Of a DNA stretch of 64,000 bases, positions 1 through 64,000 are shown one piece after another (positions within the stretch are counted from its first letter, which is position 1; every line of letters starts with the position of its first letter). Position numbers and translations under genes: made by a program. The stretch covers positions 9,028 through 73,027 of the forward strand of contig CAJOLH010000040.1 of NCBI GenBank assembly GCA_905235375.1. Direction: 5' to 3'. Origin of the DNA: an uncultured Bacteroidales bacterium (GTDB lineage: Bacteria > Bacteroidota > Bacteroidia > Bacteroidales > UBA3663). The notes under the pieces are model-generated. The model did no database searches, was not told where the DNA came from, and saw only the letters and a program-made list of their open reading frames with translations.

Positions 1-800
1 ATGGCATCGAGGTCGATGGTGCCGAGCACGTTGAGCTGAGGCTGTTCGGGCTGGTTGAGACGGAACACTTCGCCGTTGCGCGCTTCGGCGGGCAGAGGCT
101 CGTCGTTGATGCGGTCCTTGCTGCGTTCGCCCCAAATGGACTGGTTAGGTTTCTTCTCGGCGGGAGCATTACCCTTTTTCCCATCCTTGGCCTTTGGTTC
201 GGCTTTCTTCTCGGCAGGCTTCTTGTTCTCGCCTTTCGAGTCGGCAGCCTTTGGCTTGTTCTCGCCTGCCTTCTTGTCATCGGCCTTGGCTGCGGGAGTT
301 TCCTTCTGCGGTTCTTCCTTCTTGGGCGATTCGGCAGGCTTCTTTACCTCGGTCTTTGCAGGCTCGGCCTTTGGTTCGGCTTTCTTCTCGGCAGGCTTCT
401 TAGGTCCGTCGAGGTCGATATGGCCCACAATCTTCATGGCAGCCTGCATAATCTGCTCTTCGGAAGGCATCTTGGCTGCGGGCGAAGGTGTCGTGGCAGG
501 TTCGGCCTTGGGGGCAGGTTTCTGGCGCGTTTGCGGTATGCCCTGATTGACGGCATTGATCTGGCGGGTCTCTTCCTTGATCTTATCGCGTGTCTGCATG
601 CGTTCGAGGCGTTCGCGCTCGGAAGCCTGCTTGACGGATTTGTCCTTGTTGAATTCCTTGCTTAATAATTCATATAGGTTGTCAGGGACTTGGCTCATCG
701 GCTTCCACTCCATGTTGGGGTCTCCACCCTTCTTTTCGAGAAACTCGACAAGGGTTTGGATGCCGACGTTGAAATCTTTAGCTATCTTACTTAATCTCAT
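1..800 (-). CDS. infB: Translation initiation factor IF-2, N-terminal part (partial, runs off the window)
   Basis: Not in the ORF track. Manual reverse translation from the ATG (complement of 798-800) gives MRLSKIAKDFNVGIQTLVEFLEKKGGDPNMEW... It continues into K/A/E/P-rich low complexity and stays open in every segment I translated, down to position 3. The order rimP-nusA-infB is canonical. Confidence 0.8.
   Translation of the reverse strand, partial: MRLSKIAKDFNVGIQTLVEFLEKKGGDPNMEWKPMSQVPDNLYELLSKEFNKDKSVKQASERERLERMQTRDKIKEETRQINAVNQGIPQTRQKPAPKAEPATTPSPAAKMPSEEQIMQAAMKIVGHIDLDGPKKPAEKKAEPKAEPAKTEVKKPAESPKKEEPQKETPAAKADDKKAGENKPKAADSKGENKKPAEKKAEPKAKDGKKGNAPAEKKPNQSIWGERSKDRINDEPLPAEARNGEVFRLNQPEQPQLNVLGTIDLDA
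189..401. repeat. Perfect 36-bp direct repeat (189-224 and 366-401) inside the infB low-complexity region
   Basis: ggcctttggttcggctttcttctcggcaggcttctt occurs twice, 177 bp apart and in frame. It encodes KKPAEKKAEPKA on the minus strand. Confidence 0.9.
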
Positions 801-824
801 TCACTTTTGGTTTTTAATGTTTAA

Positions 825-2201
825 CTATTCTGACTCAAGGTTGTCGGAGGACTCTGAATCTTTGGAGGACTCGGTGGTATCGGATGTCTCGGAGTCATCG
901 GAGGGTTCAGAATTTTCTGAATCTTCGGAGTCTTCGTCGTTATCGTCAACGTTTTCGCGTTCGAACTCCTTGGTGAGGATGGCACGAACGTCCTCGACGG
1001 TTTCGTCTTCGAGGTCGGCCTTATCGGCAACAAGTTTCGGGTCGGCATCAAGCACGGCTTTAGCGGTGGCCAAGCCGATACCCTTGAGGGCCTGGATGAC
1101 CCAAGGTTCGATTACATCGGAGAAGTCATCAAGGAAGATGTCGTTGCTGTCGCCTTCGCGGTAAACGTCAATCTGATACCCTGTGAGGAGGCATGCAAGC
1201 TTGATGTTGGCGCCATTCTTGCCGATGGCGAGAGAAACCTCTTCGGGGCGCATGAATACTTCGGCGGTCTTATCCTCTTCGTTGACATGAATCTGAGAGA
1301 TGGAAGCGGGAGAGAGGGCACGCTGAATGAAGAGGCTGGGGTTGGTGGTGTAGGGGATGACATCGAGGTTCTCGCCACGCAATTCGCGAACGATGCCATG
1401 GATGCGGCCGCCCTTGACACCGACGCAAGCGCCAACGGGGTCGATGCGGTCGTCGTTGGTCTCGACAGCAATCTTGGCACGTTCGCCAGGCAGGCGGACA
1501 ATCTTGACGATGCGGATGGTTCCGTCGGCTACTTCGGGAATCTCTTGCTCCATAAGGTGCTGGAGGAAGATGGGTGCGGTGCGTGAGAGGATGATCTTGG
1601 GGTTGTTGTTGTTGTTGGCAACGTCCAGTACGACGGCGCGTACCTGGTCGTTCTTGCGGAAGTTGTCGCCAGGGATTTGCTCGCTGCGAGGCAGGGAGAG
1701 CTCGTTGCCGTCCTCGTCAACCATCAGCATCTCGCGTTTCCAAATCTGATAGACCTCGGCGGTAGTGATACGTCCGATGAGGTCCTTGTACTTGTTGTAA
1801 AGCAGGTCTTTCTGCAGTTCGAGGATCTTGGCGGCCAGGGTCTGACGCAGATTGAGGATGGCGCGACGGCCGAACTTCTCGAAATGCACTTCTTCGGTGA
1901 AGTCCTCACCAATCTCAATGTCATCCACGGTCTGACGAGCCTCGCTGAGAGATACCTGAAGATTGGGGTCGGTGAGATCCTCGTCGGCTACCACCTCACG
2001 GTTCTTGTAGATTTCAAAGTCTCCCTTGTCGGGGTTGATGATGATGTCGAAGTTCTCGTCGGTTCCGAACATCTTGTTCAATACCGAACGGAATGAATCT
2101 TCGAGTACGCTGATCATTGTGGAGCGGTCAATGTTCTTAAGCTCCTTGAACTCCTGGAAGGTATCTACCATTGAGATTACTTCCTCTTTTTGTCTTGCCA
2201 T
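825..2201 (-). CDS. nusA: Transcription termination/antitermination factor NusA with an acidic Ser/Asp/Glu-rich C-terminal tail
   Basis: 458 aa starting MARQKEEVISMVDTFQEFKELKNIDRSTMISVLEDSFRSVLNKMFG. It has S1/KH-like regions (GERAKIAV, VGACVGVKGGRIHGIVRELRGENLDVI) and lies between rimP and infB. Confidence 0.95.
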   Translation of the reverse strand: MARQKEEVISMVDTFQEFKELKNIDRSTMISVLEDSFRSVLNKMFGTDENFDIIINPDKGDFEIYKNREVVADEDLTDPNLQVSLSEARQTVDDIEIGEDFTEEVHFEKFGRRAILNLRQTLAAKILELQKDLLYNKYKDLIGRITTAEVYQIWKREMLMVDEDGNELSLPRSEQIPGDNFRKNDQVRAVVLDVANNNNNPKIILSRTAPIFLQHLMEQEIPEVADGTIRIVKIVRLPGERAKIAVETNDDRIDPVGACVGVKGGRIHGIVRELRGENLDVIPYTTNPSLFIQRALSPASISQIHVNEEDKTAEVFMRPEEVSLAIGKNGANIKLACLLTGYQIDVYREGDSNDIFLDDFSDVIEPWVIQALKGIGLATAKAVLDADPKLVADKADLEDETVEDVRAILTKEFERENVDDNDEDSEDSENSEPSDDSETSDTTESSKDSESSDNLESE

Positions 2202-2242
2202 TGCTTGATTTTATGATATTAATATTATTATTTCCTGTTTCG

Positions 2243-2725
2243 TTAGAAGTTGTAGTAGATGCGGTTGACATCCTTGTGAAGGAGATGCTCATGGTGCTCG
2301 ACTTCCTGTTTCTTCTTGCTGCGCTTGCCCGTTGTGGGGTCGGTGACGTGTTCGAGGGTCGTCCAGTTGAGGTCGAACCCTTCGTCGTCGGTGGCACCGA
2401 GTATGCCGCGCAGCTTGCGACCATCGCGCAGCATCACTTCCATGGTTTCGCCTTCGAACTTGGCATATTGGCGAAGCGTGCGAAGGGGAGCGGTGAGACC
2501 TGCCGAGCCGACTTCAAGCTCGAAATCCTCCTTGTCGCGGTCGAGACGTTCGTTGATATACTGGTTGAGTGCTGCACACTCGTCGAGGCTGACCGTCTCG
2601 TCGTTGTCGAGGGTGATGACAATCTGATTGTCGCGGCTGACGGTGACGTCGATGCAGTAGGTCTCGCTTTCGCTGGCCAGAAGGAACTGATCGACCAGAT
2701 CGATGATTTCCTGTTTTTGAATCAT
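2243..2725 (-). CDS. rimP: Ribosome maturation factor RimP
   Basis: 160 aa containing LEVGSAGLTAPLR and a C-terminal Sm-like part, immediately upstream of nusA. Confidence 0.9.
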   Translation of the reverse strand: MIQKQEIIDLVDQFLLASESETYCIDVTVSRDNQIVITLDNDETVSLDECAALNQYINERLDRDKEDFELEVGSAGLTAPLRTLRQYAKFEGETMEVMLRDGRKLRGILGATDDEGFDLNWTTLEHVTDPTTGKRSKKKQEVEHHEHLLHKDVNRIYYNF

Positions 2726-2792
2726 GCGGATGATGTTGTTAAAATAGAGAAGAGGGAACCGATTTTCGGTCCTCTCTTCTTCGTTTGCGGTG

Positions 2793-2800
2793 CAAAGATA
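2793..2800 (-). promoter_or_regulatory. Candidate Bacteroidota -7 promoter box (TATCTTTG) for rimP-nusA-infB
   Basis: The complement of caaagata matches TAnnTTTG, about 68 nt upstream of the rimP ATG. Confidence 0.4.
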
Positions 2801-2903
2801 CCTATTATATTTTAAACACGCAAGAAAAAAGTGAAAAAAATTAAATTTTTATTGATTTTGTGGGGATTCCGTTATTGGACATAGCAAAATGGGGTAACCA
2901 AAC

Positions 2904-3035
2904 ATGGCTGCTACTGAGACGAGAATGGGCGGCTAAGTACGGTCGCGAAGGAGACTAAGCAGCCATAGATGGCTGCGACTGGGACACGAAGGACGGCCAA
3001 GCATGGCTACCACTGAAACAGGGGGACGGAGAAAG
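2904..3035 (+). repeat. Three direct repeats of about 33 bp, each beginning ATGGCTRCNACTGRRAC
   Basis: Copies lie at 2904-2937, 2969-3001 and 3003-3035, found by manual alignment. Confidence 0.7.
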
Positions 3036-3103
3036 GTGGGAGATGTGGGTAGTTTGGAGCGAATTACTCACTTTTGGGTATTGCCGAGGTCGTGAAAAGC
3101 AGC

Positions 3104-3111
3104 TATCTTTG
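3104..3111 (+). promoter_or_regulatory. Candidate -7 promoter box (TATCTTTG) for the porin/imelysin operon
   Basis: Matches TAnnTTTG 30 nt upstream of the ATG at 3141. Confidence 0.45.
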
Positions 3112-3140
3112 CACCCGCAAAATTGATAATATCAGCAATT

Positions 3141-4481
3141 ATGAGTAAATGGAAGGTTATTCTGCTTGCTATAACAATGGTTTTGGCAGGCAGTGAACAG
3201 AACTATGCACAGGATCAGCGGACGCTCGATTCTCTGCAGACACGTATTGCTACGCTTGAGAAGCGCACCGAGCGTGTAGAGAACTTTCATCGCCGTTTCA
3301 CGGTGGGAGGCTATGGCGAGGCCGTGATGAGTCGTATGTTCTACAGCGACAATTATAAACGTTACACGAATGCCGACCTTTACAAGGACGATGACGGCTT
3401 CGGACAGTTCGACCTACCTCATGTGGTAATCTATATGGGTTACGATTTCGGAAATGGCTGGACCATGGGCACGGAAATTGAATTCGAGCATGGTGGTGCC
3501 GAGACAGCCGTGGAGATTGAAGAAGAAGAGACCGGCGAATATGAGACGGAAACCGAACGTGGTGGCGAAGTCGCCTTGGAACAATTCTGGTTGCAAAAGA
3601 GTTGGGGCAAAGGCTTGAACTTAAGAATGGGACACATCATTGTTCCCATCGGCGGTACCAACCAGCATCACATGCCCAATGAGTTCTTCACAGTCTATCG
3701 TCCTGAGGGAGAAAACACCATCCTGCCTTGTACGTGGCACCAGACGGGCATCAGCCTTTGGGGACGCGTGAAGGATTGGCGTTATGAGATGCAGTTCCTT
3801 CCAAGCCTTGAGGCTGACCTCTTTGGCGCAAAGAACTGGGTGCATGGTGGCAGTGCCAGCCCTTACGAATTTGACATAGCCAATGGTTATGCAGGAGTGC
3901 TTCGCGTGGACAATTACAGTATTCCTGGCTTGCGCATCGGCGTGAGCGGCTATTACGGCAAGTGTGGTATCAATTCGCTGAAGGATTACAAGTACCGCGA
4001 TGCGGGTGCTGACGGAAACCTCGTGATCGGTGCCTTGGATTTCCATTATGACCGCTATCATTGGGTAGTACGTGGCAATTTCGACTACGGACACCTTTCG
4101 GATTCGGAGGCCATCACACGTCTGAACAAGACGCTTGGCAACAATTCGGTATCTCCCCAGACCTCAGTGGCCAGCGATGCCATTGCAGCAGGCGTGGAAG
4201 CCGGATATGATGTTTTGTCGCAAGTTGTAAAGGCACGTGAGGCAGGGCAGAAACTATACGTCTTTGGACGCTATGACTATTACGACTCGATGCTAAAGAC
4301 CGAGGGCAGTGTGGTGGACAATCCCTGCTGGAGCCGGCAGAAGTTCACTGTGGGCTTGAACTATCATCCTATTGACGAGATTGTCATAAAGGGCGAGTAT
4401 TCCTATCGGCTCTTCAAAAGCCAGTTCAACGACGAGCCTACACTCAGCCTGGGTATATGCTACAGTGGATTCTTCCGTTGA
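3141..4481 (+). CDS. Outer-membrane beta-barrel porin (phosphate-selective porin O/P-like)
   Basis: Signal peptide MSKWKVILLAITMVLAGSEQNYAQ, then an N-terminal coiled coil (LDSLQTRIATLEKRTERVE) and alternating aromatic/Gly beta-strand patterns ending ...GICYSGFFR. The TTG at 3123 in the track is probably not the start. Confidence 0.6.
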   Translation: MSKWKVILLAITMVLAGSEQNYAQDQRTLDSLQTRIATLEKRTERVENFHRRFTVGGYGEAVMSRMFYSDNYKRYTNADLYKDDDGFGQFDLPHVVIYMGYDFGNGWTMGTEIEFEHGGAETAVEIEEEETGEYETETERGGEVALEQFWLQKSWGKGLNLRMGHIIVPIGGTNQHHMPNEFFTVYRPEGENTILPCTWHQTGISLWGRVKDWRYEMQFLPSLEADLFGAKNWVHGGSASPYEFDIANGYAGVLRVDNYSIPGLRIGVSGYYGKCGINSLKDYKYRDAGADGNLVIGALDFHYDRYHWVVRGNFDYGHLSDSEAITRLNKTLGNNSVSPQTSVASDAIAAGVEAGYDVLSQVVKAREAGQKLYVFGRYDYYDSMLKTEGSVVDNPCWSRQKFTVGLNYHPIDEIVIKGEYSYRLFKSQFNDEPTLSLGICYSGFFR

Positions 4482-4536
4482 TGGAAGGACTCAATATTTG
4501 ACTATTTACACATTTAATAATAACTAAAACAAAATT

Positions 4537-5697
4537 ATGAAGAAAAACTTTAAGTATGCATTAATGGCTATTGCCGCCATTTGCGTGAGTGGAAGCATGG
4601 TAAGTTGTGATGACGATGATGACAACGGCTCGGCCAATGAGGTTGACAAGACTCAGCAGGCTATCATCTCGAACTATGTAAACGAAATTGTAATCCCAAC
4701 CTATAAGAGTCTGGCCGACCACGCTATTGCTTTGGCTGAAGACTGCGAGGACCTTTCGACACAGGCAAAAGTGGATAAGGCTTGTGCAGATTGGGTGGAG
4801 GCTCGTAAGTACTGGGAGCGTTCAGAAGCCTTCCTCTTCGGAGCTGCTGCCGACTATAATATTGACCCACATATCGATTCATGGCCACTCGATCTTACTC
4901 AACTTGCCGAAGTGCTTGCTGCTGGCAACATTGAATCGCGCATCGACGCAGGCACCGCAGGTTATGGTCTGTTGGGCTTCCATGCCATCGAGTATGTCCT
5001 TTTCCTTGAGGGCTCGAAAGGTGATGCTTCGAAGCGCAACCAGCCTTTGGAAAACATAACGGAGGCCATGGCATCGTTTGCTGCTGCGGTAGCCAGTGAC
5101 ATGCGTGACCAGTGCGTCCTGCTTGAAGCTGCCTGGGCAGGCATCGATCATGTTACAGCCGCCAAACGCGCTATTTTGGACGATGCCGAACTCGACCCTT
5201 CGTTCAACTATGGTGAACTGTTGACCAATGCAGGTCTTTCGGGCAACACCAAGTACAAGACACAGGCTGCAGCCTTCGAGGAGATCATCGTCGGCGCTTC
5301 GGACATTGCTAACGAGGTAGGTAACACCAAGATTTCCGACCCTATGGATTCGCATCAGTGGAGTGACGTGGAGTCGCCTCATTCGTGGAACTCGGTGACT
5401 GACTTTGTTGATAACATCGTTTCGGTACGCAACGCTTATCTGGGCACTCTTGACGGTTCACGTTCAAATGTTTCAGTTTCGGCACACGTGGCTTCGAAGA
5501 ACAACAGCATCGATGCCGATGTACAGGCCAAGATCAGTGCCGCTATTGCTGCATTGGAAGCCCTGCCACGTCCTTTCCGCAACTACATCTACGTGGATAC
5601 TGATGCTGCCTCGAAGGCAAAGATCCAGGCCGCGGTAGATGCCTGCAATGACCTGGTAGATGCTCTCGATGCCGCACAAGAGGCAGTAAATGACTAA
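4537..5697 (+). CDS. Imelysin-family (peptidase M75 / IrpA-like) lipoprotein
   Basis: Lipobox ...SGSMVSC followed by a D-rich linker. GxHxxE-type motif GFHAIEYVLF. Two-domain helical pattern typical of imelysin-like proteins. A DUF1111 gene is adjacent. Confidence 0.8.
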   Translation: MKKNFKYALMAIAAICVSGSMVSCDDDDDNGSANEVDKTQQAIISNYVNEIVIPTYKSLADHAIALAEDCEDLSTQAKVDKACADWVEARKYWERSEAFLFGAAADYNIDPHIDSWPLDLTQLAEVLAAGNIESRIDAGTAGYGLLGFHAIEYVLFLEGSKGDASKRNQPLENITEAMASFAAAVASDMRDQCVLLEAAWAGIDHVTAAKRAILDDAELDPSFNYGELLTNAGLSGNTKYKTQAAAFEEIIVGASDIANEVGNTKISDPMDSHQWSDVESPHSWNSVTDFVDNIVSVRNAYLGTLDGSRSNVSVSAHVASKNNSIDADVQAKISAAIAALEALPRPFRNYIYVDTDAASKAKIQAAVDACNDLVDALDAAQEAVND

Positions 5698-5714
5698 TCT
5701 AATCTTAACCTATT

Positions 5715-7418
5715 ATGAGAAAATTTATTCTGGTCTTGGGCGTCGCACTCTTTGCTGTGTCATTCACGGCATGTAGCGATGATGACGACAACAACGATAA
5801 TAATGGCGGCAGCATCGTCGATGATGAGTCGGTGAAAGAACAATACTATTCGGGCGGAAAACTTGGTACTGCATTTATCAGTACATCGAAAGCATTCGAG
5901 CAGCCTACGCCCGCTGTAGAGAATAGTGGCATGTTCCTTGCCTTCAATCGCGGTGAGAAGATGTTCGAGGAGATGTTTACCGCCAACACCAATGGAGGTG
6001 AACGTGAGGGCCTCGGCCCCCTCTACGTGCGTTCGTCGTGCATCCATTGCCATCCTGGTTATGGGCATGGCAAGACTCAGCCCGATGGATCATTCAACAC
6101 CGTAGATGTCGGCAATGGTTACCTGCTTGTGGTCTATAATCCCGATAACAATGCGTATGTGTCGTGGCTTGCAGGTATGCCGCAGAGCCATGCCATTGCG
6201 CCCTTCAAGGATCCGCTCGACGAAACCAAGATTACCATAAAGTGGGTAGGTTATACCGACGAGTGGGGCAATAAATTCCCTGATGGAGAGTCTTACAGCC
6301 TCGTCTATCCTGAGGTTACTCTGCCACGTGAAGCCGTCTATGTGATCAACCGAGGTTATGAGGATGCCACCACAACCAATTACGAGGTGCGTCTTGAGAA
6401 CACTATCGGTATCTATGGCACAGGCATTACCGATGCTATTCCCGATGACTCGATTACTGCACAATGGAAGCGCGAAGAGGCAGCATATCAGGCCGGCTAC
6501 TTGAAGCATTGGAATAGTGCGTGGTTCGAGAATGGCGAGTGGAAGAGTTTTTATTCGAATGCTCGCCAAGGCGACGGAACTAAGTATGTGCGTCGCTATA
6601 CGTACGCCATGTCACGTGGTCCTATTCTCGACGCAGCTGGTGCAAATGCCATCTGGAACATCACCAATGTGACACGTTCGGATCGCAGGTACCACTATCT
6701 GGACCTTAACGGTAAGATCTACGCCACCTGTGCTTCGCAGGATCCTGAGGTTCAAGCCGGCTTTGCCGACTATATCAGCAAGATTTCGAGTGCCGAGGAG
6801 CATCCCGAATGGTTCACCGATAATGTGGAGGCAAACATCTACAACTACCTCACATCGACAAACTTGCCTGTGGAAATGTCGGATGATGACTACATTAACT
6901 TCATGGTCTGGCATCGTGGTTTGGCTGTGCCTGCTGCCCGCAACATCGACAACGTCACTGTCCAGCAAGGCAAGAAACTCTTTGAGCAGATTGGCTGTGC
7001 ACAATGCCATCGACCGAGTTGGACCACTGGTTCGGACAACGTGCGAGACCCCAATAACTTCAAAGTTGTTGATTCGAAGAGCGCTAACTATGGCAAGATG
7101 CTCACCGAACTGATGCCACGCTATCCGAACCAGAAAATATGGCCCTACTCGGACTTTGTGCAGCACAAACTGATGATGAAGAACGACATCCGCACAGGAT
7201 GGTGCCGAACTACACCCCTTTGGGGACGTGGACTGCATCAGATATGCACTGGTGCGGCCACGTCGGACCGTCTGCATGATGGACGAGCGCGCAACGTGAT
7301 CGAGTCGATCATGTGGCATGGCTCAGCCGAGTCAGATGCGCGTGCCTCGGTCGAAAAGTTCCGTTCTCTTACAAAGGAGGAGCGAGACGCTGTGGTTCAA
7401 TTTATCGATGCAATTTAA
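5715..7418 (+). CDS. DUF1111-family di-heme protein (putative cytochrome c peroxidase-like / 'thiol oxidoreductase')
   Basis: Lipoprotein signal ...SFTAC plus a D/N linker. Two CxxCH motifs: CIHCH (6039-6053) and CAQCH (6996-7010). Typical partner of imelysin genes. Confidence 0.8.
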   Translation: MRKFILVLGVALFAVSFTACSDDDDNNDNNGGSIVDDESVKEQYYSGGKLGTAFISTSKAFEQPTPAVENSGMFLAFNRGEKMFEEMFTANTNGGEREGLGPLYVRSSCIHCHPGYGHGKTQPDGSFNTVDVGNGYLLVVYNPDNNAYVSWLAGMPQSHAIAPFKDPLDETKITIKWVGYTDEWGNKFPDGESYSLVYPEVTLPREAVYVINRGYEDATTTNYEVRLENTIGIYGTGITDAIPDDSITAQWKREEAAYQAGYLKHWNSAWFENGEWKSFYSNARQGDGTKYVRRYTYAMSRGPILDAAGANAIWNITNVTRSDRRYHYLDLNGKIYATCASQDPEVQAGFADYISKISSAEEHPEWFTDNVEANIYNYLTSTNLPVEMSDDDYINFMVWHRGLAVPAARNIDNVTVQQGKKLFEQIGCAQCHRPSWTTGSDNVRDPNNFKVVDSKSANYGKMLTELMPRYPNQKIWPYSDFVQHKLMMKNDIRTGWCRTTPLWGRGLHQICTGAATSDRLHDGRARNVIESIMWHGSAESDARASVEKFRSLTKEERDAVVQFIDAI

Positions 7419-7473
7419 TAATGGGTGGCTTCGGGGGACGGTCAGATCCACATAAAGCCCTTTTATTAATAAC

Positions 7474-9522
7474 ATGGGAATCCTTTCCTTCTTACTTATG
7501 GTTGCAGTCATCATCGTCATGATGGCTGCAACCTTCGTAGAACAATCAGCGGGATGTGCAACCTTCATCTACAGCTCGTGGTGGTTTGCTTCCTTTTGGA
7601 CGTTGCTTTGTGTCTGTGGCCTGCTGCATTGCTTTCGACGCAAACTCTACAAGCGCCCAGTGGTACTGCTACTTCATATTAGTTTTGTCGTGATTCTTGT
7701 CGGTGCATTTGTGACCCATGTCTTTGGCCAACAGGGAGTGGTGCATCTGCGTGTGGGACTTCCGGTAAAGGTTTTCGTTACGAATGATTCTGAGGTAAAG
7801 AAACTGCCATTTGAACTTACTTTGTCGGACTTTGAAGTTATCACTTATCCAGGCACCAACACCCCGATGGACTACAAATCGACACTTCTTGTGAAGGCAG
7901 GAACCGAAGGACGACAGGACACGGTGAGTGTGTCGATGAACAGGATCGCAGAACTCTGCAATTATCGCTTCTATCAGACAAGTTATGACGAAGATATGCA
8001 GGGTTCTGTCCTTTCAGTGAGTCACGACCCTGTTGGTATTGGTATTACATACGTGGGCTATGGCTTGCTCTTCGTTAGCATGCTGCTCCTGCTGATTCTG
8101 CCAGACGAAGGTTTTCGTCGTGCCTTACGACGCCTGACAATGATGGCTGGTTTGTTCATCCTTCCGACGGGAAGTCTTTGGGCATCCCCTCAGGCTTTGC
8201 CCCAAGATGAAGCACGCGCCTTCTGTTCACTTTATGCCTATTACAATGGCCGTATTTGTCCGATGCAGACTATTGCAAAAGACTTCACCACAAAACTATA
8301 TGGCAAGGACCATTATGGAGATCTGTCGTGTGAACAAGTCTTCACGGGTTGGGTGTTTTATCCCTCATCATGGACAAATGTACCTCGCAAGGAACGCAAG
8401 GCACGCTATAAGGATGAACAGGATGCTGTGGTCGAGATGTTTATGGCAGGAGAATTCCTGCGTATCTTTCCTACGCACAGTTTGGCAATCGATAGCTCGT
8501 TGACGTGGCTCAGTCCATCGGATTCCCATTTGTCGGAATTGCCTGATGATGAAATGTTCTTCGTTGGAAAGTCATTAAACTACGTGGAGGAGTTGGCTGT
8601 GACCCGCAATCATGATAAATATCTTGAGACGGTGGGTAAGATACGGCGCTACCAGCAGACGGTGGCGGGCGATGTATTGCCATCTGATTGTCATTTCGCA
8701 GCAGAAATGCTCTACAACAAAGCTGACTACACGCGACCGTTAGCGATGGCTTTTTCAACACTGGGCATTGTGTTGTTCCTCTTTTTTGTGATACGATTGG
8801 GCAGTGAACGACAGGTTCCCTTGTGGCTGGTTTATGCGTGCGATGTGCTGACTGTACTGGTCTTTGGTTATCTGTTACTGCTCTTTGGCCTGCGTTGGTA
8901 TGTGAGCGGACATCTTCCTTTGGCCAATGGTTATGAGACGATGCAGTTCATGGCACTGAGCCTGCTATTGTTGACACTGGTGATGCAGCGTCGTTTTTTA
9001 CTGGTGCTGCCTTTCGGTTTTTTGCTTGGAGGACTGACGCTGCTGGTGAGCATGATGGGGCAGAGTAATCCGCAGATTACGCACCTGATGCCAGTACTGC
9101 AGTCACCGCTGCTGAGCCTCCATGTTTGTGTCATTATGGTCAGTTATTCACTTTTGGCTTTCACTTTCTTGACGGGTTTGGCCGCGTTGATGTCACGACG
9201 AGAGACTTTCGAAGCACATCTGGCCGACGTGAGCCGTATGTTGCTCTTTCCGGCTCTTTTCTTTATGGCGACTGGTATATTCATCGGAGCCATCTGGGCC
9301 AATGTAAGTTGGGGACGCTATTGGGGTTGGGATCCCAAGGAGGTTTGGGCATTGATAACACTGTTGGTGTATGCTTTTGCGCTACATGGTGAAACGCTTC
9401 CAGTGTTCCGTCGGCCTCGGTTTTTCCATTTCTTCATGGTAATGGCTTTCTTGACGGTCCTGATGACGTATTTCGGCGTAAACTTTGTGCTGGGAGGAAT
9501 GCATAGTTATGCTACTTCATAA
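7474..9522 (+). CDS. ccsBA: Fused system II cytochrome c synthase CcsBA (ResB-like N-terminus plus CcsA C-terminus)
   Basis: 682 aa. The N-terminal half is ResB-like, with TM segments and a large loop. The C-terminal half carries the WWD-type motif WGRYWGWDPKEVWALITLLVY and conserved His residues. Confidence 0.8.
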   Translation: MGILSFLLMVAVIIVMMAATFVEQSAGCATFIYSSWWFASFWTLLCVCGLLHCFRRKLYKRPVVLLLHISFVVILVGAFVTHVFGQQGVVHLRVGLPVKVFVTNDSEVKKLPFELTLSDFEVITYPGTNTPMDYKSTLLVKAGTEGRQDTVSVSMNRIAELCNYRFYQTSYDEDMQGSVLSVSHDPVGIGITYVGYGLLFVSMLLLLILPDEGFRRALRRLTMMAGLFILPTGSLWASPQALPQDEARAFCSLYAYYNGRICPMQTIAKDFTTKLYGKDHYGDLSCEQVFTGWVFYPSSWTNVPRKERKARYKDEQDAVVEMFMAGEFLRIFPTHSLAIDSSLTWLSPSDSHLSELPDDEMFFVGKSLNYVEELAVTRNHDKYLETVGKIRRYQQTVAGDVLPSDCHFAAEMLYNKADYTRPLAMAFSTLGIVLFLFFVIRLGSERQVPLWLVYACDVLTVLVFGYLLLLFGLRWYVSGHLPLANGYETMQFMALSLLLLTLVMQRRFLLVLPFGFLLGGLTLLVSMMGQSNPQITHLMPVLQSPLLSLHVCVIMVSYSLLAFTFLTGLAALMSRRETFEAHLADVSRMLLFPALFFMATGIFIGAIWANVSWGRYWGWDPKEVWALITLLVYAFALHGETLPVFRRPRFFHFFMVMAFLTVLMTYFGVNFVLGGMHSYATS

Positions 9523-9529
9523 CGTAAAG

Positions 9530-9569
9530 AATTAACAATTAACAAATAATAATTAACAATTATAATATT
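9530..9569. repeat. AT-rich heptamer array (AATTGTT family, read on the minus strand)
   Basis: attaacaattaacaaataataattaacaattataatattg lies directly after the ccsBA stop. Confidence 0.8.
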
Positions 9570-9597
9570 GCGACCTCGGGGAATGTCCTGAGGTCGC
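9570..9597. terminator. Stem-loop between convergent ccsBA and ccsA (candidate bidirectional terminator)
   Basis: GCGACCTC (9570-9577) pairs perfectly with GAGGTCGC (9590-9597) across a 12-nt loop, in the convergent spacer. Confidence 0.5.
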
Positions 9598-9629
9598 CGC
9601 TGCTATTTATGTGTATTTGAGTATAGGAT

Positions 9630-10430
9630 TTATTTCATGTTGTATGTGTGTACGCTCTTGCCTTGGGCCGATGGGAGATAGTTGATGCCCCACCAGCACA
9701 TCTGCAGGCAACAGAAACTGATGATGACCATGAAGATGGCCACCTTGCCACGGAAGGCATTGCTCGATAATTGCCGATAATGGATATAAACGAGGTAGGA
9801 GAGCCAAGTGATACCAGCCCATGTCTCCTTGGGATCCCATGCCCAGTAGTGCCCCCATGCCTCTTTGGCCCAAAGAGCACCAAAGAGCATACCAATGGTC
9901 ATGAACGAGAGCCCTACATAAGCGAGGTTGTCGAGCATGGCCCAGATATTCTCATCGTCGCGTTTCTCAGGGACGAAGAGCAGGTAGAGGGCTACAGCAA
10001 GGGCTGCACCAAAGAGGGCATAGCAGAACATATAGACGATGACATGTGGGGCAAACCAGGGACTCTGCAAAGCGGGCATCAACGTGGTGTCATGCACTTC
10101 AGGCTTGAAGAGATTGACACAAATGAAGACGAGAGCGAGGATGGTCGAAAAGGAAAGAATCCAGCGATATTTCCATCGACTCCATGTGATGATGCCGGCC
10201 ACGGGGAGAAAGAACGAATACCAGAGACGCGTCTCGCCCATGGTGCGCAAGGGTGGACGCTCAAGGCTGATCCATAGGCCGCAGATGAAGGCGAAGAAGA
10301 GGGCTATGCCGAGCAGGGTGAAGGTGGCAGTGAGCGTCTTCTTCTCGCGGAAGGAGTAATAGGTGCCAAGTGCCCACAGCAATACCGAGGGGATGGCGAA
10401 ATAGGGGAAGTGTTGCCAGGAGAGGAGCAT
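9630..10430 (-). CDS. ccsA: Cytochrome c biogenesis protein CcsA (system II heme lyase subunit)
   Basis: 266 aa, polytopic, with the WWD motif WGHYWAWDPKETWAGITWLSY. It starts 2 nt after the stop of the ccsB-like gene. Confidence 0.9.
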   Translation of the reverse strand: MLLSWQHFPYFAIPSVLLWALGTYYSFREKKTLTATFTLLGIALFFAFICGLWISLERPPLRTMGETRLWYSFFLPVAGIITWSRWKYRWILSFSTILALVFICVNLFKPEVHDTTLMPALQSPWFAPHVIVYMFCYALFGAALAVALYLLFVPEKRDDENIWAMLDNLAYVGLSFMTIGMLFGALWAKEAWGHYWAWDPKETWAGITWLSYLVYIHYRQLSSNAFRGKVAIFMVIISFCCLQMCWWGINYLPSAQGKSVHTYNMK

Positions 10431-10432
10431 GG

Positions 10433-11647
10433 CTATTTTTTCTTATTTCCGGCGGTGATGAAGGTGAGAACTGCGCCTGCGAGCATCATGTAGATGCCTA
10501 AATACACCCAAGGGAGCCAAGGGTCGCTGACAAGTTCGAACACGGAGGTGTCGGACCATCGTCCAAGAGCCGTATCGTAGGAGACCTGATAGATTTTCCA
10601 TCCGTCGATTTCGAGGGGCTTATTGACCTCAATGATGCCATCTGTCTTTTGGTTGTTGCCCATATAGACGGTGACACTGGAAGCGTATCTCTTTGGCTCG
10701 CGTTCGGGCATCACAACGCTATAGAGTGAATCGAGACGCAGCGCCCTGTTAGGGAACATGAAACTGCCGCAGCTTACCCAGCCCTGTTTCGTATCGAGAG
10801 GTTCACTCTTTGCATCGGCTGCCTCCTTGGCAGAAGCATATCGGATGGCTGTGATGAACGCTGCAGTACAGGCTCCCATCGAATGCCATTCGACATAGCG
10901 GTCCATATCCTGATTGCCGAGCGAGTCCTTGCGCCCATAGACGATGGCAGCATACTCCCAGATGCTATCTTGTCGAATCACCCATGGACTATCGTTGATG
11001 GTCATATCGGTCTCATTGTCGATGACCACATACTTGGGAGGGTATTCGTCGATTATGAAGTCATGCAGTTCGATGGACAAAGGCAGTTCGACGATTTTTG
11101 GAGGCATCTGTGTGCCCGTTAAATCGATGGCTCGACATTCGGGCTGACCGACTTTGGCTGTGAGTCTGCACTTCTGCATGTCGGCATTTCCAAGGGCGGC
11201 GCAAACCATCGCCATGAAAAGACCGAGATGATTGCAGATGAAGCAGAGGTTACTGACGATGCTTCCCTGCGAGAAGTGCAGGATGCGACGAATGGTGATA
11301 AGGCCGAGAATGTTCATCAGCCAAAAATAGACCAATATGAACGGCCACGAACGAAGCATCATGTCCCAACCGGTTAGCCCCAGCAGCAAAGTGACAAGGA
11401 CACCATAGGCCAGAGCTGGGACTGCGGCATAGATGGTCATCGTCCATTCTATGACATAAACGTGCTTGCGCACGGCATAGAGGATGCCGAGCACAAGCAC
11501 ATAAATAGCCAGAAGAATTGTATTGAATGGATATTCGAGCAACCTCCAATCGATAGGACCGATGGTGAACTGCAACATCAGACCCATAAGTATGAGTCCT
11601 GTTCCTATAGCGAAACCTTCGGCGAATTTCCAGGGTTTAGACCACAC
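10433..11647 (-). CDS. ccsB: ResB/CcsB-like cytochrome c biogenesis membrane protein
   Basis: 404 aa with N-terminal TM helices, a large periplasmic domain and a C-terminal TM, directly upstream of ccsA. The GTG start is uncertain. Confidence 0.7.
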   Translation of the reverse strand: MWSKPWKFAEGFAIGTGLILMGLMLQFTIGPIDWRLLEYPFNTILLAIYVLVLGILYAVRKHVYVIEWTMTIYAAVPALAYGVLVTLLLGLTGWDMMLRSWPFILVYFWLMNILGLITIRRILHFSQGSIVSNLCFICNHLGLFMAMVCAALGNADMQKCRLTAKVGQPECRAIDLTGTQMPPKIVELPLSIELHDFIIDEYPPKYVVIDNETDMTINDSPWVIRQDSIWEYAAIVYGRKDSLGNQDMDRYVEWHSMGACTAAFITAIRYASAKEAADAKSEPLDTKQGWVSCGSFMFPNRALRLDSLYSVVMPEREPKRYASSVTVYMGNNQKTDGIIEVNKPLEIDGWKIYQVSYDTALGRWSDTSVFELVSDPWLPWVYLGIYMMLAGAVLTFITAGNKKK

Positions 11648-11690
11648 AATAATAAATATCGGAAGATAATAGAACCAGAAATTAGTTCAT

Positions 11691-13922
11691 TTATTCGGCA
11701 GTAAACTGGAGGACGCGGCTCGCCCAATCGTTGAGTTTATTGTAGTCAACGTCGTGGGTGTATGGCATTTCAAGACCCGTCTGCATAAGGAATGCTCCGC
11801 TGTAGGATTTGCCTTCGCAGGGCAATGGTTTGTTGTCGATGCGATTGAGTTCATGCACGGTGTAATACTTGTCGGGGTCGAGACCTGCCATCTTGATGCA
11901 AGGCACATGCTGGTTTCTGAATGTCTCAAGTTTCCACCAGAAGAAGACAGCCCGCTGCTTGTCCTTGCTGACGTACATCAACGAGGCAAGGTTGTCGCCA
12001 GCGTAAGGAGAATGGAGGCGATAGAGGTCGCCGAACTGGATGACAGGGCGCACGCGCTTGTAGTCGGTGATGACCTGGCGGCAGAATGCCTTCTCGTCGT
12101 CGGTCATGTTCTTGGGCTGTATCTCCATGCCGAGACGACCCGACATGGCCACATCGCAGCGATATTTGAGCGAAGTGGTGCGGAACACGGCATGGTTGGG
12201 CACAGCCGAGATGTGGGAAGCCATGGCAATGGCAGGGAAGAAGTACGATGTGCCCCACTGCAAAAAGATGCGCTGCAGGCCATCGGTGTTATCGCTCACC
12301 CAGAACTCGTCGAAGTAGGGGAGCAGTCCATAGTTGGCGCGTCCACCACCCGAAGCACAGTCCTGAATGACGACATCGGGGTATTTTGCGCGAATGCGCT
12401 GGCAGAGCTGGATAAGTGCTTCGTGATATTTGATGTAGAGGTGGCTCTGTTCGTCCATCGGCAGATATTGGCTGCCATGGTTCATCACCGGAGCGTTGGC
12501 ATCCCACTTGATGTAGGCAATCTCGGGGTAGTTGCTGAGCAGGTTGTCGAAGATGCTGAAGACGAAATCCTGCACCTTGGGGTTGGTGAGGTCGAGGACG
12601 ACCTGTGTACCGCCGCGTCCCTGCACAGGTTCGCGGCCTGGTGCCTTGATGATCCAATCGGGATGTGCCTCGTAGAGTTCGGAAACGGTGTTGGCCATCT
12701 CTGGTTCGATCCAGATGCCGAACTTCACGCCGTTCTTCTTGGCATCGCGCAGCAAGCCGGGGATGCCATCGGGGAGTTTGCGTGTATCGACCACCCAGTC
12801 GCCGAGCGAGGAGTTGTCGATGTTGCGGGGATACTTGCCGCCGAACCATCCGTCATCCATCACGAAGAGCTCGCCTCCCATCGAAGCGATGTCCTTCATC
12901 ATCTGGTCCATGCCTTCCTGGTTGATGTTGAAATAGACACCCTCCCAGGAGTTGAGAAGTATCATACGCTCCTGGTCGGCATGGCGCAACTGATATTTGC
13001 GTGCCCAGTCGTGGAAGGCTTGGGTTGCTCCGTTGGTGCCGCGTGTGCTGTAGGTGTAGGCGGAATGTGGAGTGGTGAATGTTTCGCCACGCTTGAGGTG
13101 GTATTCGCTGTTGTCGGGGTTGATGCCGGCGAAGTACTGGTGATAGTCCGACTCGTCCGTGTCGATAGTGATGCGGAAGTTGCCGCTGTAGCAAAGGGCA
13201 GCACCGATGACATTGCCTTCGTTCTCGCGAGCAGGGCCGTCGAGCGAAAGCATAATTTCGTTGCGGTCGGTAGCGGCATTGCGCACTCCATCCTTGTTCT
13301 TGACCTCAGCAAGGCCATTGGCAAGAGGCAGTTCGATGAGCTGTGCCTCGTTGGCCCAAGCCCCGTTGAAGTGGGTCCAATACACGTTGCCACGGCGTAC
13401 GGGAAGCAGGGGATTGTAGAACTGTGTGAGGGTGACGGTCTTCTTCTCGCCGTTGGTGATGTCGGTCCACGACTCGATCATATCTACATCATCGTAGGCA
13501 AGATAGTAGAGGTTGACCGCGATGGGGTAGAGCGGGTCGCGAAGTGTGATGGTGAGGAGCTGGCCTGTGCGCTTGGCACCATTGGGGGCAAGGTCGTTGA
13601 CATTGCTTTCGTTCCATGTGTCGATAAGCATCTGGGTGGACATGTTGCCATCGGCATGACGCATGGCCAGACAGACCTCGTTCTGCGTGTGTGTGGCACC
13701 GTAGGCGGGATAGAGGTCGGAACGACTCCCGTTGGCATTGTTGGCTTTCTCAAGATTCTCGATGTCCTGCGATTTGAGAGCGGGACCATAGTAGAGGAAC
13801 TGAGGTTCGGCACCCTTGTTGAGTTCGATGACGAAACTGTTGTTCGGGGTGCGGAGTTCCACCTTGTCGGCAAGTGCCATCGCAGGAACGAGGCTCAGAA
13901 ACAGGAGGAGGGAATTTTTCAT
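11691..13922 (-). CDS. GH36 alpha-galactosidase (secreted/periplasmic)
   Basis: FVMDDGWFGGKYPR and KWDANAP motifs typical of GH36. I prefer the start at MKNSLLLFLSLVPAMALA (ATG 13922), which forms an ATGA overlap with the upstream stop. The track's 13997 start adds a non-signal extension. Confidence 0.88.
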   Translation of the reverse strand: MKNSLLLFLSLVPAMALADKVELRTPNNSFVIELNKGAEPQFLYYGPALKSQDIENLEKANNANGSRSDLYPAYGATHTQNEVCLAMRHADGNMSTQMLIDTWNESNVNDLAPNGAKRTGQLLTITLRDPLYPIAVNLYYLAYDDVDMIESWTDITNGEKKTVTLTQFYNPLLPVRRGNVYWTHFNGAWANEAQLIELPLANGLAEVKNKDGVRNAATDRNEIMLSLDGPARENEGNVIGAALCYSGNFRITIDTDESDYHQYFAGINPDNSEYHLKRGETFTTPHSAYTYSTRGTNGATQAFHDWARKYQLRHADQERMILLNSWEGVYFNINQEGMDQMMKDIASMGGELFVMDDGWFGGKYPRNIDNSSLGDWVVDTRKLPDGIPGLLRDAKKNGVKFGIWIEPEMANTVSELYEAHPDWIIKAPGREPVQGRGGTQVVLDLTNPKVQDFVFSIFDNLLSNYPEIAYIKWDANAPVMNHGSQYLPMDEQSHLYIKYHEALIQLCQRIRAKYPDVVIQDCASGGGRANYGLLPYFDEFWVSDNTDGLQRIFLQWGTSYFFPAIAMASHISAVPNHAVFRTTSLKYRCDVAMSGRLGMEIQPKNMTDDEKAFCRQVITDYKRVRPVIQFGDLYRLHSPYAGDNLASLMYVSKDKQRAVFFWWKLETFRNQHVPCIKMAGLDPDKYYTVHELNRIDNKPLPCEGKSYSGAFLMQTGLEMPYTHDVDYNKLNDWASRVLQFTAE

Positions 13923-15202
13923 AGGGGATGTGGTGTTGTGAGGGGAAACTTTCTTTCGATGATTTCGAGGCACATTCGTGTATTGTGGTAGGGGCATTTC
14001 CAGAATCCGGCGTGATCGTCCTTGAGGTTAATGTTGCCTTGGGGATCGCGGCTCCAGTACCATTCGCCGTTCTTCCAGTCGATGAGGTTTTCCTTGATGT
14101 ACTGCCAGCAGCGTAGGCCGTGCTGTAGGGCATCGGTGTCGCCAAAGTGCTGGTAGATGTTGAGGAACCCCACGACGGCTTCGGCCTGTACCCACCAATG
14201 ACGATCGGCATCGACATGACCGGTATCGAGGTTGGCCTCATGGGTCATCGAACCGTCGGCGTTGAGTCCCTTTTCGCTTGCCTTGGCAACAAGGCGGACG
14301 ATGGGTTCCACCTTCTGGAGCACCTGCTTGTCGCCAAGGACGAGAGCGGCTTCATGCATGAGCCAGGAACATTCGATGTCATGACCGTAGCTTTCGAGCC
14401 AACCTGCACCGCGTGTCCAATCCATGTCGAAGAAGAGGTCGAGGTGGTGGGTCGCGGGATTGAGAATCTTGTCGCAGAAGATGTCGATGAGTTGGCGCAG
14501 CGACTTTTCGACGCGAAGGTAAACCTCACTCCAGCCTTCCTCGGTAGGGAGGGGGCAGGGCCGTTCCTTCATCAGTTCGGGTCGTTCCTGCATCAAGCGG
14601 AAGAGGTTGGTATAAGGTTCGAGGATGTGGAGGTGGGTGTTCTGCGACTTGGGATAGTTGGCATCGAGGTCGGAGAGACGCATATCTGCTATTGTGCCCC
14701 ACTCGCGTGTGCAGGCTTCGATGTAACCGCCAAATTGTGGGTCCCAACTATGCTGCTCAATGCAGTCGTAGAGTCGGATGGCATAGTCAAAAGCCTCTGA
14801 GTCACCTGTGGCACGGGCATATTCGGAGAGGCCGTAGATGACAAAGCCGATGGCATAGAACTGCTTCTTGGTGTCGAGGGGATTGCCTTTGGCATCAAGG
14901 CACCAGTAAGCTCCGCCATGCTCTTTGTCGATAAAGTGTTCGAGGATATAGTCTTTGGCACGTGTAGCAGCCATCAGATAGTCAGGTTTGCGGAGCACGC
15001 GATAGGCGGCCGAAAAACTCCAAAGGATGCGTGCATTCAGGATACAACCCTTGTCCGCTTCGGGCACCAAGGTGCCATCGCCTCGCATCCTACCGTAGAA
15101 ACCTCGTCGGCTGCGGTCTTGCATCCGATCGAACCAGAATGACAGGATGTTGTGCTCAACAACATCCTGCATTTCGGCCTTGATTTGCGCAATCTCGGTC
15201 AT
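13919..15202 (-). CDS. AGE-family cellobiose/mannobiose 2-epimerase
   Basis: 427 aa with SYGHDIECSWL, WWVQAEAVVGF and FWKCPYHNTRMC motifs, matching my recollection of cellobiose 2-epimerases. It sits in a GH26-GH130-symporter-epimerase block. Confidence 0.85.
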   Translation of the reverse strand: MTEIAQIKAEMQDVVEHNILSFWFDRMQDRSRRGFYGRMRGDGTLVPEADKGCILNARILWSFSAAYRVLRKPDYLMAATRAKDYILEHFIDKEHGGAYWCLDAKGNPLDTKKQFYAIGFVIYGLSEYARATGDSEAFDYAIRLYDCIEQHSWDPQFGGYIEACTREWGTIADMRLSDLDANYPKSQNTHLHILEPYTNLFRLMQERPELMKERPCPLPTEEGWSEVYLRVEKSLRQLIDIFCDKILNPATHHLDLFFDMDWTRGAGWLESYGHDIECSWLMHEAALVLGDKQVLQKVEPIVRLVAKASEKGLNADGSMTHEANLDTGHVDADRHWWVQAEAVVGFLNIYQHFGDTDALQHGLRCWQYIKENLIDWKNGEWYWSRDPQGNINLKDDHAGFWKCPYHNTRMCLEIIERKFPLTTPHPL

Positions 15203-15204
15203 GA

Positions 15205-16585
15205 CTATTTCCTGATGGGGTATTTATAGAGAAGGTAGAGCATGATGAGAATGATGGCAGCAGGGAAGAGCGAGAACAGCGCCCAGATCATTGACCTCAC
15301 CGACTCGATGTCGGAGATGGTGACAACGGTCTGCCCTGTGGCAGGATCGGTGCCCGACACAAAGCCGGAGAAGCCAAGCAGGAGTGCCACAAGGGAGCCG
15401 GAGATGGCTGTGCCGAACTTCTGCGCCATGGTGCCAGAGGAGAAGATGAGGCCTGTGGAAGACGTGCCGTTTTTCTCGGTTGCGTAATCGGCCACATCGG
15501 CATACATCGACCAAAGCAGGGGCGAATAGAGGCCAATGCCTATCGAAGTGAGTATAACGATTGCGATGAGTGCCCAGATGTAGGCAGGATCCTGGGGAAC
15601 GAAGAAGAAGAGTGTGGAGAAGATGGCACAGATGATGGCTGCCACGGTGAAAGCCTTGCGCTTGGATCCCATCCACTGGGTGAACTTGGGCGATAGACCG
15701 CCGAAAATCATACAGGTGACCTCTCCAAAGGTCATGAACACGGTGTAGTTGATGATGAGTCCACTTACGGTGACATCACCATGGAGACAGTATTCCATCA
15801 GATAACCTGCCACGGCATAACGGAAACCATTGAAGAAGTTGGTGCAGATGCCAATGAGGGTGAGGTAGATCCAGGGTTTGTTCTTGAACAGATCGGCGAA
15901 CGGCTTGAACGAGAATTTCTCTGCCCTGACGGGTTTCAGCCTCTCTTTGGTGAGTAGCCCGCAAGCCAATGTGCCTGCAGCAGCGATTATGCCAAAGATG
16001 GCACCGATGACAGCATATTGATGCTGTTTGGCTGCGATGGTATAAGTGCCGTCGGCAGGCAAGTTTTTCACCACCAATCAATTCGATAATGTAGGGGAAT
16101 GTGAACAGCGTGATGAAGCCCATGGCATAGGCTCCGACCATGCGGTAGGAAGAGAACTGGTTCTTCTCGTTGTCATCGTTGGTCATTACGCCGAGCAGCG
16201 AGCCGTAGGGAACGTTGACCGCCGTGTACATGGCCATCATCAGCAGGTAGAGCGAGTAAGCATAGATGCGCTTGCCCACGGGACCAAATTCGGGCGTGAA
16301 GAGCAGCAGGGCGAAGATGAGGCCGAAGGGGATGGCGCCGAAGATGAGCCAGGGGCGATAGGTGCCCCAGCGTGACTGTGTGCGGTCGGCGAGACTGCCC
16401 ATCAGCGGATCGGTAACCACGTCGAACATACGGGCGATGAGCATCAGCGTGGCCGTGTCGGCTACGGTGAGGCCAAATACGTTGGTGAAGAAGAGGGGGA
16501 AGGCGATGGACATGATTTTCCATGTGATGCCGCCAGCCGCTGCATCACCCAGGGCATAGCCGATTTTTTCTTTGAGTGTTGCCAT
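15205..16585 (-). pseudogene. GPH-family (MelB-like) glycoside:cation symporter, split by a frameshift
   Basis: ORF 15776-16585 reads as a good transporter up to ...FPYIIELIGGEK and then becomes nonsense. ORF 15205-16077 resumes as VVKNLPADGTYTIAAKQ... in another frame. The junction is at the T5 run 16064-16068; removing one T restores ...IIELIGGENLPADGTY... Confidence 0.8.
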
Positions 16586-16590
16586 AAGGT

Positions 16591-16630
16591 ATTAATTAAC
16601 AAATAACAATTAACAAATAACAATTAATAA
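16591..16630. repeat. AT-rich heptamer array filling the GH130-symporter spacer
   Basis: The sense (minus) strand reads AATTATT AATTGTT ATTTGTT AATTGTT ATTTGTT AATTAAT, ending 5 nt before the symporter ATG. Confidence 0.8.
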
Positions 16631-17857
16631 TTATTGCTGGTTTAGGAAGGCGAGGTTGCGGTCGATGAGACGGTTGCGCGTCTTGACGCTATCGCCAGTG
16701 GTGAACTTGTCGCTTGGCGTGTTCATGCAGTAATCGACAAGCTGGCCGATGGTTGAAGTGGCTACGTGCAGGCGTGTGTCGGACGAAGCATAATAGATAA
16801 ATACCTTGTCATCCGTTTGGTGCATGTCGGCTCCTGTGCCGCCATCAGCAATCCAACCATTTGCAAAGAGAACGTTCATGACATCGCCGATATACTCCTC
16901 ATCCTTGGGCACCATAAATGCACCGCCGGGTTGAGCAATGACACGAGTGGGATCGTCGAGCGCGGTCATATACATATATAATACGTAGCGCAAGCCTGAG
17001 GCGCAACCGCGTACGCCATGAGCCAGATGAAGCCAACCCTTTGGAGTCTTGAAGGGATGAGGACCTTCCCCATTCTTCACTTCCATGATGGTGTGGTAAT
17101 GACGGGCATTGATGATCTTCTCTTCCTTCACTTCGGCATGTGTGATGTCATCGATGAGTGCCCAACCGATGCCGCCACCCGAACCAGCGTCGATGAATCC
17201 GTCCTGCGGACGTGTGTATAGGGCATACTTACCATCGACAAACTCAGGATGCAGCACGACGTTGCGCTGCTGGGAATTGGAGCGCAGGTCGGGCAGACGC
17301 TCCCAGTTCACAAGGTCTTTGGTGCGGGCAATGCCGCAGGTGGCGGTGGCTGCGCTGAGGTCGCCTGGCTGACTGTCGTCGTGACGCTCTACGCAGAAGA
17401 GGCCGTAGATCCAGCCGTCCTCATGCCGGGTGAGACGCATATCATAGACGTTGGTGGCTGGAGCGTCGAGACCGGGCAGACAGCTCCCTTCGGGAGCCTC
17501 CGGCAGGGTGATGGGATGATTCCAGAAGCGGAAGTTGTCGATACCGTTGGGTGATTCGGCTACGGCGAAGAACGACTTGCGGTCATCGCCTTCGACACGC
17601 ACCACCACGACGTACTTGTCGCCCCACTTGATGGCACCGGCATTGAAGGTGGCATTGACACCGATGCGCTCCATGAAGAATGGATTGGTCTCGGGGTTGT
17701 AATCGTAGCGCCAAAGAAGTGGTGCATGAGCAGCTGTGACAATGGGGTATTCATAGCGATTGATGATGCCATTGCCCTCGATGGGGGTGTTCCTGCGGCT
17801 TATGAGGGCTTCGTATTGTGCCTCGATCAAGGCCTTGCGTTCTTCGAAGTTCATCAT
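16631..17857 (-). CDS. GH130 4-O-beta-D-mannosyl-D-glucose (beta-mannoside) phosphorylase
   Basis: 408 aa starting [40 protein letters not shown]..., with the GH130 five-bladed propeller pattern. Gene context matches the Bacteroides fragilis mannan operon. ATGATGA overlap with the upstream gene. Confidence 0.88.
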
Positions 17858-18945
17858 TGTAAATCCTTTAGGAAAAGCGTATTGGGTTGGGCATAGAAGT
17901 TCTTGAAGTCGTCGGCAGTGTTCGCATCTTTCGAAGCTCCGAAGTGTCCGTCAGGCCAGTTGCGCCATGGCAGGAAATAACTTGGCAGATAGGCTTGGTC
18001 GATGATGGGCTTGAAGATGCGCGTCCACCAGTCGGCGACAGGGGAGTTCTGCATTCCACATTCGGTCACGGCAAATATCTTTCCATGTTCCTTGGCATAA
18101 TTGCTGAGGAAGAGGATGTCGGAGGTAGCCTGACGGATGAAATCTTCCTCGGTCTCGATGCTCCATTGATAGCAGTCTTCGCCCACCAGGTCAATGATGT
18201 CGTCACCTGGCCAGCGAGAGAGGAAAGCCGCTTCGGTCCAGTTGCCTTGCAGATTGGGCGAGCAGCTCCAGACGATGTTGGTGGGAAGTTGCTGGGCGAT
18301 GTGGTCGTGGGTCATGCGGAAGAACGCCTTGAACTCATCATCGCTGCAAAGTTTTTGACCCCACCAGAACCAGGAGCCATTGTATTCGTGCCAAAGGCGC
18401 AGGATGATGGGCATGGGCGAACCATCCTTGTAGGTGATGGTCTTGAGGAATGTCGTGACGGAGTTGAGCCAGCCTATGAACTTCTCATGCTGCTCGCCGC
18501 CAGGCAAGACATTGTGGATGACGGTTGTGTCGGAAACGTCCCATGCCGTGCTGCCGGTTCGCGGATTGCGTGGATGCCAGCTGAAGGTGATGATGCCACC
18601 GCGCTCAACGTGCTTGATAGCCTCTTCGCGTATCCAGACGAAAGGCACGGAGTCGAGGTTCTTGGCATCGCCCATCTCTATGCCTCCAAGGTCGAAGCCC
18701 ATGATGGCGGGATAGTCGCCTACGAGTTCGTAGGTGTCGGAGCGTCCGTGTTCCCATTGCCATGTGATGCCATAAAACGGGTCGTCCTGATGGCCATACA
18801 TATAGCCTTGCTGACGAAGATTGTCGAGACGTGTGATGAGACCCTGGGCGGGAGTAGCTTGTGCCTCGCTGTCTGTCTGCGCCTTCTTGCCGCAGGAGAC
18901 CATCAGTGTTAATGCCAAAGAGGCGAGAAGAAGAATGTTTTTCAT
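17854..18945 (-). CDS. GH26 endo-beta-1,4-mannanase lipoprotein
   Basis: Lipobox LTLMVSC. GH26 signature [14 protein letters not shown] and the later VTECG nucleophile region. Confidence 0.85.
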
Positions 18946-18972
18946 ATTATTGGGGGATTTCGTTGTCTTGGG

Positions 18973-19020
18973 ATTCCGATATTCCGAAATTCCGTTATCC
19001 CGTTATATCGGAATTCCGAA
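18973..19020. repeat. Six 8-bp tandem units (ATTCCGAT ATTCCGAA ATTCCGTT ATCCCGTT ATATCGGA ATTCCGAA) containing the TCGGAATTCCGA palindrome
   Basis: Read directly in the GH94-GH26 spacer. Confidence 0.85.
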
Positions 19021-19041
19021 ATAATCAGAATAAAGAAAACT

Positions 19042-21537
19042 TTACATTATAACTTCGACGACGTGTTTGCCTGGGGTCGCCTTGATGACATTGCCCTCAA
19101 TGACCTTGCCATCGACGGTAATGCAGCTGACGCCCTTCTGCTTGCCGTTGGGGTTCTTGAAGGTGATGTCGAATTCGATGCCGCGAAGTATTCGTTTCAC
19201 TTTGTACTCCTTGAGGTCGGCAGGAATGCAGGGGTCAATCTCGATGCCGTCGTAGGTCGGTTTGATGCCGAGGATGAACTGTGTGATGGTGTACCAGTTC
19301 CAGGCGGCAGTGCCCGTCAGCCAGGAGTTTTTGCCTTCACCAGGCTTGGCAGCATCCTTGCCTGCTACCATCTGGCAATAAACGTAAGGTTCGACCTTGT
19401 GCAGTGTTTGGTCTTTGATCCAGGCCGGGCAGATTTTGGTGTAGTGTTCCCAGGCATCGTTGCCACGACCTGCCACGGTTTCACCGATGATGACCCATGG
19501 ATTGTTGTGGCAGAAGATGCCCGCATTCTCCTTGTAGCCGGCAGGGTACGAACTGATTTCGCCCATCTCGACATGATAAGTGGTGTAGGCGGGATTGTTG
19601 AGCACCATGCCGTGTTCGCAGTCGAGGTATTGCTTGCAGGAATCGAGCGCTTTATCAACCATGCCATCTTCAAGGCCGATACCAGCCATGGTGCAGAAGC
19701 CCTGCGATTCGATGAAGATCTTGCCTTCCTCGTTTTCCTTCGAACCTATTTTATTGCCATAGAAGTCGTAGGCGCGCAGATACCATTCGCCATCCCAACC
19801 ATGCTGCTTGACGGCTTCGACCATCTCGTCGATGCATTGCTGTGCACGCTTGGCTTCGTCGAGCGCCTTGCCGCCGATGGCCTGGCAGAGTTCGACGTAT
19901 TGCTTGCCGCAGAAGACGAAGAGACCCGCTATCATCAGCGATTCGGCCTTTGAGCCTTCGGTCTTGTTCTCAGTGGTCTGGAATGACTCGTTGGGATCCC
20001 ATGAGAAGCAGTTGAGGTTAAGACAGTCGTTCCAATCAGCGCGGCCGATAAGGGGCAGACGGTGAGGACCGAGGTTTTCGACCACGTGATTGAACGAGAT
20101 GCGCAGGTGCTCCATCAAGGTGACTTCGGTGCCAGGCTGGTTGTCCCAAGGCACCATTTCGTCGAGGATGCCGAAGTCGCCCGTCTCCTTGATGTAGGCG
20201 ATGGTGCCGAAGATGAGCCACATCGGGTCGTCGTTGAAGCCGCCGCCGATGTCATTGTTGCCGCGTTTGGTGAGCGGCTGGTACTGATGGTAGCAACCGC
20301 CATCGGGGAACTGGGTGGATGCGATGTCGATGATGCGCTGGCGAGCTCGGCTGGGTACCTGATGCACAAAGCCCACCAGATCCTGGTTCGAATCGCGGAA
20401 GCCCATGCCTCGGCCCACACCACTCTCGAAGAACGAAGCCGAGCGTGAGAAGTTGAACGTGATCATACATTGGTATTGGTTCCAGATGTTGACCATTCGG
20501 TCCAGTCGCTCGTCGCCACTCCTGACCACATACTTGTCGAGCAGGTTGTCCCACATCGCACGAAGTTCCTCGAATGCGGCATCGACGGCTTCTGTGGTCG
20601 AGAATCTTTGGATGGTCTCGTGGGCTTTCCGCTTGTTGACCAGCGTCACGTCGTTATCCTGCGAGGTGATGAGTGTGCCGTTCCGTTTGCGTTCGATGTC
20701 CTCCTTCGAGAACTTCTCGTCCTGCTCGTTCTCGACATAGCCAAGCAGGAAGATGAAGTCTTTCGATTCGCCAGGCTGGAGCGTTACTTCGATGTAATGA
20801 CTTGCAATGGGTGACCAGCCATGGGCCAACGAATTTGCGGGACGTCCGGCCATGACGCATTGGGGAGCCTCAAAACCATTATAGAGTCCGACAAACGTTT
20901 CGCGGTCGGTATCGTAGCCTTGCACGGGAACGTTGACCGTGTAGTATGCATAGTGGTTGCGTCGTTCCTTGTATTCAGTCTTGTGGTAAATGGTCGATCC
21001 GTCAATCTCCACTTCGCCCGTTGACCAGTTGCGCTGGAAGTTCTCCATGTCGGTGGCAGCATTCCACAGGCACCATTCTGCCAGCGAGAAGAGTTTGAGA
21101 TGCTTAACTTCGGCACTTTGATTGGTGAGAGTGACCTTCTGCACTTCTGCCCAAGTCTTGAGCGGCACGAAGAAGAGCACGGAGGCCTTCACCCCGTTCT
21201 TCGAGCCGGTGATGCGGGTATAGTTCATGCCATGACGGCACTCGTAGCTGTCGAGGGGAGTCTTGCAGGGTTTCCATCCAGGGTTCCACACCGTGCCTCC
21301 GTCGTTGATGTAGAAGTAGCGTCCTCCATTGTCCATGGGCACACTGTTGTAGCGGTAGCGGGTGATGCGGCGGAACTTGGCATCCTTGTAGAAATTGTAG
21401 CCGCCCGCTGTGTTGGAGATGAGACCGAAGAAATCTTCGTTCCCGAGGTAGTTGATCCAAGGGAATGGTGTTGCGGGGTCGGTGATGACGTACTCGCGGT
21501 TGGTATCATCGAAGTGACCAAACACTTTAGTTTCCAT
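19042..21537 (-). CDS. GH94 cellobiose (beta-1,4-glucan/mannan disaccharide) phosphorylase
   Basis: 831 aa. N-terminus [27 protein letters not shown], then [39 protein letters not shown] and [10 protein letters not shown]. This closely resembles my recollection of cellobiose phosphorylases. Confidence 0.9.
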
Positions 21538-21617
21538 TGCAAAGTATAATAGATTAGAATTGGCTCAGGAGTTTCGACTTCATAGGGGAAACTCCTGAGT
21601 GTAAAAAGAATGATATG

Positions 21618-23420
21618 TTACTTGAGCATGTCACGCGTAATGACATGGGGGCTGTTTATGACATTCTGCCACCATTCTATCGGAGCATAGGCTGTGCCTT
21701 CTCCCTCATACCATGGCATGAACCACGACCAAGTGGCACCTGCCTCCATCTGGGCACCAGCATCGGCCACATCGCCACACTCCGAGAGGGTCACCATCTT
21801 GTTGGGATAGGTATATTGCAGCTGCTTATGGATGCTGTTGATGCTTGCTGCATCATGTTCGCCGTAGATGTCCACGCCTACGATATCAACGTATGCATCG
21901 CCAGGATACCATCGGGGATCAATGGCAGTCGGGATGTCGGTCCAAACCCAGATGAGGTTGTTGACGCCTTGCGCCTTCATGTAGTCGTACATGGTAACCC
22001 AAAGCTGCTTGCAAACCTCAGGTCCCTCTTTGCCCCACCAGAACCAGGCTCCTGTGCCTGCCTGATAGACATCGTAGTTGCCCTTGGCCTCATGGAAGGG
22101 ACGCCAGATGACGGCAATACCCATTTCTTGCATCGTCTTGAGGTAACCGGCCACCTTGGCAAGGTCTTCGCTCCAAACCTTGTTCTCCCAGGTACCTTCG
22201 ACGAGGCAGTTGCTCGGCATGAAGGTTGTTTCGTCAGGGCGTGCTGTATATTGGATGTTGGCCTTGGGTGCACGTTGGGGTGCAGCAGCCTTTGACGACA
22301 GGGTAACGCCCGTGAGCGTGTAGTCGTGGCCTGAGATAATGAGACCATTGGCTTGGATGGCTGCAAGGAGTGTGGCATCGAGAGTGATGGAGAAGTCGCC
22401 TGTGATGTCGAAGTATTCATACGAAGTGCCATTGCCATCGACGAGGCCGCCCCATGTGCTGCCGTCCTTGAACGAACCCTGTGCGCCTGCTGCCACGTCC
22501 TTGGTGAGAGCAGTGATGACGTCACCTTCCTTGGCATTGCTTAACGCTGTAGCTTCAATCTTATACCATCCCGACCAGTCGGAGGGCATTACCTTCTCTT
22601 CATTTGCAAGAACAGTCTCGTCTTCTCCAGGCTGTGGAGTAGGTTCGACTTCTGGTTCTTCAGAAGGTACGTTCCAGTGCCACATGGCAGCCACGATGCC
22701 ACCTCCATTGTGCCAATCGGACACTGGGGTCATGTCGGAATAGTTGATCCATGTGCCATCGAAAGGCAAATGAATGAAGTCGTAGCAGTTGATGGCTGGG
22801 TATTTGCCAGTCCAACGATAGACCTGTTCGGCATTATCGTTGTTCCAGTTGACGTTGGCCATCGTGCCCGACAGAATCTTCTGCCCGTAGTAGCCGAGCA
22901 GGGTCTGGTAAAGCGACTTGGCCTCATTAGTAGCATTCGCGTTAACAAGAGAGGTGGCTGGTGAGACATTGATTGAAGTCCATGTGATGGTGATGTCCTG
23001 TTCGTTAGCCTTCTTGCTTGGACCATAAACGATTCCGGCAGGAATTGTGAGGACAAGTTCTGAGACTGCTGGTGCCGTAAATTCGATGTTGAGAATATTG
23101 CTGGCGCCATAGACCACAGCATTGTTGACAGGATTACCATTGAGCAGGATTCGGTCTTTGGTCGAAGTGGCAAAGCCGATGTTCTCGTCAAACATAATTG
23201 CTACAGAGTGAGTGCCAGGATAAAGTTGCAGGCCCGTGGCAAGCGTGTTGCTCGATGTGGTCAAAGTGTCAGTTTGGTTGCAGATGATACCAGTGAAAGT
23301 GGGAGCTGGCGAATCTGCGACAGTATATTGTGCGTCGGTGTCCATGCAGGCTGTCCATCCGAAGAGGACAGCCGATGCACAGAGGACGGGGAGAATCTTG
23401 ATAGTTTTCATAACATTCAC
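21618..23420 (-). CDS. Surface GH26 beta-mannanase lipoprotein with an N-terminal Ig-like domain and a nested CBM-like insertion
   Basis: Lipobox FGWTAC. GH26 motifs AAMWHW and VIWRPFHEAKG...GAWFWWG are separated by about 135 aa flanked by a P/E-rich linker (about 22257-22664). Confidence 0.8.
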   Translation of the reverse strand: MNVMKTIKILPVLCASAVLFGWTACMDTDAQYTVADSPAPTFTGIICNQTDTLTTSSNTLATGLQLYPGTHSVAIMFDENIGFATSTKDRILLNGNPVNNAVVYGASNILNIEFTAPAVSELVLTIPAGIVYGPSKKANEQDITITWTSINVSPATSLVNANATNEAKSLYQTLLGYYGQKILSGTMANVNWNNDNAEQVYRWTGKYPAINCYDFIHLPFDGTWINYSDMTPVSDWHNGGGIVAAMWHWNVPSEEPEVEPTPQPGEDETVLANEEKVMPSDWSGWYKIEATALSNAKEGDVITALTKDVAAGAQGSFKDGSTWGGLVDGNGTSYEYFDITGDFSITLDATLLAAIQANGLIISGHDYTLTGVTLSSKAAAPQRAPKANIQYTARPDETTFMPSNCLVEGTWENKVWSEDLAKVAGYLKTMQEMGIAVIWRPFHEAKGNYDVYQAGTGAWFWWGKEGPEVCKQLWVTMYDYMKAQGVNNLIWVWTDIPTAIDPRWYPGDAYVDIVGVDIYGEHDAASINSIHKQLQYTYPNKMVTLSECGDVADAGAQMEAGATWSWFMPWYEGEGTAYAPIEWWQNVINSPHVITRDMLK

Positions 23421-23433
23421 AATCTATATGAAA

Positions 23434-25791
23434 TTATTCGACAGTGATTTTGGTGATGATTGTGCGGGTTCCGTTAGCCAGGAATACGCCGCCCCAATAC
23501 TGCACGGAATAGGCAGCGTCGAGCATTTCTTGGGTGAGCGTGAAAGAGACAGCACCATTGTTGGCGGCAAGATCCCAGTTATCGTAGGCGAAACTTGCAT
23601 AGGTGGGACCCCAGTGGCCCTCGACAATTTGCAGCTCCCATTCATCGGCCATCGGAGTGACATAGAAACGGATGGTTTGTCCGGCCTTGGCATCTGCCTC
23701 GGCAAGTTCGGCACCTCCGTCGCTGAGGAAGGTAGGCTGATTGGTCCAGTTGTCGGCCACAGCTTCGCCCTTCCAGAGCACGGTTTCGAGGCTGATGGTG
23801 CGCTTCACGTCAATCTTATTGACGATAAGTCCTTCACCCTGAATAATCCAGCAGTAGCCCCAGTCGGTAAGGGTGGTGAGTTGTTCGGCCAAGGTCGGAG
23901 TAACAGGTATCTCGATATAACCTTCGCTGAGGTCATAGATGCCAGAGTTGATGTTGTTTCCGTTGTTGAGTCCGGTGGCTACGCCAATCTCGCTCTGGCC
24001 GCCCCAATGTCCGTCGTAGAACTGTATCTGCCACCAGTCGTTGAAGTTGGTAGCCCAGATGCGGATCACGTCACCTGCCTGCAGTCCCATATCGGCAAAG
24101 GCGGTGGCACTTTCGCCCGTTGATTGTACATTTTCGCCAAACTGCCAGTTGAAGCTCCAGGCATCGAGTTTGACAGCGCCAGTCCAGATGACAAAGGTCT
24201 GTTCGGTGTTGGGGATGACGCTCAGTGCATATTCTACCTCTCCGTTCGAAGAGATGAGTTTCAGGACGGACGAACGACCTGCATTTTCAGGGATGCGGAT
24301 ATAAAGTTCGTCATCGACGAAGATGTATTGACAGTCGATGCCATCGATTTGCACGCCGATGAGCTTGTCTCCATTGACTACGGCCACACTGAACATTTTG
24401 CCAGCCTTGAGTTCAACGTCCTCGCCTGGCATTTCGGGGATAAAACAGAAGACAGGAGAATCGACATCAAGATTTCCGAACTCGACGGTTTCACCATTGC
24501 TCATGGTGATACCGAGCACACCTGTAACTGCAGTCACGGGAACAACAACCACCAGTTCAGCCTCCGATTGCGAGATGAAGCTGTTGACCTCACAGTTCTC
24601 GGCAAAAGTAATTTGACTGATGAGGTCGAGGTTCTTGCCCACGATATTGAGGATGCTTCCTGCCGAAATTGTTGAAGGATTGTAGGAGATGAGTTCGGGC
24701 TTGGCTGTTTCGATGGCTACCGACTGTGTTGCACCGCTTTTGCATATCAACACGAGGTCACCGCTTTGTGTGCCTTCGGGAACAGTAAGCATCAGCGAGG
24801 TGGCACTTTGCTCTTCGGGAGCGACAGGGTTTTCCACGCCTGGGAAGGTGGCTCCGCTCACTACGTCGAGGTCCTTGCCTGTGATGGTGATCTTCTGTCC
24901 GCTACGCAGACCCGTTGCAGGTGTCGCAACGATTTCGGTAGGTACTTGCATGCCGATGTAAGCAATGACTACCTCCACATCAGAAGCAGGATAGACAGAG
25001 ATGGTGGCTGCATCAGGAGTGTTGTCGGGAAGGACAAACGAAATCTCAGTGGCTTCACTGTTGATGGAGAACTTGGTCTCGGTCTCAGCCACGGTAAGAC
25101 GCCTTACGAGGTCGAAATCAGTGCCTTTGAGGGTGATGGCATCACCAGGTTTCTTGCCGGTAAGGTTGGTAATTTCGGCGATAGCAGGCAGGGTGACGAT
25201 GAGGTTCTCCTCACTTTCAACGACCTGTTCGCCGTCGCTGACGGCCACACGTCCCGTCTGTGCCGTTTCGGGCACGTAGAGGGCAATCTTATAGCGCGAA
25301 TGCTCCTGGAACTGATCTTCGAAGATGGTGTCACCCACGGCGAAGACAACTGCGTTCATGAGGTTGAGGTAGTCTCCCTCAATGGTGAGCAGGTCGCCCG
25401 CTTTGACTTTTGCAGGCGTGAGTTTGTCGATGCTGATGGGTTCGGTATAAGTGATGTCACTCTCGGTGAATAGGCTTCCACCTGCGTACTTGAGTTCGAT
25501 ACGGCCAACTTCCGGTCCGTCCTTGGGAACGGTGACCATGATGCTGTTTTCGCTGATGACGTTGATTTCATTCACAACAACATTGCCTGGGAAAACAACA
25601 CTGGTGATTTGATTAAGGCCGTTGCCCACGAAGCGGATCTGTCCGCCACGGGCTACAGGACTGGGGCCGAATGCGTTGAGCGAGACGCCTCCCTTGTATT
25701 GATTGGTGTCGAGTTGGTTGTCCTCCGAACAGGAGACTGCCGTGAACAGCAATGTGCAGAGGGCTGTCAGAACATATAGTAGTTTTTTCAT
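23434..25791 (-). CDS. Surface glycan-binding lipoprotein (SusE/F-position) with multiple IPT/TIG-like Ig repeats and two C-terminal Trp-rich CBM-like modules
   Basis: Lipobox FTAVSC. Repeated modules of about 80 aa (…GDLLTIEGDYL…, …GDAITLKGTDF…, …GQKITITGKDL…, …GSILNIVGKNL…). Lies downstream of SusD. Confidence 0.7.
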   Translation of the reverse strand: MKKLLYVLTALCTLLFTAVSCSEDNQLDTNQYKGGVSLNAFGPSPVARGGQIRFVGNGLNQITSVVFPGNVVVNEINVISENSIMVTVPKDGPEVGRIELKYAGGSLFTESDITYTEPISIDKLTPAKVKAGDLLTIEGDYLNLMNAVVFAVGDTIFEDQFQEHSRYKIALYVPETAQTGRVAVSDGEQVVESEENLIVTLPAIAEITNLTGKKPGDAITLKGTDFDLVRRLTVAETETKFSINSEATEISFVLPDNTPDAATISVYPASDVEVVIAYIGMQVPTEIVATPATGLRSGQKITITGKDLDVVSGATFPGVENPVAPEEQSATSLMLTVPEGTQSGDLVLICKSGATQSVAIETAKPELISYNPSTISAGSILNIVGKNLDLISQITFAENCEVNSFISQSEAELVVVVPVTAVTGVLGITMSNGETVEFGNLDVDSPVFCFIPEMPGEDVELKAGKMFSVAVVNGDKLIGVQIDGIDCQYIFVDDELYIRIPENAGRSSVLKLISSNGEVEYALSVIPNTEQTFVIWTGAVKLDAWSFNWQFGENVQSTGESATAFADMGLQAGDVIRIWATNFNDWWQIQFYDGHWGGQSEIGVATGLNNGNNINSGIYDLSEGYIEIPVTPTLAEQLTTLTDWGYCWIIQGEGLIVNKIDVKRTISLETVLWKGEAVADNWTNQPTFLSDGGAELAEADAKAGQTIRFYVTPMADEWELQIVEGHWGPTYASFAYDNWDLAANNGAVSFTLTQEMLDAAYSVQYWGGVFLANGTRTIITKITVE

Positions 25792-25806
25792 AATACTTGT
25801 GCTTTA

Positions 25807-27195
25807 TTAGTTCGGTACGACACGGATATTGTCAATCTTCATGATAGGTGTGCAGTCGGTGCCGGCCACGCCACCTGCTGAAACGAAGAGTTCCAGGTTA
25901 GCAAACGAATCGGCATTGAGGCTGCCTGATGCTGCGCTGCCATCCCAGTAGTAGATGAACTGTGAGGCGATAGGTATCGAAACGGTGATCCACTTGTCAC
26001 CCGTATCGAAGGAACCGGTGCTGGTCCAGGGACGGTAGAGGGCGCGTGGCAGAGAGATGGCATCGTCGTGGAAGTAGGTGTTGTTGCAACCGGCAAGTTT
26101 GTTGCCATAGATGTCGGTGGCTCCAGCATTTCCGTTTGAGATAAGGTCAACACCCGAGAAGATGATTTGCATTGCGCAGGCGCTCCAGGGATAATCTGAA
26201 GGGATGAACAATTCGAACTTGACTGTCATGTTGGCATAGTCGGTGAAGTCAACCACATCGTTCAGACGTACGCAGTCGTCGGATGCATAGGTCTCGGGAT
26301 CAGCCCAGTTGCCTGCCCAGTATTCGAAATGGAAGTGCGAATCATCCCAAGTGTCGCCGCTGCCTGCAAGAGCTGCATCGCCCGTGCCGAACTGCAGGAA
26401 GTTGCCTTTGATAGACGTTTCGTCGGTGGTGATGGTCTGGGCATGCCAGCCATGGTTCGAGCGAGCGATTTCGTCGAAGTCGAAGAGCATGCCTCGTGTG
26501 TCGAGATAGCGGAACGAGGAAACCGTTGTGCCGTAGATGGAAGTCATGGAAACAGCACCTTCGGCAGCACCTTCGGGAACGATAACTACACACGAGGTGT
26601 AGTCTTCGGCAATGGACTTGATGTGGGCCGGGATTTCTTTGCCGCTCTCATCACGGAACGTGACGGTCAGAGGTACATTGGGATCATCGACCATGTAGTT
26701 GCCAGTGAAGACTACCTCGTCGCCGACGGCAGCATACTCACAGCTCATGGCCGAAAGTTGTGGGGCAGGGATAACCACCGAGAAGTCATAACTGATGGTA
26801 TCCTGATTCTTGGTGATCATGTAGATCTTGTCGGTCACCAAAGAAGGAACGGAACTTGGCACCGAAACGATGAGTGTATTGTCGGTGATATAGCTCGAGT
26901 TGAGGATGGCCTTCTTGTCGTTGAAGTACATCTCATAGACTGAGCGCAGGTTAGAGCCCACGAGGCAGAGCACGGCTTGGGGTGAGGCACTGGTGACGAG
27001 TTGTCCGTTGGTGTAAACGGTGTTCTCGTCATCGTTGTTGCCCTTGATTTCGCTCGAAAGGCAGCGGATGTAATCGACGGTAGGCGTACCTCCTGCTACT
27101 TCGTAGGCATCCGGGGTGTCGTCGCAGCTGCTCATTGCAAGGAGGGCAGCCGAGCCGATGAGACCCCATAAGATGGATTTATATTGTGTATTCAT
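25807..27195 (-). CDS. Surface glycan-binding lipoprotein (IPT/TIG-like N-terminal domains plus a C-terminal beta-sandwich)
   Basis: Lipobox LAMSSC, Ig-like repeats, and a position immediately after SusD. Confidence 0.65.
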   Translation of the reverse strand: MNTQYKSILWGLIGSAALLAMSSCDDTPDAYEVAGGTPTVDYIRCLSSEIKGNNDDENTVYTNGQLVTSASPQAVLCLVGSNLRSVYEMYFNDKKAILNSSYITDNTLIVSVPSSVPSLVTDKIYMITKNQDTISYDFSVVIPAPQLSAMSCEYAAVGDEVVFTGNYMVDDPNVPLTVTFRDESGKEIPAHIKSIAEDYTSCVVIVPEGAAEGAVSMTSIYGTTVSSFRYLDTRGMLFDFDEIARSNHGWHAQTITTDETSIKGNFLQFGTGDAALAGSGDTWDDSHFHFEYWAGNWADPETYASDDCVRLNDVVDFTDYANMTVKFELFIPSDYPWSACAMQIIFSGVDLISNGNAGATDIYGNKLAGCNNTYFHDDAISLPRALYRPWTSTGSFDTGDKWITVSIPIASQFIYYWDGSAASGSLNADSFANLELFVSAGGVAGTDCTPIMKIDNIRVVPN

Positions 27196-27217
27196 TGTCT
27201 TATTTCTTTATCAATGA

Positions 27218-28996
27218 CTATTCGTAAGAGTAGGTGTTGCGAATGTCCACATGCTGGCCATCCACGTTGGAGCCCAGATTGGGATTGAAGGTCACATCTT
27301 CGGTTGGGAAAGGCAGATAGAAATAGTTCTTGCCCGTATCGGGATCACGCCTCATTAGGCCTTCGACGTAAGGTTCGGCTGTGTTTTCGTCATAGCCCAT
27401 GCTGGTAGTGACGTTCCAGCTGCCATTGCTGTAATAGCCCGAGTAGAGGTCATCGAGGCCCCACATCGAATTGCGTTTCTGTCCCTTGAGTTGGCTGATG
27501 GCAAAGTCGGGATTCCAGTAGCTGACGCGCACAAAGTCGTACCAGCGGTCGCCTTCGAGGGCAAACTCCAGACGACGCTCTTTCCAGATGTCCATCCAAC
27601 TGAAACTTGTGACGGGCGTAGCAGAAGGAACGGCGCGCTGATGCACGGCGTTGAAGCATTCCACGGCCTTAGGGTCGGAGGTCGTGGCATCGATGCCCTG
27701 CGAAGCGGGAAGCTTGGCTTCGGCATAGATGAGATAAACTTCCGACAGACGGAGAATGTGGGTGGCCAAGGAGTTGTACATGTAGGCGGCAGAATGACCG
27801 GCACCCTGCTGATGGTCGTAGGCATCGCCATAAAGGTGCTTCGCGACGTTGGCACCGGTAGATGATGCGAGTTCACCACGACAGCTGGCATAGAAGGTGT
27901 CGTCGTAGATGAAGCGCAGGTAGTCAAATCCGCCCTTATCCTGCCAGAAGTAATCATACTTGAAGCCTGGCAGCATCATCGTAGCCTTCAGTCGGGTGTC
28001 GGTTGAATTGATCCAAGAGTCGGGAGTCTGCTCCAGAAGCTTCACGCCAAAGGCCTCCTGCAGGTCAACCGAGGGGGAAGTCCAGTCGCCCCAGCAGTCG
28101 CCAAATTCGTCAAAGCCTGTCATGCCCAGGTCCGACTGCAGGGTGTTCTGTGCGGTCCAGACGTTTCCGTTGGCTGTCCAACGCCATGCATAGAGGCTTT
28201 CCTGGCATTTGTTGTTGGCCAGGCGATAGATGTCGCTGAAGTTCTCCATGAGTGAGCGACCAGAGTTCTCGATGACGTGGAGGGCGTGTGCGGCGGCTTG
28301 GTCGAGGTAACCCTGATTGAGCTCACCCGAAATGCCGGCCATCGACAGGTAGGTCTTTGCCAACAAGGCCTCGGCACAATAGCGGTCGATACGGCCTGGT
28401 GCATTGGTTTCAGGAAGAAGTTCCATCGCCTTCTCGAGCGTAAGGAGGATGTACTCATAGACATCGGCGCGCTTTACCTTGGGATAGGTGTTGTAGTCGC
28501 CGGCATTGAGCGACTCGGCATTGTTGTGCACGATAGGTACTTCGCCAAAATTGCGCACGAGGTAGAAGTACGCCATGGCTTTCCAGGCGAGGCATTCGCC
28601 CATACATTGTTTGCGTACACTCTCGGAGATGTTGCCCGACGAGGCCTTGATGCTGTTATAGACCGTGTTGCTGTGACCGATGACAGCCCAAAGGGAATAG
28701 GACATATTGATGAGGTCTTCGTCGGAGCCATTGACCGTGAATTTGAGATAGGGACTGTTGCCCATATAGAGGTTGCCCGAAAGACCTTCACCTACCTTGA
28801 AGAAGCCACGCTGAAAATCATACCAGGGAGAGTTGTACAGATAGTTGACACCAGCAATGCACTGGTCGTCGGTCTGATAATAGTTGTCGGCGTTGTAGGC
28901 GTCCTTGGTCGGCTTGTCAAGGAAGTCATCGCACGATGACATTACTCCTATGATCAAGGCAGCCAATGCTATATATTTATTTAATGTATATTTCAT
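27218..28996 (-). CDS. SusD/RagB-family outer-membrane lipoprotein (PUL 1)
   Basis: Preferred start MKYTLNKYIALAALIIGVMSSCDD (ATG 28996). TPR-like SusD pattern and C-terminal ...RNTYSYE. Immediately downstream of SusC. Confidence 0.9.
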   Translation of the reverse strand: MKYTLNKYIALAALIIGVMSSCDDFLDKPTKDAYNADNYYQTDDQCIAGVNYLYNSPWYDFQRGFFKVGEGLSGNLYMGNSPYLKFTVNGSDEDLINMSYSLWAVIGHSNTVYNSIKASSGNISESVRKQCMGECLAWKAMAYFYLVRNFGEVPIVHNNAESLNAGDYNTYPKVKRADVYEYILLTLEKAMELLPETNAPGRIDRYCAEALLAKTYLSMAGISGELNQGYLDQAAAHALHVIENSGRSLMENFSDIYRLANNKCQESLYAWRWTANGNVWTAQNTLQSDLGMTGFDEFGDCWGDWTSPSVDLQEAFGVKLLEQTPDSWINSTDTRLKATMMLPGFKYDYFWQDKGGFDYLRFIYDDTFYASCRGELASSTGANVAKHLYGDAYDHQQGAGHSAAYMYNSLATHILRLSEVYLIYAEAKLPASQGIDATTSDPKAVECFNAVHQRAVPSATPVTSFSWMDIWKERRLEFALEGDRWYDFVRVSYWNPDFAISQLKGQKRNSMWGLDDLYSGYYSNGSWNVTTSMGYDENTAEPYVEGLMRRDPDTGKNYFYLPFPTEDVTFNPNLGSNVDGQHVDIRNTYSYE

Positions 28997-29023
28997 AATA
29001 CGATGTGTTTTGTATTGATACAT

Positions 29024-32000
29024 TTAGAAGCCGATGCTGAGACCTACAGAGTAGGTGGTTGGTGAAGGATAACGTCCGTTGTCCAGACCCATCACGTTGG
29101 CGCTGGCAGGCGATACGCCCACCTCGGGGTCGTAGCCATTGTATTTGGTCAACGTCAGGAGGTTCTGGATGTTGCCGTAGATGCGCAGATTGTCGATTCT
29201 GAGTCGCTTAACCGCTTTCTTGGGGAAGGTGTACCCCAGCGCAATGTTCTTCAGACGGATGTATGAACCATCTTCGATGTAGCGATCGCTGAAACGGTCG
29301 TTGTCGTTCGGGTCGTTGAGGGTGGCACGTGGAGTGTTGGTGCCGCTGTTCTTGACCTGGACGTTGGTGATGTCGTCGTACCAGTGCCATACGGTTACTC
29401 CGTTGATGTCGCGGCCGGCAGAATAGTCGATCGAGGCATCGATAGGTTCGAGCACGGCGCGGTCGTTGACATCCTTCAACTGGTTGGTCCAGCTTGAGTT
29501 CATGTGGGTGAGTTTCATCGCCATGTAGTTGGCGACCTTGTTGCCGTAAGAACCGTTGATGAAGATGCTCAGGTCGAAGTCCTTGTAGCGGAAAGTCTGG
29601 TTCCAGCCGAAGGTGAACTTCGGAAGTGGCGAGCCGATGTTGGTGCGGTCATTCTCATCGATGATGCCGTCACCGGTGAGGTCCTTGTACTTGACGTCAC
29701 CGACCCAGGTGGTTGAAGTGCGGCTGAAGACACCGTTCGAGGAATAGGCTTTTGGCTTAGGCGAAGTTTCAATGTCCTCAAGGTTCTGATAGACGCCATC
29801 GGTAACATAGCCGTAGAAACTGAAGAGTGACTCACCTACTTGGGTAAGGCTGACTACGTCCGACCACTGACCATAGCCGGTGAGGGTGGCGTTGCCCGAG
29901 CCGTCGTTAAGGGATATAAGTTTGTTGTTGTTGAGAGAAAGGGTAACTTCTGTGCTCCATTCGAAGTTTTTGGTCACTACGGGGCGGGCATTGAGGGTGA
30001 ACTCCCAGCCACGGTTGCGTATCTGACCATAGTTGCCGAAGGGAGCGGCAAGAGCTGATGACCCGTTGCCCGAAGTGCCCATGTAGGATGGCAGCTGGAG
30101 CTGCATCAGCATGTCCTTCGATTCCTTGTTGTACCATTCGACAACAAGGCCGATGCGGTCGTGCAGCAGGTTAAGGTCAAGACCGATGTTCCACTGTTCC
30201 TGACTCTCCCATTTGATGCCGGTGTTGGCGACCTGGGCGGGACGATAGGATTTGCCGAAGTCGGTGTTCATGATCGAGAGGGGAACGCCCCACTTGTAAC
30301 CGCCGATGTTCGAGTTGCCGGTCTGTCCCCAGCCCACACGGAGCTTGCCGTTGCTGATCCAGTCGATGTCATTCATGAAGCTCTCTTGGCTGAAACGCCA
30401 GGCGAGGGCAAACGAGTTGAAGGCAGCCCAGCGGTTGCGAGGACCGAAGTTCGACGAACCGTCGTAACGCCAGGTATAGGTGGCGAGGTAACGGTCGTTG
30501 TAGTTATAGGTGCCACGTGCGAAGAACGAAGCCATCGAACTTTCGCCAAAGCCATAGCCAATGGAAGGTGTGCCATCGCCAAGGGCAGGGTTGTGCACCT
30601 CGTCGCTGGGCAGGTTGGTGTTCTGTATGTTCTCGTAGTCCCAGTTGCTCGACCATGCTTCCTGTCCGACCATGGCGGTGAACGAGTGCTCACCGATCTT
30701 GTCGGCGTAGGTCACGTAGTTCTTGAGTGCCCAGAACTTGTTGGCGTTCTTCTGCACCGAGCTGGTGTTGGAATCGCGTGTCCAGGTGCCGAGGTTTACG
30801 GTAGGCTTGTAACGCTCGCCTTTCGACCAGCCGAGATCCCAGTCGTACTCCGAGTGCCAGGTAAGTTTCTTCATCAGCTGAATGTCGAAGAAGACGTTAC
30901 CCGTGAGTTTCTGACGGGCAAGCAGGATGTCGTCCATCAGCGCCATGGCAATGGGGTTGGGGTTGGTATAACCTTCCTGGCTGACGCTCGAATAGTTGCC
31001 GTCGAGGTCGTAGATGGGGATGCTGGGGATGGTTGTGAGTGAGTAGTTGATAAGACCCTGATCCGAGTCGGCCAGTTTAAGGCTTTCGTCGGTGTCGGTG
31101 TAACTGACGCTGAGGCCCATCTTGAGCCACGACTTCATCTGTGCATCGATGTTGGTGCGGAATGAGAAACGCTCGAACTCCGAGCCGATGATGGTGCCAT
31201 CCTGATCCATGTAGCCGCCCGAAACGAAGTATTTCACCTTGTCGTTGCCTCCCTGAGCGCTCACCTGATGCTGATGCTGGAATGCAGTCTGGAAGACAGC
31301 GTCCTGCCAATTGGTGCCCAGGCCGAGCACCGAAGGATCGCTGTATTGTGCATTGGCCGAGCATTCGCCCTGATCCACCAGGTCATTGTAGTATTGTGCG
31401 AACTCGCGCAGGTTCATCATGTCGAGGCGTTTGGTCTGACGGTTCCAAGCCACCATGCCATCGTAACTGAATTTGGCGTCGCCAGCCTGTCCGCGCTTGG
31501 TGGTGATGAGTACTACACCATTGGCACCCTGTGCTCCATAGATGGCAGTGGCAGAAGCATCCTTCAAGATCTCCATGCTGACGATGTCGGCAGGGTTGAT
31601 GGTCGAAAGGGGAGAGATGGTCGAGACCTTGCCGTTGCCGAGGGCATCACCCAGGCCGTATTCGGCACCCGAGGAACCCTGACTCTGCACGATGACACCA
31701 TCGATAACGTAGAGTGGTTCGGCATTGGCATTGATGGTGGCAGTGCCACGCACACGGATGGATGACGACGAGCCTGGTGCTCCCGATGTCTGTGTGGCCT
31801 GCACACCGGCGGCACGTCCTTGCAGCGACTGGTCGAGCGAGGTGATGATCGAACCTTTCATCTTCGATTCATCCATCGTGACCGATGCACCGGCAAGGTC
31901 GGACTTTTTCATCGTACCGTAGCCGACAACAACAACTTCTTCGAGCAACTCGTCGTCGCTCTTCATTTCCACATTCACAGTCTTGCGCCCGGCAATCTTG

Positions 32001-32254
32001 ACCTCCTGGTCCTCCATGCCGACGTAGGTGAATAGCAGTGTGGCGTTGGCGCTCGAAACCTTGATCGAGTAGTTTCCGTCAATATCGGTAATTGTACCGG
32101 TGTTCGTGCCTTTTTCGCGAACGGTACACCCGATGACGGGATCACCCGTAGTTTCTGTCACCACACCCGACACTGTAACTTGCGCATACAAGGCAGTTGA
32201 CACCATCATCAATAGTGTCAATGCAAGCGCTCTCATGTCAAATGACTTGGTCAT
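29024..32254 (-). CDS. SusC-family TonB-dependent transporter (PUL 1)
   Basis: Signal peptide, carboxypeptidase-regulatory-like domain (VSGVVTETTGDPVIGCTVREKGT...DGNYSI), plug domain and C-terminal ...YSVGLSIGF. I set the start at MTKSFDMRAL (32254) because a TATCTTTG box lies inside the track's 5' extension. Confidence 0.9.
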   Translation of the reverse strand: MTKSFDMRALALTLLMMVSTALYAQVTVSGVVTETTGDPVIGCTVREKGTNTGTITDIDGNYSIKVSSANATLLFTYVGMEDQEVKIAGRKTVNVEMKSDDELLEEVVVVGYGTMKKSDLAGASVTMDESKMKGSIITSLDQSLQGRAAGVQATQTSGAPGSSSSIRVRGTATINANAEPLYVIDGVIVQSQGSSGAEYGLGDALGNGKVSTISPLSTINPADIVSMEILKDASATAIYGAQGANGVVLITTKRGQAGDAKFSYDGMVAWNRQTKRLDMMNLREFAQYYNDLVDQGECSANAQYSDPSVLGLGTNWQDAVFQTAFQHQHQVSAQGGNDKVKYFVSGGYMDQDGTIIGSEFERFSFRTNIDAQMKSWLKMGLSVSYTDTDESLKLADSDQGLINYSLTTIPSIPIYDLDGNYSSVSQEGYTNPNPIAMALMDDILLARQKLTGNVFFDIQLMKKLTWHSEYDWDLGWSKGERYKPTVNLGTWTRDSNTSSVQKNANKFWALKNYVTYADKIGEHSFTAMVGQEAWSSNWDYENIQNTNLPSDEVHNPALGDGTPSIGYGFGESSMASFFARGTYNYNDRYLATYTWRYDGSSNFGPRNRWAAFNSFALAWRFSQESFMNDIDWISNGKLRVGWGQTGNSNIGGYKWGVPLSIMNTDFGKSYRPAQVANTGIKWESQEQWNIGLDLNLLHDRIGLVVEWYNKESKDMLMQLQLPSYMGTSGNGSSALAAPFGNYGQIRNRGWEFTLNARPVVTKNFEWSTEVTLSLNNNKLISLNDGSGNATLTGYGQWSDVVSLTQVGESLFSFYGYVTDGVYQNLEDIETSPKPKAYSSNGVFSRTSTTWVGDVKYKDLTGDGIIDENDRTNIGSPLPKFTFGWNQTFRYKDFDLSIFINGSYGNKVANYMAMKLTHMNSSWTNQLKDVNDRAVLEPIDASIDYSAGRDINGVTVWHWYDDITNVQVKNSGTNTPRATLNDPNDNDRFSDRYIEDGSYIRLKNIALGYTFPKKAVKRLRIDNLRIYGNIQNLLTLTKYNGYDPEVGVSPASANVMGLDNGRYPSPTTYSVGLSIGF

Positions 32255-32308
32255 GTCGTTTTGTGTTAAAATTATAATATGTGAAATTAGGCGGCGTGTT
32301 AAGCGGTG

Positions 32309-32316
32309 CAAAGATA
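32309..32316 (-). promoter_or_regulatory. Candidate -7 box (TATCTTTG) for PUL 1
   Basis: The complement of caaagata lies about 55 nt upstream of the ATG at 32254. Confidence 0.45.
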
Positions 32317-32365
32317 AGAGGTTTATTTGATAATATGTTGTATAATTTTATCCAATTGTTGCACA

Positions 32366-32382
32366 ATTCCGAAAATATCGGG
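32366..32382. promoter_or_regulatory. TTCCGA-N-TCGG inverted motif in the divergent SusC / CxxCH-lipoprotein promoter region
   Basis: AATTCCGAAAATATCGG shares its half-sites with the 18973-19020 array. Confidence 0.35.
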
Positions 32383-32444
32383 TTTTAGCAGTTTATTTGT
32401 TAAAAAAGTATCATAATTATTTTGCAATTCAGCGAAAATATCTC

Positions 32445-32452
32445 TATCTTTG
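32445..32452 (+). promoter_or_regulatory. Candidate -7 box (TATCTTTG) for the CxxCH lipoprotein / glycerate kinase pair
   Basis: Matches TAnnTTTG 22 nt upstream of the ATG at 32474 and overlaps the track's TTG start. Confidence 0.45.
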
Positions 32453-32473
32453 TGCCCGTTAATAATAGAAAGA

Positions 32474-33928
32474 ATGAAAACATTTTCCCTCTTCCTTCTT
32501 GCATCTTTCCTTTTCCTTGCCTCATGCGGCGAGCGTGTCAGCAATGCAACGAATGATGCCTCTTTGCCCGACATTTACCCCGACTATGTGGATGTGACCA
32601 TCCCTGTTGGCATTGCTCCGCTCAACTTCGGCATGAAGAGCGACGATGCGCTGCTGGTCGATGCCGTCATCACGGATGCGAAAGGCCACACGCTGCATGG
32701 CCAGGGTCGTGAGACCACGGGATTCGACCTCGACAACTGGCACCAACTGCTTGCGCAGAATGTAGGCGACTCACTCTCGGTCACCGTCTCTGCCAAGTTT
32801 GCCGATCAGCCTTTCCACTTCTACGTCAGCACCGACAGCATCGACTACGGCCTCTGCTATCGCCTCATCGAACCGGGCTACGAGGTGTGGAGCAAGATGG
32901 GCATCTATCAGCGTAACCTTTCGAACTTCGAGCAGACACCGCTCATCGAGAATACGCAATTCCAGGGCTGTGTCAACTGCCACGGCTTCAACCGTGGCGA
33001 CCCGACGCGCATGAGCCTTCACATCCGTGGAGATCATGGAGCAACCCTGCTGCTCGACGAGGGCAAACTGACGGCCTACAACACCAAGACCGATCGCACC
33101 CTCGGCTTCTGCGTCTATCCCTACTGGCACCCATCGGGCAAATACATCGCCTACAGCGTCAACACCACCCGACAGACTTTCCACAGCCGCAATGCAAACC
33201 GCATCGAGGTGTTCGACACAGCTTCGGATATTCAGGTCTATGACGTCGAGCACAATCAGCTCATCATCACCCCTTCGCTCATGACCGACTCGCTCTACGA
33301 GACCTTCCCCGTCTTTTCAGCCGATGGACGCACTCTCTATTTCTCTGCTGCACATGCCCTTCCCGAGGGAAATATGCAGATCGATTCGGTGCGCTATAGC
33401 CTCTACAGCATCGACTTCGATGCCGACAAGGGGGCTTACGGCTCTTCCATCCGAAGGGTCATCGACCATGGCGACAGCTGCTCGGTCTGTTTCCCCCGTC
33501 CCAGCTACGATGGCCGCTTCTTGGTTTATTCGGTGGCGAACTACGGGCAGTTCAGCATCTGGCATCACGAAGCCGACCTTTGGATGCTCGACCTGCAGAC
33601 TGGGGAGTGTCGCCCGATGGAAGAGATCAATAGTGACGACACCGAAAGCTTCCACAATTGGAGCAGTAATTCGCGCTGGATGGTGTTCAGTTCGCGCCGC
33701 GATGACGGTCTCTTCACCCGTCCCTACTTCACCCACATCGATGCCGAGGGTCACGCTACCAAGCCCTTTATGCTTCCGCAGAAGAATCCTCGCCGCTTCT
33801 ATCGCGAGCTCTTCATGTCGTACAACGTGCCCGATTTCATTCGTGCCCGCGTCGAGTTCGACAACGTGGAGGCCGTCCGTCTTATCAATGCAGACTATCG
33901 CAAGCCGATGGGAGTGGTAGAGAAATGA
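32474..33928 (+). CDS. Lipoprotein with one CxxCH heme c motif and a TolB/PD40-like beta-propeller C-terminal half (paralogue A), function unknown
   Basis: Lipobox LFLASC. CVNCH at 32969-32983. Repeated S(A/P)DG(R/K)xL(Y/V)(F/Y) propeller-type motifs. Clearly paralogous to 37049-38527. Confidence 0.6.
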   Translation: MKTFSLFLLASFLFLASCGERVSNATNDASLPDIYPDYVDVTIPVGIAPLNFGMKSDDALLVDAVITDAKGHTLHGQGRETTGFDLDNWHQLLAQNVGDSLSVTVSAKFADQPFHFYVSTDSIDYGLCYRLIEPGYEVWSKMGIYQRNLSNFEQTPLIENTQFQGCVNCHGFNRGDPTRMSLHIRGDHGATLLLDEGKLTAYNTKTDRTLGFCVYPYWHPSGKYIAYSVNTTRQTFHSRNANRIEVFDTASDIQVYDVEHNQLIITPSLMTDSLYETFPVFSADGRTLYFSAAHALPEGNMQIDSVRYSLYSIDFDADKGAYGSSIRRVIDHGDSCSVCFPRPSYDGRFLVYSVANYGQFSIWHHEADLWMLDLQTGECRPMEEINSDDTESFHNWSSNSRWMVFSSRRDDGLFTRPYFTHIDAEGHATKPFMLPQKNPRRFYRELFMSYNVPDFIRARVEFDNVEAVRLINADYRKPMGVVEK

Positions 33929-33944
33929 TGGAAGTGAGGGAGAA

Positions 33945-35000
33945 ATGAAGGTAATCGTTGCAATAGATTCGTTCAAGGGTTGCATGACTTCGGTCGAAGC
34001 CAATCGGGCGGCGGCTGAGGGCATACGTCAGGTGTGCCCTGATGCGGAAATTGTGCAGGTGCCCGTCAGCGATGGAGGCGAAGGGTTTCTGGAGGCTTTT
34101 CATGCAGCCATCGGAGGAGAACTGATGGCGGTGACTGTCAGCGATCCGCTGATGCGTGAAGTCACGGCAAGGTATCTGTTGAAGGAGGAAACTGCCGTAA
34201 TTGAAATGGCCCAAGCCAGTGGATTGACACTGCTCACGCAGGAAGAGCGCAATCCGATGGTCGCCACAAGCTACGGTACAGGCCAGCTGGTGGTCGATGC
34301 CGTTCGGAAAGGTGCCCGCCACGTCATCGTAGGTCTTGGAGGCAGTGCAACGAGCGATGCGGGCATGGGAATGCTCCGCGCCATTGTCGATGCCTTTGCG
34401 GTGAATGAGCGATGGGAGGACTTCGAGGAACTGAAGGACGTACGTTTCACGATAGCCACCGACGTAAGGAATCCCCTGTGTGGAGAGAATGGGGCTGCCT
34501 TTGTTTTCGCTCCACAAAAGGGTGCAACGCCCGAGATGGTGACCCGATTGGACGAACGGGCAAGAAAGTTCGCCGAAGTCTCTGCCCGCCATTTCGGCTT
34601 CGACCGTTCGCAGATGGAGGGCGCAGGCGCCGCTGGTGGACTTGGCTATGCGTTTCTGCAATACCTTGATGCGTCATGCAAACCGGGAATACAGCTGTTG
34701 CTCGAAACAATCCGTTTCGAGCAACTTGTTCGCGATGCCGATCTTGTCATCACCGGCGAGGGTTCGGCCGATAGGCAGACGCTGATGGGTAAACTTCCCG
34801 TAGGAATCCTCGAGCAATCCCGAAATATCCCTGTCTGCCTGATTGCAGGACGGGTCAGCGACCGCGCCCCGTTGCTACAAGCAGGTTTTTCCAGGGTGGA
34901 ATGTATCAATTCTCCGGATATCGCGCTCGAAGAGGCGATGCGCAAGAATATTGCAACGTTGAATATTGCTAATACTGTGCGCAGAATGTTGGAAGCCTGA
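33945..35000 (+). CDS. glxK: Glycerate kinase
   Basis: 351 aa starting MKVIVAIDSFKGCMTSVEA...VPVSDGGEGFLEAF, with GLGGSATSDAGMG and ITGEGSADRQTLMGK. This is the typical glycerate kinase family pattern. Confidence 0.9.
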   Translation: MKVIVAIDSFKGCMTSVEANRAAAEGIRQVCPDAEIVQVPVSDGGEGFLEAFHAAIGGELMAVTVSDPLMREVTARYLLKEETAVIEMAQASGLTLLTQEERNPMVATSYGTGQLVVDAVRKGARHVIVGLGGSATSDAGMGMLRAIVDAFAVNERWEDFEELKDVRFTIATDVRNPLCGENGAAFVFAPQKGATPEMVTRLDERARKFAEVSARHFGFDRSQMEGAGAAGGLGYAFLQYLDASCKPGIQLLLETIRFEQLVRDADLVITGEGSADRQTLMGKLPVGILEQSRNIPVCLIAGRVSDRAPLLQAGFSRVECINSPDIALEEAMRKNIATLNIANTVRRMLEA

Positions 35001-35059
35001 CCATCAATAGCTGCAAACAGATTCCGTACGCTAAATTTCTATTCCCCGCTGGTATGCGT

Positions 35060-35545
35060 CCAATTTACGATAGTGAATTGGACTCGCACTTTCGGCGCAT
35101 ACCCTTTCTTGGCCAGGATTGGTTATGCTCCCGCAGAAGAATAACCATTTTCAGCCAAGACTGGTCATGCCTCGAACAGATAAAGCACTCTGATGCGCGA
35201 CAGGATGCTTGCTCAGTTCGGAGAATGACCTTTTTCGGCCAGGATTGGTCATGCTGCTATCGGATGAGTCCATTTTACGATAGTGAATTGGACTCGCACT
35301 TTCGGCGCATACCCTTTCTTAGCCAGGATTGGTCATGCTGCTATCGGACGAGTCCATTTTACGTTCGTAAATTGGACTCGCACTTTCGGCGCATACCCTT
35401 TCTTGGTCAGGATTGGTTATGCTCCCGCAGAAGAATGACCATTTTCAGCCAAGATTGGTCATGCCTCGAACAGATGAAGCACTCTGATGCGCGACAGGAT
35501 GCTTTATCCGATTGCGGTATGACCAATCTTGGCCAAAAAAGGGTA
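35060..35545. repeat. Composite nested repeat array: two units of about 150 bp, one partial unit, six direct copies and one inverted copy of a 28-bp ACCnTTTynnRGCCARGAyTGGTyATGC module
   Basis: Units at 35060-35210 and 35353-35504 differ by about 8 mismatches in my manual alignment. Module copies start at 35101, 35144, 35228, 35311, 35395 and 35438, with an inverted copy at 35517-35544. Confidence 0.85.
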
Positions 35546-35558
35546 TCCTTGCGTGTAA

Positions 35559-37052
35559 TTATTGCTTTGCGGACGTCTGACGAGGGGATTTGCTATAGTT
35601 GTTGCGGTTGTCTGTCAGCAGATGGTAGGCCATCAGATATTGATAGGCGAGGTGATTGTCGGGGTTGCTGAGGTAGAGGTTTTGGAGCAGGTCCGGCGTC
35701 ACGTGGTCGCCGAAGAAAAAGTCATCTTTGCACGCCATCTGGCGCAGGCGCCCGTATTCGGGATGGCTGGCTATGGCCTGCTCGTCGCCCAGCAATTGTA
35801 GAGTTTCGTTCGCCCATTCACGATAGAAGAGCGTCTTTTGCAGCGCCAGGAGGTATTTGCGTGCCACTTCGTAGCTTCCGCCAATCAGATTGGTCTGTGC
35901 GAGCCGTTTGTAGCATCTGCCGCTCTTTTGGAAGTCGAGGATCGCCTCCTGCGCTTCGAACACCGTCCGCTGCGCCATGGCAATCATGCCCAGCTGATAG
36001 TATGCTTCGGCTGTGGGCAGAGGACTGGTGGCATCGCGTTTGACATCGGGCAGCAACCCTGCGAGGCCATTCTGATGATAATCGAACAGGTGGTCGATGA
36101 GCTTGCCGTGCATCGCCAGGGCAAGGTTCTGCACCGTCACGCCAATCTGATTGTTGGGCTTTTCGGTGCTGATGGTCTGAAGGATGCGGTTCCATTGCTG
36201 GTGACATGCCATGAAGTCGTATTTCATCACCCGTTCTGCCTTGAAATTGCTGTTGCGCCACACGAGGCATCCCATACAGATAGCCACAACCACCCACGAG
36301 ACATGGGGAATGAGTGACGAGGAAGCATTGTCCCGACTATGGCTGAAGTGCCCTAAGAGCGCAATGACGATGACCGACAGGGCGGCAGCCCATAGCATGG
36401 TTGCAACTTCCGTAGGGAAGCGATGATAATGTATGCCGACCCATAAACGATCGACAGGAACAGGGAGAAAGCGTGGCAGTAAGGCAAGCATGACGGCAAG
36501 CAGTGCGAACGGAGCGAAATAGGCGAGCGAGCGCTCGGGGTGCGGTGACTGCAGGAGAAGGAATACCACGCTGACGGGTCCCGCCGCCCAATAGAGCACA
36601 GGCACGGCAACAAGGAGCAGCACGCGTCGCATCCCGCCGTCAGGCAGCTTGTCGAAACCCCACGAGGCGAGCAGCGTGAGCAACATTGCCCAAACGCCAC
36701 CCAACAGCGCATTCTCGTCAAGCAGAAAGAGCCAGAGCAGCAACGAGGGCATAAAGCTCAGACCATACAGCCGTCCCCACCCGACCAATCGGAGTGTCAG
36801 CAGCTGCACCAGCGAGAGCAGCACCCCAATGATAGTGGCGCCCACCCAGGCAAAAAGGAAGAACTGCGTGCAGAAGCGACCGAGCAGGTCGGCTATGCTG
36901 CCTGGCAAGCGGATGATGTCCCAAACGTAGGTGCTGTCGAAGAGGAAAAGCTGGAACTGCTCCTGATAATGCAGATGATGCGGATAGGCGAGTCCGAAGA
37001 AGAGGACAACTGCCACTCCGAAAAGGAGGGTGTAAAGGAATGAAGGTTTCAT
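35559..37052 (-). CDS. Polytopic membrane protein with a C-terminal helical (TPR-like) domain, paralogue B (DUF6057-like, from memory and unverified)
   Basis: 497 aa with about 8 N-terminal TM helices and a soluble alpha-helical C-terminal half (…LFYREWA…YLMAYHLL). Paralogous to 38540-40285. 4-nt overlap with the upstream gene. Confidence 0.55.
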   Translation of the reverse strand: MKPSFLYTLLFGVAVVLFFGLAYPHHLHYQEQFQLFLFDSTYVWDIIRLPGSIADLLGRFCTQFFLFAWVGATIIGVLLSLVQLLTLRLVGWGRLYGLSFMPSLLLWLFLLDENALLGGVWAMLLTLLASWGFDKLPDGGMRRVLLLVAVPVLYWAAGPVSVVFLLLQSPHPERSLAYFAPFALLAVMLALLPRFLPVPVDRLWVGIHYHRFPTEVATMLWAAALSVIVIALLGHFSHSRDNASSSLIPHVSWVVVAICMGCLVWRNSNFKAERVMKYDFMACHQQWNRILQTISTEKPNNQIGVTVQNLALAMHGKLIDHLFDYHQNGLAGLLPDVKRDATSPLPTAEAYYQLGMIAMAQRTVFEAQEAILDFQKSGRCYKRLAQTNLIGGSYEVARKYLLALQKTLFYREWANETLQLLGDEQAIASHPEYGRLRQMACKDDFFFGDHVTPDLLQNLYLSNPDNHLAYQYLMAYHLLTDNRNNYSKSPRQTSAKQ

Positions 37053-38527
37053 TGGAGTACCTGACTAAATTCTTTGATGCTGATGCGGACGGGTTCGATC
37101 ATGAACTCCGGACGGTTGTAGCACTTCAGACGGAAGGTGTCGGATTCGGGATCTTCCTGCGGCAAAAGGAAGGCTTTCGCGGCTTTTCCATCCTTGAAAT
37201 AGGAGAAATAGACATGGGTGAAGTTGCCATCTCCTCGGCGGCTGGAACACATGATCCAATGTCCGTTGCTCGACCAGGTGGGGTAGCTTTCGGCAAACCC
37301 TTCGCTGTTCAGGTTGGTGAGATCGACTGACGGAAGCGCCTGCCCGTCGAGCGGCATACAGGCAATGTCGCCATCGCTATGCCGGATGTGGAAACATCCA
37401 TACTGCCCTTGGGCGAAGAGCAGATAGCGGCCGTCGGGACTGACGCGAGGCAATGTTGCGCTCTTGTCATGCGAGGCAGCATCATAGACGAGCTCTTCGT
37501 CGCCAAAGCTGTGCGTTGCCAAGTCGAACGGACGGCGATAGAGGTTGTATTGCACTTTCCGGTAGGTTGATATGATATCCTTGTCGCGTAACTCCTCGGG
37601 AAGTGGGACGGTCTTGCAGTAATAGAGATATTTGCCATCGGGTGACCATGTGGGATACACCTCTAAAAGGGTGGAATCGTTGCTGATGATGCTCACCGAG
37701 TCGGTTGCCACGTCGTAGAGGATCAGGTCGCTGGCAAGGTCGAAGACCTCAATCTTGTTGGGATGTGCCGTATGGAATGCCTGCCGCGTCATGCAGGCTG
37801 CAAAGGCTACCAGCTTGGCAGTAGGATGCCATGCCGGATAAGCTCCGGCGGAGATGGTATAGTCGCGTTTCAAATCAACTTTCGAGACCTTGCCATCGTT
37901 CACAATTACCGTGCCACCATTGGAGAGGCGCACGTGGAAGAGCATATTATCAGTCTTGTAGTTCTGATAGCTGTGGCAGTTGATGCACTGGCCTTTGGCC
38001 CTGTCGTCGCAGGCAATCTCGTTGTTGAAGACCTGTGTCTCGTCGAACGAGGTGAGGTTGCGCTGGGCAATCTCCATGAACGACCATCCTGCATACGACG
38101 GCTCGATGAGGCGATAGGTCAGATATTCGTCGATAGGCTCCTGGGCCACAAGTATCTCGAACGGGTTGAACGATAGCCATTCGCCCTTCGTCTTCCCCCA
38201 GACTTCCACCCTGAGGCTCTTGCCCTTCGAGAGGTTGAGCATGGCGTGCCATTCGGCCTCGGGTATCTGCACCTTTACGCCGTCGCCATAGGTCTGCTGC
38301 CTGCCATCGGGCAGAGTGAAACGTGCCACACACTCCTCGAAATCTCCTGCGGGGAGCATGAAGTTGAGAGGCGCGATGTTGCAGGGCACGGTGACATTGC
38401 AGTAATCGGGGTAGATGGCTGGCAGACATTCAGCCTCGTGGCTTGAGGCCGGCACATCGGGATGATGCGTACATGAGGACAAGAACAGCAGGGCAGCAGC
38501 CAGCAGCAGGAATCGGGGAAAAGTCAT
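37049..38527 (-). CDS. Lipoprotein with one CxxCH heme c motif and a TolB/PD40-like beta-propeller (paralogue B), function unknown
   Basis: Lipobox LFLSSC. CINCH at 37973-37987 (complement). Shares LPxIYPDYxxVTxPxxIAPLNF, YRLIEPxY, QRNLxxF, NxIEVFDxASD and WSSNxxWxxxSSRRxDGxFT with paralogue A. Confidence 0.6.
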   Translation of the reverse strand: MTFPRFLLLAAALLFLSSCTHHPDVPASSHEAECLPAIYPDYCNVTVPCNIAPLNFMLPAGDFEECVARFTLPDGRQQTYGDGVKVQIPEAEWHAMLNLSKGKSLRVEVWGKTKGEWLSFNPFEILVAQEPIDEYLTYRLIEPSYAGWSFMEIAQRNLTSFDETQVFNNEIACDDRAKGQCINCHSYQNYKTDNMLFHVRLSNGGTVIVNDGKVSKVDLKRDYTISAGAYPAWHPTAKLVAFAACMTRQAFHTAHPNKIEVFDLASDLILYDVATDSVSIISNDSTLLEVYPTWSPDGKYLYYCKTVPLPEELRDKDIISTYRKVQYNLYRRPFDLATHSFGDEELVYDAASHDKSATLPRVSPDGRYLLFAQGQYGCFHIRHSDGDIACMPLDGQALPSVDLTNLNSEGFAESYPTWSSNGHWIMCSSRRGDGNFTHVYFSYFKDGKAAKAFLLPQEDPESDTFRLKCYNRPEFMIEPVRISIKEFSQVLQ

Positions 38528-38539
38528 GGTGATGAGGTA

Positions 38540-40285
38540 TTAATAGATTTTTCTGCCGAAGATGTTGTACCACCAGTAGGTGCCGCCCCAATCTTCACGC
38601 ATTGTTTCGCCAATCTTATCCAGTTGCTGGTTCGACCTTGCCTGTCGCTCCAGGGTCTCCCAGAACTGTTTGTAGCGCTCGTAAACCGCCTGTTCGACGG
38701 GGAGCATGAGCCGTTTCTCTTCCGGCGACTTGTCCATGAACATGATATAAGCCTCCTGTGCATGCAAGGGGAATTTCCCGTCGGGGTGCAGTCTCACATA
38801 TTTGCGCAGCGATTGCCAGAAGCGTCGGGAGTCGCGGCGCATCATGGCATAGAACAGTGCCTGTTCGGAGGCAACCTTGCTGTCGGATTCGTACCAGAGG
38901 CTGATGCTGTTGACAATATAACTGTCGCTGTTCTCCGTGCCGGTAAGTTCGTCGGGGAAGGAGTGTTGCAGTTCCTGTACCGTTTCGGAGACTGGTGCTG
39001 GTTGCCAATCCCCGTAGAACAGATGATGATGGAGCAGGGTGTTATAGCGTTCCTCCAGTTTCACGTCACCAGAGGCGTGGGCACAGCGGGAGAGCATCTT
39101 CAGGTAGAAGGGGGAGAACCCTGTTCGAATGGCATTTTCGTAAGCCAGACGGATGGCTTCATTCATCATGCCATAGTTGTAATATACCAGAGGCGATGCG
39201 ATGTTCAGGAGTCTGACATGGAGCGAATCGGGGGTGTTGACCTCTCCACCGTTGTTGCCTAACTTGAACGAACGTTCGAGCAGTCCACCTTCGTTCATCA
39301 TGGCAATGTTCCTGAGCATGACCATCGTGACGGTTGGTTTCGGCGTGTCTGCTGCCACATGAAGGACACGCTCCCAGTCGTCGTCGGCAGCATAGCGCAC
39401 CATGCGCATCTCGTCGATGTAGTTCCGATCCTGGAACATGAGGGACATGGTGAAAATGATGCCGGCGGCAGCACATATCATCGGAACAAACCATCGGGAA
39501 AGATACCTGCTGCACAGCGGAATGAGCACCGAGACTGCTGCAAGCACCTGGAACGGGATGGAGAGATGAGTGCCGGAGTCATGAGCCGTTGCGAAACGAG
39601 GCCAGCCCGCCAGCATGACATCTTCGGCGTTCAGACCAGAATATAGAAGCACCCGCCAGATGTGAGCGGCAAAGATGAGCAGGATGATGCCCAGCAGTTC
39701 CCGCCAGGTCGGTTTCCCCAAAAGGGCAAGACACAGCACGAAGAGCATGGCAAACCAACCAAGCACGGGATAGGCGCAGAAGGCAAGCAGATACCAGACA
39801 AGATGCCACCGCCGTGGGGTGCAGCGTGCCGCCCACAGGCACAGCAGCATGACCAGATAGCCCAACGACTGGGAGAACCAATAGCCGGCAAACGGGGAAA
39901 TATAGATTCGATAGCCGACCTCGACAACCGATGCGAGCAGACAGGCAACCGGCAGGAGCATCAGGGCAGAGGCTTCGCCCTGGAGCTGGAATGCCTTTGT
40001 GCCCGCAAGGAAGATGAGGGTCCAGAGACCCATCAGCACCAATGCACCTAAGGCTGGATAATAGAACAACTGGGTGATCCAGGCTCCAGCATATTGCATC
40101 AGGCCAAAGGGCTTCGAAACAAGCGTATGGAAATAGGACGCTCCGATGAAGAATTCAGAACGGTCGTGTGCCGTGTAGAGCACCTCCTGATTTATATATA
40201 ATATGTATATGACAAATGCAATGAAAGCCAATAGACTTACATTGAGAATGACCGCAGCTGCCTTGTTTCTCGGATTCACTTCCAT
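38540..40285 (-). CDS. Polytopic membrane protein with a C-terminal helical domain, paralogue A (DUF6057-like, unverified)
   Basis: About 581 aa from the ATG (MEVNPRNK; the track uses a TTG at 40291). It has N-terminal TM helices and shares the ...PGxxxxxxGxxxTQxF... and ...LFYxxW... motifs with 35559-37052. Confidence 0.55.
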   Translation of the reverse strand: MEVNPRNKAAAVILNVSLLAFIAFVIYILYINQEVLYTAHDRSEFFIGASYFHTLVSKPFGLMQYAGAWITQLFYYPALGALVLMGLWTLIFLAGTKAFQLQGEASALMLLPVACLLASVVEVGYRIYISPFAGYWFSQSLGYLVMLLCLWAARCTPRRWHLVWYLLAFCAYPVLGWFAMLFVLCLALLGKPTWRELLGIILLIFAAHIWRVLLYSGLNAEDVMLAGWPRFATAHDSGTHLSIPFQVLAAVSVLIPLCSRYLSRWFVPMICAAAGIIFTMSLMFQDRNYIDEMRMVRYAADDDWERVLHVAADTPKPTVTMVMLRNIAMMNEGGLLERSFKLGNNGGEVNTPDSLHVRLLNIASPLVYYNYGMMNEAIRLAYENAIRTGFSPFYLKMLSRCAHASGDVKLEERYNTLLHHHLFYGDWQPAPVSETVQELQHSFPDELTGTENSDSYIVNSISLWYESDSKVASEQALFYAMMRRDSRRFWQSLRKYVRLHPDGKFPLHAQEAYIMFMDKSPEEKRLMLPVEQAVYERYKQFWETLERQARSNQQLDKIGETMREDWGGTYWWYNIFGRKIY

Positions 40286-40296
40286 ACTCAAAAAGC

Positions 40297-40334
40297 ATAA
40301 TAAGCTGACTCATTTGATTGAGCCAGCTCATTAT
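40297..40334. other. Imperfect 16-bp stem-loop in the spacer between the small lipoprotein gene and the membrane/heme triad
   Basis: ATAATAAGCTGACTCA (40297-40312) and TGAGCCAGCTCATTAT (40319-40334), with 2 mismatches and a 6-nt loop. Confidence 0.5.
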
Positions 40335-40356
40335 TGATTAAACCGACATGGGGGGA

Positions 40357-41082
40357 TTATTCCTCATAGTAAACACTGGTGAAGGATGCTTCACCGTTGG
40401 TGAGCAGAAGGTTCAAGTCACGACCTTCACCGCCGTTGCCTCGGGCGCAATCCTTGGCAATCTGCTCGGTGATTTGCACCTCCCACTTCATGCCTGAAGT
40501 CAAGGGGATATTGTCCTCATAAGTGGTGCTCCACCAGCCGTTCATGATGCGGGCAGTGCAGCCCTCGCTGGCTTCCTTGACGTCAACGATGAGGGTCTTC
40601 AGGCCGAAATAGACTTCGTCGGAGAGGTAGGGGAAGTTCTTGCCCTCGTTGTCGCTGAAGCGCAGAGGTGCTGCATCCCATGAGCCGACGGAGAACTCAC
40701 CTTCCCAGATGATGTACTTCGTGAGCGGATTGGTGATCTCCTGACAACTAACAGGGTAGTTGGCCTCAAGCAGGGTGCCGTCAGCACAAAGTGCTCTCAA
40801 GGTAACGGTATGATCACCAAGCTTCAGCTTCTTCCAGTAATAATTGTTGGCAACAATCTTTCCTTCATCACCATCGACAAACCAGGCGGCATTGACGGGT
40901 GCAGAGGTCGTACAAGTGATGACGTTGCCATTCACTCCACTGGCAGCCTTGTCAGTAGTGACAGTAGTCATAGCCTTGAGCTCGTCAAGAGAGATGTGAC
41001 CGTCATTGCTGATATCCTCCTCAACGGAATCACAGGCAACAAACGCACACATAATGGCGATAAATAAAAATATCTTTTTCAT
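40357..41082 (-). CDS. Small surface lipoprotein (SGBP position; Ig-like N-terminus plus Trp-rich CBM-like C-terminus)
   Basis: Lipobox CAFVAC. The C-terminal half (IIWEGEFSVGSWDAAPLRF...IMNGWWSTTYE...) resembles the C-terminal modules of the 785-aa SGBP in PUL 1. Confidence 0.55.
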   Translation of the reverse strand: MKKIFLFIAIMCAFVACDSVEEDISNDGHISLDELKAMTTVTTDKAASGVNGNVITCTTSAPVNAAWFVDGDEGKIVANNYYWKKLKLGDHTVTLRALCADGTLLEANYPVSCQEITNPLTKYIIWEGEFSVGSWDAAPLRFSDNEGKNFPYLSDEVYFGLKTLIVDVKEASEGCTARIMNGWWSTTYEDNIPLTSGMKWEVQITEQIAKDCARGNGGEGRDLNLLLTNGEASFTSVYYEE

Positions 41083-41100
41083 ATTGATTACTTGTAAAAA

Positions 41101-43002
41101 TTAATTGTAAAGATCCACATATTGAGTTTCCGGGTTAGCTGCGTCCCAACCAGGGTTCTGCTCAAGATTACCATTCATCAGGGTAATCTGTGACTGAGGC
41201 TTAGCCAAGAAACCATTGGTCTCGGCATATCGCTTAGCCCATGAGCAAGTCATGTGCCTCATAGAGACCTTGTTTGCAGTATTGCCCTTGACGACAATCT
41301 GCTTGCCGGCCTGTGCCTGAAGAGCCCTGGCAGCGTATGAATCCTCACCGGAGTCTTTACCCGACCAGCGACGCATATCGTTGAAACGAAGTCCCTCGAA
41401 TGCAAACTCCCAGCGGCGCTCGTCCTGAACGGCCTTCAGAGAGTACGGTGTCAGAGGAACGCCGGCACGAGCCTGAACCTGGTTCATGTAGGAAGCATCG
41501 CCCGTAAGCTCGGTCAGCATCAGCAGCACATCAGCATAGCGCATCAGGTAGAAATCCTCAAAGTGGCATCCCTGCATGGAATTTCCAAGAGTGCCTCCCG
41601 AATTGAAATCAGGATTGACAGCCTCCCACCAGGGTGTGTCACCTGTCAGCGCATCAAGCGTGACACCGTTCCACTTCTTTACGCCATAGCCGGACTCCTC
41701 ACAGTCGTCCTTTACGTAAGAGTATTCTGTAAGTTCATTCTCACAGTCAATCAAGGAACCAAGTTTGCGGATGTCGGTGTAGCCGCCAGTGACCTCTGCA
41801 TTGGTCCAGTCGTCCCAGATGTTGCACGAAGGAGTGCCCTGGCCCCAGCCCTGGGTGAACGGATAGGTGTAGTCACGATTACCGTTGTTGCCGTTTACAC
41901 GGAGAGCCCACCAGCACGAAAGATAGTTGCAATACATACGTGCAGTGGAATAGGTTCCACCAATATTCCAATTGGAAGCATTCATGAACTGGATCTGGAA
42001 GAGCTCCTCATCGTTGCCGTTGCCCATGCCGGGCTGGTCGAAGCAGTTCTCTCGCTTCATGTCGGCGATGAAGTCGTAGGCATGGCCTGTGCCGTTGCCG
42101 GTAGCATCCTCATTGTCGTGAGCCTCATCCCAGAGCAGACTGTTGGAGTACTGCCAGAGTGAACGGTAGTCTTCAAGAAGTTTGTAGGCACCGCTGGAAA
42201 CGACCTCCTTCAGACCAGCGACAACATCTGACTGGGAAAGAGACCCCGAGCAACCCTCCTGCTCAACGAGTTCGATGGCAGGGCCAGAACCGCCGGCAAG
42301 TTCACCAGCCTTCTTGTAGAAGCCAGCCCAGAACATATAGGCACGGGCAAGGAAAGCCTCGGCAACATACTTGTTGGCATGGCCTGAATTCTTCTCACCG
42401 CTCATGAGGTTCTTGCCAGATACTAAGTCGGAAAGGATCTGAGGATAAATAACATCCTCGGCACTGACCTGCTTCTTCATCTCCTCGGTAATGAGGGTGG
42501 AAGTGATCAGGGGCACATCGCCATACAGCTGAGTGAGCCAGAGCGTGTAGAGACCACGCATGAAATAACCCTCGCCGAGAAGCTGGTTGCGCTTCGACTC
42601 ATTGCCTTTCCAATCCACATTGTCGATGGTCTCAATCTGGTTGTTGGCACGGTTGATACCACCATAGAGCAGTATGAAGGGCATTTCGAACTGGTTAGTA
42701 CTCATCTCAACAAGATGGTGCAAAGCCTTCACCTTGTTGTCCTGCAGACCACCACTGCCGTAGCAGTTGTCGGACATGACTTCCCACCAATAGAAAGGAT
42801 GCTGCGTATCGGCATCTCCACCACCCATGGTATTCATGATACTGTAGGTTGCAGTATTCAATGCCTCCACATCTCCAATCTTGCCAGGGAATGTGGCTTG
42901 AGTGGCATCGGTAACGCGCGGATCGGTGTCCAGCATGTCATCGCAGGATGTAAATATTGCTGCTGAACAAACAACAACTGCTGATAAAATATATTTTTTC
43001 AT
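41101..43002 (-). CDS. SusD/RagB-family lipoprotein (PUL 2)
   Basis: Preferred start MKKYILSAVVVCSAAIFTSCDD (ATG 43002). SusD-like pattern. Downstream of SusC. Confidence 0.9.
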   Translation of the reverse strand: MKKYILSAVVVCSAAIFTSCDDMLDTDPRVTDATQATFPGKIGDVEALNTATYSIMNTMGGGDADTQHPFYWWEVMSDNCYGSGGLQDNKVKALHHLVEMSTNQFEMPFILLYGGINRANNQIETIDNVDWKGNESKRNQLLGEGYFMRGLYTLWLTQLYGDVPLITSTLITEEMKKQVSAEDVIYPQILSDLVSGKNLMSGEKNSGHANKYVAEAFLARAYMFWAGFYKKAGELAGGSGPAIELVEQEGCSGSLSQSDVVAGLKEVVSSGAYKLLEDYRSLWQYSNSLLWDEAHDNEDATGNGTGHAYDFIADMKRENCFDQPGMGNGNDEELFQIQFMNASNWNIGGTYSTARMYCNYLSCWWALRVNGNNGNRDYTYPFTQGWGQGTPSCNIWDDWTNAEVTGGYTDIRKLGSLIDCENELTEYSYVKDDCEESGYGVKKWNGVTLDALTGDTPWWEAVNPDFNSGGTLGNSMQGCHFEDFYLMRYADVLLMLTELTGDASYMNQVQARAGVPLTPYSLKAVQDERRWEFAFEGLRFNDMRRWSGKDSGEDSYAARALQAQAGKQIVVKGNTANKVSMRHMTCSWAKRYAETNGFLAKPQSQITLMNGNLEQNPGWDAANPETQYVDLYN

Positions 43003-43030
43003 AATTATCAATTATCAATTATCAATGGTC
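43003..43030. repeat. Heptamer array (AATTATC x3 plus AATGGTC) filling the SusC-SusD spacer
   Basis: The sense (minus) strand reads ...GATAATTGATAATTGATAATT and abuts the SusD ATG. Confidence 0.85.
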
Positions 43031-43032
43031 AA

Positions 43033-46000
43033 TTAAAACTTGATACTTGCACCAACCAGGTATGTACGTGACGGTGGGTAAAGACCCAGGTCGATTCCAG
43101 AAGCCCATCCTTCGGCACCTGCGGCATTGCCTACCTCAGGGTCGAGGCCAGTATAGCCGGTGAATGTATAGAGGTTCTGAGCCTGAACGTAGAAGCGGAG
43201 CTGCTGCAATGGGCAGGACTTCCAGATCTTCTTGAAGTCGTAACCGAATGTAACGGTCTTGATCTTGAAGTAGTCGGCATCCTCCATGTAGCGGGTAGAA
43301 ACATAGTTGGTATTGGGGTGACCAGTACCCGAGATACGTGGAACGTCGTTCGAGGTGCCTTCACCATGCCAACGATCAAAGATCGTGGTATCGTAGTTGT
43401 GCCACCAGGAATCACTGTAAGAACGGTAAGAACGCATGATCTGCATACCAAATGCACCTGCACCGTTGACAGCGAAATCGAAGCCCTTCCAAGAACATCC
43501 GAGGTTGATACCCAGGGTTACATCGGGGTTAGGATTACCAATCTCATGACGGTCGGTAAGGTCGCCTTCAGCGTAGGTAATCACACCATCACCATTCCAG
43601 TCGTCCCAGATGCAGTCACCAGGCTGTGCGCCATCGAGCACGGCCTTGCCAGCTGCTTTTGCAGCATCAATCTCGGCCTGGTTCTGCCAGATACCACTGT
43701 AAGACATGCCGAAGAAGTAGCCAATGGGCTTGCCCTCCTGGGCACGGTAGATATACTCTGTACCCTGTGAGAGGATACTGGGACTACCATTGATATAGCC
43801 ATTTTCGTTGGCAATACGTGTAACCTCGTTCTTATTGGTAGCAAGGTTCACACCGATGTTGTAATGGAAGTCCTTGCCAACCTGGTCGTTCCAGGTGAGA
43901 GCAATTTCCACACCCTTGTTCTCAACGTCACCGCCATTGATGTAAGCAGGGTTGGTACCCTCGATGGCAATACGCGGGGCAACAATAAGCCAGTCCTTGG
44001 TGGTCTTCTTATACCAGTCGAAGTTCAAGCCCAAACGGCTGTCGAGGAAACGTGCATCGAAACCGAAGTCAAGCTGCTCGGAAGTCTCCCATGTTACATC
44101 AGGATTAGGCACGATGTTAGCGTAAGCACCGACATTGGGCTTGCCGGTCAAAGTGAAGTCCATGCTGTCGCTGAACTTATAGCCGCTATCACCTGCACTG
44201 CCCGACTGGGCAATGGTAGCCAGATACTGGTACTTGGCAATACGGTTGTTACCGTTCTGGCCCCAGGAAGCACGGATCTTGAAGAAGTCGAGCCAGCTGC
44301 TGGTGCTCTCCATGAACGACTCATTGGAAACTACCCAACCGGCAGATACAGAGGGGAAGGAGCCCCAACGATTACCCTCGGAGAAGATGCTCGAACCGTC
44401 GTAACGCATGGTAAAGGTGGCCATATAGGTTTCTTTCCAGTCCCAAGTCACACGACCGAACCAGGATGCCAGATACTCATCGTCATTGGGGTAGCCATCA
44501 AGAGAAGCATTGCTGAGGTCGGTGCTGAAATTGCGCAGCCATGCCGAATTCCAATCCTTGAGAGTAGCATACTGCGACCCCTCATTAACATTGTTGGAAC
44601 CACTGAGGTTGGTACTCCAGCCAGAGCTCTGGAAAGTCTGACCGACCATCGCGCTGATCTTATGACCACTGATAATAGGAAGGTCGTAGGTAAGCGTATT
44701 CTCAATGGAGTAGTTGGTGCTCAACCAAGTGCTCTGGCTGACACTATATGTTGAAACAGTGCCTGAACCAGAAGAGGGAGAACGTGGCTCTCCGAAGCTG
44801 CGATAGGCACCAGAGCTCCAGTTGAAGTTGAACTGACTGCGGAATCTCAGGCCCTTGATAGGCTGGATAACCAAGAAAGCAGTAGCACTGGTGTTGATGT
44901 TGCGGCTTTCGGCCATGGAGTTGAAGCCACCCTTTGAGAGACCCTCGTAGGGATTGTTGAACCAATAGTCGTTCCACTTGGTGCCAGGAATAGGATTACC
45001 GGCCTCGTCATACAGTTCACCATAATTAACATGGTTATAAAGCTCACCATTGTCATCATAAATAGGTACGAGCGGGTTCGTCTGGAGCAGACTGTGGATA
45101 TAGCTCCAGTACATGCCGTCCTCAGCCAGGTCGTGGTTCTTGTTGTAGCCGATAGAGATGTTCTCACCGATGGTGATGGCATCGAAGTCCTTCACTTTCA
45201 GAAGCACGTGATCGCTGTTGATGCGGATAGTATGGCGCTTGTAGTAAGATGCCTGATCAGCACCCATGATGCCTTCATTGCCGGTATAGGTATAGGACAA
45301 TGCAAACTTTGAACGATCGGAACCACCGGTCATGGTCACAGAATGATTCTGCTGCAAGGCATTGTCGTTCTCGAATTCACCCCACCAGTCAGTGCCTTCC
45401 CAACCGTTGGCAACACGATTAAGAATGTACTGCGGAACATAATCCGAGAAGTTGACCTTCTGGCCAGAAGTGTTAAAGCTGTACTCATCCATAATGGTCA
45501 GATACTGCTGGGCATTCAGCATCTGTGGGCGCTTGTAAACGTTAGACCAGCCGAAGACACCGTTGTAGCTGAGCTCAATCTTTCCAGCCTTGCCCTGCTT
45601 CGTGGTTACGAGGATCACACCGTTGGCAGCACGAGAACCGTAGATGGCTGCAGAGGCAGCGTCCTTCAGCACGTCGATCGACTCGATATCGTTCGGGTTG
45701 ATGCCGTCGAGGTTGCCGCCAGCCACACCGTCGATTACATACAGAGGCTGAGAGTCACCGATGGTGCCGACACCACGGATGAAAACCTTGTAGCCCTTGC
45801 CAGGCTGCGACGACGACTGGGTGATCTGCACACCGGGAGTGCTCGACTGCATGGCTTCGAGTGCGTTGGTGGTGTTCAGCTTGGAGATGTCATCACCCTT
45901 AACCTGAACGGTGGCACCTGTCACCAGCTTCTTCTTCATGGTACCGTAACCGATGACAACCACATCCTCGAGTGACTGACTGTCCTCGTGAAGGGTGATG

Positions 46001-46308
46001 GTCATGTTGGGAGCGGCCTTGACAGAAACGGATACGTAGCCGATGAAGCTGATCTCAAGCTCAGAGCCAGCGGGTGTATCCAATGAGAACTTGCCGTCGA
46101 TGTCGGTGACGGCACCATTTGTAGTACCTTTGACGCGAATGTTGGCGCCGATAACGGGGTCGCCAAACTCGTCAACTACAGTACCGGTAATCTTCTGGTT
46201 TTGTGCTTCCACAGTTTGCATCAAACTTGGAGCTACGAAACCAGGAGCACCACTAATAAGCAACATGGTTAGACCAGCTGCAAGCCAAGTGTTTCTTGTT
46301 TTGCTCAT
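43033..46308 (-). CDS. SusC-family TonB-dependent transporter (PUL 2)
   Basis: 1091 aa with a signal peptide, a carboxypeptidase-regulatory-like domain (ITGTVVDEFGDPVIGANIRVKGTTNG), a plug and C-terminal ...YLVGASIKF. Confidence 0.9.
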   Translation of the reverse strand: MSKTRNTWLAAGLTMLLISGAPGFVAPSLMQTVEAQNQKITGTVVDEFGDPVIGANIRVKGTTNGAVTDIDGKFSLDTPAGSELEISFIGYVSVSVKAAPNMTITLHEDSQSLEDVVVIGYGTMKKKLVTGATVQVKGDDISKLNTTNALEAMQSSTPGVQITQSSSQPGKGYKVFIRGVGTIGDSQPLYVIDGVAGGNLDGINPNDIESIDVLKDAASAAIYGSRAANGVILVTTKQGKAGKIELSYNGVFGWSNVYKRPQMLNAQQYLTIMDEYSFNTSGQKVNFSDYVPQYILNRVANGWEGTDWWGEFENDNALQQNHSVTMTGGSDRSKFALSYTYTGNEGIMGADQASYYKRHTIRINSDHVLLKVKDFDAITIGENISIGYNKNHDLAEDGMYWSYIHSLLQTNPLVPIYDDNGELYNHVNYGELYDEAGNPIPGTKWNDYWFNNPYEGLSKGGFNSMAESRNINTSATAFLVIQPIKGLRFRSQFNFNWSSGAYRSFGEPRSPSSGSGTVSTYSVSQSTWLSTNYSIENTLTYDLPIISGHKISAMVGQTFQSSGWSTNLSGSNNVNEGSQYATLKDWNSAWLRNFSTDLSNASLDGYPNDDEYLASWFGRVTWDWKETYMATFTMRYDGSSIFSEGNRWGSFPSVSAGWVVSNESFMESTSSWLDFFKIRASWGQNGNNRIAKYQYLATIAQSGSAGDSGYKFSDSMDFTLTGKPNVGAYANIVPNPDVTWETSEQLDFGFDARFLDSRLGLNFDWYKKTTKDWLIVAPRIAIEGTNPAYINGGDVENKGVEIALTWNDQVGKDFHYNIGVNLATNKNEVTRIANENGYINGSPSILSQGTEYIYRAQEGKPIGYFFGMSYSGIWQNQAEIDAAKAAGKAVLDGAQPGDCIWDDWNGDGVITYAEGDLTDRHEIGNPNPDVTLGINLGCSWKGFDFAVNGAGAFGMQIMRSYRSYSDSWWHNYDTTIFDRWHGEGTSNDVPRISGTGHPNTNYVSTRYMEDADYFKIKTVTFGYDFKKIWKSCPLQQLRFYVQAQNLYTFTGYTGLDPEVGNAAGAEGWASGIDLGLYPPSRTYLVGASIKF

Positions 46309-46430
46309 TGATTGGTAGTTTTAGTTAAATATGTTAGTTTTGTGTTAGATTGCAATTGATAAATGTGGGTGCTTGCTTTCGTGGTAGTATTGTGTAAGGT
46401 AATGACACAATAATTCCATCAAAATCGTTG

Positions 46431-46438
46431 CAAAGATA
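46431..46438 (-). promoter_or_regulatory. Candidate -7 box (TATCTTTG) for SusC of PUL 2
   Basis: The complement of caaagata lies about 120 nt upstream of the ATG at 46308. Other TAnnTTTG-like matches occur in the same AT-rich 314-bp spacer. Confidence 0.35.
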
Positions 46439-46622
46439 TGTTTTTTCCATGAAAGGTTTGCAAAAGACTTATAATTTAACATTTCGATTTAACATTTTTA
46501 ACACTTTTGCAGGGCGAGTGCAAATTTATTGCAAAAATAGTATAATTTGTTATATGCAAATATCAACTTGCGGATGTTTTTTCTTGCGCAGAAACGAATC
46601 CTTTGATGGGAGGCATGATGAG

Positions 46623-47774
46623 TTAGAAATTGTTGTAATTGGCATCGGAGGCTGGAATAATGGCAATGCACTCCATCTCGATGAGCCATGCCGGACGGCA
46701 GACGGGAGCAAGGGTGATGACACGGGGTGTGGCTGGCAGTCGTTCGGCAAGGTATCGGTTGACCAGGTGGTAGTCTGCCACATCGCGCAGATAGACGATG
46801 GATTGCACCATATCATCGAGCGTGGCGCCGCCTTCCTTGAACAGCGCCTCGACGTTTTCGATCATACGTTCAGCCTGTGCCCTGACGTCGCCGATATTGA
46901 TGGTTTCGCCTCGATTGTTGATGCTTGCCGTGCCGCTGATGAGCAGATGGCGACGATCGCCGTATTGGATGGCCGTGCCGCGTTCGAAGGTTACTCCATA
47001 CTGATAGGTCGGATTGAGGTGGGTGGGCGCGTAGAGATAACGCTGCTGTTCGGGACGCAGTCCTTGGGCGGCGTATGCATCCATCTGCACAAGGCTTTGC
47101 GTCAGGATGGGTTGTCCGCCGATGCCTGTGCTGGCGACGTAGTGGGTGTCGGGCGTCAGACCTTGCAGGGTGAAGTTGTTGCAGCGTGCCTCGACCATCC
47201 CCTTGTAGTTGGTATCGACATCGCGGATGAAGAGCCAGGTGCGCAGGCAGTTGTCGGCCAGATTGAGGCCGGTGTGGTGGAGTTGTGCCTCGTAGCCTTC
47301 GAGAATCTCACGGGTCTGGGCGAACGAACCGCCTGCGGTCGATTGCAGGTTGGTGCTCCAGTTGTGGCAGTAGCCGTTGTGCGAGGCTGTGGTAAGGTCT
47401 TTGGAATAGGAAACCTCCATGCCTTCGGTCATATAGACCCAAAGTGCAATCTTTGTGCCGTCGAGCGGAGGTTGCCCAATCATCGAGACGGCGCCCATGT
47501 CGGTGCCTTCGTGCTGCAGTTGAGCACGGAGGATGGATGCCTGGTTGTCAATGTCGCTGAGCAGATAGCGTCGCATGATGACCTTGGCATCCCCGTATTT
47601 CCCGAGCAATAGGGTATAGGCCTTCTGAATCTGCTCCATCTGTTTCCCGAAGCCTTCGAGGTCGTTGTGGACGTGCAGGATGATGTGCCGTTCGGTGGCG
47701 CCCTGGGCGGAGGCGAAGGTTGCCGTTTCTGCCCAGGCTCGCAAATGGTCGAATTCTATTTTTTCAAATGACAT
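46623..47774 (-). CDS. Two-domain YjgF/RidA-fold protein (FkbO/Hyg5 chorismatase-like, tentative)
   Basis: 383 aa. The C-terminal 120 aa have the clear Rid pattern (ISGTASI...GDVRAQAERMIENVEALF...VYLRDVADY...VCRPAWLIEMECIA). The N-terminal half has a similar size and fold pattern. Confidence 0.5.
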   Translation of the reverse strand: MSFEKIEFDHLRAWAETATFASAQGATERHIILHVHNDLEGFGKQMEQIQKAYTLLLGKYGDAKVIMRRYLLSDIDNQASILRAQLQHEGTDMGAVSMIGQPPLDGTKIALWVYMTEGMEVSYSKDLTTASHNGYCHNWSTNLQSTAGGSFAQTREILEGYEAQLHHTGLNLADNCLRTWLFIRDVDTNYKGMVEARCNNFTLQGLTPDTHYVASTGIGGQPILTQSLVQMDAYAAQGLRPEQQRYLYAPTHLNPTYQYGVTFERGTAIQYGDRRHLLISGTASINNRGETINIGDVRAQAERMIENVEALFKEGGATLDDMVQSIVYLRDVADYHLVNRYLAERLPATPRVITLAPVCRPAWLIEMECIAIIPASDANYNNF

Positions 47775-47825
47775 GTGTAATGTATGAATGTTTGGTAAGG
47801 CAGAGTGATGGGAGGTGTGATTGTA

Positions 47826-49199
47826 TCATTTGCATATTTCCGCATTGAGCTCCCTGATCATGCGGAGCGTGGTGGTGTCGCAGGCAAAGACGGAGTTGAG
47901 GCCCTGTTCCTCCTGTGCGGGGTCGCAGACATAGTCGTCGTAGGGTTGCCAGATGACGTGCTTGACGTTGGCACGGCCTCCCCATCCCCAGAAGTTGCAG
48001 CCGGCAATCATGCCCGAGTCGCGGATGATGGAGAAGACGTAGCGATAGTAGGCATGGCGTCCCTGGGTGGGCGAACCCGGGGTAAAGACAAAGCGGTCGC
48101 GCGGATAACCGAACTCTTCGAGCACGATGGGACGACCGGCAGTGCTCAATGCTTTGTGCGCGTTCCTTATATAATCTAATGTGGAGTCGCAGGCTGCCTG
48201 CACGCGTTCGACGATGGGGTCGGGCGTATCCTCGGCGATGGTCTTGCCGGCATCGTAGTTCTGGTTGAATTGTCCGAGCCAGCCCCAGTTGTTGGGCCAG
48301 ATGTGGATGCAGGCGTAGTCGATGTTCGGCAACGTGTGGATGGCATTGAAAAGTTCGTAGTCGTCCTGGCAGCCATGATAACCTTCGGAACCCGTGGTGA
48401 CGAGGTGATTCGGGTCAAGGCTCTTGATGAGGCTCGACTGCTCGTCGATCCATTCGACAAACTTCGCCTTGTGGAGCGAGTCGTCGGCGAAGCAGCGCGG
48501 CTCGTTCGCAATCTCCCATGCCATGAGGGCGGGTGACTCGGCGTAAGGCTTGCCGGTGATGGTGTTGGTGCGGCTTACGACGTAACGCACATGACGGGCT
48601 GCCATCGCCTTGGCAGAATCGTTGAGGACGAATGCGGCGACATACTGCATATATTCCCACCAGCCGTCGTAGCTCGGCACGGGCGTGCGGTCGAAGTGCA
48701 CCATCTTGCCCTGCTCCTTCGAACTCATCACGTCGCCCGAATATCCAGCCCAGTCGAGGTAGGCACCATAGCCACCCGACCATTCCCAGGCATTGTTGAT
48801 GTAGAGCACGGCTTTCATCTGTCGCTTCTCGAGTTCGCACATCATGAAGTCGAGGCCTTCGAGGATGGTGTCATTATAGACACCGGGTTCGCGCTGGAGT
48901 TTGGGGTAGATGTGCGAAGGAATCCCGTCGCGGCCATCACCGCCAACGAGGACGCGCACGTTGTCGATGCCAACGGCCTTCATGTCGTCAAGTTCCTGAA
49001 CGAGGCGCTCGCGGTTGCCGCCCATTCCTGTCGAGCCGAGGATGGCACCATACCAGAAGTTGGTGCCCACGTAGCGGTATTCCTTGCCGCCTTGGTAGAA
49101 CTTGCCGTTGCGAACAGTCACGTATGGCGATTCGTCCTGTGTCGTGGTGCACGAAGCAAGCAGGGCGAGGAGGGAGAGAAAGAGGATGGGATTTTTCAT
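47826..49199 (-). CDS. GH5 endo-beta-1,4-mannanase lipoprotein
   Basis: Preferred start MKNPILFLSLLALLASC (ATG 49199). NAWEWSGG, the acid/base motif WEIANEPRC and the nucleophile region VLEEFGYPRD. Confidence 0.8.
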   Translation of the reverse strand: MKNPILFLSLLALLASCTTTQDESPYVTVRNGKFYQGGKEYRYVGTNFWYGAILGSTGMGGNRERLVQELDDMKAVGIDNVRVLVGGDGRDGIPSHIYPKLQREPGVYNDTILEGLDFMMCELEKRQMKAVLYINNAWEWSGGYGAYLDWAGYSGDVMSSKEQGKMVHFDRTPVPSYDGWWEYMQYVAAFVLNDSAKAMAARHVRYVVSRTNTITGKPYAESPALMAWEIANEPRCFADDSLHKAKFVEWIDEQSSLIKSLDPNHLVTTGSEGYHGCQDDYELFNAIHTLPNIDYACIHIWPNNWGWLGQFNQNYDAGKTIAEDTPDPIVERVQAACDSTLDYIRNAHKALSTAGRPIVLEEFGYPRDRFVFTPGSPTQGRHAYYRYVFSIIRDSGMIAGCNFWGWGGRANVKHVIWQPYDDYVCDPAQEEQGLNSVFACDTTTLRMIRELNAEICK

Positions 49200-49204
49200 T
49201 CTAA

Positions 49205-50710
49205 CTAATAATTTGTCGAAAAAGGCACGACAGGTAATCCGTAGCAGTCGTGGAGTTGGTTGGTAGTGAAATTGTGGTAGTTGTAGCGTACATTCTTCAC
49301 TTCGCCAGCCTCGGGGCAGACGAGTTTCAGGAAGCAACCTCTGTATTCGGGATCGCTCCAGCCGTTTTCGGCCCAAACGATGGCCTTGTGCCAAACACCA
49401 TCGGCACCAGCAGCTTCAAAGCCTTCGATGTCGAACATCTGATCAACGCCATCAACGAGATTGCTGAAGTAGAGGCATACGACTTTTCCCTTGTCGTTGG
49501 CATTGGCAGCCATGGCGGATCCCGCAACAAAGTTAAGGTATTTGTTGTCCACCTCGATGGTCTTCATGCGCTCAAATTCGGGTGCTTCGGCATGGATGCC
49601 TTCGATGCCATAGTCGCGCGTGGCGGCCATATAGGCGAGGCGCTGTCCGATCTCTTTCTTGCGGCAACCATGAATCTGCTCGGCCTCGTAGGGCAGGATA
49701 AGGTCGGTGGTCGAAACGCATCCGCTGTTCTCAAGTTCATGCGCAATCTGATGCTGAGCAGCACGGAAGTCAGCGCAGTTGGTGCCATTAACATCACCGT
49801 AACTGTAGCCGGGCAGTTCGACGGTGTAAATGGGCAAAGGATCGTCGCCTTGACGCCACATCTTGCGCCAAAGGCGTGTCATGGTCTTGAAACGCTCAAC
49901 GTATTCCTTCTCGCGGCCTACGTTCGATTCGCCTTGGTTCCAAAGGAAGCCCTTTATGGTGTAGCCTGCCAAAGGATGGAGCATGCCATTGAACATCACC
50001 ATCTTGCGGTGATAGTCCGTATTGTCCATGGGGGTGAGACCGTCGGGATAGGTGAGGAGGATTTCCTTGGGCAACCAGCCTTCAACGCAACTGCCGCCCC
50101 ACGAGCAATTGATAATGCCCACGGGTACGTCGAGGATATCGGTCAAAGTCTGTGCAAAGAAATAACCGCAAGCCGAGAAATTGACAGCGTTCTTCGGTTC
50201 GCACACCTTCCATCCCCCTGGCACACGATCCTGTGGCTCCAAGGCATCCTTTTTCTCGATGGTAGCTACACGTATGCTGCGGCGGTAGCGTCCCGAAAGG
50301 GCAATCTCCTCGTTAGCTCCACGAACGGGGCAGTTCCAGAAGCCTTTGAGAGGCATCTCCATGTTCGATTGGCCTGAGCAGAACCATACTTCGCCGATGA
50401 GAATGTTTTCGATGGTCTTGGTCTCGCCGTCACCCTTGATGATGAGGCTTTGCGGCTCATAGGAAGCGGCAGGCGTCGAGACTTGCAGTTCCCAACGTCC
50501 AGTCTTCTTGTCAGCAGTGGCACGGTAGGTTTGGTCGTCCCAGGATGTTGTTACTTCGACAGTTGTACCGCCTTTTGCCCATCCCCACAGACGGGCTTGG
50601 GTCTGCTGTTGCAGCATCATGTCGTTGCCGATGATTTCGGGGAGTTCGAGGGCTTGAGTGCCCCAAAAACTGGTAAAAAGGAGGGCAAGAGCCAGCAAAT
50701 TCTTTTTCAT
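49205..50710 (-). CDS. SASA/DUF303-type SGNH carbohydrate O-acetylesterase
   Basis: 501 aa with a signal peptide and GEVWFCSGQSNME (GxSN catalytic Ser block). The family is usually annotated sialate O-acetylesterase. It sits next to the GH5 mannanase. Confidence 0.75.
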   Translation of the reverse strand: MKKNLLALALLFTSFWGTQALELPEIIGNDMMLQQQTQARLWGWAKGGTTVEVTTSWDDQTYRATADKKTGRWELQVSTPAASYEPQSLIIKGDGETKTIENILIGEVWFCSGQSNMEMPLKGFWNCPVRGANEEIALSGRYRRSIRVATIEKKDALEPQDRVPGGWKVCEPKNAVNFSACGYFFAQTLTDILDVPVGIINCSWGGSCVEGWLPKEILLTYPDGLTPMDNTDYHRKMVMFNGMLHPLAGYTIKGFLWNQGESNVGREKEYVERFKTMTRLWRKMWRQGDDPLPIYTVELPGYSYGDVNGTNCADFRAAQHQIAHELENSGCVSTTDLILPYEAEQIHGCRKKEIGQRLAYMAATRDYGIEGIHAEAPEFERMKTIEVDNKYLNFVAGSAMAANANDKGKVVCLYFSNLVDGVDQMFDIEGFEAAGADGVWHKAIVWAENGWSDPEYRGCFLKLVCPEAGEVKNVRYNYHNFTTNQLHDCYGLPVVPFSTNY

Positions 50711-51603
50711 ACGAATATCTTGTTTTTATGATAATTCTCGCGGAATTGGGTGGGTGAGCAGCCCTTGCGCTTCTTGAAGATGCGGTTGAAGTTCGATATG
50801 TTGTTGAAGCCCGAGTCGTAGCATATCTCGACCACCGACGTGGTGGTATCGACCAGCTGGCGGGCGGCGTAGCCCAAACGGATGTCGATGATATAGTCCG
50901 AGAGGGTACGTCCTGTGCGTACCTTGAAGAATCGGCTGAATGCGGTCGGTGTCATCCCTGCCAGGTCGGCCACGGTGCCCAGGCGTATCTCTTCCTTGAA
51001 GTGCTCGTCAATGTATTCCTCCACCTTGCGCACACGGCGACTGTCGGTTGTCGATTTCACCGAAGCGAACGACGAGGAGGCGAGCAGATGGAAATCTTCT
51101 TCGAGCGAAAGCTGATAGAGGATGTCGAGCAGTTTGAGCACACGTGGGAAGCCCGGAGCCTCGGACGAAAGGTTGTCCAGCTTGTTGAAGACGCGCATAA
51201 TGGCAGGCAGCCCGAAGCACACTCCGCGCTTGGCATTCTCGAAAAGTCGTGCCAAGGATGCCATCTGACTCTTGGCAAGAAACGACTCGCCCAGCAGGTC
51301 GGGGGAGAACTGGATGACGAACTCACGCACCTTCTTGCCGGCTGCCACATCGACCAGCACCTCGTCGGGATGCTGTTCCCAGGCATGTTCCAGGTTGCTT
51401 CCGATCAGTGCCAGGTCATATTGCCCACAGATTTCGATCGAGTCGCCCACCACGCGGCGAACGCCCGTACAGTTCTCCATGAATGTGAGCTCCACCTCTT
51501 CATGCTTGTGCAGCGGGTAGTCATAGTGATCCTTCTTGTGATCCAGCACATAGAAGCTGTCGTGCTCGGTGAGCGGGGTGATTTCGGTAATGATTTTTTC
51601 CAT
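50707..51603 (-). CDS. AraC-family transcriptional regulator (cupin sensor plus HTH)
   Basis: 298 aa with an N-terminal cupin-like region (HKHEEVELTF) and a C-terminal double HTH (…ICYDSGFNNISNFNRIFKKRKGCSP). 4-nt overlap with the esterase gene. Confidence 0.88.
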   Translation of the reverse strand: MEKIITEITPLTEHDSFYVLDHKKDHYDYPLHKHEEVELTFMENCTGVRRVVGDSIEICGQYDLALIGSNLEHAWEQHPDEVLVDVAAGKKVREFVIQFSPDLLGESFLAKSQMASLARLFENAKRGVCFGLPAIMRVFNKLDNLSSEAPGFPRVLKLLDILYQLSLEEDFHLLASSSFASVKSTTDSRRVRKVEEYIDEHFKEEIRLGTVADLAGMTPTAFSRFFKVRTGRTLSDYIIDIRLGYAARQLVDTTTSVVEICYDSGFNNISNFNRIFKKRKGCSPTQFRENYHKNKIFV

Positions 51604-51635
51604 GATATGCTACCTTTCTGATCAATAATTTGGGG

Positions 51636-51643
51636 CAAATATA
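51636..51643 (-). promoter_or_regulatory. Candidate -7 box (TATATTTG) for the AraC-esterase-GH5 unit
   Basis: The complement of caaatata lies about 33 nt upstream of the ATG at 51603. Confidence 0.4.
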
Positions 51644-51769
51644 TACCAATTCTTCGACTTTAACAAATTATTGACATGATTTTGTTGCAAAAAAGTGCAA
51701 ATATGATTTTTTTTGTCAAAAAAGTATCAAATAAATGTGCGGTTTTTTGATAATTCGAAAAAATCTGTT

Positions 51770-51777
51770 TACCTTTG
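51770..51777 (+). promoter_or_regulatory. Candidate -7 box (TACCTTTG) for the DUF1846 gene
   Basis: Matches TAnnTTTG about 115 nt upstream of the ATG at 51892. This places the heptamer array in the 5' leader. Confidence 0.35.
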
Positions 51778-51817
51778 CCCCGTTTTTTTAAATAATTTGT
51801 TTTTCCCCCAAAAAGCC

Positions 51818-51887
51818 AATTATTAATTGTTAATTATTAATTGTTAATTGATAATTGTTAATTGTTAATTCTTAATTGTTAATTGAT
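51818..51887 (+). repeat. Ten tandem heptamers (AATTATT/AATTGTT/AATTGAT/AATTCTT) ending 4 nt before a start codon
   Basis: Read directly: AATTATTAATTGTTAATTATTAATTGTTAATTGATAATTGTTAATTGTTAATTCTTAATTGTTAATTGAT. Confidence 0.9.
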
Positions 51888-51891
51888 CAAT

Positions 51892-53352
51892 ATGAAGTTA
51901 GGTTTCGACAACGACAAGTACATCCGCATCCAGTCGGAGCACATCAAGGAACGCATCGCCCATTTTGAGGGCAAACTCTACCTCGAGTTGGGAGGCAAGC
52001 TTTTCGACGACCATCATGCCTCGCGCGTCCTGCCCGGCTTCCAGCCCGACAGCAAGTTGCGTATGCTGAGCCAGCTTGCCGATTCGGCGGAGATCATCAT
52101 CGTCATCAGTGCCACCGACATCGAAAGGAACAAGGTGCGCGCCGACCTCGGCATCACCTACGACGAGGATGTGCTTCGCCTGCGCAGTGAGTTCATGGGT
52201 CGCGGCTTCATGGTGAGCGGCGTGGTCATCACCCACTACAACGGGCAGGCCAGCGCCAAAGCTTTCCGCGAACGCCTGGAGCGTATGGGCATCACCACCC
52301 GCTACCAGTACTTCATCGAGGGCTATCCGCATAATGTCGATGTCATCGCTTCGCCCGAGGGCTTCGGTCGCAACGAATACTTCGAGACCACACGCCCGCT
52401 CGTCATTGTCACCGCCCCTGGTCCAGGCAGCGGCAAGATGGCCGTCTGCCTCTCGCAGCTCTACAACGAGAACCAGCACGGCGTGCGGGCAGGTTATGCC
52501 AAGTTCGAGACTTTCCCCGTCTGGAACCTCCCGCTCAAGCATCCCGTCAACATTGCCTACGAAGCTGCCACTGCCGACCTCGGCGATGTCAACATGATCG
52601 ACCCCTTCCATCTCGAAGCCTATGGCAAGATGGCGGTGAACTACAATCGTGACGTCGAGATTTTCCCCGTGCTCAACACCCTCTTCGAAGGCATCTACGG
52701 CTCGTCGCCCTACAAGTCGCCCACCGACATGGGCGTCAACATGGTGGGCTTCTGCATCAGCGACGACGAAGTGTGCTCCAAGGCATCGAAGGACGAGATT
52801 GTGCGCCGCTACTTCGCGGCTCTCTGCAAATATGCCCAGGGGTTGTCTGACGACACCGAGGTCTCGAAGATTGCCCTGCTGATGAAGCAGGCCCGCATTG
52901 ACATCGACTTCCGCCGCACCGTGCCCGCTGCCCGCCAGCGCAAGGAGGAGAGCGGTCACACCAGCATCGCCCTCGAACTGCCCGACCATCAGATCATCAC
53001 CGCCCACAGCAGCTCGCTGCTCGGCTGTTCGGCCGCCCTGCTGCTCAACGTCACCAAGCACCTGGCGGGCATCGACCATGAGATCAACCTCATCCCGCAG
53101 ACCATGATCGAACCCATCCAGAAGATGAAGTTCGAATACCTGCAGGGCCGCAACGTGCGCCTGCATGCCGACGAGGTGCTCGTGGCCCTGTCGATGCTGA
53201 GCGTCAGCAATTCCTATTGCCGCCGCGCCCTCGAGACGCTGCCCCTGCTTCGTGGCTGCCAGGTTCATGCCACCGTGATGCTCAGCGAAGTCGATCGCAC
53301 TATCTTCAAGAAACTCGGCATCGACGTCACCTGCGACCCCGTGGCAAAGTAG
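51892..53352 (+). CDS. DUF1846 (UPF0371) family protein
   Basis: MKLGFDNDKYIRIQSEHIKERI...LYLELGGKLFDDHHASRVLPGF...TAPGPGSGKMA is characteristic of this family. The ATG at 51892 is preferred over the TTG at 51883. Confidence 0.8.
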   Translation: MKLGFDNDKYIRIQSEHIKERIAHFEGKLYLELGGKLFDDHHASRVLPGFQPDSKLRMLSQLADSAEIIIVISATDIERNKVRADLGITYDEDVLRLRSEFMGRGFMVSGVVITHYNGQASAKAFRERLERMGITTRYQYFIEGYPHNVDVIASPEGFGRNEYFETTRPLVIVTAPGPGSGKMAVCLSQLYNENQHGVRAGYAKFETFPVWNLPLKHPVNIAYEAATADLGDVNMIDPFHLEAYGKMAVNYNRDVEIFPVLNTLFEGIYGSSPYKSPTDMGVNMVGFCISDDEVCSKASKDEIVRRYFAALCKYAQGLSDDTEVSKIALLMKQARIDIDFRRTVPAARQRKEESGHTSIALELPDHQIITAHSSSLLGCSAALLLNVTKHLAGIDHEINLIPQTMIEPIQKMKFEYLQGRNVRLHADEVLVALSMLSVSNSYCRRALETLPLLRGCQVHATVMLSEVDRTIFKKLGIDVTCDPVAK

Positions 53353-53448
53353 TCCTTGAGTGAAAGCCTCAATCCACTCATCTTTGTTTCGGTGACGCTC
53401 GTAGTCTATCGAAGGAAGTGAACCAACCTACACGGAATCATTCGCAAT

Positions 53449-53481
53449 GAGCCCTCCGGTCAATATTCGACTGGAGGGCTC
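53449..53481. terminator. Stem-loop in the convergent spacer (candidate bidirectional terminator)
   Basis: GAGCCCTCC (53449-53457) pairs perfectly with GGAGGGCTC (53473-53481) across a 15-nt loop. Confidence 0.5.
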
Positions 53482-53488
53482 GTTTGCC

Positions 53489-54448
53489 TTATAGCGCGAT
53501 GAAGCAGGGGAGGAGGCAGAGCGCCGCCCCGACGGCAACGATGAGGAGGATCCACCATTCGATGATTGCCGACCGAAGGTTGGCTTGCCGGAACGTGAGC
53601 TGCAGGGCGAGCATGGTGGCAAGCATCGGAAGGTGGGTGGACAGATGCGTGGCATCGAGCGCGAACAGCGTCAGCAGGACGAGGCTGAGCACCGAGACGA
53701 GGGCGATGGAGGCTTCAGCCCGCACGGTTTGCCCCACGTCGATGGCAAGCCCCAGCATGGCATAGATCAACAGCAGCAGTGCGACGTAGGCCAAGTAGGC
53801 CGTGCACCACGTGCCAAGCCTTGGCAGGACGGGGATCGGGAAGAGACGGAGGTAGGCAGCCAACATTCCATCGGCCGCCCCGATGCCACTGCCAAAGAAG
53901 TACGCCAGATAGACAGCCCAGATGCCCAGCACAATGCCCGTGAAGGTGCTCATCAGGTTGCGCATACTGGCGCAGCGCATATAGTAGCTGGCGATGGGTT
54001 GCAGCACCACCCACAGCAGGACATGCGGGTTGAGCGTGGACGTGAGGCCGATGATGAGTCCGAGCAGCAGGTGCTTGATGATGGCCACTCGGCGCTGCCA
54101 CAGGCTCGTCTGGAGCGACAGCAGGGCAAGCAGCGCGAGCATTTGGACAATGGCCCACACGACCTTGTCGCCACTGTAGCAGGCGGGGATGTGGCAGACG
54201 GCGAAGCTGAGCGACGAGGTGAGCAGCGGCCAGGCGATGGCGAATGCCTTGACACTGGCTCCTCCATCGGGACGGATGCGTGCCACGATGTGGCGTATGC
54301 CTGCCGAAAGCACGCCCGCTGTGACCCATAAGCTGCACAGCACTTTGGGCGGCGCGGCTCCCAGCAGGGCGAGCGCTGCAACAAGTCCCGCGCTCAGCAG
54401 GATGAGCACGAGGGTGGCGTGGCGATATTGGGTCAGGGGAGAGTACAA
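53489..54448 (-). CDS. Polytopic inner-membrane protein, unknown function
   Basis: About 319 aa of mostly hydrophobic helices. The start is uncertain (TTG in the track, with no nearby ATG). Confidence 0.5.
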   Translation of the reverse strand: MYSPLTQYRHATLVLILLSAGLVAALALLGAAPPKVLCSLWVTAGVLSAGIRHIVARIRPDGGASVKAFAIAWPLLTSSLSFAVCHIPACYSGDKVVWAIVQMLALLALLSLQTSLWQRRVAIIKHLLLGLIIGLTSTLNPHVLLWVVLQPIASYYMRCASMRNLMSTFTGIVLGIWAVYLAYFFGSGIGAADGMLAAYLRLFPIPVLPRLGTWCTAYLAYVALLLLIYAMLGLAIDVGQTVRAEASIALVSVLSLVLLTLFALDATHLSTHLPMLATMLALQLTFRQANLRSAIIEWWILLIVAVGAALCLLPCFIAL

Positions 54449-54450
54449 GA

Positions 54451-54703
54451 GGGTTTGAGGGGTTTGAGGGTTTGAGGGGGGTGAAGGGTTTGAAAGGTTC
54501 GAAGAGTTTGAGGGGTTTGAGGGGGGTGAAGGGTTTGAGGTGTTTGAGGAGTTTGAGGAGTTTGAGGGGTTGCTCCTGTTGGTCGCGTCCGAGGGAAGCG
54601 AGGAGTTTAAGGGGTTTGAGGGGTTTGAGGGCCACCTTTCAAACCTTCGAACCTTTCAAACCTTTCAAACCCTCAAACCTTTCGAACCTTTCAAACCTTT
54701 CAA
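54451..54703. repeat. 9-bp minisatellite (GGTTTGAGG family): about 16 units in one orientation, then about 8 inverted units (CCTTTCAAA), forming a large imperfect palindrome
   Basis: Left block 54451-54569, unique 32 bp, three more units 54602-54630, centre GCCAC, then the inverted block 54636-54703. Confidence 0.9.
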
Positions 54704-54725
54704 CTCCTCCAGCAATAAGCTGGAA

Positions 54726-56072
54726 TCAGTCCCACGCGGCGAGATCGTTGCCGATGTCGTGGCGGTAATATTTGCCTTCGAACTGGATAAGCTCGGCTCC
54801 TCGCATCGACTGGGCGAGGGCGGCGGCAAGGTCAGTGCCATAGGAGGTGACGGCAATGACGCGTCCGCCAGCGGTAACGATGTCACCTGCGTCGTTGCGC
54901 GCCGTGCCGGCATGGAAGAGGATAGCGTGGCGTGCGGAGTCGGCGGGAGCCACGGTGCCCTGGGTGAAGAGCTCGTTGTCGAGCCCCGTCATCACCTTGC
55001 CCTTGGCGTAAGAGCCCGGATAGCCGCCGCTGACGAGCATTACGGTGACGGCAGCACGCGGATCGACTTGGAGCGTCTTCTGGTCGAGGTTGCCGTCGGC
55101 TACGCCTTCGAGCAGCGTCACCAGGTCGCTCTGGATGCGCGGCATGACGACTTCCGTCTCAGGATCGCCCATGCGGACATTGTATTCGATGACCATGGGG
55201 TCGCCGGCATGATACTGCTGGATGTCGCGGTCGATGCGGATGAGGCCGAGGAAGATGAAGCCCTGATAGCGGAGGCCTTCCTGCTGGAGACCTTCGATGG
55301 TGGGGCGAACGATGCGCTCTTCCACCTTCTGCATGAACTCGTCGTCGGCAAACGGTACGGGCGAGCAGTTGCCCATGCCACCGGTGTTGGGTCCGGTGTC
55401 GCCTTCACCGATGCGCTTGTAGTCCTTGGCAACGGGCAGGATCTTGTAGTGCTTGCCGTCGGTGAGCACGAAGACCGAACATTCGATGCCCGACAGGAAC
55501 TCCTCGATGACCACGGTGGCCGATGCTGCTCCGAACATACCGTTGAGCATCTCGCGGAGCTCGCGACGGGCTTCGTCGAGGGTGGGCAGGATGAGTACGC
55601 CCTTGCCTGCAGCCAGTCCGTCGGCCTTGAGCACGTAGGGCGCCTGGAGCTGTTCGAGGAAGCGGCAGGCCTCGTCGTACTGCTGGGCGTTGAACGAGCG
55701 ATAGCGGGCGGTGGGAATCTGATGACGGCTCATGAAGCCCTTGGCAAAATCCTTCGACCCTTCGAGCTGGGCAGCGGCCTTGCTGGGACCGATGACGCGG
55801 ATGCTTGCCAATCGCGGGTCGCCCTTGATGTAGTCGTAGATGCCATTCACCAGTGGGTCTTCGGGGCCTACAACGACCATGCCGATGTGGTGCTGAAGGC
55901 AGAAGTCGCCGATGCGATCGAATTCGCCCACTTTGATGGGGACGTTCTTTCCGTAGGCGCTTGTGCCTGCGTTGCCAGGGGCAATGTATAGTTGTTCACA
56001 CTTGGGGCTTTGTGCCAGTTTCCAAGCGATGGCGCATTCGCGGCCGCCACTGCCGAGGAGGAGGATGTTCAT
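54726..56072 (-). CDS. purD: Phosphoribosylamine-glycine ligase
   Basis: [23 protein letters not shown]...YIAPGNAGT... with an ATP-grasp pattern throughout. Confidence 0.95.
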
Positions 56073-58192
56073 AGATGTTCGTCGAAATAGCGTGAAATAT
56101 TATTTAATAGGTGTACCCGGTCCTTGCCGCGCACGTTGTGCTCGTGGCCGATATACATCAGGAAGTCGGGATAGGTGCCGGCTGCGACCGCGTTCTTGAG
56201 GAACTGCATCGAGATCTGGGGCACGACGGTGCCGTCCTGGTCGTCGTGGATGATGAGCAGGTGCCCGCGTAGCTTGTCGGCTTGGTCGATAAGTGTGTTG
56301 GCGGCATAGCCTTCGGGGTTGCTGTCGGGTGTGCCCATGTAGCGCTCGCCGTACATCACCTCGTAACGGCTCCAGTCGAGCACGGGGCCGCCGCATACGC
56401 CCACCTTGAACGTGTCGGGATAGTTGAGCATCATGTAGGTGGTCATGAAGCCGCCATAGCTCCATCCGTAGATGCCGATGCGTTCGGTATCGACGTAGGG
56501 CAGCGTCTTGAGATAGGCGACGCCTTGCATCTGGTCGAGGGCTTCAACTTCGCCAAGATGATGCCAGATGGCCTGTTCGAAGGCGAGTCCACGGTTGTCG
56601 GAACCACGTCCGTCGATGGTGAAGACCACGTAGCCGCGATTGGCCATGTAGCAGTCCCAGCCGGGCAGTCCCCACTGGAACCCGTCGGTGACGAGCTGCG
56701 CGTGAGGCCCATTGTAGAGATAGACGATGGTGGGGTAGCGCCGATCGGGATGCTTGTCGTAGTCGCGTGGCTTGACGAGGCGATAATAGAGGTCGGTCAC
56801 CCCGTCGGCAGCCTTGAGTGTGCCAAGTTCCACTTCGGGACGTGCCAGGGTGGGGTGGCTGTCGTTCGAGAGATAAGGATTGACGGCTGTGTAGAGCACT
56901 TCGGTCGCAGTGGGGCGGCCATTCTTGAGGCTGATCAGTTGGCAGGTGCGGGGCGTCGAGTGGTTGGTGTAGGTGTCATAGACCTGTGTAAATTGTTCGT
57001 TTACCTTGATGCTATGACGGCCTTCGGCCTGGGTGATGCGATTTACCTTCAAACCCTTCAAACCCTTCAAACCTTTCAAACCCCTCAAACCTTTCAAACC
57101 CCTCAAACTGCTCGTTATCTCTACCGCGTACAGGTTGCTTTCGAGCGGACTGTCGGCAGCTGCCATGAAGTAAAGGAACTTGCCGGCAGGGTCGATTCCG
57201 ACAATGGAGGTGATGTCGTACTTACCTTGGGTCAGCGGCAGACAGACCGCTTTTTCGTCGGCGATGTTGTAAAGGTAAGCCTGCATGAAGCCATCGCGTT
57301 CGCTGAGCCAGACGAAACGGTCGTTCGAGCCTGGCATAAAGCAGGCGGGATGCTTGGGCTCGACATAGCGGTCGGAACTTTCGGTGAAGAGCGTGCGCAC
57401 GAAGTCGCCTGTCTGGACGTCATAGACGTTCATCTCCATGTGGTTCTGCTCACGGTTGAGTTCGGCAATGAGGATCTGACGGCAGTCGGGATGCCAGGTG
57501 ATGCAGGTCAGGTAATGGTCGGACTGCGGTTTGGTCTTGATCCAAACGGTCTGCTTGTTGTCGGGATTGTAGATGCCCAAGGTGACCTGATGGCTCGTCA
57601 TGCCCGCCATCGGATAGCGTATCCATTTGACCTCGGCTTCCTGCGGGTCGGTCTGGAGCAAAGGATACTGACCCACCATCGACTGGTCCATCCGATAGAA
57701 TGCCAGCAGGTGACCCTTGGGACTCCAGAAGATGCCGCCGTCGATGCCAAACTCATTGCGATGGACTGCTTGTCCCCAGACGATGGGTGATTGCCCCTGG
57801 TCGGGTGAGTCGCTGTCGGTGTTGGGGTCGCTGACTTGTAGGCGAAGGGGTGTCGCGCTCTCCGAAAGCTGCTCCACCCAAAGGCGGTCGCCTTCGCAAA
57901 GGGCAGTCCATTGCTTGTCCGCACTGGGTTCGCCTTTCAGCGTCGGGCGCTGAGGTGTAGCATTGGCGGCATCTTCGGGCAGAACATAATGGAACTTCCC
58001 TTGTTCGTCGAAATGGGTGTTGAGGAGCGAGGGCGCATAGATGTAGTCAGGATGGCCTGGCGTCAGCTGAGCCATCGTGGGCAGTTCGCCTTCGCTTTGA
58101 GGGATTGTGCTCAGGATGGTTTGCGCCGATACGGAGACAGTCATTGATGTTGCCAAAAGGAGGGTGAGAAGAGCTTTGGTCCTTGTTTTCAT
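56069..58192 (-). CDS. S9-family dipeptidyl peptidase IV-like serine peptidase, carrying an in-frame (GLK/GLR)n insertion
   Basis: Signal peptide, N-terminal beta-propeller, and a C-terminal alpha/beta hydrolase with GIYGWSYGG (Ser nucleophile) and ...IHDDQDGTV...GHEH. 4-nt overlap with purD. Confidence 0.88.
57047..57109. repeat. Seven tandem 9-bp units (CCTTCAAAC x3, CTTTCAAAC, CCCTCAAAC, CTTTCAAAC, CCCTCAAAC) inside the peptidase CDS
   Basis: Encodes [21 protein letters not shown] on the minus strand. It is the same unit family as 54451-54703. Confidence 0.9.
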
Positions 58193-58194
58193 TA

Positions 58195-58225
58195 TCGGAG
58201 TGATCGGGGATGTCGGAGTGATCGG
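58195..58225. repeat. 13-bp direct repeat TCGGAGTGATCGG (58195-58207 and 58213-58225) immediately upstream of the peptidase ATG
   Basis: Read directly in the 44-bp spacer. It contains ATCGGA cores like the 18973-19020 array. Confidence 0.8.
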
Positions 58226-58236
58226 AAGTCACTGAC

Positions 58237-60050
58237 TTATTTGTCGTCAGGCTTTTTTGTCAAGTCGAGGACGGCTTTGCTCATGTCGAAATTTTCGCCG
58301 AACATCGGGCGGTTGGGGTCGTAGGTGCGACGTCCACGGGGCTGATGCTCGCCGCCGCGTTCTTCGAGCTTGCCATCGGCGCCTCGCTTGAAGTTGCCTC
58401 GGCTCACCGAGATGCTGCCGTCCTTGCCAATGGTGTAGGTCCTTTCGGTGCCGCTGTCCTTGCGGGGGCGTTTGGGCTTGTCGCTGGCAGCAGGCTTGTG
58501 CCCACGCTCGTAGGCTTTGCCGTCCTTGTCGAAGAAGCGCTTCTTCTTGTCGTCGCTGTCGGCTTTTCCCTCCCGTTTTCCGTCTTTCTTGAATGGCTTG
58601 TCGTCTTTCTTGAAGGTTTTGCCATCTTTCTTGAACGGCTTGTCATCCTTCTTGAACGGCTTGTCCCCCTTTTTATCGGAAGCTCCTTTCTTCCCGAAGT
58701 CCTTGCGCACGCGATCGAAGCGGGAGTTGTCCTGCTTCTGGTCGGCGCTCTGCTTGTCGAGTTCGCCCCCCTCCTGGCGGAAGTCGTCATACTTGCCGCT
58801 GAAGAGTTCGTACTTGCGGAGCTGGCAGGGTATGCCTCCGTTGTTGAGGTCGATCTTGAGCGAAGGCTTGAGACCGATGAAGTCGAAGGGCGTGCCTTCC
58901 TTGCGGTGACCTGTGCGTGGGTCGGTATAGGAGAAGGTGGCGTTGGGGTCGTCGCTTGAGATGATCCATGCCTCGGAGCCGTGGAAGTTCTTCTTCAGTA
59001 CGCTTGCCACCATGCGGTAGAAGGTGGGTACGTCGGTGAAGAGACGCTTGCCATAGGGAGGATTCATCACGACGATGCCGCCTTGGGGCTGTTCGCCTTC
59101 TGCCAATGCTTCGGCATCGGCTTTGGCCCAGGGTGCAGCATCGACCTGAAATCCTTCACCGAAAGGGAGATGTATTTGTGCAGGCCTGCCTTTCGGACGT
59201 TCTCGGTGGTGACATCGATGGCAATCTTGGAGATGTCGGAGCCGTAGATGTGATGCAGAAATTCCTTCTCCTGCGAATCGTCATCGTAGAGCTCCTGCCA
59301 AAGCTCGTCATCGTAGGCCAGTTCGCCCACTGTCCAGCGTTGGAATCCGAAGCCCTTGCGATAGAGTCCTGCGGGCGTATTGGTGGCGATGAGTGCTGCC
59401 TCGATGAGGAAGGTTCCCGAGCCGCACATCGGGTCGTAGAGGTCGCGTGTGCCGTCGTAGCCAGCCTTGAGGAGTATGCCTGCGGCCAGCACCTCGCTGA
59501 TGGGAGCGTCGGTGTGCTGCTCCTTGTAACCGCGTTTGTAGAGCGGGTCGCCGCTTGAGTCGAGGCTGAGGGTACATTCCGAACCCGTGACGTCGGGGTC
59601 TGTCGTGTCGGAGATGTGCAGATTGAGCTGCACATCGGCCGAACCCACAGCCACTTTCGGGCGTTTCATGCCATGCTCGGTGAAGTAGTCGCAGATGGCA
59701 TCCTTGGCGCGATAGATGGCGAAGCGTGAATTGCGGAAGTTCTCGGAGTAGATGGTGTTGTCGATGGCGATGGTCTGACCTTGGGCCACGTATTGGCTCC
59801 AGTCGATGGCCTTCACCTTGGCGTAGAGGTCGTCGGGGTCGGTGGCAGTGAACTGCTCGAAGGGCTTCAGCACACGCAGTGCGGTGCGGAGCCAGAGGTT
59901 CGACTTGTAGAGGAGCTGCTTGTCGCCCAGGTAGCTTACCATGCGGTTGCCGATGGTGATGTTTTCGCCACCTAATTGTTCGATTTCCTTGGCCAGAATC
60001 TCTTCGAGGCCGGCGAGGGTTTTTGCAATAATCTTGAACTTGGTTGTCAT
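58237..60050 (-). pseudogene. THUMP-domain class I SAM-dependent RNA methyltransferase (RlmL/UPF0020-like) with a Lys-rich C-terminal tail, split by a frameshift
   Basis: ORF 59067-60050 carries the THUMP domain and motif I (DPMCGSGTFLIEA) and is good up to ...ISLSVKDF. ORF 58237-59106, in another frame, carries motif IV (VVMNPPYG). The frames meet near 59145-59152, and one missing nucleotide would join them. Confidence 0.8.
58582..58665. repeat. Four tandem 21-bp units encoding DKPFKKD-type heptads in the methyltransferase tail
   Basis: gtctttcttgaatggcttgtc / gtctttcttgaaggttttgcc / atctttcttgaacggcttgtc / atccttcttgaacggcttgtc. Confidence 0.85.
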
Positions 60051-60913
60051 TGTGCTTTGTAGAATAGCTTGGTGTCGGCAGGAACATCATGGGTGACCCA
60101 GAGGTTGCCGCCTATTGTAGTGTTGTCGCCAATATGGACGCGTCCCAGGATGGTGGCGTTGGCATAGACCACCACGTGGTTGCCGAGGATGGGGTGACGT
60201 GCGATGCCCTTGACGAGCGAGCCGTCGGGCGCCTGCGGGAAGTTCTTCGCGCCGAGGGTGACACCCTGATAAAGCGTGACGTGATGGCCCAGGATGGCAG
60301 TTGCCCCGATGACGACACCCGTGCCGTGGTCGATGGCAAACGAGGGGCCGATGGTTGCTCCCGGATGAATGTCGATGCCCGTCTCGCTGTGGGCCAGTTC
60401 GGTGATCATGCGTGGGATGAGCGGCACATCGAGCTGGTGGATGGCATGGGCAATGCGGTAGTTGATGATGGCATGCATACCGGGGTAGCAGAGGATGACC
60501 TCTCCCACATTGTTGGCTGCAGGGTCGTTGCGGTACATGGCCACCACGTCGGTGGCGAGTATCTCGCGCAGTTCGGGAAGGGTTTCGACAAAATGCCTGG
60601 CGCGGCGCTTGGCCGCATCGCGCACCACTTCGCGCTCTACGAAGTCTTCACCTTGGGCAAAGGCAATGCCTGCCATGAACTGCTTGCAGATCTTCGCATA
60701 GAGGTGCTCCACACCTACGCCGATGTGATACTGCAGACCGCCTGTCACCACGCTCTTTCCGTAGTAGCCGGGGAAGAGGACGGAGCGGCAGATATCGACA
60801 ATTTCACGCAGTTCCGGCACCGAGGGAAAGGGTATTCCCTCGATGCCGAAGTGGTGCAGCTCGCTTTGAGAGATGTCGCTCAAAGTCGATATGGTCTTGT
60901 CGAAATTGTGCAT
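60047..60913 (-). CDS. cysE: Serine O-acetyltransferase (long Bacteroidota form)
   Basis: 288 aa with left-handed beta-helix hexapeptide repeats (IHPGATIGPSFAIDHGTGVVIGATAILGHHVTLYQGVTLG) and an N-terminal SAT helical domain. Confidence 0.88.
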   Translation of the reverse strand: MHNFDKTISTLSDISQSELHHFGIEGIPFPSVPELREIVDICRSVLFPGYYGKSVVTGGLQYHIGVGVEHLYAKICKQFMAGIAFAQGEDFVEREVVRDAAKRRARHFVETLPELREILATDVVAMYRNDPAANNVGEVILCYPGMHAIINYRIAHAIHQLDVPLIPRMITELAHSETGIDIHPGATIGPSFAIDHGTGVVIGATAILGHHVTLYQGVTLGAKNFPQAPDGSLVKGIARHPILGNHVVVYANATILGRVHIGDNTTIGGNLWVTHDVPADTKLFYKAQ

Positions 60914-60916
60914 TGG

Positions 60917-62137
60917 TCAGATGCCGTATTTTGCACGAAGTGCCTTCGGGATGGCATTCTTGTTGACGACGTAGTTGAGGGTCTTGGCGCGCACGAACTC
61001 GGGTGTCATATACCAGATGCCGTCGTACTTGCCGGTGACACCCCAGCTGTTCTTGATCAGATAGTAGAGGTTGCCCTCCTGGTCCTTGGCCGTGCCGAAG
61101 AGGTGCATACCGTGGTCGTCGCCGGTCTCGAAGTTGTCGTAGCCGCGCTGACGTTCCTCTACGGTCACTTTCTTCTGTGGCAGGGGCTTCTCGCTAAGTT
61201 GCTTGCCCTTGGCGCTGCGGTCCAGACGGAGCCAGCGTGCCTGGTCGGCACCGGGTGCATCGGGTGCATCCATGTCGGGATAGACAGCCAGACCGTCGCG
61301 TGTGAATCCGTCTTCGCTCACATCACCGCCCCAGAGCACGGTGTAGCCGGCTTTGATGGCCTCGTCGATGATCTGCATGAAGTCGTCGAGCTCGAGGTTG
61401 AGGCTTTCGCCCCAGCGCCAGTTGTCCTGCACCTCAATGATGAAACCCTTGCCCTTGTTGGCACCCGTCGAATAGGGGTGATGGGTGAACGAGGTGATCG
61501 AAATGTAGTCGTCGGGGTTGAGGCCGGTGCTTGCGGCAAAGGTCATGGGAGTGTAGGTCTTGCCTTCGTAGGTAAACGTCTCGGGAGCCTTGCCAAGATA
61601 AACCTCATGCACGGCGCGAAGTGCCTTCTTCCAAAGTGGTTCGCCATCGGGACTGAACTGGAGCTTGCGGGCACTGGCGGCAGCCTTGACGATGGGGTCG
61701 GTCATGGCTGAAAGCTCGCCGTGGTTGCTCAGCGTGTCGCCGTACATGACGCCGGCAGGCATCTCGCTGTCGGGGACAAGGCCGTAGTTGCGGAGGCAGT
61801 AGAAGACATCGGCGAACGAGCCTCCCTGGGCAAAACTGACATCACCATGCATACGCACCGACTTCTCGGCACGATCCATATAGGTGTTCTCGACAACAAA
61901 CATTTCGGAGAAGTCATAGACCTTGCCTGTCTTCTTGAGCACCTCGCTCTCCAGGAAGCTCAGGCCGGAATAGCTCCAGCATGTGCCGGCATTCTTCTGG
62001 TTCTTGACCGGGGTGATGGCTACTGAATCGATGGTGGTGAACTGGAACCCTTTCACAGAGTCGTTCTTGACATCCTCTTGTGCAAAGGTTGCACACGAGA
62101 TCAGGGCGGCAATGCCGCACAACATGGTTTTCTTCAT
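60917..62137 (-). CDS. C1-family cysteine peptidase (aminopeptidase C / bleomycin hydrolase-like) with a signal peptide
   Basis: Active-site block NQKNAGTCWSYSGLSFLESE and a C-terminal His/Asn region (DDHGMHLFG...IKNSWG). Confidence 0.8.
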   Translation of the reverse strand: MKKTMLCGIAALISCATFAQEDVKNDSVKGFQFTTIDSVAITPVKNQKNAGTCWSYSGLSFLESEVLKKTGKVYDFSEMFVVENTYMDRAEKSVRMHGDVSFAQGGSFADVFYCLRNYGLVPDSEMPAGVMYGDTLSNHGELSAMTDPIVKAAASARKLQFSPDGEPLWKKALRAVHEVYLGKAPETFTYEGKTYTPMTFAASTGLNPDDYISITSFTHHPYSTGANKGKGFIIEVQDNWRWGESLNLELDDFMQIIDEAIKAGYTVLWGGDVSEDGFTRDGLAVYPDMDAPDAPGADQARWLRLDRSAKGKQLSEKPLPQKKVTVEERQRGYDNFETGDDHGMHLFGTAKDQEGNLYYLIKNSWGVTGKYDGIWYMTPEFVRAKTLNYVVNKNAIPKALRAKYGI

Positions 62138-62146
62138 CTTTTTTCC

Positions 62147-63775
62147 TTATTTTTTGTTTTCCTTGTTTTTCTTGCTGGTGGGCTGCAGAATGTCGCTGTA
62201 GCGTTTCTGGTCGGCGACGAGCGCCGCCGCCTTCCTTACGAGGGTGTCCTGCAGCAGGCCGTGTTCCGACTGTCCGCGCTGATGGTAGTAGCGAAGGACG
62301 ATCTCGTTGGCCACCTCCTCCTTGATCTCGTCACGCAGCGAGTCGAGGTCATGCTTCATGTCGAAGACCTTAAGAAGGGTCAGGATGCTGTCCTTCTTGT
62401 TTGCGAGGGCTTCCTTGCAGAACGCATCGTACTCTTCGTCCGTGAGCTTGAACTCGCCGATGGGGGCGATGGTCTCATGCTCCTGGCGATAGCGTGTGGC
62501 ATAGTCGAACGTGAGATATTCGCGGTCGAGATAATAGGCCAAGCCTGACATCTGCTGCGGCGTCACCTCGACGTCGGGCTTGATGCCGCGTCCGTCGCGC
62601 ACTTCGCGGCCATTGGCGGTGAAGAATGCGTGAGTCAGCGAGTCGGGTATCTGCTCGGCTTCGCCCAGCTTGTAGTTGATGACCTGGATGCAGCGCCCCG
62701 ATGGGATATAGTATTTGGCGGTGGTGAACTTCATGAGCGTGTTGTAGGGCAGGGGGCGGGTGCTCTGTACGAGGCCCTTGCCGAACGACCGTTCGCCCAT
62801 GATGACGGCGCGGTCCAGATCCTGCAGCGACCCGCTCAGAATTTCGGCAGCGGATGCCGAATTGCGGTCGATGAGGCAGACGATGGGCAGTTGCGGCTCG
62901 ATGGGCACGGTGTTGGTGCGGTAGGCGCTGTTCCATTCGGGGCGCTTGGCCTTGGTTTCGACCACGGGGCTGCCCTTTGGCACGAACATACCCACTATCT
63001 TCACCGCCTCTTCAAGCAAGCCGCCTCCGTTCTGGCGCAGGTCGAAGACGAGTCCCTTGAGCGAATGTTGCTGGTCGGCACGCATCTTGACGAGCGCATC
63101 CTGCACGTCCTGTCCTGCCTTGTCGGTGAATTGCGACAGGAAGATGTAGGCCACACTGTCGTTGAGCCATCCGTAGTATGGCACCGCATCGAGCACAATC
63201 TTGCGGCGATGTATCTCGAAGTCGATCGGCTCTTCGACGTAGGGCCGTTTCACGCGAAGGTTGAACGTCGTGCCGGCTTGTCCGCGCAGTTTCTCGCTCA
63301 CTTCGGAAGTGGATTTCTTGATCATGCTCTCGCCGTCGATGCTGAGGATGGCGTCGCCTACACGCACGCCGGCTTCCATGGCAGGCCGTCCCTCGTAGGG
63401 ATTGGCTACAATCACCGTGTCGCCGCGCTGCTGTATCAGGGCACCGATGCCGCCGTATTCGCCGGTGGTCATGGTCTTGAAGTCCGACTGATCCTCTTCG
63501 CTGTAGAATTCGCAGTAGGGATCGAGCTCAGCGAGCATCGCCTTGACGCCGATGGCCAGGGCTTTACCCCAGTCGATGGTGTCAACATATTGTCCCTGCA
63601 ATGTCGTGATGGCGGATCCCAGAATCTCCATATATTGCTGTACGTCGAGGTGCAGGTCCTCCACTTTCTTCTTGCTGCTGTTGCCCGATGACTGTGCCAG
63701 GGCCTGTGAGGGACAGGCGAGGCCAAGCATCAGGCATGTGATGAGGCCGACGAGGCCCAACATCTTTTTCTTCAT
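62147..63775 (-). CDS. S41-family carboxy-terminal processing protease (PDZ-containing)
   Basis: Signal peptide, PDZ domain (GVRVGDAILSIDGESM) and S41 catalytic block NSASAAEILSGSLQDLDRAVIMGERSFGKGLVQ. Confidence 0.88.
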   Translation of the reverse strand: MKKKMLGLVGLITCLMLGLACPSQALAQSSGNSSKKKVEDLHLDVQQYMEILGSAITTLQGQYVDTIDWGKALAIGVKAMLAELDPYCEFYSEEDQSDFKTMTTGEYGGIGALIQQRGDTVIVANPYEGRPAMEAGVRVGDAILSIDGESMIKKSTSEVSEKLRGQAGTTFNLRVKRPYVEEPIDFEIHRRKIVLDAVPYYGWLNDSVAYIFLSQFTDKAGQDVQDALVKMRADQQHSLKGLVFDLRQNGGGLLEEAVKIVGMFVPKGSPVVETKAKRPEWNSAYRTNTVPIEPQLPIVCLIDRNSASAAEILSGSLQDLDRAVIMGERSFGKGLVQSTRPLPYNTLMKFTTAKYYIPSGRCIQVINYKLGEAEQIPDSLTHAFFTANGREVRDGRGIKPDVEVTPQQMSGLAYYLDREYLTFDYATRYRQEHETIAPIGEFKLTDEEYDAFCKEALANKKDSILTLLKVFDMKHDLDSLRDEIKEEVANEIVLRYYHQRGQSEHGLLQDTLVRKAAALVADQKRYSDILQPTSKKNKENKK

Positions 63776-63891
63776 GTTCTAAATGTTAAAAAATTTGGGC
63801 AAATATCGCCATTTTTTTTTGAATATCCAAAAAATGACTGTGTTTTTTGCTTTTTTTCGGGCAATCTTTGGGAAAAGTGGGCAAAATGCCC

Positions 63892-63899
63892 TATCTTTG
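63892..63899 (+). promoter_or_regulatory. Candidate -7 box (TATCTTTG)
   Basis: Matches TAnnTTTG 30 nt upstream of the ATG at 63929. Confidence 0.4.
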
Positions 63900-63928
63900 C
63901 AGCAAATAATTCCATATTGGTTAGTGCG

Positions 63929-64000
63929 ATGCAATCCATTTTGAAGCTTTTGGCGAGCTGCCTGCTGTCGGTGGGCACTGTCCATGCCGGCAGTGACATT
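63929..64000 (+). CDS. 5' end of an unidentified secreted protein (partial)
   Basis: ATG followed by MQSILKLLASCLLSVGTVHAGSDI, which looks like a signal peptide and stays open to the window edge. A promoter box lies upstream. Confidence 0.35.
   Translation, partial: MQSILKLLASCLLSVGTVHAGSDI

Follow-up and report, generated by a model that had tools for sequence, protein, structure and literature searches.

Paired TolB-like propellers and DUF6057 membrane proteins of gut and rumen Bacteroidales: a candidate family of periplasmic mono-haem proteins

Two genes in the stretch of DNA analysed here (64,000 nucleotides from an uncultured Bacteroidales bacterium, hereafter the window) encode lipoproteins that, judged from their sequences, are paralogues within a very large and unstudied family of periplasmic TolB-like propellers from gut and rumen Bacteroidales. 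The constant partner of these propellers is the membrane protein DUF6057, and not the mannan-degrading genes adjacent to them. Each propeller carries a single CxNCH motif, which recurs in the family far beyond chance and most likely carries one covalent c-type haem, putatively attached by System II (Ccs). The best explanation as a whole, which we consider about evenly balanced between right and wrong, is that a mono-haem periplasmic propeller and a DUF6057 protein would form a 1:1 unit operating in TonB-dependent uptake.

Two paralogous propellers and their family

The two genes and their motifs are the following:

32474..33928, plus strand: copy A (HP_A), 484 aa (ORF and translation, Pfam PD40, AlphaFold2, Foldseek)
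32969..32983, plus strand: CVNCH in copy A, a candidate site for covalent haem c, at aa 166-170 counted from the ATG (aa 174 of the 492-aa ORF)
37049..38527, minus strand: copy B (HP_B), 492 aa, paralogous to A and built in the same way
37973..37987, minus strand: CINCH in copy B, at aa 181-185, the counterpart of CVNCH in the alignment of the two proteins

Both copies had been described as 492-aa ORFs, which is correct, copy A reaching this length only when counted from the TTG at 32450; the ATG at 32474 is its likely start, giving a product of 484 aa (MKTFSLFLLASFLFLASC). The two proteins are 36% identical across 465 aa (BLASTP, E 2e-86) and each has a lipobox, in agreement with the proposed paralogous lipoprotein pair. 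The shared segments listed in the original prediction are all present and aligned in A and B, namely the lipobox (LFLASC/LFLSSC), LPxIYPDY..VT.P..IAPLNF, YRLIEPxY, QRNLxxF, YPxWHP, NxIEVFDxASD, WSSN..W...SSRR.DG.FT and KxFxLPQ, together with the single CxNCH per copy at aligned positions (CVNCH in A, CINCH in B). The PD40-type repeats are likewise found by Pfam in both copies (PF07676, 42 and 53 bits versus a gathering cutoff of 20.9).

In copy A, a lipoprotein signal peptide (Cys18) is followed by a TolB-like N-domain (approximately aa 30-120) and then by a PD40 propeller of six blades (approximately aa 125-460), and the AlphaFold2 model predicts this same two-domain fold with high confidence (pLDDT 95.3, pTM 0.93). 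When this model is searched with Foldseek, TolB structures come first (9a2l, 2hqs, 6pnv; E about 3e-15 to 4e-12, TM 0.42-0.48, about 390-430 columns) and the secondary-structure layout agrees, which bears out the TolB-like propeller originally read from the letters alone. TolB, the best structural match, is also a periplasmic two-domain protein, in which an alpha/beta domain at the N-terminus precedes a PD40 propeller of six blades. Yet A and B are only 12-14% identical to it, and they score 23.1 and 30.0 bits against the TolB equivalog model TIGR02800, the cutoff of which is 343. Moreover, the A/B family is lipid-anchored and has a near-invariant CxNCH as well as the N-terminal PDY..VTIP..IAPLNF, two motifs that TolB lacks, and it is encoded with DUF6057, without tolQRA or pal among its neighbours.

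Homologues of copy A amount to more than 6,800 clusters at 90% identity among the matches listed, and those of copy B to more than 7,400, likewise among the matches listed; at 50% identity and E <= 1e-30, 628 clusters are obtained, and a single orthologue of the family is present on more than 300 contigs. The hosts belong to genera that dominate in gut and rumen (Prevotella/Segatella, Parabacteroides, Rikenellaceae/Alistipes, Dysgonomonas). Searches of Pfam, NCBIfam and PDB sequences with A and B returned matches at the PD40/TolB level only and no family model covering them, in line with the earlier statement that they fall into no characterised family; the existing name of family members is 'PD40 domain-containing protein' and nothing further, and a literature search on the propeller family or DUF6057 found no relevant paper. 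The labels Tricorn_N and Tricorn_2nd seen on some members correspond to weak or faint propeller matches, and were not retained as a family assignment.

The CxNCH site and its possible ligand

The motif occurs once per protein, in the identical alignment column, in all 240 close homologues, and is kept in 147 of 150 divergent representatives of the 50%-identity clusters, which are 27-52% identical to A or B. The conservation across orthologues that the original prediction had put forward as a check is therefore strong. In a 133-sequence alignment, C166, C169 and H170 are invariant, as are R130, R185, G285 and W402. The three members without the motif have all lost Y215, while H183 is gone in two of them and R185 in two, the latter being the sole R185 exceptions among 140 sequences; H219, R130, R147, R409 and K430 are retained. 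This pattern of joint loss argues for one site composed of Cys, Cys, His, His, Arg and Tyr, a composition that would fit a candidate haem pocket with propionate-binding residues. Among possible axial partners, H183 is found in 89% of the family, M180 in 40% and H219 in 94%, no distal ligand being strictly conserved.

The window encodes cytochrome c maturation proteins, both as a fused CcsBA and as a separate ResB/CcsA pair:

7474..9522, plus strand: fused CcsBA, System II cytochrome c synthase (Pfam ResB, Cytochrom_C_asm; TIGR03144)
9630..11647, minus strand: ResB (10433..11647) and CcsA (9630..10430), both by Pfam, with no cytochrome gene beside the pair

System II lyases join haem to exported CxxCH motifs, and Bacteroides thetaiotaomicron matures six cytochromes c in this way (PMC13645880; PMC8112865). 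The presence of CcsBA thus implies that the organism is able to attach haem to exported CxxCH motifs. Neither Ccs nor DHOR genes lie within approximately 10 kb of the matched gene in the 82 other loci, and the Ccs genes in the window are therefore not evidence of a linkage with the propellers. With a conserved CxxCH, predicted Sec export to the periplasm and a maturation system in the genome, A and B qualify as candidate c-type cytochromes.

The structural context of the motif is unusual. It begins the inner strand of propeller blade 2, with a predicted strand at 166-173 in the secondary-structure string of the AlphaFold2 model. Classical haem c sites are formed by a helical turn, and in a regular beta strand the two cysteines of the motif would face opposite sides. 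Beyond the shared propeller, no cytochrome c family or haem-protein structure was found in the Pfam, NCBIfam and PDB sequence and fold searches. Among propeller-containing c-type cytochromes, a comparable case is NirS, the cytochrome cd1 nitrite reductase, which is similar in being periplasmic and in combining a beta-propeller with a CxxCH, and whose structures were retrieved through the propeller (Foldseek, E about 3e-7). In NirS, haem c is bound by an alpha-helical cytochrome domain of its own and the eight-bladed propeller holds haem d1, whereas A and B are without any cytochrome domain and have the predicted motif inside a blade strand.

CxNCH could instead be, with His183, a metal site (Zn, Fe or Cu) or a redox thiol site, in which case the pairing with DUF6057 described below would stand unchanged. 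We regard this as the most serious alternative, if on balance an unlikely one. It draws on the confident placement of the motif in a regular strand of the blade by AlphaFold2, on the register of the modelled hairpin, which would set C166 opposite H183 and C169 opposite M180, on the loss of H183 along with the motif, and on the lack of a detected cytochrome fold or family and of an invariant distal ligand. However, the exact C-x-x-C-H spacing, the signature of haem c, is found in 98% of members, at identities as low as 27%, and R185 and Y215, which co-vary with the motif, are better suited to bind propionates than metals. Residues i and i+4 of an extended strand are too distant to chelate one ion, such that a metal site, too, gains no support from the predicted geometry. 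In a System II cell, the lyase is expected to take an exported CxxCH as its substrate (PMC13645880).

DUF6057, the constant partner

Two genes for DUF6057 proteins flank copy B:

38540..40291, minus strand: DUF6057 inner-membrane protein 1 (DUF6057-1), 583 aa, Pfam PF19529 with E 1.5e-67, cognate upstream partner of B
35559..37052, minus strand: DUF6057 inner-membrane protein 2 (DUF6057-2), 497 aa, Pfam PF19529 with E 7e-139

Both are clear members of PF19529, a family annotated solely as 'unknown function' (464.7 bits for DUF6057-2 and 229.3 bits for DUF6057-1 versus a gathering cutoff of 29.8). The stop of DUF6057-1 is 12 nt from the start of B and the start of DUF6057-2 shares 4 nt with the stop of B, B being thus sandwiched between the two; DUF6057-2 is the cognate upstream partner of A in other Prevotella, where the canonical order is kept (L001-L008, L010, L011). 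We surveyed the neighbourhoods of 82 related loci (labelled L001 onward) and found DUF6057 in 79 of them, with 124 DUF6057 genes for 125 propeller copies. These form 97 adjacent co-directional pairs in which DUF6057 lies directly upstream, in arrays of up to three per locus, and 4-nt start/stop overlaps at DUF6057/propeller junctions are seen here as well as in related loci. Two findings on DUF6057 are new: its obligatory pairing with a CxNCH propeller and the position of its helical domain in the periplasm.

The two partners are also inherited together, the identity matrices of DUF6057 and propeller being correlated with r = 0.845, versus a mean of 0.376 and a maximum of 0.405 when partners are swapped within loci. 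Correlated partner trees could come from a pair that duplicates as a unit, without physical contact.

From its hydrophobic segments and the AlphaFold2 model, DUF6057 is predicted to have a polytopic N-terminal half and a periplasmic C-terminal half made of helical repeats resembling TPRs. The model of DUF6057-1 is all-helical (pLDDT 66, the alignment being probably shallow), and a Foldseek search of the DUF6057 fold returned no significant match, only weak TPR/PPR-like noise, which speaks neither for nor against a GT-C or transporter fold. Natural DUF6057-propeller fusions exist in four of 150 representatives; they have no signal peptide, and in them the propeller is joined to that end of DUF6057 which faces the periplasm. 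Of 140 aligned members, 92% have a lipobox Cys, and at least two acidic residues follow the lipid-anchor Cys in only 5 of 98 lipobox-bearing representatives; A and B themselves have no acidic export signal at this position. Surface exposure is therefore unlikely and the propellers are predicted to face the periplasm, such that, of the two locations initially left open ("periplasm- or surface-exposed"), the first is favoured.

Operon context, uptake and the neighbouring mannan genes

The remaining genes and elements that matter to the argument are:

43033..46308, minus strand: TonB-dependent transporter of the SusC type, heading the locus (Pfam Plug, CarbopepD_reg_2; TIGR04056, 886 bits)
41101..43011, minus strand: SusD-like lipoprotein preceding the DUF6057/propeller pairs (Pfam SusD_RagB, SusD-like_3), in a position kept in related loci
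40357..41082, minus strand: 241-aa lipoprotein (X241) after SusD, with the acidic surface-export signal C-DSVEEDISND
33945..35000, plus strand: glycerate kinase, 16 nt downstream of A (Pfam, TIGR00045)
35058..35550, no strand: non-coding array of 84/42-nt repeats, inverted copies included, flanked by the 3' ends of the genes for glycerate kinase and DUF6057-2
46623..47774, minus strand: Rid/L-PSP-domain protein, 383 aa (Pfam), with weak chorismatase-like similarity

The canonical Prevotella operon reads SusC-SusD-surface lipoprotein (X)-DUF6057-B-DUF6057-A, with A as its last gene. Homologues of X241 are found in L001, L005, L009-L011 and L047, conserved after SusD in Prevotella, and the protein has no Pfam or NCBIfam match. 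A recurrent order, SusC-SusD-(~500-aa lipoprotein)-(DUF4369 or X241)-(DUF6057-propeller) repeated two to three times, is seen in loci of Prevotella, Bacteroidaceae and Rikenellaceae. The ~500-aa lipoprotein after SusD was considered as a divergent propeller and rejected. The SusC and SusD families are each found in 30 of the 82 loci, mostly beside multi-pair arrays.

Since the Prevotella operon joins the pairs to a SusCD set, the periplasmic and inner-membrane stage of TonB-dependent uptake would be the most likely role. We propose that the propeller is exported by Sec, lipid-anchored and held facing the periplasm, where the Ccs machinery (System II) would attach one haem at CxNCH after export and H183, R185 and Y215 would complete the candidate pocket. 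Each propeller would be the 1:1 partner of the DUF6057 protein encoded just upstream, the pair being both a functional and an evolutionary unit, and in Prevotella two such pairs share an operon with their dedicated SusC/SusD/surface-lipoprotein set. The haem propeller might then bind or redox-process the imported cargo on a DUF6057 platform. It is possible, and we put it forward tentatively, that the family represents a new class of cytochrome c, with a single haem on a TolB-like blade strand, that would constitute with DUF6057 a periplasmic redox/transport module, multicopy and widespread (Segatella copri included), to which a SusCD-type importer of its own would deliver cargo. A real haem would make the family a widespread client of System II in largely fermentative anaerobes, with a cytochrome architecture absent from solved structures, and would give a first functional handle on DUF6057; the DUF6057-propeller pair is in any case a testable unit, with a six-residue candidate site for mutagenesis.

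Uptake of non-glycan cargo has precedents in the same phylum as A and B. The outer-membrane systems XusABC (BT2063-65, xenosiderophore) and BtuB-BtuG (vitamin B12) of Bacteroides also combine a TonB-dependent transporter with a beta-propeller lipoprotein, and Xus encodes an inner-membrane protein as well. However, XusB (DUF4374) and BtuG are surface-exposed and without CxxCH, whereas A and B are predicted to be periplasmic and have CxNCH, and the inner-membrane partner of Xus is a PepSY protein where A and B pair with DUF6057. No sequence relationship of A or B to XusB or BtuG was found.

Import may not be the core function, as a recognisable SusD lies within 4.5 kb upstream in only 8 of the 29 single-pair loci having enough upstream sequence. 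The 21 others, together with the stand-alone pair of Parabacteroides distasonis, which lies among housekeeping genes (cmk, ispH, pfk, then the pair, then meaB), and the TolB fold of the propeller, are what would be expected if the pair were a module for envelope biogenesis or maintenance, either Tol-Pal-like or a TPR membrane transferase with its periplasmic partner or substrate, the proximity to SusCD being then secondary. The layout of DUF6057, with polytopic and periplasmic TPR-like halves, recalls that of TPR-bearing membrane glycosyltransferases, which is a lead only. We nevertheless consider such a module unlikely, slightly more so than a metal or thiol site: Foldseek retrieves no GT-C or other transferase fold for DUF6057 even at E <10, the membrane half has Q74 as its sole invariant polar residue (E42 is nearly invariant), tolQRA and pal are not adjacent to the pairs, and several families keep the order SusC-SusD-lipoprotein(s)-pairs, the junctions being short or overlapping.

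DUF6057 might also be a maturation factor rather than a working partner, that is, a haem lyase or chaperone in the manner of NrfEFG/CcmI with TPRs. The strict adjacency, the TPR-like periplasmic domain and the unusual structural context of the motif would suit this role, but we judge it very improbable: each propeller paralogue has its own DUF6057 and natural fusions are stable, both of which argue for a stoichiometric complex, no invariant His or Trp-rich motif for handling haem is found in DUF6057, and motif-less propellers persist in the family.

We give hardly any credence to the propellers being accessories of mannan-type PULs that would serve glycan import as redox partner, sensor or binding scaffold. 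In the window, A is transcribed divergently from the SusC of a clear beta-mannan PUL (GH26 x 2, GH130, GH36, epimerase, MFS transporter) and B lies downstream of a SusC/SusD pair with GH5 and a SASA esterase further upstream, but no glycoside hydrolase or other CAZyme family, GH26, GH130 and GH5 included, recurs with the pairs across the 82 loci (GH43 occurs in a handful, at no fixed position), and pairs exist without any Sus genes, as in P. distasonis. The original prediction, which tied each copy to a mannan-type Sus locus and to glycan import, is thus not upheld, the constant neighbour being DUF6057, which that prediction did not mention, and a tempting mis-annotation as mannan-PUL accessories is corrected.

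A lies beside a mannan-PUL SusC only in the window and in L009, a relative with 88% identity, a placement that would be accounted for by rearrangement of the canonical operon, where A comes after DUF6057-2. Judging by gene order, this is most simply explained by an inversion of A and glycerate kinase onto the opposite strand, which would have put A beside the mannan PUL. Glycerate kinase does follow A as originally noted; it adjoins the family elsewhere only in L009, is not a conserved neighbour and appears to have been carried along with A, and the repeat array at 35058..35550 presumably marks the inversion junction. The 219-bp spacer reported between A and the SusC of PUL 1 holds if this SusC starts at an internal ATG (MTKSFDMRAL...). 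At the other end of the locus, the Rid/L-PSP-domain protein matches the NCBIfam model FkbO/Hyg5 with E 1.8e-11, far below its cutoff, and is a recurrent neighbour of such pairs, seen in 10 further loci that belong to several families.

A conserved propeller family with a CxNCH site

The two propeller lipoproteins, copies A and B, and their motifs lie as follows:

32450..33928 (+): open frame of copy A, 492 aa; likely start at ATG 32474, giving MKTFSLFLLASFLFLASC, 484 aa
32969..32983 (+): CVNCH of copy A, residue 174 in the 492-aa numbering
37049..38527 (-): open frame of copy B, 492 aa
37973..37987 (-): CINCH of copy B, residue 181

A and B are 36% identical over 465 aligned residues (E 2e-86), which bears out the paralogous pair of 492-aa frames described in the original prediction; the shared motifs that it listed are all present and in register, with CxNCH at residues 174 and 181 as it stated. 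Its core observation is right, and the family is real, highly conserved and uncharacterised. Pfam finds PD40 repeats alone on both proteins, and their TolB similarity in NCBIfam is sub-threshold (23-30 bits versus a cutoff of 343).

Homologous 90%-identity clusters number at least 6,880 with copy A as query and at least 7,432 with copy B, and are named, where at all, "PD40 domain-containing protein", "Tol biopolymer transport system component" or "hypothetical". Searching 1.84 billion cluster representatives with a profile yielded 628 clusters at E <= 1e-30. The motif proved conserved across orthologues: CxNCH occurs exactly once in 240/240 close homologues, and at the same column in 147 of the 150 best representatives of the 628 clusters, which are 27-52% identical to A or B. 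In an alignment of 133 sequences, R130, C166, C169, H170, R185, G285 and W402 are invariant, and N168, H183, Y215, W218, H219 and the N-terminal PDY..P..IAP..F segment are at least 90% conserved. The three motif-less members (P0342, P0357, P0382) have all lost Y215, and two of the three have lost H183 and R185; the only exceptions to R185 among 140 sequences are two of these three. By this pattern of loss, C166, C169, H170, H183, R185 and Y215 behave as one functional site. The motif-less members retain H219, R130, R147, R409 and K430, resemble cofactor-less paralogues and could be natural controls.

The AlphaFold2 model built on the 133-sequence alignment (pLDDT 95.3, pTM 0.93) predicts a signal peptide, an alpha/beta N-domain (~30-120) and six four-stranded blades (~125-460). 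Foldseek against the PDB ranks TolB first (E 3e-15 to 4e-12, TM 0.42-0.48), followed by propellers of S9 peptidases, and matches cd1 nitrite reductase at E 3e-7 via the propeller only. CxNCH falls within a predicted strand (166-173) and takes the place of the "PxWSPDG"-type inner strand of later blades (YPYWHPSG, FPVFSADG, PRPSYDG, WSSN), and is therefore predicted to lie at the junction of blade 2 and the central channel; the hairpin register would put C166 opposite H183.

Pairing with DUF6057 and location in the envelope

Copy B lies between two DUF6057 (PF19529) membrane proteins, 12 nt behind the first and overlapping the second by 4 nt:

38540..40291 (-): DUF6057 protein upstream of copy B
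35559..37052 (-): DUF6057 protein downstream of copy B

On other Prevotella contigs the operon reads SusC-SusD-(~240-aa lipoprotein)-DUF6057-B-DUF6057-A, on a single strand with consecutive genes overlapping by 4 nt. We surveyed 82 distinct loci from Prevotella/Segatella, Bacteroidaceae, Parabacteroides, Rikenellaceae/Alistipes, Dysgonomonas, Proteiniphilum, Draconibacterium, Prolixibacteraceae and Alloprevotella. They hold 125 propeller and 124 DUF6057 genes (DUF6057 in 79/82 loci), with 97 adjacent co-directional pairs, DUF6057 then propeller, in arrays of up to three per locus. The other recurrent families are limited to SusC and SusD (30/82 loci each), a lipoprotein of ~500 aa and no known family after SusD (16/82), DUF4369 (21/82), a Rid/L-PSP chorismatase-like protein (10/82, plus the window) and an ornithine carbamoyltransferase/dehydrogenase pair, whose recurrence looks like plain synteny. 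The identity matrices for neighbouring partners show a correlation of r = 0.845; with partners swapped within the locus, species held constant, the mean r is 0.376 and the maximum 0.405. The DUF6057-propeller pair is the unit of inheritance, and DUF6057 is the true partner of the propellers. No CAZyme is conserved with the pairs across the 82 loci. The mannan-PUL reading of A and B is wrong or incidental, and the DUF6057-propeller module is the more important finding.

Fusions of the two proteins occur in 4 of the 150 best representatives, where the DUF6057 helical C-domain runs straight into "PDY..VTIP..IAPLNF" and the junction has neither a signal peptide nor a transmembrane segment. The fusions are therefore genuine and, to judge from these junctions, the C-domain must be periplasmic. 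AlphaFold2 and Foldseek gave no usable fold assignment for DUF6057. The window's 241-aa protein after SusD carries a strongly acidic stretch behind its lipid-anchor Cys (C-DSVEEDISND), which we take to be the Bacteroidota surface-export signal. Copies A and B do without it (C-GERVS, C-THHPD), and among 98 representatives with a lipobox, only 5 show at least two acidic residues within five positions behind the Cys. This rarity and the fusions to DUF6057 place the propellers, as far as sequence can tell, in the periplasm and not on the surface, an option the original prediction had allowed.

The ~380-aa protein at 46623-47774 (-) in the window ends in a Rid/L-PSP domain and weakly resembles the FkbO/Hyg5 chorismatases. 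Proteins of this kind also adjoin pairs in other loci, among them ones titled Dysgonomonas, Proteiniphilum, Rikenellaceae and Prevotella (L023, L024, L026, L028, L043, L051, L052, L054, L059, L081), which may point to a cargo or cofactor that is aromatic or derived from chorismate. Outside the window's lineage, the ~500-aa lipoprotein, which has an internal duplication and no Pfam family, and the DUF4369 protein stand between SusD and the first DUF6057, replacing the 241-aa lipoprotein (L013, L016, L023, L026, L028, L030-L032, L037, L038, L040, L043, L047, L086).

Copy A beside the mannan locus

The content of PUL 1, adjacent to copy A (two GH26, GH130, GH36, GH94, an epimerase, an MFS transporter, an SGBP, SusD and SusC), makes a convincing beta-mannan locus. 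The window shares a divergent copy A next to it with just one of the surveyed loci, that of the closest relative, L009 (MAG of a rumen Prevotellaceae, 88% identity, same gene order). Flipping the block 32474..35000 (A plus glycerate kinase) gives back the canonical order, the downstream DUF6057 gene then A; from this gene order, an inversion presumably placed A beside the mannan PUL, and the claim that each copy is attached to a mannan-type Sus locus is not supported. The SusC/SusD set upstream of copy B (PUL 2) is probably a dedicated transporter of the propeller family itself, and the GH5, SASA esterase and AraC genes upstream of it are not conserved with it across the 82 loci. Pfam and NCBIfam agree with the original prediction on glycerate kinase downstream of A, and its 219-bp spacer to SusC is recovered when counted with an internal ATG of SusC. 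In its rearranged position A has putative Bacteroidetes-type promoter-like elements of its own, TTTG at 32421 and, 22 nt upstream of the start codon, TATCTTTG (32445-32452).

35058..35550: non-coding array of ~490 nt at the presumed junction of the inversion, made up of 84/42-nt repeats in direct and inverted copies

This array (core approximately TCTTGGCCAGGATTGGTCATGCT) separates the 3' ends of glycerate kinase and the downstream DUF6057 gene, which converge on it, yields a spurious 205-aa ORF (35054..35671) and may be a MITE- or REP-like element. Within the mannan PUL, the MFS_2 sugar transporter (15205-16585, -) is spread over two ORFs that overlap in different frames, 15776..16585 (profile positions 1-163) and 15205..16077 (166-426); either the gene is a frameshifted pseudogene or the assembly is wrong here. 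The two GH26 genes flank a GH94 phosphorylase of the cellobiose/chitobiose-phosphorylase type (19042-21537, -), which does not usually accompany GH130 and the epimerase.

Haem and a possible role

We lean slightly towards covalent haem at the CxNCH site. CxxCH spacing is exact in 98% of family members, A and B are Sec-exported (lipoprotein signal peptide), and the window fragment carries a fused CcsBA plus a separate ResB/CcsA pair. System II lyases put haem on CxxCH of exported chains and mature several cytochromes c in Bacteroides (PMC13645880; PMC8112865). The Arg and Tyr that co-vary with the motif are as expected of propionate ligands. A metal or thiol site instead of haem seems rather unlikely to us; the main structural argument against haem is the modelled beta-strand context, unusual for haem c. 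Pfam, NCBIfam and PDB sequence and fold searches gave no cytochrome family or structural match, the shared propeller aside, the family alignment no invariant sixth ligand, and the 82-locus survey no linked Ccs genes in other loci.

A mechanism can be proposed from a periplasmic lipoprotein of TolB-like fold, with a conserved six-residue site at blade 2, that is coupled genetically 1:1 (we call this obligatory), and occasionally fused, to inner-membrane DUF6057, whose TPR-like half is periplasmic; the pairs often stand behind a dedicated SusC/SusD/surface-lipoprotein set. The propeller would dock on DUF6057, its c-type haem would bind or redox-process cargo brought by the TonB-dependent transporter, and different paralogous pairs may serve different cargos or steps. 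The pairs may instead have a role in envelope biogenesis independent of import, to which stand-alone pairs point; that of Parabacteroides distasonis has pfk on one side and meaB on the other.

No characterised system works closely like this one, and the literature searched held no mention of DUF6057 or of the propeller family. TolB shares the fold, but the family fails TolB sequence and context tests; cd1-type enzymes likewise combine a propeller with CxxCH, but their cytochrome domain is absent here. Xus and BtuBG are laid out alike (TonB-dependent transporter, propeller lipoprotein, inner-membrane protein) but differ in topology, protein families and motif. We rate the family as a variant of known elements, the TolB-like propeller and the c-type haem motif; it is possible, if doubtful, that cytochromes and envelope systems gain a new class with it.

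The ResB/CcsA pair at 9630-11647 (-), a second System II set, has no cytochrome gene alongside and lies on the same strand as, and directly downstream of, the GH36 gene ending the mannan PUL. No client for this set can be recognised in the window, and the CxNCH propellers could be its clients. A further set of genes lies beside it:

3123-9522: weakly porin-like 452-aa protein, imelysin (peptidase M75), di-haem DHOR "thiol oxidoreductase" and fused CcsBA

This gene content is the same as that of BT2473-BT2482 of B. thetaiotaomicron, which are 60- to 320-fold up under iron starvation (PMC10434189). The segment is a probable iron-limitation locus that brings a haem lyase of its own.

Follow-up and report, generated by a model that had tools for sequence, protein, structure and literature searches.

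A seven-gene cassette of Prevotella that joins a SusC/SusD importer to two pairs of DUF6057 membrane proteins and PD40 lipoproteins with a candidate haem motif

Introduction

In its first half the locus described here resembles a classical PUL (Sus-like): a SusC/SusD pair is followed by a small, probably surface-exposed lipoprotein, and Bacteroidetes promoter motifs lie upstream. It differs from such systems in what comes next. Glycoside hydrolases, sensors and regulators are all missing from the conserved cassette, as are MFS-type permeases and any other recognisable inner-membrane transporter; in their place stand two pairs of genes, each coding for a polytopic membrane protein of the DUF6057 family and a PD40 lipoprotein, here called PD40c.

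Three described systems bear comparison with the lipoprotein. TolB likewise consists of an N-terminal domain and a PD40-type beta-propeller, and both proteins are assigned to the periplasm. However, PD40c reaches only 30 bits with the TolB equivalog model (cut-off 343), is a lipoprotein with an invariant C-x-N-C-H and a conserved N-terminal segment (YPDY...NIAPLNF), and is encoded beside DUF6057 rather than tolQRA or pal. The BtuG proteins BT1954 and BT2095 are also propeller lipoproteins encoded beside TonB-dependent transporters. BtuG-type proteins are surface-exposed transporter caps that bind corrinoids. Their fold match to PD40c is significant (E about 1e-7) but no better than that of unrelated propellers; PD40c, unlike BtuG, lacks an acidic surface-export stretch and is genetically tied, even by fusion, to an inner-membrane protein rather than to the transporter. 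Finally, cytochrome cd1 nitrite reductase (NirS) and hydrazine synthase are exported proteins combining a c-type haem motif with a beta-propeller; they occupy ranks 47-48 among the fold matches, and PD40c has conserved His and Arg residues on successive blades. Yet those enzymes carry haem c in a cytochrome domain of its own, whereas the PD40c model has the motif at the propeller's first strand, and the proteins are unrelated in sequence.

For DUF6057, the likeness to NrfD/PsrC-type subunits, which anchor periplasmic redox enzymes in the membrane and have no cofactor themselves, is one of functional analogy only: a polytopic protein without conserved haem ligands and with an obligate exported partner that carries a redox-cofactor motif. 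DUF6057 has no sequence or fold similarity to these subunits, and its large periplasmic helical domain is absent from NrfD-type proteins. GT-C enzymes with TPR domains (PMT/TMTC-like) share with it a multi-helix membrane domain, a conserved first periplasmic loop and helical repeats thereafter, but there is no detectable homology or fold match and the first loop of DUF6057 lacks an invariant catalytic acidic residue.

Results and Discussion

An autonomous cassette of rumen and gut Prevotella

The features of the locus, which lies in a 64-kb stretch of DNA (the window), are collected in Table 1. The six contiguous ORFs and their spacers were confirmed as given in a preliminary description of this DNA, including the 12-bp gap and the 4-bp overlap. 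Packing is tight throughout (30, 18, 71, 12 and -4 bp), the overlap consisting of an ATGA shared by the stop of PD40c-1 and the start of DUF6057-B.

Table 1. Coordinates of the cassette genes and associated features in the window.
Feature	Position	Strand	Remarks
SusC/RagA-type TonB-dependent outer-membrane transporter, 1091 aa	43033..46308	-	TIGR04056, Plug, CarboxypepD_reg
Bacteroidetes-type -7 promoter motif TATCTTTG	46431..46438	-	motif match only; promoter function inferred
SusD-family lipoprotein	41101..43002	-	SusD_RagB and SusD-like_3 (Pfam)
Small lipoprotein (sLP), 241 aa	40357..41082	-	follows SusD in 61/63 Prevotella-type loci
16-bp stem-loop and U-run	40297..40334	-	in 71-nt spacer, small lipoprotein to DUF6057-A
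DUF6057-A, polytopic inner-membrane protein, 581 aa	38540..40285	-	PF19529, E 1.5e-67
PD40c-1, lipoprotein, 492 aa	37049..38527	-	PD40 repeats, lipobox LSSC, TolB-like model
CINCH, candidate c-type haem attachment site of PD40c-1 (residues 181-185)	37973..37987	-	motif
DUF6057-B, paralogue with shorter C-terminal domain, 497 aa	35559..37052	-	PF19529, E 7e-139
Repeat array at rearrangement junction	35058..35550		3' of DUF6057-B; 7 copies, 23-nt core
PD40c-2, fourth gene of the DUF6057-PD40c set	32474..33928	+	36% identical to PD40c-1
CVNCH motif of PD40c-2	32969..32983	+	motif
-7 promoter motif TATCTTTG	32445..32452	+	22 nt 5' of PD40c-2 ATG; motif match only
System II cytochrome c assembly sets, two (ResB, CcsA genes)	7474-9522 and 9630-11647

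SusC scores 886 bits against TIGR04056 (cut-off 368), and its best solved relatives are SusC homologues. The promoter motif lies about 120 nt 5' of its start, within a 314-bp intergenic region. SusD carries DD directly after the lipobox; its start is uncertain within 42936-43011, where gene calls differ. The small lipoprotein matches no known family. It has an acidic stretch (C-D-S-V-E-E-D) from the lipid-modified Cys onward and is probably surface-exposed and SGBP-like. Together the three proteins make up the outer-membrane importer that opens the cassette, followed by a hairpin and then by the two DUF6057-PD40c pairs.

Comparison of 63 Prevotella-type loci gave the gene order SusC-SusD-small lipoprotein-DUF6057-PD40-DUF6057-PD40, complete in 49; the segment from SusD to the first PD40 gene is kept in 61. 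Neighbours upstream of SusC fall into 25 gene clusters across 35 loci, those downstream of the cassette into 33 clusters across 45 loci. Because the flanks vary so widely among relatives, the cassette is autonomous and stands outside the mannan PUL. The Rid, GH5, SASA esterase and AraC genes, which had been counted in the same cluster, do lie upstream on the same strand but are not conserved with it. The claim of a modular unit linked to SusC/SusD thus holds in the Prevotella lineage. The unit itself is not the triad originally proposed but a tetrad of two DUF6057-PD40 pairs, whose fourth gene has been inverted away in the window. That the three adjacent genes have no known glycosidase, sensor or transporter identity was borne out. 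Searches of Pfam, NCBIfam, PDB sequences and folds gave no alternative assignment for DUF6057 or PD40c.

The DUF6057-PD40c pair

The universal core of these loci is the DUF6057-PD40c pair, an evolutionary unit in its own right. In 77 of 78 loci DUF6057 immediately precedes PD40c, two to four copies of the pair are common (multi-pair arrays in L078, L079, L081 and L091), and in three independent lineages the two genes are fused over their full length (P0426, P0404, P0506). The fusion junctions contain no signal peptide, which would place the helical domain of DUF6057 in the periplasm with the lipoprotein. The family is not mentioned in the literature searched, and the two-protein module is hitherto unstudied.

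Our leading reading, advanced tentatively, is that DUF6057 and PD40c form a membrane-anchored periplasmic complex, probably containing haem c, that works after SusCD import. The helical periplasmic domain of DUF6057 would hold the lipoprotein, an interaction suggested by adjacency and fusion only. The complex would serve as a redox or processing station and, in the Prevotella clade, would act on whatever the cassette's SusCD importer brings in. By analogy with NrfD/PsrC-type subunits, the cofactor-less DUF6057 might be the anchor and possibly a link to the quinone pool.

The junction between importer and pairs

The spacer that separates the small lipoprotein from DUF6057-A contains a hairpin with a fold energy of -22.6 kcal/mol (z -4.4). 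L003, L009, L013, L037 and L048 have counterparts of it with altered stem bases, and the conserved structure reads as a terminator or attenuator. At precisely this junction, selfish genes (ATPase, VapE, PDDEXK) are inserted in five loci. Importer and pairs may be separate transcription units. The hairpin and the insertions would also suit a rather unlikely alternative in which the pairs are a general Bacteroidales envelope or periplasmic module with a function separate from SusCD, the Prevotella cassette being two neighbouring operons that are co-inherited or co-transferred by coincidence. The same can be said of the promoter motif at the displaced PD40c-2 and of the density of SusC genes in these genomes: the window holds two, roughly ten flanks among the 63 Prevotella-type loci carry an unrelated SusC, and chance adjacency is common. 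Moreover, in more distant Bacteroidales the pair occurs without SusCD, beside housekeeping or other genes such as methylmalonyl-CoA mutase, an S9 peptidase or ispH/GT9. SusC is near the pair in 3 of 15 distant loci, which is about the background frequency; outside the Prevotella clade the linkage to SusCD is no better than chance. Against mere proximity, all but two of the 63 loci keep the junction intact while the genes on either side of the cassette are replaced in most species, and the cassette offers the importer no further partner in the inner membrane or periplasm. Other arrangements of pair and SusCD exist as well: a tightly packed pair-fasciclin protein-SusC-SusD order in L080 and L083, a fusion gene directly following SusD in L089, and a fusion gene convergent with SusCD in L088.

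DUF6057 membrane proteins

The family guess made in the preliminary description was correct: DUF6057-A and DUF6057-B match PF19529 with 229 and 465 bits, respectively (cut-off 29.8). They are 27% identical across the juxtamembrane helical region (E 1e-9) and do share TQxF and LFYxxW, the first motif beginning with PFG rather than PG in copy A. DUF6057-A has eight hydrophobic segments, of which the fifth may be a hairpin, and a C-terminal helical domain some 300 aa long. The K/R counts of the loops are compatible with an N-in, C-out topology, suggesting that the N-terminus is cytoplasmic and that the conserved first loop and helical C-terminal domain face the periplasm. DUF6057 matched no known fold, no other family and no paper, and its AF2 model is poor.

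Conserved residues concentrate in the first loop and the juxtamembrane part of the helical domain; the membrane part is less conserved than the other half. DUF6057 was found to have no conserved His or Cys, and its membrane part no invariant charged position, and a quinol site is for this reason pure analogy. This pattern also bears on the improbable reading that DUF6057 is a new permease and PD40c a periplasmic substrate-binding lipoprotein for ligand released by SusC, which the two would move across the inner membrane, the C-x-N-C-H being structural or ligand-binding and not redox. Such a role would fill the place of the recognised inner-membrane transporter that the cassette lacks. Fusions of binding protein and permease are a familiar pattern, tandem expansion as in L091 is typical of substrate-diversified uptake systems, and the fold matches include BtuG BT1954 and BT2095, propeller lipoproteins that bind ligands for TonB-dependent transporters. 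Against this reading, the less conserved half of DUF6057 is the one in the membrane, with no invariant charge there; DUF6057 resembles no transporter family or fold, and a plain binding protein leaves the invariant haem-type motif and arginines unexplained.

The clustering of conserved residues, together with a first helix of N-in orientation, an extended first loop in the periplasm that includes short helices and conserved positions, and helical repeats in the periplasmic domain, recalls GT-C enzymes. DUF6057 would then be a lipid-linked-sugar transferase that glycosylates proteins or glycans of the envelope, the propeller offering it the acceptor; it might be the oligosaccharyltransferase or ligase of O-glycosylation in Bacteroidota, which has yet to be discovered. 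We consider this very improbable. The glycosylation idea, raised earlier, found no support in sequence or fold searches, in which the best match was STT3A (E 4.1, probability 0.06; not significant, and from a model that is itself poor); the first loop has no invariant acidic residue; and a multi-copy family, variable in number and obligatorily paired with a haem-motif protein, is unexpected for a universal single-copy oligosaccharyltransferase.

PD40c and the candidate haem site

In PD40c-1, an N-terminal domain rich in beta structure is combined with one C-x-N-C-H motif and a PD40 beta-propeller. Its predicted structure (pLDDT 83, pTM 0.86) is confidently a TolB-like two-domain propeller, and the fold search ranked TolB structures first (E 8e-12, about 410 aligned columns, TM 0.44-0.55). 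The lipid-modified Cys is followed by no more than one acidic residue in 95 of 101 representatives, whereas SusD and the small lipoprotein are acidic at this position. Consistent with this, PD40c probably faces the periplasm and not the cell surface.

As for the proposed haem-c complex, a single C-x-N-C-H is present in 143 of the 144 family representatives, which are 31-54% identical. R139 and R200 are invariant (144/144), and H234 and H198 are present in 94% and 88% of the representatives, respectively. Very strong selection on the motif is supported. PD40c would bear one c-type haem there, attached by the organism's System II machinery; the site would lie where the propeller begins, beside the invariant arginines and conserved histidines. 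Two results count against haem: residues 181-187 of PD40c-1 are in a beta-strand in the AF2 model, unlike the usual CxxCH geometry, and PD40c matches no cytochrome family and has no detectable cytochrome domain. The two cytochrome c maturation sets once cited in favour of a haem system are indeed present in the window, but other clients are likely for them. One of the two sets is part of an imelysin/di-haem locus, the counterpart of the iron-starvation locus BT2473-82. What the sets demonstrate is no more than the host's ability to make c-type cytochromes.

The displaced fourth gene

A paralogue of PD40c-1 near the other mannan PUL had been taken as evidence of modular reuse. The paralogue, PD40c-2, is real; since relatives keep this gene directly 3' of DUF6057-B, it is a displaced gene of the same cassette. 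It has been moved and inverted jointly with the glycerate kinase gene (33945-35000), and L037 has the same inversion as the window. A repeat array with 84/42-nt spacing and nested inverted repeats marks the rearrangement junction; the 205-aa ORF adjoining DUF6057-B falls within this array and is probably not a gene. The likely start of PD40c-2 is the ATG at 32474 (the ORF tool placed it at 32450), and the motif match upstream of it suggests a separate promoter for the displaced gene.

Composition and layout of the cassette

The locus consists of six minus-strand genes, running from SusC to DUF6057-B at the positions reported in the preliminary description, and of a seventh gene, PD40c-2, on the plus strand. 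Successive genes from SusC to DUF6057-B are separated by 30, 18, 71 and 12 bp, the last two overlapping at an ATGA. The SusCD part is ordinary, the adjacent SusC/SusD pair being confirmed by Pfam and NCBIfam profiles. The orphan SusCD complex BT2261-64 was considered as a relative of the importer (SusC, SusD and the small lipoprotein) and rejected, as the SusC resembles glycan-type SusC homologues far more. The small lipoprotein has no relative in Pfam, NCBIfam or the PDB, a profile search of the PDB included. Both membrane proteins, likened to DUF6057 in the preliminary description, score far above the gathering cut-off of PF19529 (29.8 bits, a whole-protein HMM score). They are 27% identical in the stretch immediately after the last membrane helix and, as noticed originally, have the TQxF and LFYxxW motifs in common.

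Cassette genes and other features of the window
Feature	Position	Strand	Remarks
Imelysin/DHOR/ResB-CcsA cluster	4537-9522	+	imelysin (peptidase M75), di-haem oxidoreductase (DHOR), fused ResB-CcsA
System II cytochrome c assembly set	7474-9522		ResB, CcsA genes
System II cytochrome c assembly set	9630-11647		ResB, CcsA genes
Mannan locus	11.7-32.3 kb		GH26/GH130/GH36/epimerase; own SusCD
GH94-family phosphorylase	19042-21537	-	within mannan locus
PD40c-2, PD40c-1 paralogue	32450-33928	+	36% identical to PD40c-1; CVNCH
Inverted block	32450-35000		PD40c-2 and glycerate kinase gene
205-aa ORF	35054-35671	+	inside repeat array
Repeat array	35058-35550		~500 bp
DUF6057-B, 497-aa membrane protein	35559-37052	-	Pfam DUF6057 (PF19529) 464.7 bits
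PD40c-1, 492-aa lipoprotein	37049-38527	-	PD40 repeats, lipobox, CINCH at residues 181-185
DUF6057-A, 581-aa membrane protein	38540-40285	-	Pfam DUF6057 (PF19529) 229.3 bits
Stem-loop and U-run	40297-40334	-	in 71-nt spacer
Small lipoprotein, 241 aa	40357-41082	-	
SusD	41101-43002	-	matches both SusD families
SusC	43033-46308	-	886 bits vs TIGR04056

PD40c-2 had initially been taken for a paralogue standing beside the other mannan PUL. The gene order in relatives identifies it instead as the fourth DUF6057/PD40 gene of the same cassette, displaced from its place: together with the glycerate kinase gene it is inverted as one block relative to the ancestral order. The same inversion is found in an uncultured Prevotellaceae genome (RUG465, locus L037); the rearrangement is therefore older than the genome studied here. 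Exactly at the junction from which the last cassette gene was inverted away lies a repeat array, in which a 23-nt core (TCTTGGCCAGGATTGGTYATGCT) occurs seven times, with 84/42-nt spacing and nested inverted repeats; the ORF inside it is probably not a gene. A Bacteroidetes-type TATCTTTG motif is present 22 nt before the PD40c-2 ATG and again about 120 nt upstream from the SusC start. Scanning for sigma-70 promoters is uninformative for Bacteroidota, and Rfam identified no known RNA in the window.

The cassette is an autonomous unit

Close relatives of PD40c-1 are very numerous: clustered at 90% identity they form at least 7431 groups, for the most part from Prevotella of rumen and gut metagenomes. 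The first five contigs all carry SusC, SusD, a lipoprotein of about 257 aa, DUF6057, PD40, DUF6057 and PD40 on one strand, within flanks wholly unlike those of the window (e.g., aminotransferase/ABC and GH3/SusR genes, or a transposase or acyltransferase and GT2/Mfd). A survey of one genome per GTDB species yielded at least 593 loci; 80 were retained, their ORFs called and compared with the window proteins. Among the 63 Prevotella-type loci (PD40 identity of at least 60%), the order SusD-small lipoprotein-DUF6057-PD40 is kept in 61 and all seven genes stand in order in 49. The gene upstream of SusC, meanwhile, belongs to 25 unrelated clusters among 35 loci, and the gene past the last PD40 to 33 clusters among 45. 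Since the internal order is kept while the surroundings change, the cassette is an autonomous unit, separate from the window's mannan and GH5/AraC clusters. Thus, the original proposal that DUF6057-A, PD40c-1 and DUF6057-B form a conserved, Sus-linked module held in the Prevotella-type loci, whereas the suggested membership in the mannan/GH5/AraC cluster did not survive comparison of the flanks. Upstream of the cassette, the window has genes for Rid, GH5, SASA esterase and AraC, the last three not being conserved with it, and the conserved seven genes include neither linked carbohydrate-active enzymes nor a dedicated regulator.

Two complete cassettes are found about 20 kb apart on contig CADCEW010000004.1 (loci L051/L056). 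In the window, the mannan locus harbors a GH94-family phosphorylase gene, unusual company for mannan-degrading genes.

DUF6057 and PD40c form an obligatory gene pair

In 77 of the 78 loci with sufficient upstream DNA, the gene immediately 5′ of PD40 is DUF6057. In three of 150 representatives at 50% identity (P0426, P0404 and P0506), DUF6057 and then the PD40 module occur in one polypeptide. A gene-calling artefact was rejected as the origin of these fusions: their junctions are in frame, have different linkers and are devoid of a lipoprotein signal peptide, and P0506, seemingly truncated, extends upstream through a complete membrane domain. The fusions indicate that the two proteins, whose pairing is obligatory, act as one unit. 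As a separate protein, the PD40 module has a lipoprotein signal peptide for export; its fusion without one suggests that the C-terminal helical domain of DUF6057 shares its compartment. Hydropathy and K/R counts of 16 diverse DUF6057 proteins revealed eight hydrophobic segments; with the long fifth one taken as a hairpin, the K/R-rich loops agree with an N-in, C-out topology. In Bacteroidota, an acidic stretch after the lipid-modified Cys marks lipoproteins for surface export. Such a stretch is present in the small lipoprotein (C-D-S-V-E-E-D) and in SusD (C-D-D), and among 101 members of the PD40 family, 95 have at most one acidic residue at this place. The pattern suggests that PD40c faces the periplasm and that the small lipoprotein faces outward.

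In loci whose PD40 protein is 46-57% identical, the pair is intact, sometimes as two tandem pairs, with no SusCD upstream. Neighbours in the distant loci include a methylmalonyl-CoA mutase and an EamA transporter upstream of the pair, a GH43, a plain TonB-dependent receptor, and a fasciclin-domain protein followed by SusC-SusD. In 7 of 15 distant loci a S9/DPP-IV-type peptidase gene lies directly 3′ of the pair(s) on the same strand (L069, L070, L072, L074, L078, L079 and L081); in this group of more distant Bacteroidales, the mutase is often found upstream. A link to cobalamin, considered on account of the mutase and of fold matches to BtuG, was abandoned, as the synteny is limited to this one related group of loci and the fold match is generic for propellers. 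The gene content of L069 and L078 is typical of Bacteroidales; their bins are labelled Roseburia sp. and Methanomethylophilaceae archaeon, probably through mis-binning. In the distant lineage of L091/L092, a 31%-identical representative belongs to an array with three copies of DUF6057 and four of PD40, accompanied by a small TPR protein and surrounded by housekeeping genes. Expansion of the family is thus in tandem.

A SusC-like ORF falls inside the fetched flanks of 3 of the 15 distant loci. Given that roughly ten of the 63 Prevotella-type flanks contain an unrelated second SusC, and the 64-kb window alone two SusCD pairs, SusCD proximity outside the Prevotella clade is not clearly above background. 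Tight arrangements are found despite this background in L080, L083 and L089, the latter with a fusion gene directly after SusD. The SusCD link is solid in one clade only. The pair could accordingly be an independent envelope module and SusCD merely a neighbour, as the loci with no SusCD upstream might suggest; set against the order kept in 61 Prevotella-type loci and the tight arrangements elsewhere, we consider this unlikely, if still worth reckoning with.

PD40c is a TolB-like lipoprotein with a haem-type motif

The AlphaFold2 model of PD40c (56 sequences; pLDDT 83, pTM 0.86) comprises a beta-rich N-terminal domain (residues 30-170, pLDDT 93-98) and a propeller, in agreement with a Pfam PD40 score of 53.4 bits (cut-off 20.9). 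Foldseek ranks TolB structures first (E 8e-12, TM 0.44-0.55, with about 410 columns aligned); tricorn, propellers of S9 peptidases and two corrinoid-binding lipoproteins of Bacteroides, BT1954 and BT2095, come next. The fold is TolB-like, yet PD40c is not TolB proper: it scores 30 bits against the TolB equivalog TIGR02800, whose cut-off is 343, and neither the window nor any of 85 related loci has tol/pal genes (tolQRA, pal). When the PDB was searched with the N-terminal domain and haem region, by single sequence and by profile, PD40 propellers were the sole result. The family is sizeable, with 2133 representatives when E values up to 1e-3 are admitted and 424 when the limit is 1e-30.

Conservation was assessed in 144 full-length representatives, 31-54% identical. 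The C-x-N-C-H motif occurs exactly once in 143 of them; H185, R139 and R200 (PD40c-1 numbering) are present in all, N183 in 98%, H234 in 94% and H198 in 88%. An additional His, found in 87%, is Pro in PD40c-1. Such conservation has the pattern of a putative cofactor site. Covalent c-type haem is the obvious candidate, given the export of the protein and the ResB and CcsA genes of the organism: a CxxCH motif (CINCH, CVNCH), a lipoprotein signal peptide and maturation genes are all features of c-type cytochromes. Counting against haem, neither Pfam nor NCBIfam gave a cytochrome family match, and the model places residues 181-187 in a beta-strand, which is atypical for a CxxCH site. On balance, a c-type haem is probably, though by no means surely, attached to PD40c at C-x-N-C-H.

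The preliminary description had also drawn on the two cytochrome c maturation sets nearby. While the motif itself proved almost universally conserved, these sets are a different matter. One belongs to the cluster with the imelysin and DHOR genes, which looks like the counterpart of BT2473-82, an iron-starvation locus of B. thetaiotaomicron (PMC10434189). This reading would supply one of the two sets with a client of its own, so that their vicinity lends no specific support to haem in PD40c.

DUF6057 has no recognisable fold

Modelling of DUF6057 gave a poor result (45 sequences, 64-80% identity; pLDDT 62, pTM 0.51), the profile search having collected close homologues only. With this model, Foldseek found nothing in the PDB below E 0.3, the weak matches being TPR-like and unrelated membrane proteins, and a profile search of PDB sequences gave no match at E up to 10. 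A relaxed Pfam scan (E up to 1) of 16 diverse members detected DUF6057 in all and otherwise just a weak RPN7/TPR-like match in five. NCBIfam had no match, and literature searches retrieved no paper on DUF6057 or PF19529 and nothing relevant on CXXCH, propeller, Bacteroides and SusC in combination.

Conserved residues form two clusters, one in the first periplasmic loop (L36, T71, Q72, F74), the other in the juxtamembrane periplasmic domain (N288, E292, N326, R379, E383, K396, Y414, W427). The membrane helices contain no invariant charged residue, His or Cys, and this speaks against a membrane subunit of the haem-b or iron-sulfur kind. Nor would their conservation lend positive support to a transporter or a GT-C enzyme. 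A new permease, with PD40c as its binding lipoprotein, is improbable in our estimation. A GT-C-like transferase, which could include the OTase or ligase of Bacteroidota O-glycosylation, not yet discovered (PMC12871550), appears very improbable: where such an enzyme would have an invariant catalytic acidic residue, in the first periplasmic loop, an acidic residue occupies one or the other of two neighbouring columns, neither invariant. With the poor model (pLDDT 62), Foldseek gave no significant GT-C match, STT3A having an E of 4.1.

A possible periplasmic step after import

Sus-like systems are central to how gut and rumen Bacteroidota acquire nutrients. As known so far, they are built from an importer in the outer membrane, binding proteins at the surface, glycoside hydrolases, sensors and ordinary permeases. 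The importer of the cassette lacks those partners and comes instead with two copies of an inner-membrane/periplasmic two-protein module. This module has no characterised relative or literature, and a TolB-like lipoprotein with a haem motif is not a described kind of protein.

We propose that DUF6057 and PD40c would form an inner-membrane-anchored periplasmic complex with c-type haem and that, in the Prevotella clade, the complex would act downstream of SusCD import. Proteins with c-type haem are overwhelmingly redox proteins, and the partner here is an integral membrane protein without a cytoplasmic domain; a periplasmic redox or processing station is thus the most coherent mechanism. That DUF6057 anchors such a station, possibly linking it to the quinone pool, is a tentative reading that we hold to be quite possible. 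Bolder, and rather doubtful, is the idea of a new class of membrane-anchored haem-propeller oxidoreductases wired to the SusCD importer, with haem c and the propeller His/Arg ring as active site and the cofactor-less DUF6057 tying the enzyme to the membrane, possibly to the menaquinone pool. An anaerobe would then perform redox chemistry on a TonB-imported substrate, a step that, to our knowledge, is known in no Sus-like system.

Hosts of the cassette are thought to possess very few exported cytochromes. If the haem is real, PD40c would constitute a new exported cytochrome family and suggest that SusCD import is followed by a periplasmic step so far overlooked. Well defined and widespread, with at least 593 loci among the species-representative genomes and 424 clusters (50% identity, E below 1e-30), the module touches the biology of Sus-like systems. 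With the pair, its fusions and hosts in culture, among them Prevotella sp. khp7 and P. aff. ruminicola Tc2-24, the question lends itself to direct tests.

The junction between importer and pairs

The spacer between the small lipoprotein and DUF6057-A contains a 16-bp stem-loop (GGGCUGACUCA...UGAGUCAGCCC) followed by a U-run. Equivalent hairpins are found at five related loci (L003, L009, L013, L037 and L048; z-scores -3.9 to -6.7), where base changes in the stem retain pairing. The hairpin may be an attenuator setting the ratio of importer to downstream genes. In several genomes the same junction is interrupted by ATPase, VapE or PDDEXK genes. The conserved hairpin and the insertions suggest that importer and pairs are distinct sub-units, which may be joined by attenuated read-through or transcribed separately. 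The inserts in L016, L025, L028, L029 and L030 (VapE-like/BT4734-like, AAA-ATPase with PD-(D/E)XK nuclease, ATPase_2, DUF4143) are selfish-looking. In other genomes, the junction is occupied by ORFs of 385-477 aa without Pfam match, which may encode extra surface lipoproteins.

Follow-up and report, generated by a model that had tools for sequence, protein, structure and literature searches.

An in-frame 9-bp repeat array in a Bacteroidales S9B peptidase gene as a probable piece of a dispersed mosaic repeat family

The window analyzed here, a 64,000-nucleotide stretch from an uncultured Bacteroidales bacterium, carries a 63-bp array of 9-bp units inside a serine peptidase gene. Very probably, the array is a fragment of a dispersed mosaic repeat family and became fixed in frame in a prolyl tripeptidyl peptidase (PTP)-like S9B enzyme, at the hairpin between the third and fourth strands of the penultimate propeller blade. 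Within this gene only stop-free 9-bp units would survive, so that the length of the loop may shift in three-residue steps while the enzyme is not broken. Units would be gained and lost by replication slippage or unequal exchange, and the loop copy and the element downstream of purD appear to have swapped sequence. Rather than a functional module, the resulting (Gly-Leu/Ser-Lys/Arg)n peptide is most probably a disordered surface passenger that the protein tolerates. At least five other proteins carry in-frame family members in linkers, tails and hairpin turns, which probably arose by the same process.

The coding array and its host peptidase

The array lies on the minus strand at 57047..57109 and consists of seven head-to-tail units (AGTTTGAGG, GGTTTGAAA, GGTTTGAGG, GGTTTGAAA and then three copies of GGTTTGAAG), with a spacing of 9 bp between all of them. 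Tandem Repeats Finder reported positions 57046-57108, period 9, 7.0 copies, 87% matches, 0% indels and a score of 98, and translation of the open reading frame (ORF) placed the units exactly at codons 362-382 (21 residues), preceded by ...NLYAVEITS, which confirmed the seven in-frame units described in the initial annotation. The ORF (56069..58192) is intact across the array, whose length is a multiple of three, as expected of a coding minisatellite or variable-number tandem repeat (VNTR). A two-unit pattern (GTTTGARGGGTTTGARGG, up to three mismatches) gave 25 matches in the window versus 0.22 expected, all confined to the peptidase array and the intergenic array at 54451-54703. Within the coding array, Leu is encoded only by TTG, Gly only by GGT and both Arg residues by AGG, codons whose shares among synonyms in four neighboring genes are 6%, 8% and 3%; this exclusive use of the rarest synonymous codons suggests a non-coding origin of the array. 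Unlike a palindromic element, the coding array shows no folding (0 kcal/mol, z about +1).

The host gene (56069..58192, minus strand) encodes a 707-aa S9B serine peptidase, in which both Pfam domains of this architecture were detected, namely an N-terminal beta-propeller (DPPIV_N, 1.3e-61) and a C-terminal alpha/beta-hydrolase (Peptidase_S9, 6.4e-47). Sequence matches in the PDB include 4q1v (2e-171) and the PTP of Porphyromonas gingivalis (2d5l/2eep, 4e-168), and the latter structures were also the top Foldseek matches (2eep: TM 0.79/0.85, 42% identity). The previous description of the enzyme as DPP4-like thus holds at the family level, but the closest characterized relative is PTP, at 42% identity. 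The catalytic residues Ser578 (GWSYGG), Asp653 and His685, together with G576, W577, G580 and G581, are invariant in a 73-sequence alignment, and the 24 N-terminal residues look like a signal peptide by inspection. In the AlphaFold2 model (mean pLDDT 89.8, otherwise confident), residues 361-380 form a loop with pLDDT of about 55 between strands 352-358 and 383-385, both of which exceed 95, so that the array falls in a low-confidence loop between two beta-strands.

A repeat family between and within genes

The family to which the array is assigned is a dispersed mosaic one, in which GGTTNGARG-type units of 8-10 bp surround a 32-bp core (TTGCTCCYGTTGGTCGCGTCCRAGGGAAGCGA) that hardly varies. Its unit types are GGTTTGARG, GGTTCGARG, GGTTAAGAGG and GGTTCTGAAG, and intergenic copies are usually long hairpins between gene ends. 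The core pattern GTTGGTCGCGTCCNAGGGAAG had 17 matches in 16 genomic stretches from seven rumen Bacteroidales MAGs, on up to four contigs per MAG. A relaxed 32-bp core search, which tolerates variation at six positions and covers the window, rumen Bacteroidales MAGs and metagenome contigs, added five cores in the MAG stretches and yielded 24 copies in all fetched sequences (22 in the 16 MAG stretches and two in the relative L001); L024, L025 and the window each have one further core copy that differs at a tolerated position. The 24 cores are nearly identical, even at 12 positions outside the search pattern. Folded alone, the core is no more stable than shuffled sequences on either strand (z about -0.5), so structure does not explain its conservation. 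Core-less arrays are also present in the same 8-kb loci, and a second core (CGCGAGCAGAGCTCGGAGCGA) was detected in six related loci and is missing from the window, implying that the family has at least two alternative cores. The core was not found in viral contigs. A single unit array was observed in a viral contig, with different flanks, and a phage origin of the family found no support in either observation. Searches of the literature with core and unit-dimer strings gave no match and a keyword search returned nothing relevant; this repeat family of rumen Bacteroidales is apparently undescribed so far.

In the window, the intergenic member of the family (54449..54725) fills the whole 277 bp from the purD stop codon to the next start codon. 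Read on the minus strand, the direction of transcription, it comprises a small hairpin, about 8 G-rich units and then about 17 C-rich inverted units. The G-rich units (TTGAAAGGT type) occupy plus-strand positions 54634-54703 and the C-rich inverted units positions 54451-54631, enclosing the only 32-bp core of the window (TTGCTCCTGTTGGTCGCGTCCGAGGGAAGCGA, 54570..54601, plus strand), and the presence of both orientations at 54451-54703 was therefore confirmed. As RNA the element is predicted to form a long hairpin (-102 kcal/mol, z = -9.5 versus shuffles), which accounts for the matches in an Rfam search of 54300-54850; these were only sub-threshold miRNA-precursor-like hairpins (33 bits versus a gathering score of 297), and a known RNA family was rejected. 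A tRNA- or tmRNA-derived element was likewise rejected, as ARAGORN detected none in the window; the GGTTCGAA units presumably resemble tRNA T-arms. No promoter or terminator consensus was detected in a scan of the intergenic element. Spurious ORFs can arise from such arrays (e.g., 53715..54635).

The element separates purD (phosphoribosylglycinamide synthetase; 54726..56072, minus strand; Pfam GARS_N, GARS_A and GARS_C) from a hypothetical gene with a hydrophobic N-terminus and no Pfam match (53489..54448, minus strand). Flanked by the two repeat loci, purD shares 4 bp with the end of the peptidase gene. The site downstream of purD is filled in L001, L024, L025 and L026; L002 (107 bp) and L004 (25 bp) have unrelated sequence there, and L006/L007 a different element. 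The PurD C-terminus reads ...AAWD* at the element junction and ...AAWDKQ* or ...AAWDAC* in relatives with an empty site. On the other side, the start codon of the hypothetical gene directly abuts the last repeat unit, and its N-terminus (LYSPLTQYRHATLVLILLSAGLV) is conserved in L001, L002, L004, L006 and L007.

That the coding array belongs to the same family as the intergenic one, as previously proposed, was confirmed by the relatives L001 (protein P0002, 89% identical) and L012, in which units and core together are inserted in frame at the peptidase loop (GSKGLKG-CSRWSRPREA-KGLKGSK). The core is also present in the loops of P0131 and P0134, giving four independent assemblies. Besides the peptidase gene, at least five others with Pfam support contain the core in frame: in the interdomain region of a BcrAD/DUF2229 activase, the linker of a hybrid two-component sensor, a hairpin turn of mannose-1-phosphate guanylyltransferase, the N-terminal tail of a NusG-like protein and the C-terminal tail of a DUF6261 protein. 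Most guanylyltransferase orthologs have a turn of 5-6 residues at this hairpin, and the closest relatives carry units, accompanied by the core in L023 but not in P0142. The element is read in three reading frames and thereby gives unrelated peptides (GLK..., SNPS..., LKPL...) in different proteins.

Loop variation, exchange and competing explanations

The initial annotation regarded the array as an insertion into a short surface turn, and the alignment supports this for distant orthologs, which have a tight 4-residue turn at the site (...VDLK-TKK-VTR... at 65% identity or less). In a 120-sequence alignment and neighbor-joining tree, the tight turn is found in outgroups and GxK arrays in essentially one clade. 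Non-repetitive segments at the same position, the observation that had been named as speaking against an insertion, are missing from distant orthologs and present in those at 66-79% identity, which have Lys/Ala-rich segments of about 5-12 extra residues. A derivation from decayed arrays found no support, the DNA of the extended loops of L027 and L028 (70-74% identity) containing no recognizable units. The site was thus tolerant of indels before the present array, and the turn may have been lengthened before the repeat family arrived. The array may have preceded a core gained later through conversion, or the order may have been the reverse.

The loop was also expected to vary in length, and within one 90%-identity protein cluster it measures 6, 12, 15, 18, 21, 24 or 27 residues, always a multiple of three; this copy-number variation was shown among relatives at 90% identity, the best database match of the window species being 89-90% identical. 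The window allele has seven units and no core, and relatives range from one unit to four units plus a 36-bp core block. When metagenomes were scanned with the conserved flank to the right of the loop, no same-species alleles of the window were recovered; the single locus found, L029, is 87% identical at the DNA level and has five units. Length differences among all peptidase alleles are multiples of 9 bp, and every allele stays in frame. Intergenic arrays mix spacings of 10 bp (47 cases), 9 bp (38) and 8 bp (8), but in coding arrays 28/28 spacings measure 9 bp. Together with the lack of the common stop-containing unit GGTTAAGAGG from all peptidase alleles, this uniform spacing points to selection for frame.

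Recombination between the two loci had been suggested to invert or delete purD and part of the peptidase gene. This was not supported, as the arrangement of peptidase, purD and the following gene, in order as well as orientation, is unchanged in 8/8 relatives whose contigs extend that far, and the longest identical run between the two arrays of the window is 18 bp in direct and 16 bp in inverted orientation. A core variant (CCAAGGGAAG), found in 4 of the 24 cores, is restricted to copies in the peptidase loop (L001 and L012) and downstream of purD (L001 and L008), and in L006, a different lineage, TAACCCATAA is common to the loop and the element downstream of purD (6 matches versus 0.59 expected). 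These shared variants indicate non-reciprocal exchange between the peptidase loop and the purD-downstream copy, 2.4 kb apart.

The private A variant, which ties the loop copy to its intergenic neighbor, also speaks against the possibility that a non-autonomous, MITE-like element that is still active transposed directly into the loop from anywhere in the genome. Such transposition would fit the many copies with near-identical cores in diverged genomes, suggestive of recent spread, and the insertions in many unrelated genes. On the other hand, comparison of filled and empty purD-downstream sites revealed no visible terminal inverted repeats or target-site duplications, with empty alleles too diverged for exact boundaries, and no associated transposase, RAYT-like or other mobilizing gene was identified within the 8-kb flanks; direct transposition is thus considered unlikely as the source of the loop copy. 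Slippage from native turn codons (e.g., an ancestral RGSK), with the likeness to intergenic units due to convergence or a shared mutational bias, is far less probable still. The minimal allele PRGSKV is close to the ancestral turn length and orthologs at intermediate distance already have basic extended loops, but a purely local origin is contradicted by the non-repetitive 32-bp core inside the loop of four assemblies, by a core variant common only to the loop and the neighboring intergenic copy, and by the recurrence of the units, with or without core, at the unrelated guanylyltransferase hairpin.

It was also considered whether the loop is an adaptation, i.e., a tunable Lys/Arg-rich segment for substrate access, envelope or surface binding, oligomerization or recognition by phages or predators, under diversifying selection on length. 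An array or some extended basic loop is kept throughout a clade spanning about 66-90% identity, Lys or Arg occupies every third position in all alleles, and apart from the array the gene is intact, its catalytic triad being invariant. A Lys-rich loop retained across this clade could be useful. However, the unit sequence GGTTNGAAG by itself produces the Lys periodicity, the array codons are the rarest in the locus, and the same element encodes unrelated peptides in three frames in other proteins. Furthermore, the one-unit allele PRGSKV occurs in otherwise near-identical proteins and the loop is predicted to be disordered (AlphaFold2), which makes an adaptive role rather improbable. Short tandem repeats can be mis-assembled, and nothing specific here points to an assembly or sequencing artefact, whose probability is negligible: typical reads exceed the 63 bp of the array, the ORF is open and conserved on both sides, and homologous arrays occupy the same codon position in more than 20 independent assemblies. 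A family-derived, tolerated passenger that changes by slippage and local exchange is therefore the preferred explanation.

Relation to known elements and implications

The closest analog of this family is found in the Rickettsia palindromic elements (RPEs), which are selfish repeats that insert into protein-coding genes without breaking the frame (PMC10969869). Both are dispersed in multiple copies, intergenic as well as in frame in many unrelated genes, and in both the added peptide segments appear compatible with fold and function. However, the two share no sequence relationship and have different hosts (Rickettsia and rumen Bacteroidales), and RPEs are palindromes of about 100-150 bp encoding a conserved peptide, whereas the coding copies described here are one-orientation 9-bp arrays, with or without the 32-bp core. 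These coding copies show no folding (0 kcal/mol), differ in unit number and are translated in at least three frames. Within the same order, BrickBuilt of Porphyromonas gingivalis is a MITE with an internal minisatellite, which has a 23-nt unit, leader and tail subunits and small inverted-repeat ends and is reported to be always intergenic (PMC4596501). Both it and the present family are interspersed Bacteroidales elements that combine a tandem short unit with non-repeat modules and are multi-copy, lineage-restricted and variable in unit number. In contrast to BrickBuilt, the units here are of 8-10 nt and flank a central core, copies exist inside coding sequence and no terminal inverted repeats were seen; membership in BrickBuilt was rejected on unit size and the coding copies.

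Pneumococcal BOX and enterobacterial REP/BIME elements are similar in their modular bricks, variable number of internal modules and hairpins between gene ends, but differ in sequence, unit size and host; in-frame coding copies are prominent in the present family, for which no RAYT-like or other mobilizing gene was identified in the 8-kb flanks. As in coding VNTRs and contingency loci of bacterial surface proteins, tandem copy-number change alters a protein between close relatives. Unlike a contingency locus, the 9-bp unit never shifts the frame, which precludes on/off phase variation, and a phase-variable locus was rejected because all peptidase alleles are in frame and differ by multiples of 9 bp. 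In addition, the host here is a housekeeping-type peptidase rather than an adhesin, and the repeat derives from an interspersed non-coding family.

Good documentation of interspersed repeats colonizing genes in frame comes mainly from Rickettsia. The present case extends the phenomenon to rumen Bacteroidales, which are free-living, through an element of different construction and with intermediate alleles kept (1-7 units, with or without the core). These alleles form a natural series for asking how selfish DNA becomes protein sequence, and for examining how well a propeller hairpin or a nucleotidyltransferase turn tolerates insertions. In practice, the arrays are strain-typing markers and likely a source of assembly and annotation errors in MAGs. 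More tentatively, and with somewhat less than even probability, rumen Bacteroidales may harbor undescribed, active mosaic mobile elements that seed protein loops, linkers and tails, and the 32-bp core, which is enclosed by minisatellite arms of 8-10-bp units and is about 99% identical across diverged genomes, is possibly the recognition site of a mobilizing enzyme. If so, the process would be comparable to that of RPEs, with built-in copy-number variability, and the peptidase loop would be a visible example of how protein segments are generally innovated in gut anaerobes.

An in-frame repeat in a prolyl tripeptidyl peptidase-like gene

The main reading of the initial annotation was right and its finding is real: the 63-bp array belongs to an interspersed mosaic repeat family, as a piece that varies in copy number and is filtered for reading frame. 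Tandem Repeats Finder placed the array at 57046-57108 of the window (period 9, 7.0 copies, 87% matches, no indels, score 98), and the annotated interval, 57047-57109, coincides with codons 362-382 of the minus-strand ORF 56069..58192, just after NLYAVEITS, which confirms the in-frame 9-bp repeat. The 707-residue host product has DPPIV_N and Peptidase_S9 domains, and among solved structures it is nearest in sequence to 4q1v from Bacteroides ovatus (2e-171) and to 2d5l/2eep, the prolyl tripeptidyl aminopeptidase of P. gingivalis (4e-168). Its AlphaFold2 model (mean pLDDT 89.8, pTM 0.90) superposed best on 2eep/2d5l (TM 0.79-0.85, 42% identity); the description as DPP4-like holds at the family level, but the closest characterised enzyme is a tripeptidyl peptidase. 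Ser578 (in GWSYGG), Asp653, and His685 are invariant in an alignment of 73 sequences, for which reason the peptidase looks functional. The gene and purD share a 4-bp overlap, and a short CGATCACTC-like 9-bp repeat (3.7 copies, 58194-58226) lies directly upstream of the peptidase start codon.

The suggested surface-loop placement agrees with the structure prediction, in which residues 361-380 have a pLDDT of ~55 and the flanking strands (352-358 and 383-385) exceed 95; strand order in the model points to the penultimate propeller blade, in the hairpin that joins strands three and four. In a 120-sequence alignment grouped by identity to the window protein, orthologues at <=65% identity have a tight turn (VDLK-TKK-VTR), those at 66-79% carry non-repetitive Lys/Ala-rich segments ~5-12 residues beyond turn length, and the closest relatives have GLK/GSK repeats. 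Alleles with Gly-Leu/Ser-Lys arrays fall in essentially one clade of a loop-masked NJ tree, and no recognisable units were found in the DNA of two mid-distance orthologues, L027 (74%) and L028 (70%). The repeat is therefore an insertion relative to the ancestral short turn, as had been proposed, at a site that was already length-tolerant earlier; non-repetitive sequence in its place, named as evidence to the contrary, is present at 66-79% identity but not at <=65%. In this disordered hairpin, the array is most likely tolerated and without a function of its own.

The anticipated length variation was found among relatives: in the 90%-identity cluster represented by protein P0002, loops comprise 6, 12, 15, 18, 21, 24, or 27 residues, every size a multiple of 3, with alleles such as PRGSKV (1 unit), PRGSKGLKGSKV (3 units), and PRGSKGLKSSKGSKGSKGSKV (6 units). 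This is variation between relatives, the closest database match to the window protein being 89-90% identical with no same-species entry. Loops of 4, 5, and 6 units occur in other clusters, and the window allele (7 units) is the longest without a core among the alleles seen. Because the frame never changes, the locus is not phase-variable.

A mosaic family with coding and intergenic copies

A two-unit pattern had 25 matches in the window versus 0.22 expected, restricted to the peptidase loop and the intergenic array 54451-54703, where both orientations occur as annotated. For membership of both in one family, the sequence of relatives was decisive. The peptidase at locus L001, 89% identical to that of the window, has a loop of 2 units, a 36-bp non-repeat block, and 2 units (GGTTCGAAG GGTTTGAAG GGTTGCTCCCGTTGGTCGCGTCCAAGGGAAGCGAAA GGTTTGAAA GGTTCGAAG), wholly in frame and encoding GSKGLKG-CSRWSRPREA-KGLKGSK; its block TTGCTCCYGTTGGTCGCGTCCRAGGGAAGCGA also lies mid-array in the window's intergenic array (54570-54601) and within the purD-downstream array of L001. 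Scanning one genome per species with 20 core bases yielded 17 matches, which lie in 16 stretches of seven MAGs of rumen Bacteroidales (<=4 contigs per MAG), and a relaxed search of all DNA retrieved with the full 32-bp core yielded 24 copies, near-identical also at 12 positions outside the scan query. Units of the GGTTTGARG, GGTTCGARG, GGTTAAGAGG, and GGTTCTGAAG types flank each core copy on both sides in the same orientation, and an alternative second core, CGCGAGCAGAGCTCGGAGCGA, serves other family copies. Tandem cores 1-2 units apart in some copies (L008 2700-2800; L014 2262-2316; L019 1579-1655) indicate that the core itself acts as a repeatable module. No copy of the core was found in viral contigs; one of these, L030 (IMGVR_UViG_2582581301_000002), holds a five-unit GGGTTTGAGG array without it at 5620-5730, bordered by the direct repeat GGTCTGCCATTGCGA, and unit arrays thus occur outside core-bearing MAGs too.

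Across eight peptidase alleles, each of the 28 spacings between units is 9 bp and the length of the core block is divisible by 9; the intergenic arrays at these loci have spacings of 10 bp (47), 9 bp (38), and 8 bp (8). The stop-containing unit GGTTAAGAGG, abundant in the family, occurs in none of the peptidase alleles. For Leu, Gly, and Arg, the window array uses exclusively TTG, GGT, and AGG, whose shares of the respective codon families in four genes nearby are 6%, 8%, and 3%. Spacing, stop-unit absence, and codon use all point to an array that originated in non-coding DNA and passed through a coding filter.

Core-bearing copies also lie in frame in other long ORFs with Pfam support: between domains of a BcrAD_BadFG/DUF2229 activase (L009/L013), as a tandem pair of cores in the HATPase_c-to-receiver linker of a hybrid two-component sensor (L019), within the NTP_transferase domain of a mannose-1-phosphate guanylyltransferase (L023), in the N-terminal tail of a NusG-like protein (L015), and in the C-terminal tail of a DUF6261 protein (L010/L020). 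The family is read in three frames (GLK...CSRWSRPREA, SNPS...LPSDATNGSNPS, and LKPL...ASLGRDQREQPL). In the guanylyltransferase, a turn of 5-6 residues is found in most orthologues (345-346 aa), and the closest relatives carry units, with the core in L023 and without it in P0142 (95% identical). The pattern seen in the peptidase recurs here in an independent gene.

Intergenic elements, gene ends, and probable local exchange

A typical intergenic copy begins at a stop codon, continues with G-rich and then inverted C-rich units, and reaches the next start codon. Such copies form long hairpins (-102 kcal/mol, z = -9.5 for the window copy, 54449..54725), and their sites are polymorphic for presence or absence among relatives. 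Downstream of purD, the window, L001, and L024-L026 have the element, L002 and L004 have unrelated sequence, and L006/L007 have a different element; the peptidase-purD spacer has the element in L004 and L024-L026 (100, 135, 174, and 194 bp), lacks it in the window, and contains heptamer repeats in L002. In some copies, the stop codon of the upstream gene falls within the first unit (TAA in GGTTAAGAAGG and TGA in ATGAGGGGTT; L017 ~5100-5200 and L014 ~2320-2340), and elements can therefore provide gene termini. The window purD ends 2 residues sooner than in empty-site relatives. Spurious-looking long ORFs encoding (LKP)n- or (FEG)n-type peptides cross the intergenic array (53715-54635, minus strand; 54540-55991, plus strand), and ORFs through repeat arrays probably give rise to false gene calls in such genomes.

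For the proposed scenario, in which recombination between the two loci could invert or delete purD and part of the peptidase gene, there is no support, gene order being kept in 8/8 relatives whose contigs reach that far. Between the window's arrays, identical runs reach at most 18 bp in direct and 16 bp in inverted orientation, which is short for efficient homologous recombination by RecA requirements in E. coli. Shared variants suggest non-reciprocal exchange, by gene conversion or local copying, of the loop with the neighbouring element. The core variant CCAAGGGAAG (A for G; 4/24 cores) is carried only by peptidase-loop copies (L001, L012) and purD-downstream copies (L001, L008). In the L006/L007 lineage, another duplication, of 21 bp (ITHNPSS/ITHNLSP), makes up the loop, and the motif TAACCCATAA of this duplication reappears in the purD-downstream element of the same genome (6 matches versus 0.59 expected).

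Neighbouring repeats and known systems

A second intergenic tandem-repeat family, with 7-bp units (AATTAAC, AATTGTT, and AATTATC; 5-10 copies each), occurs in the window at 9530-9562, 16594-16633, 43003-43035, and 51818-51885, in the peptidase-purD spacer of L002 (12110-12143), and beside a mosaic element in L014. The strongest tandem repeat of the window (84 bp, 2.2 copies, 93% identical, score 323) lies at 35238-35423. Upstream of the peptidase, an RlmL/THUMP/UPF0020 methyltransferase gene (58246-60041, minus strand) is split over two frames; frame -3 matches residues 3-303 of its L002 orthologue and frame -2 matches residues 285-588, which implies a frameshift near 59139-59199, by pseudogenization or sequencing error. 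Its Lys-rich C-terminal tail holds a 21-bp tandem repeat (~4 copies, 58557-58665), kept as a repeat in L001 (4971-5024) and L002 (9528-9583). L027 has different intergenic arrays upstream of the peptidase (3605-4000), built from a 13-bp CATCCCAAACACT unit (~12 copies) and an 8-bp GAGAAAAT unit (7 copies), and evolving arrays of short units seem to be common in this lineage.

The mosaic family is apparently undescribed: no mention was found in the literature, and no Rfam family, tRNA, or terminator consensus was found for the element. The closest functional analogue is the Rickettsia palindromic elements, which, like this family, sit in frame inside many genes (PMC10969869); however, those are palindromic and have no sequence relation to it, and the peptide they encode is conserved, whereas the coding arrays here are non-folding and variable in copy number. 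BrickBuilt of P. gingivalis, strictly intergenic with a 23-nt unit and inverted-repeat ends (PMC4596501), is likewise a Bacteroidales element with an internal minisatellite, and modular build is common to BOX and BIME.
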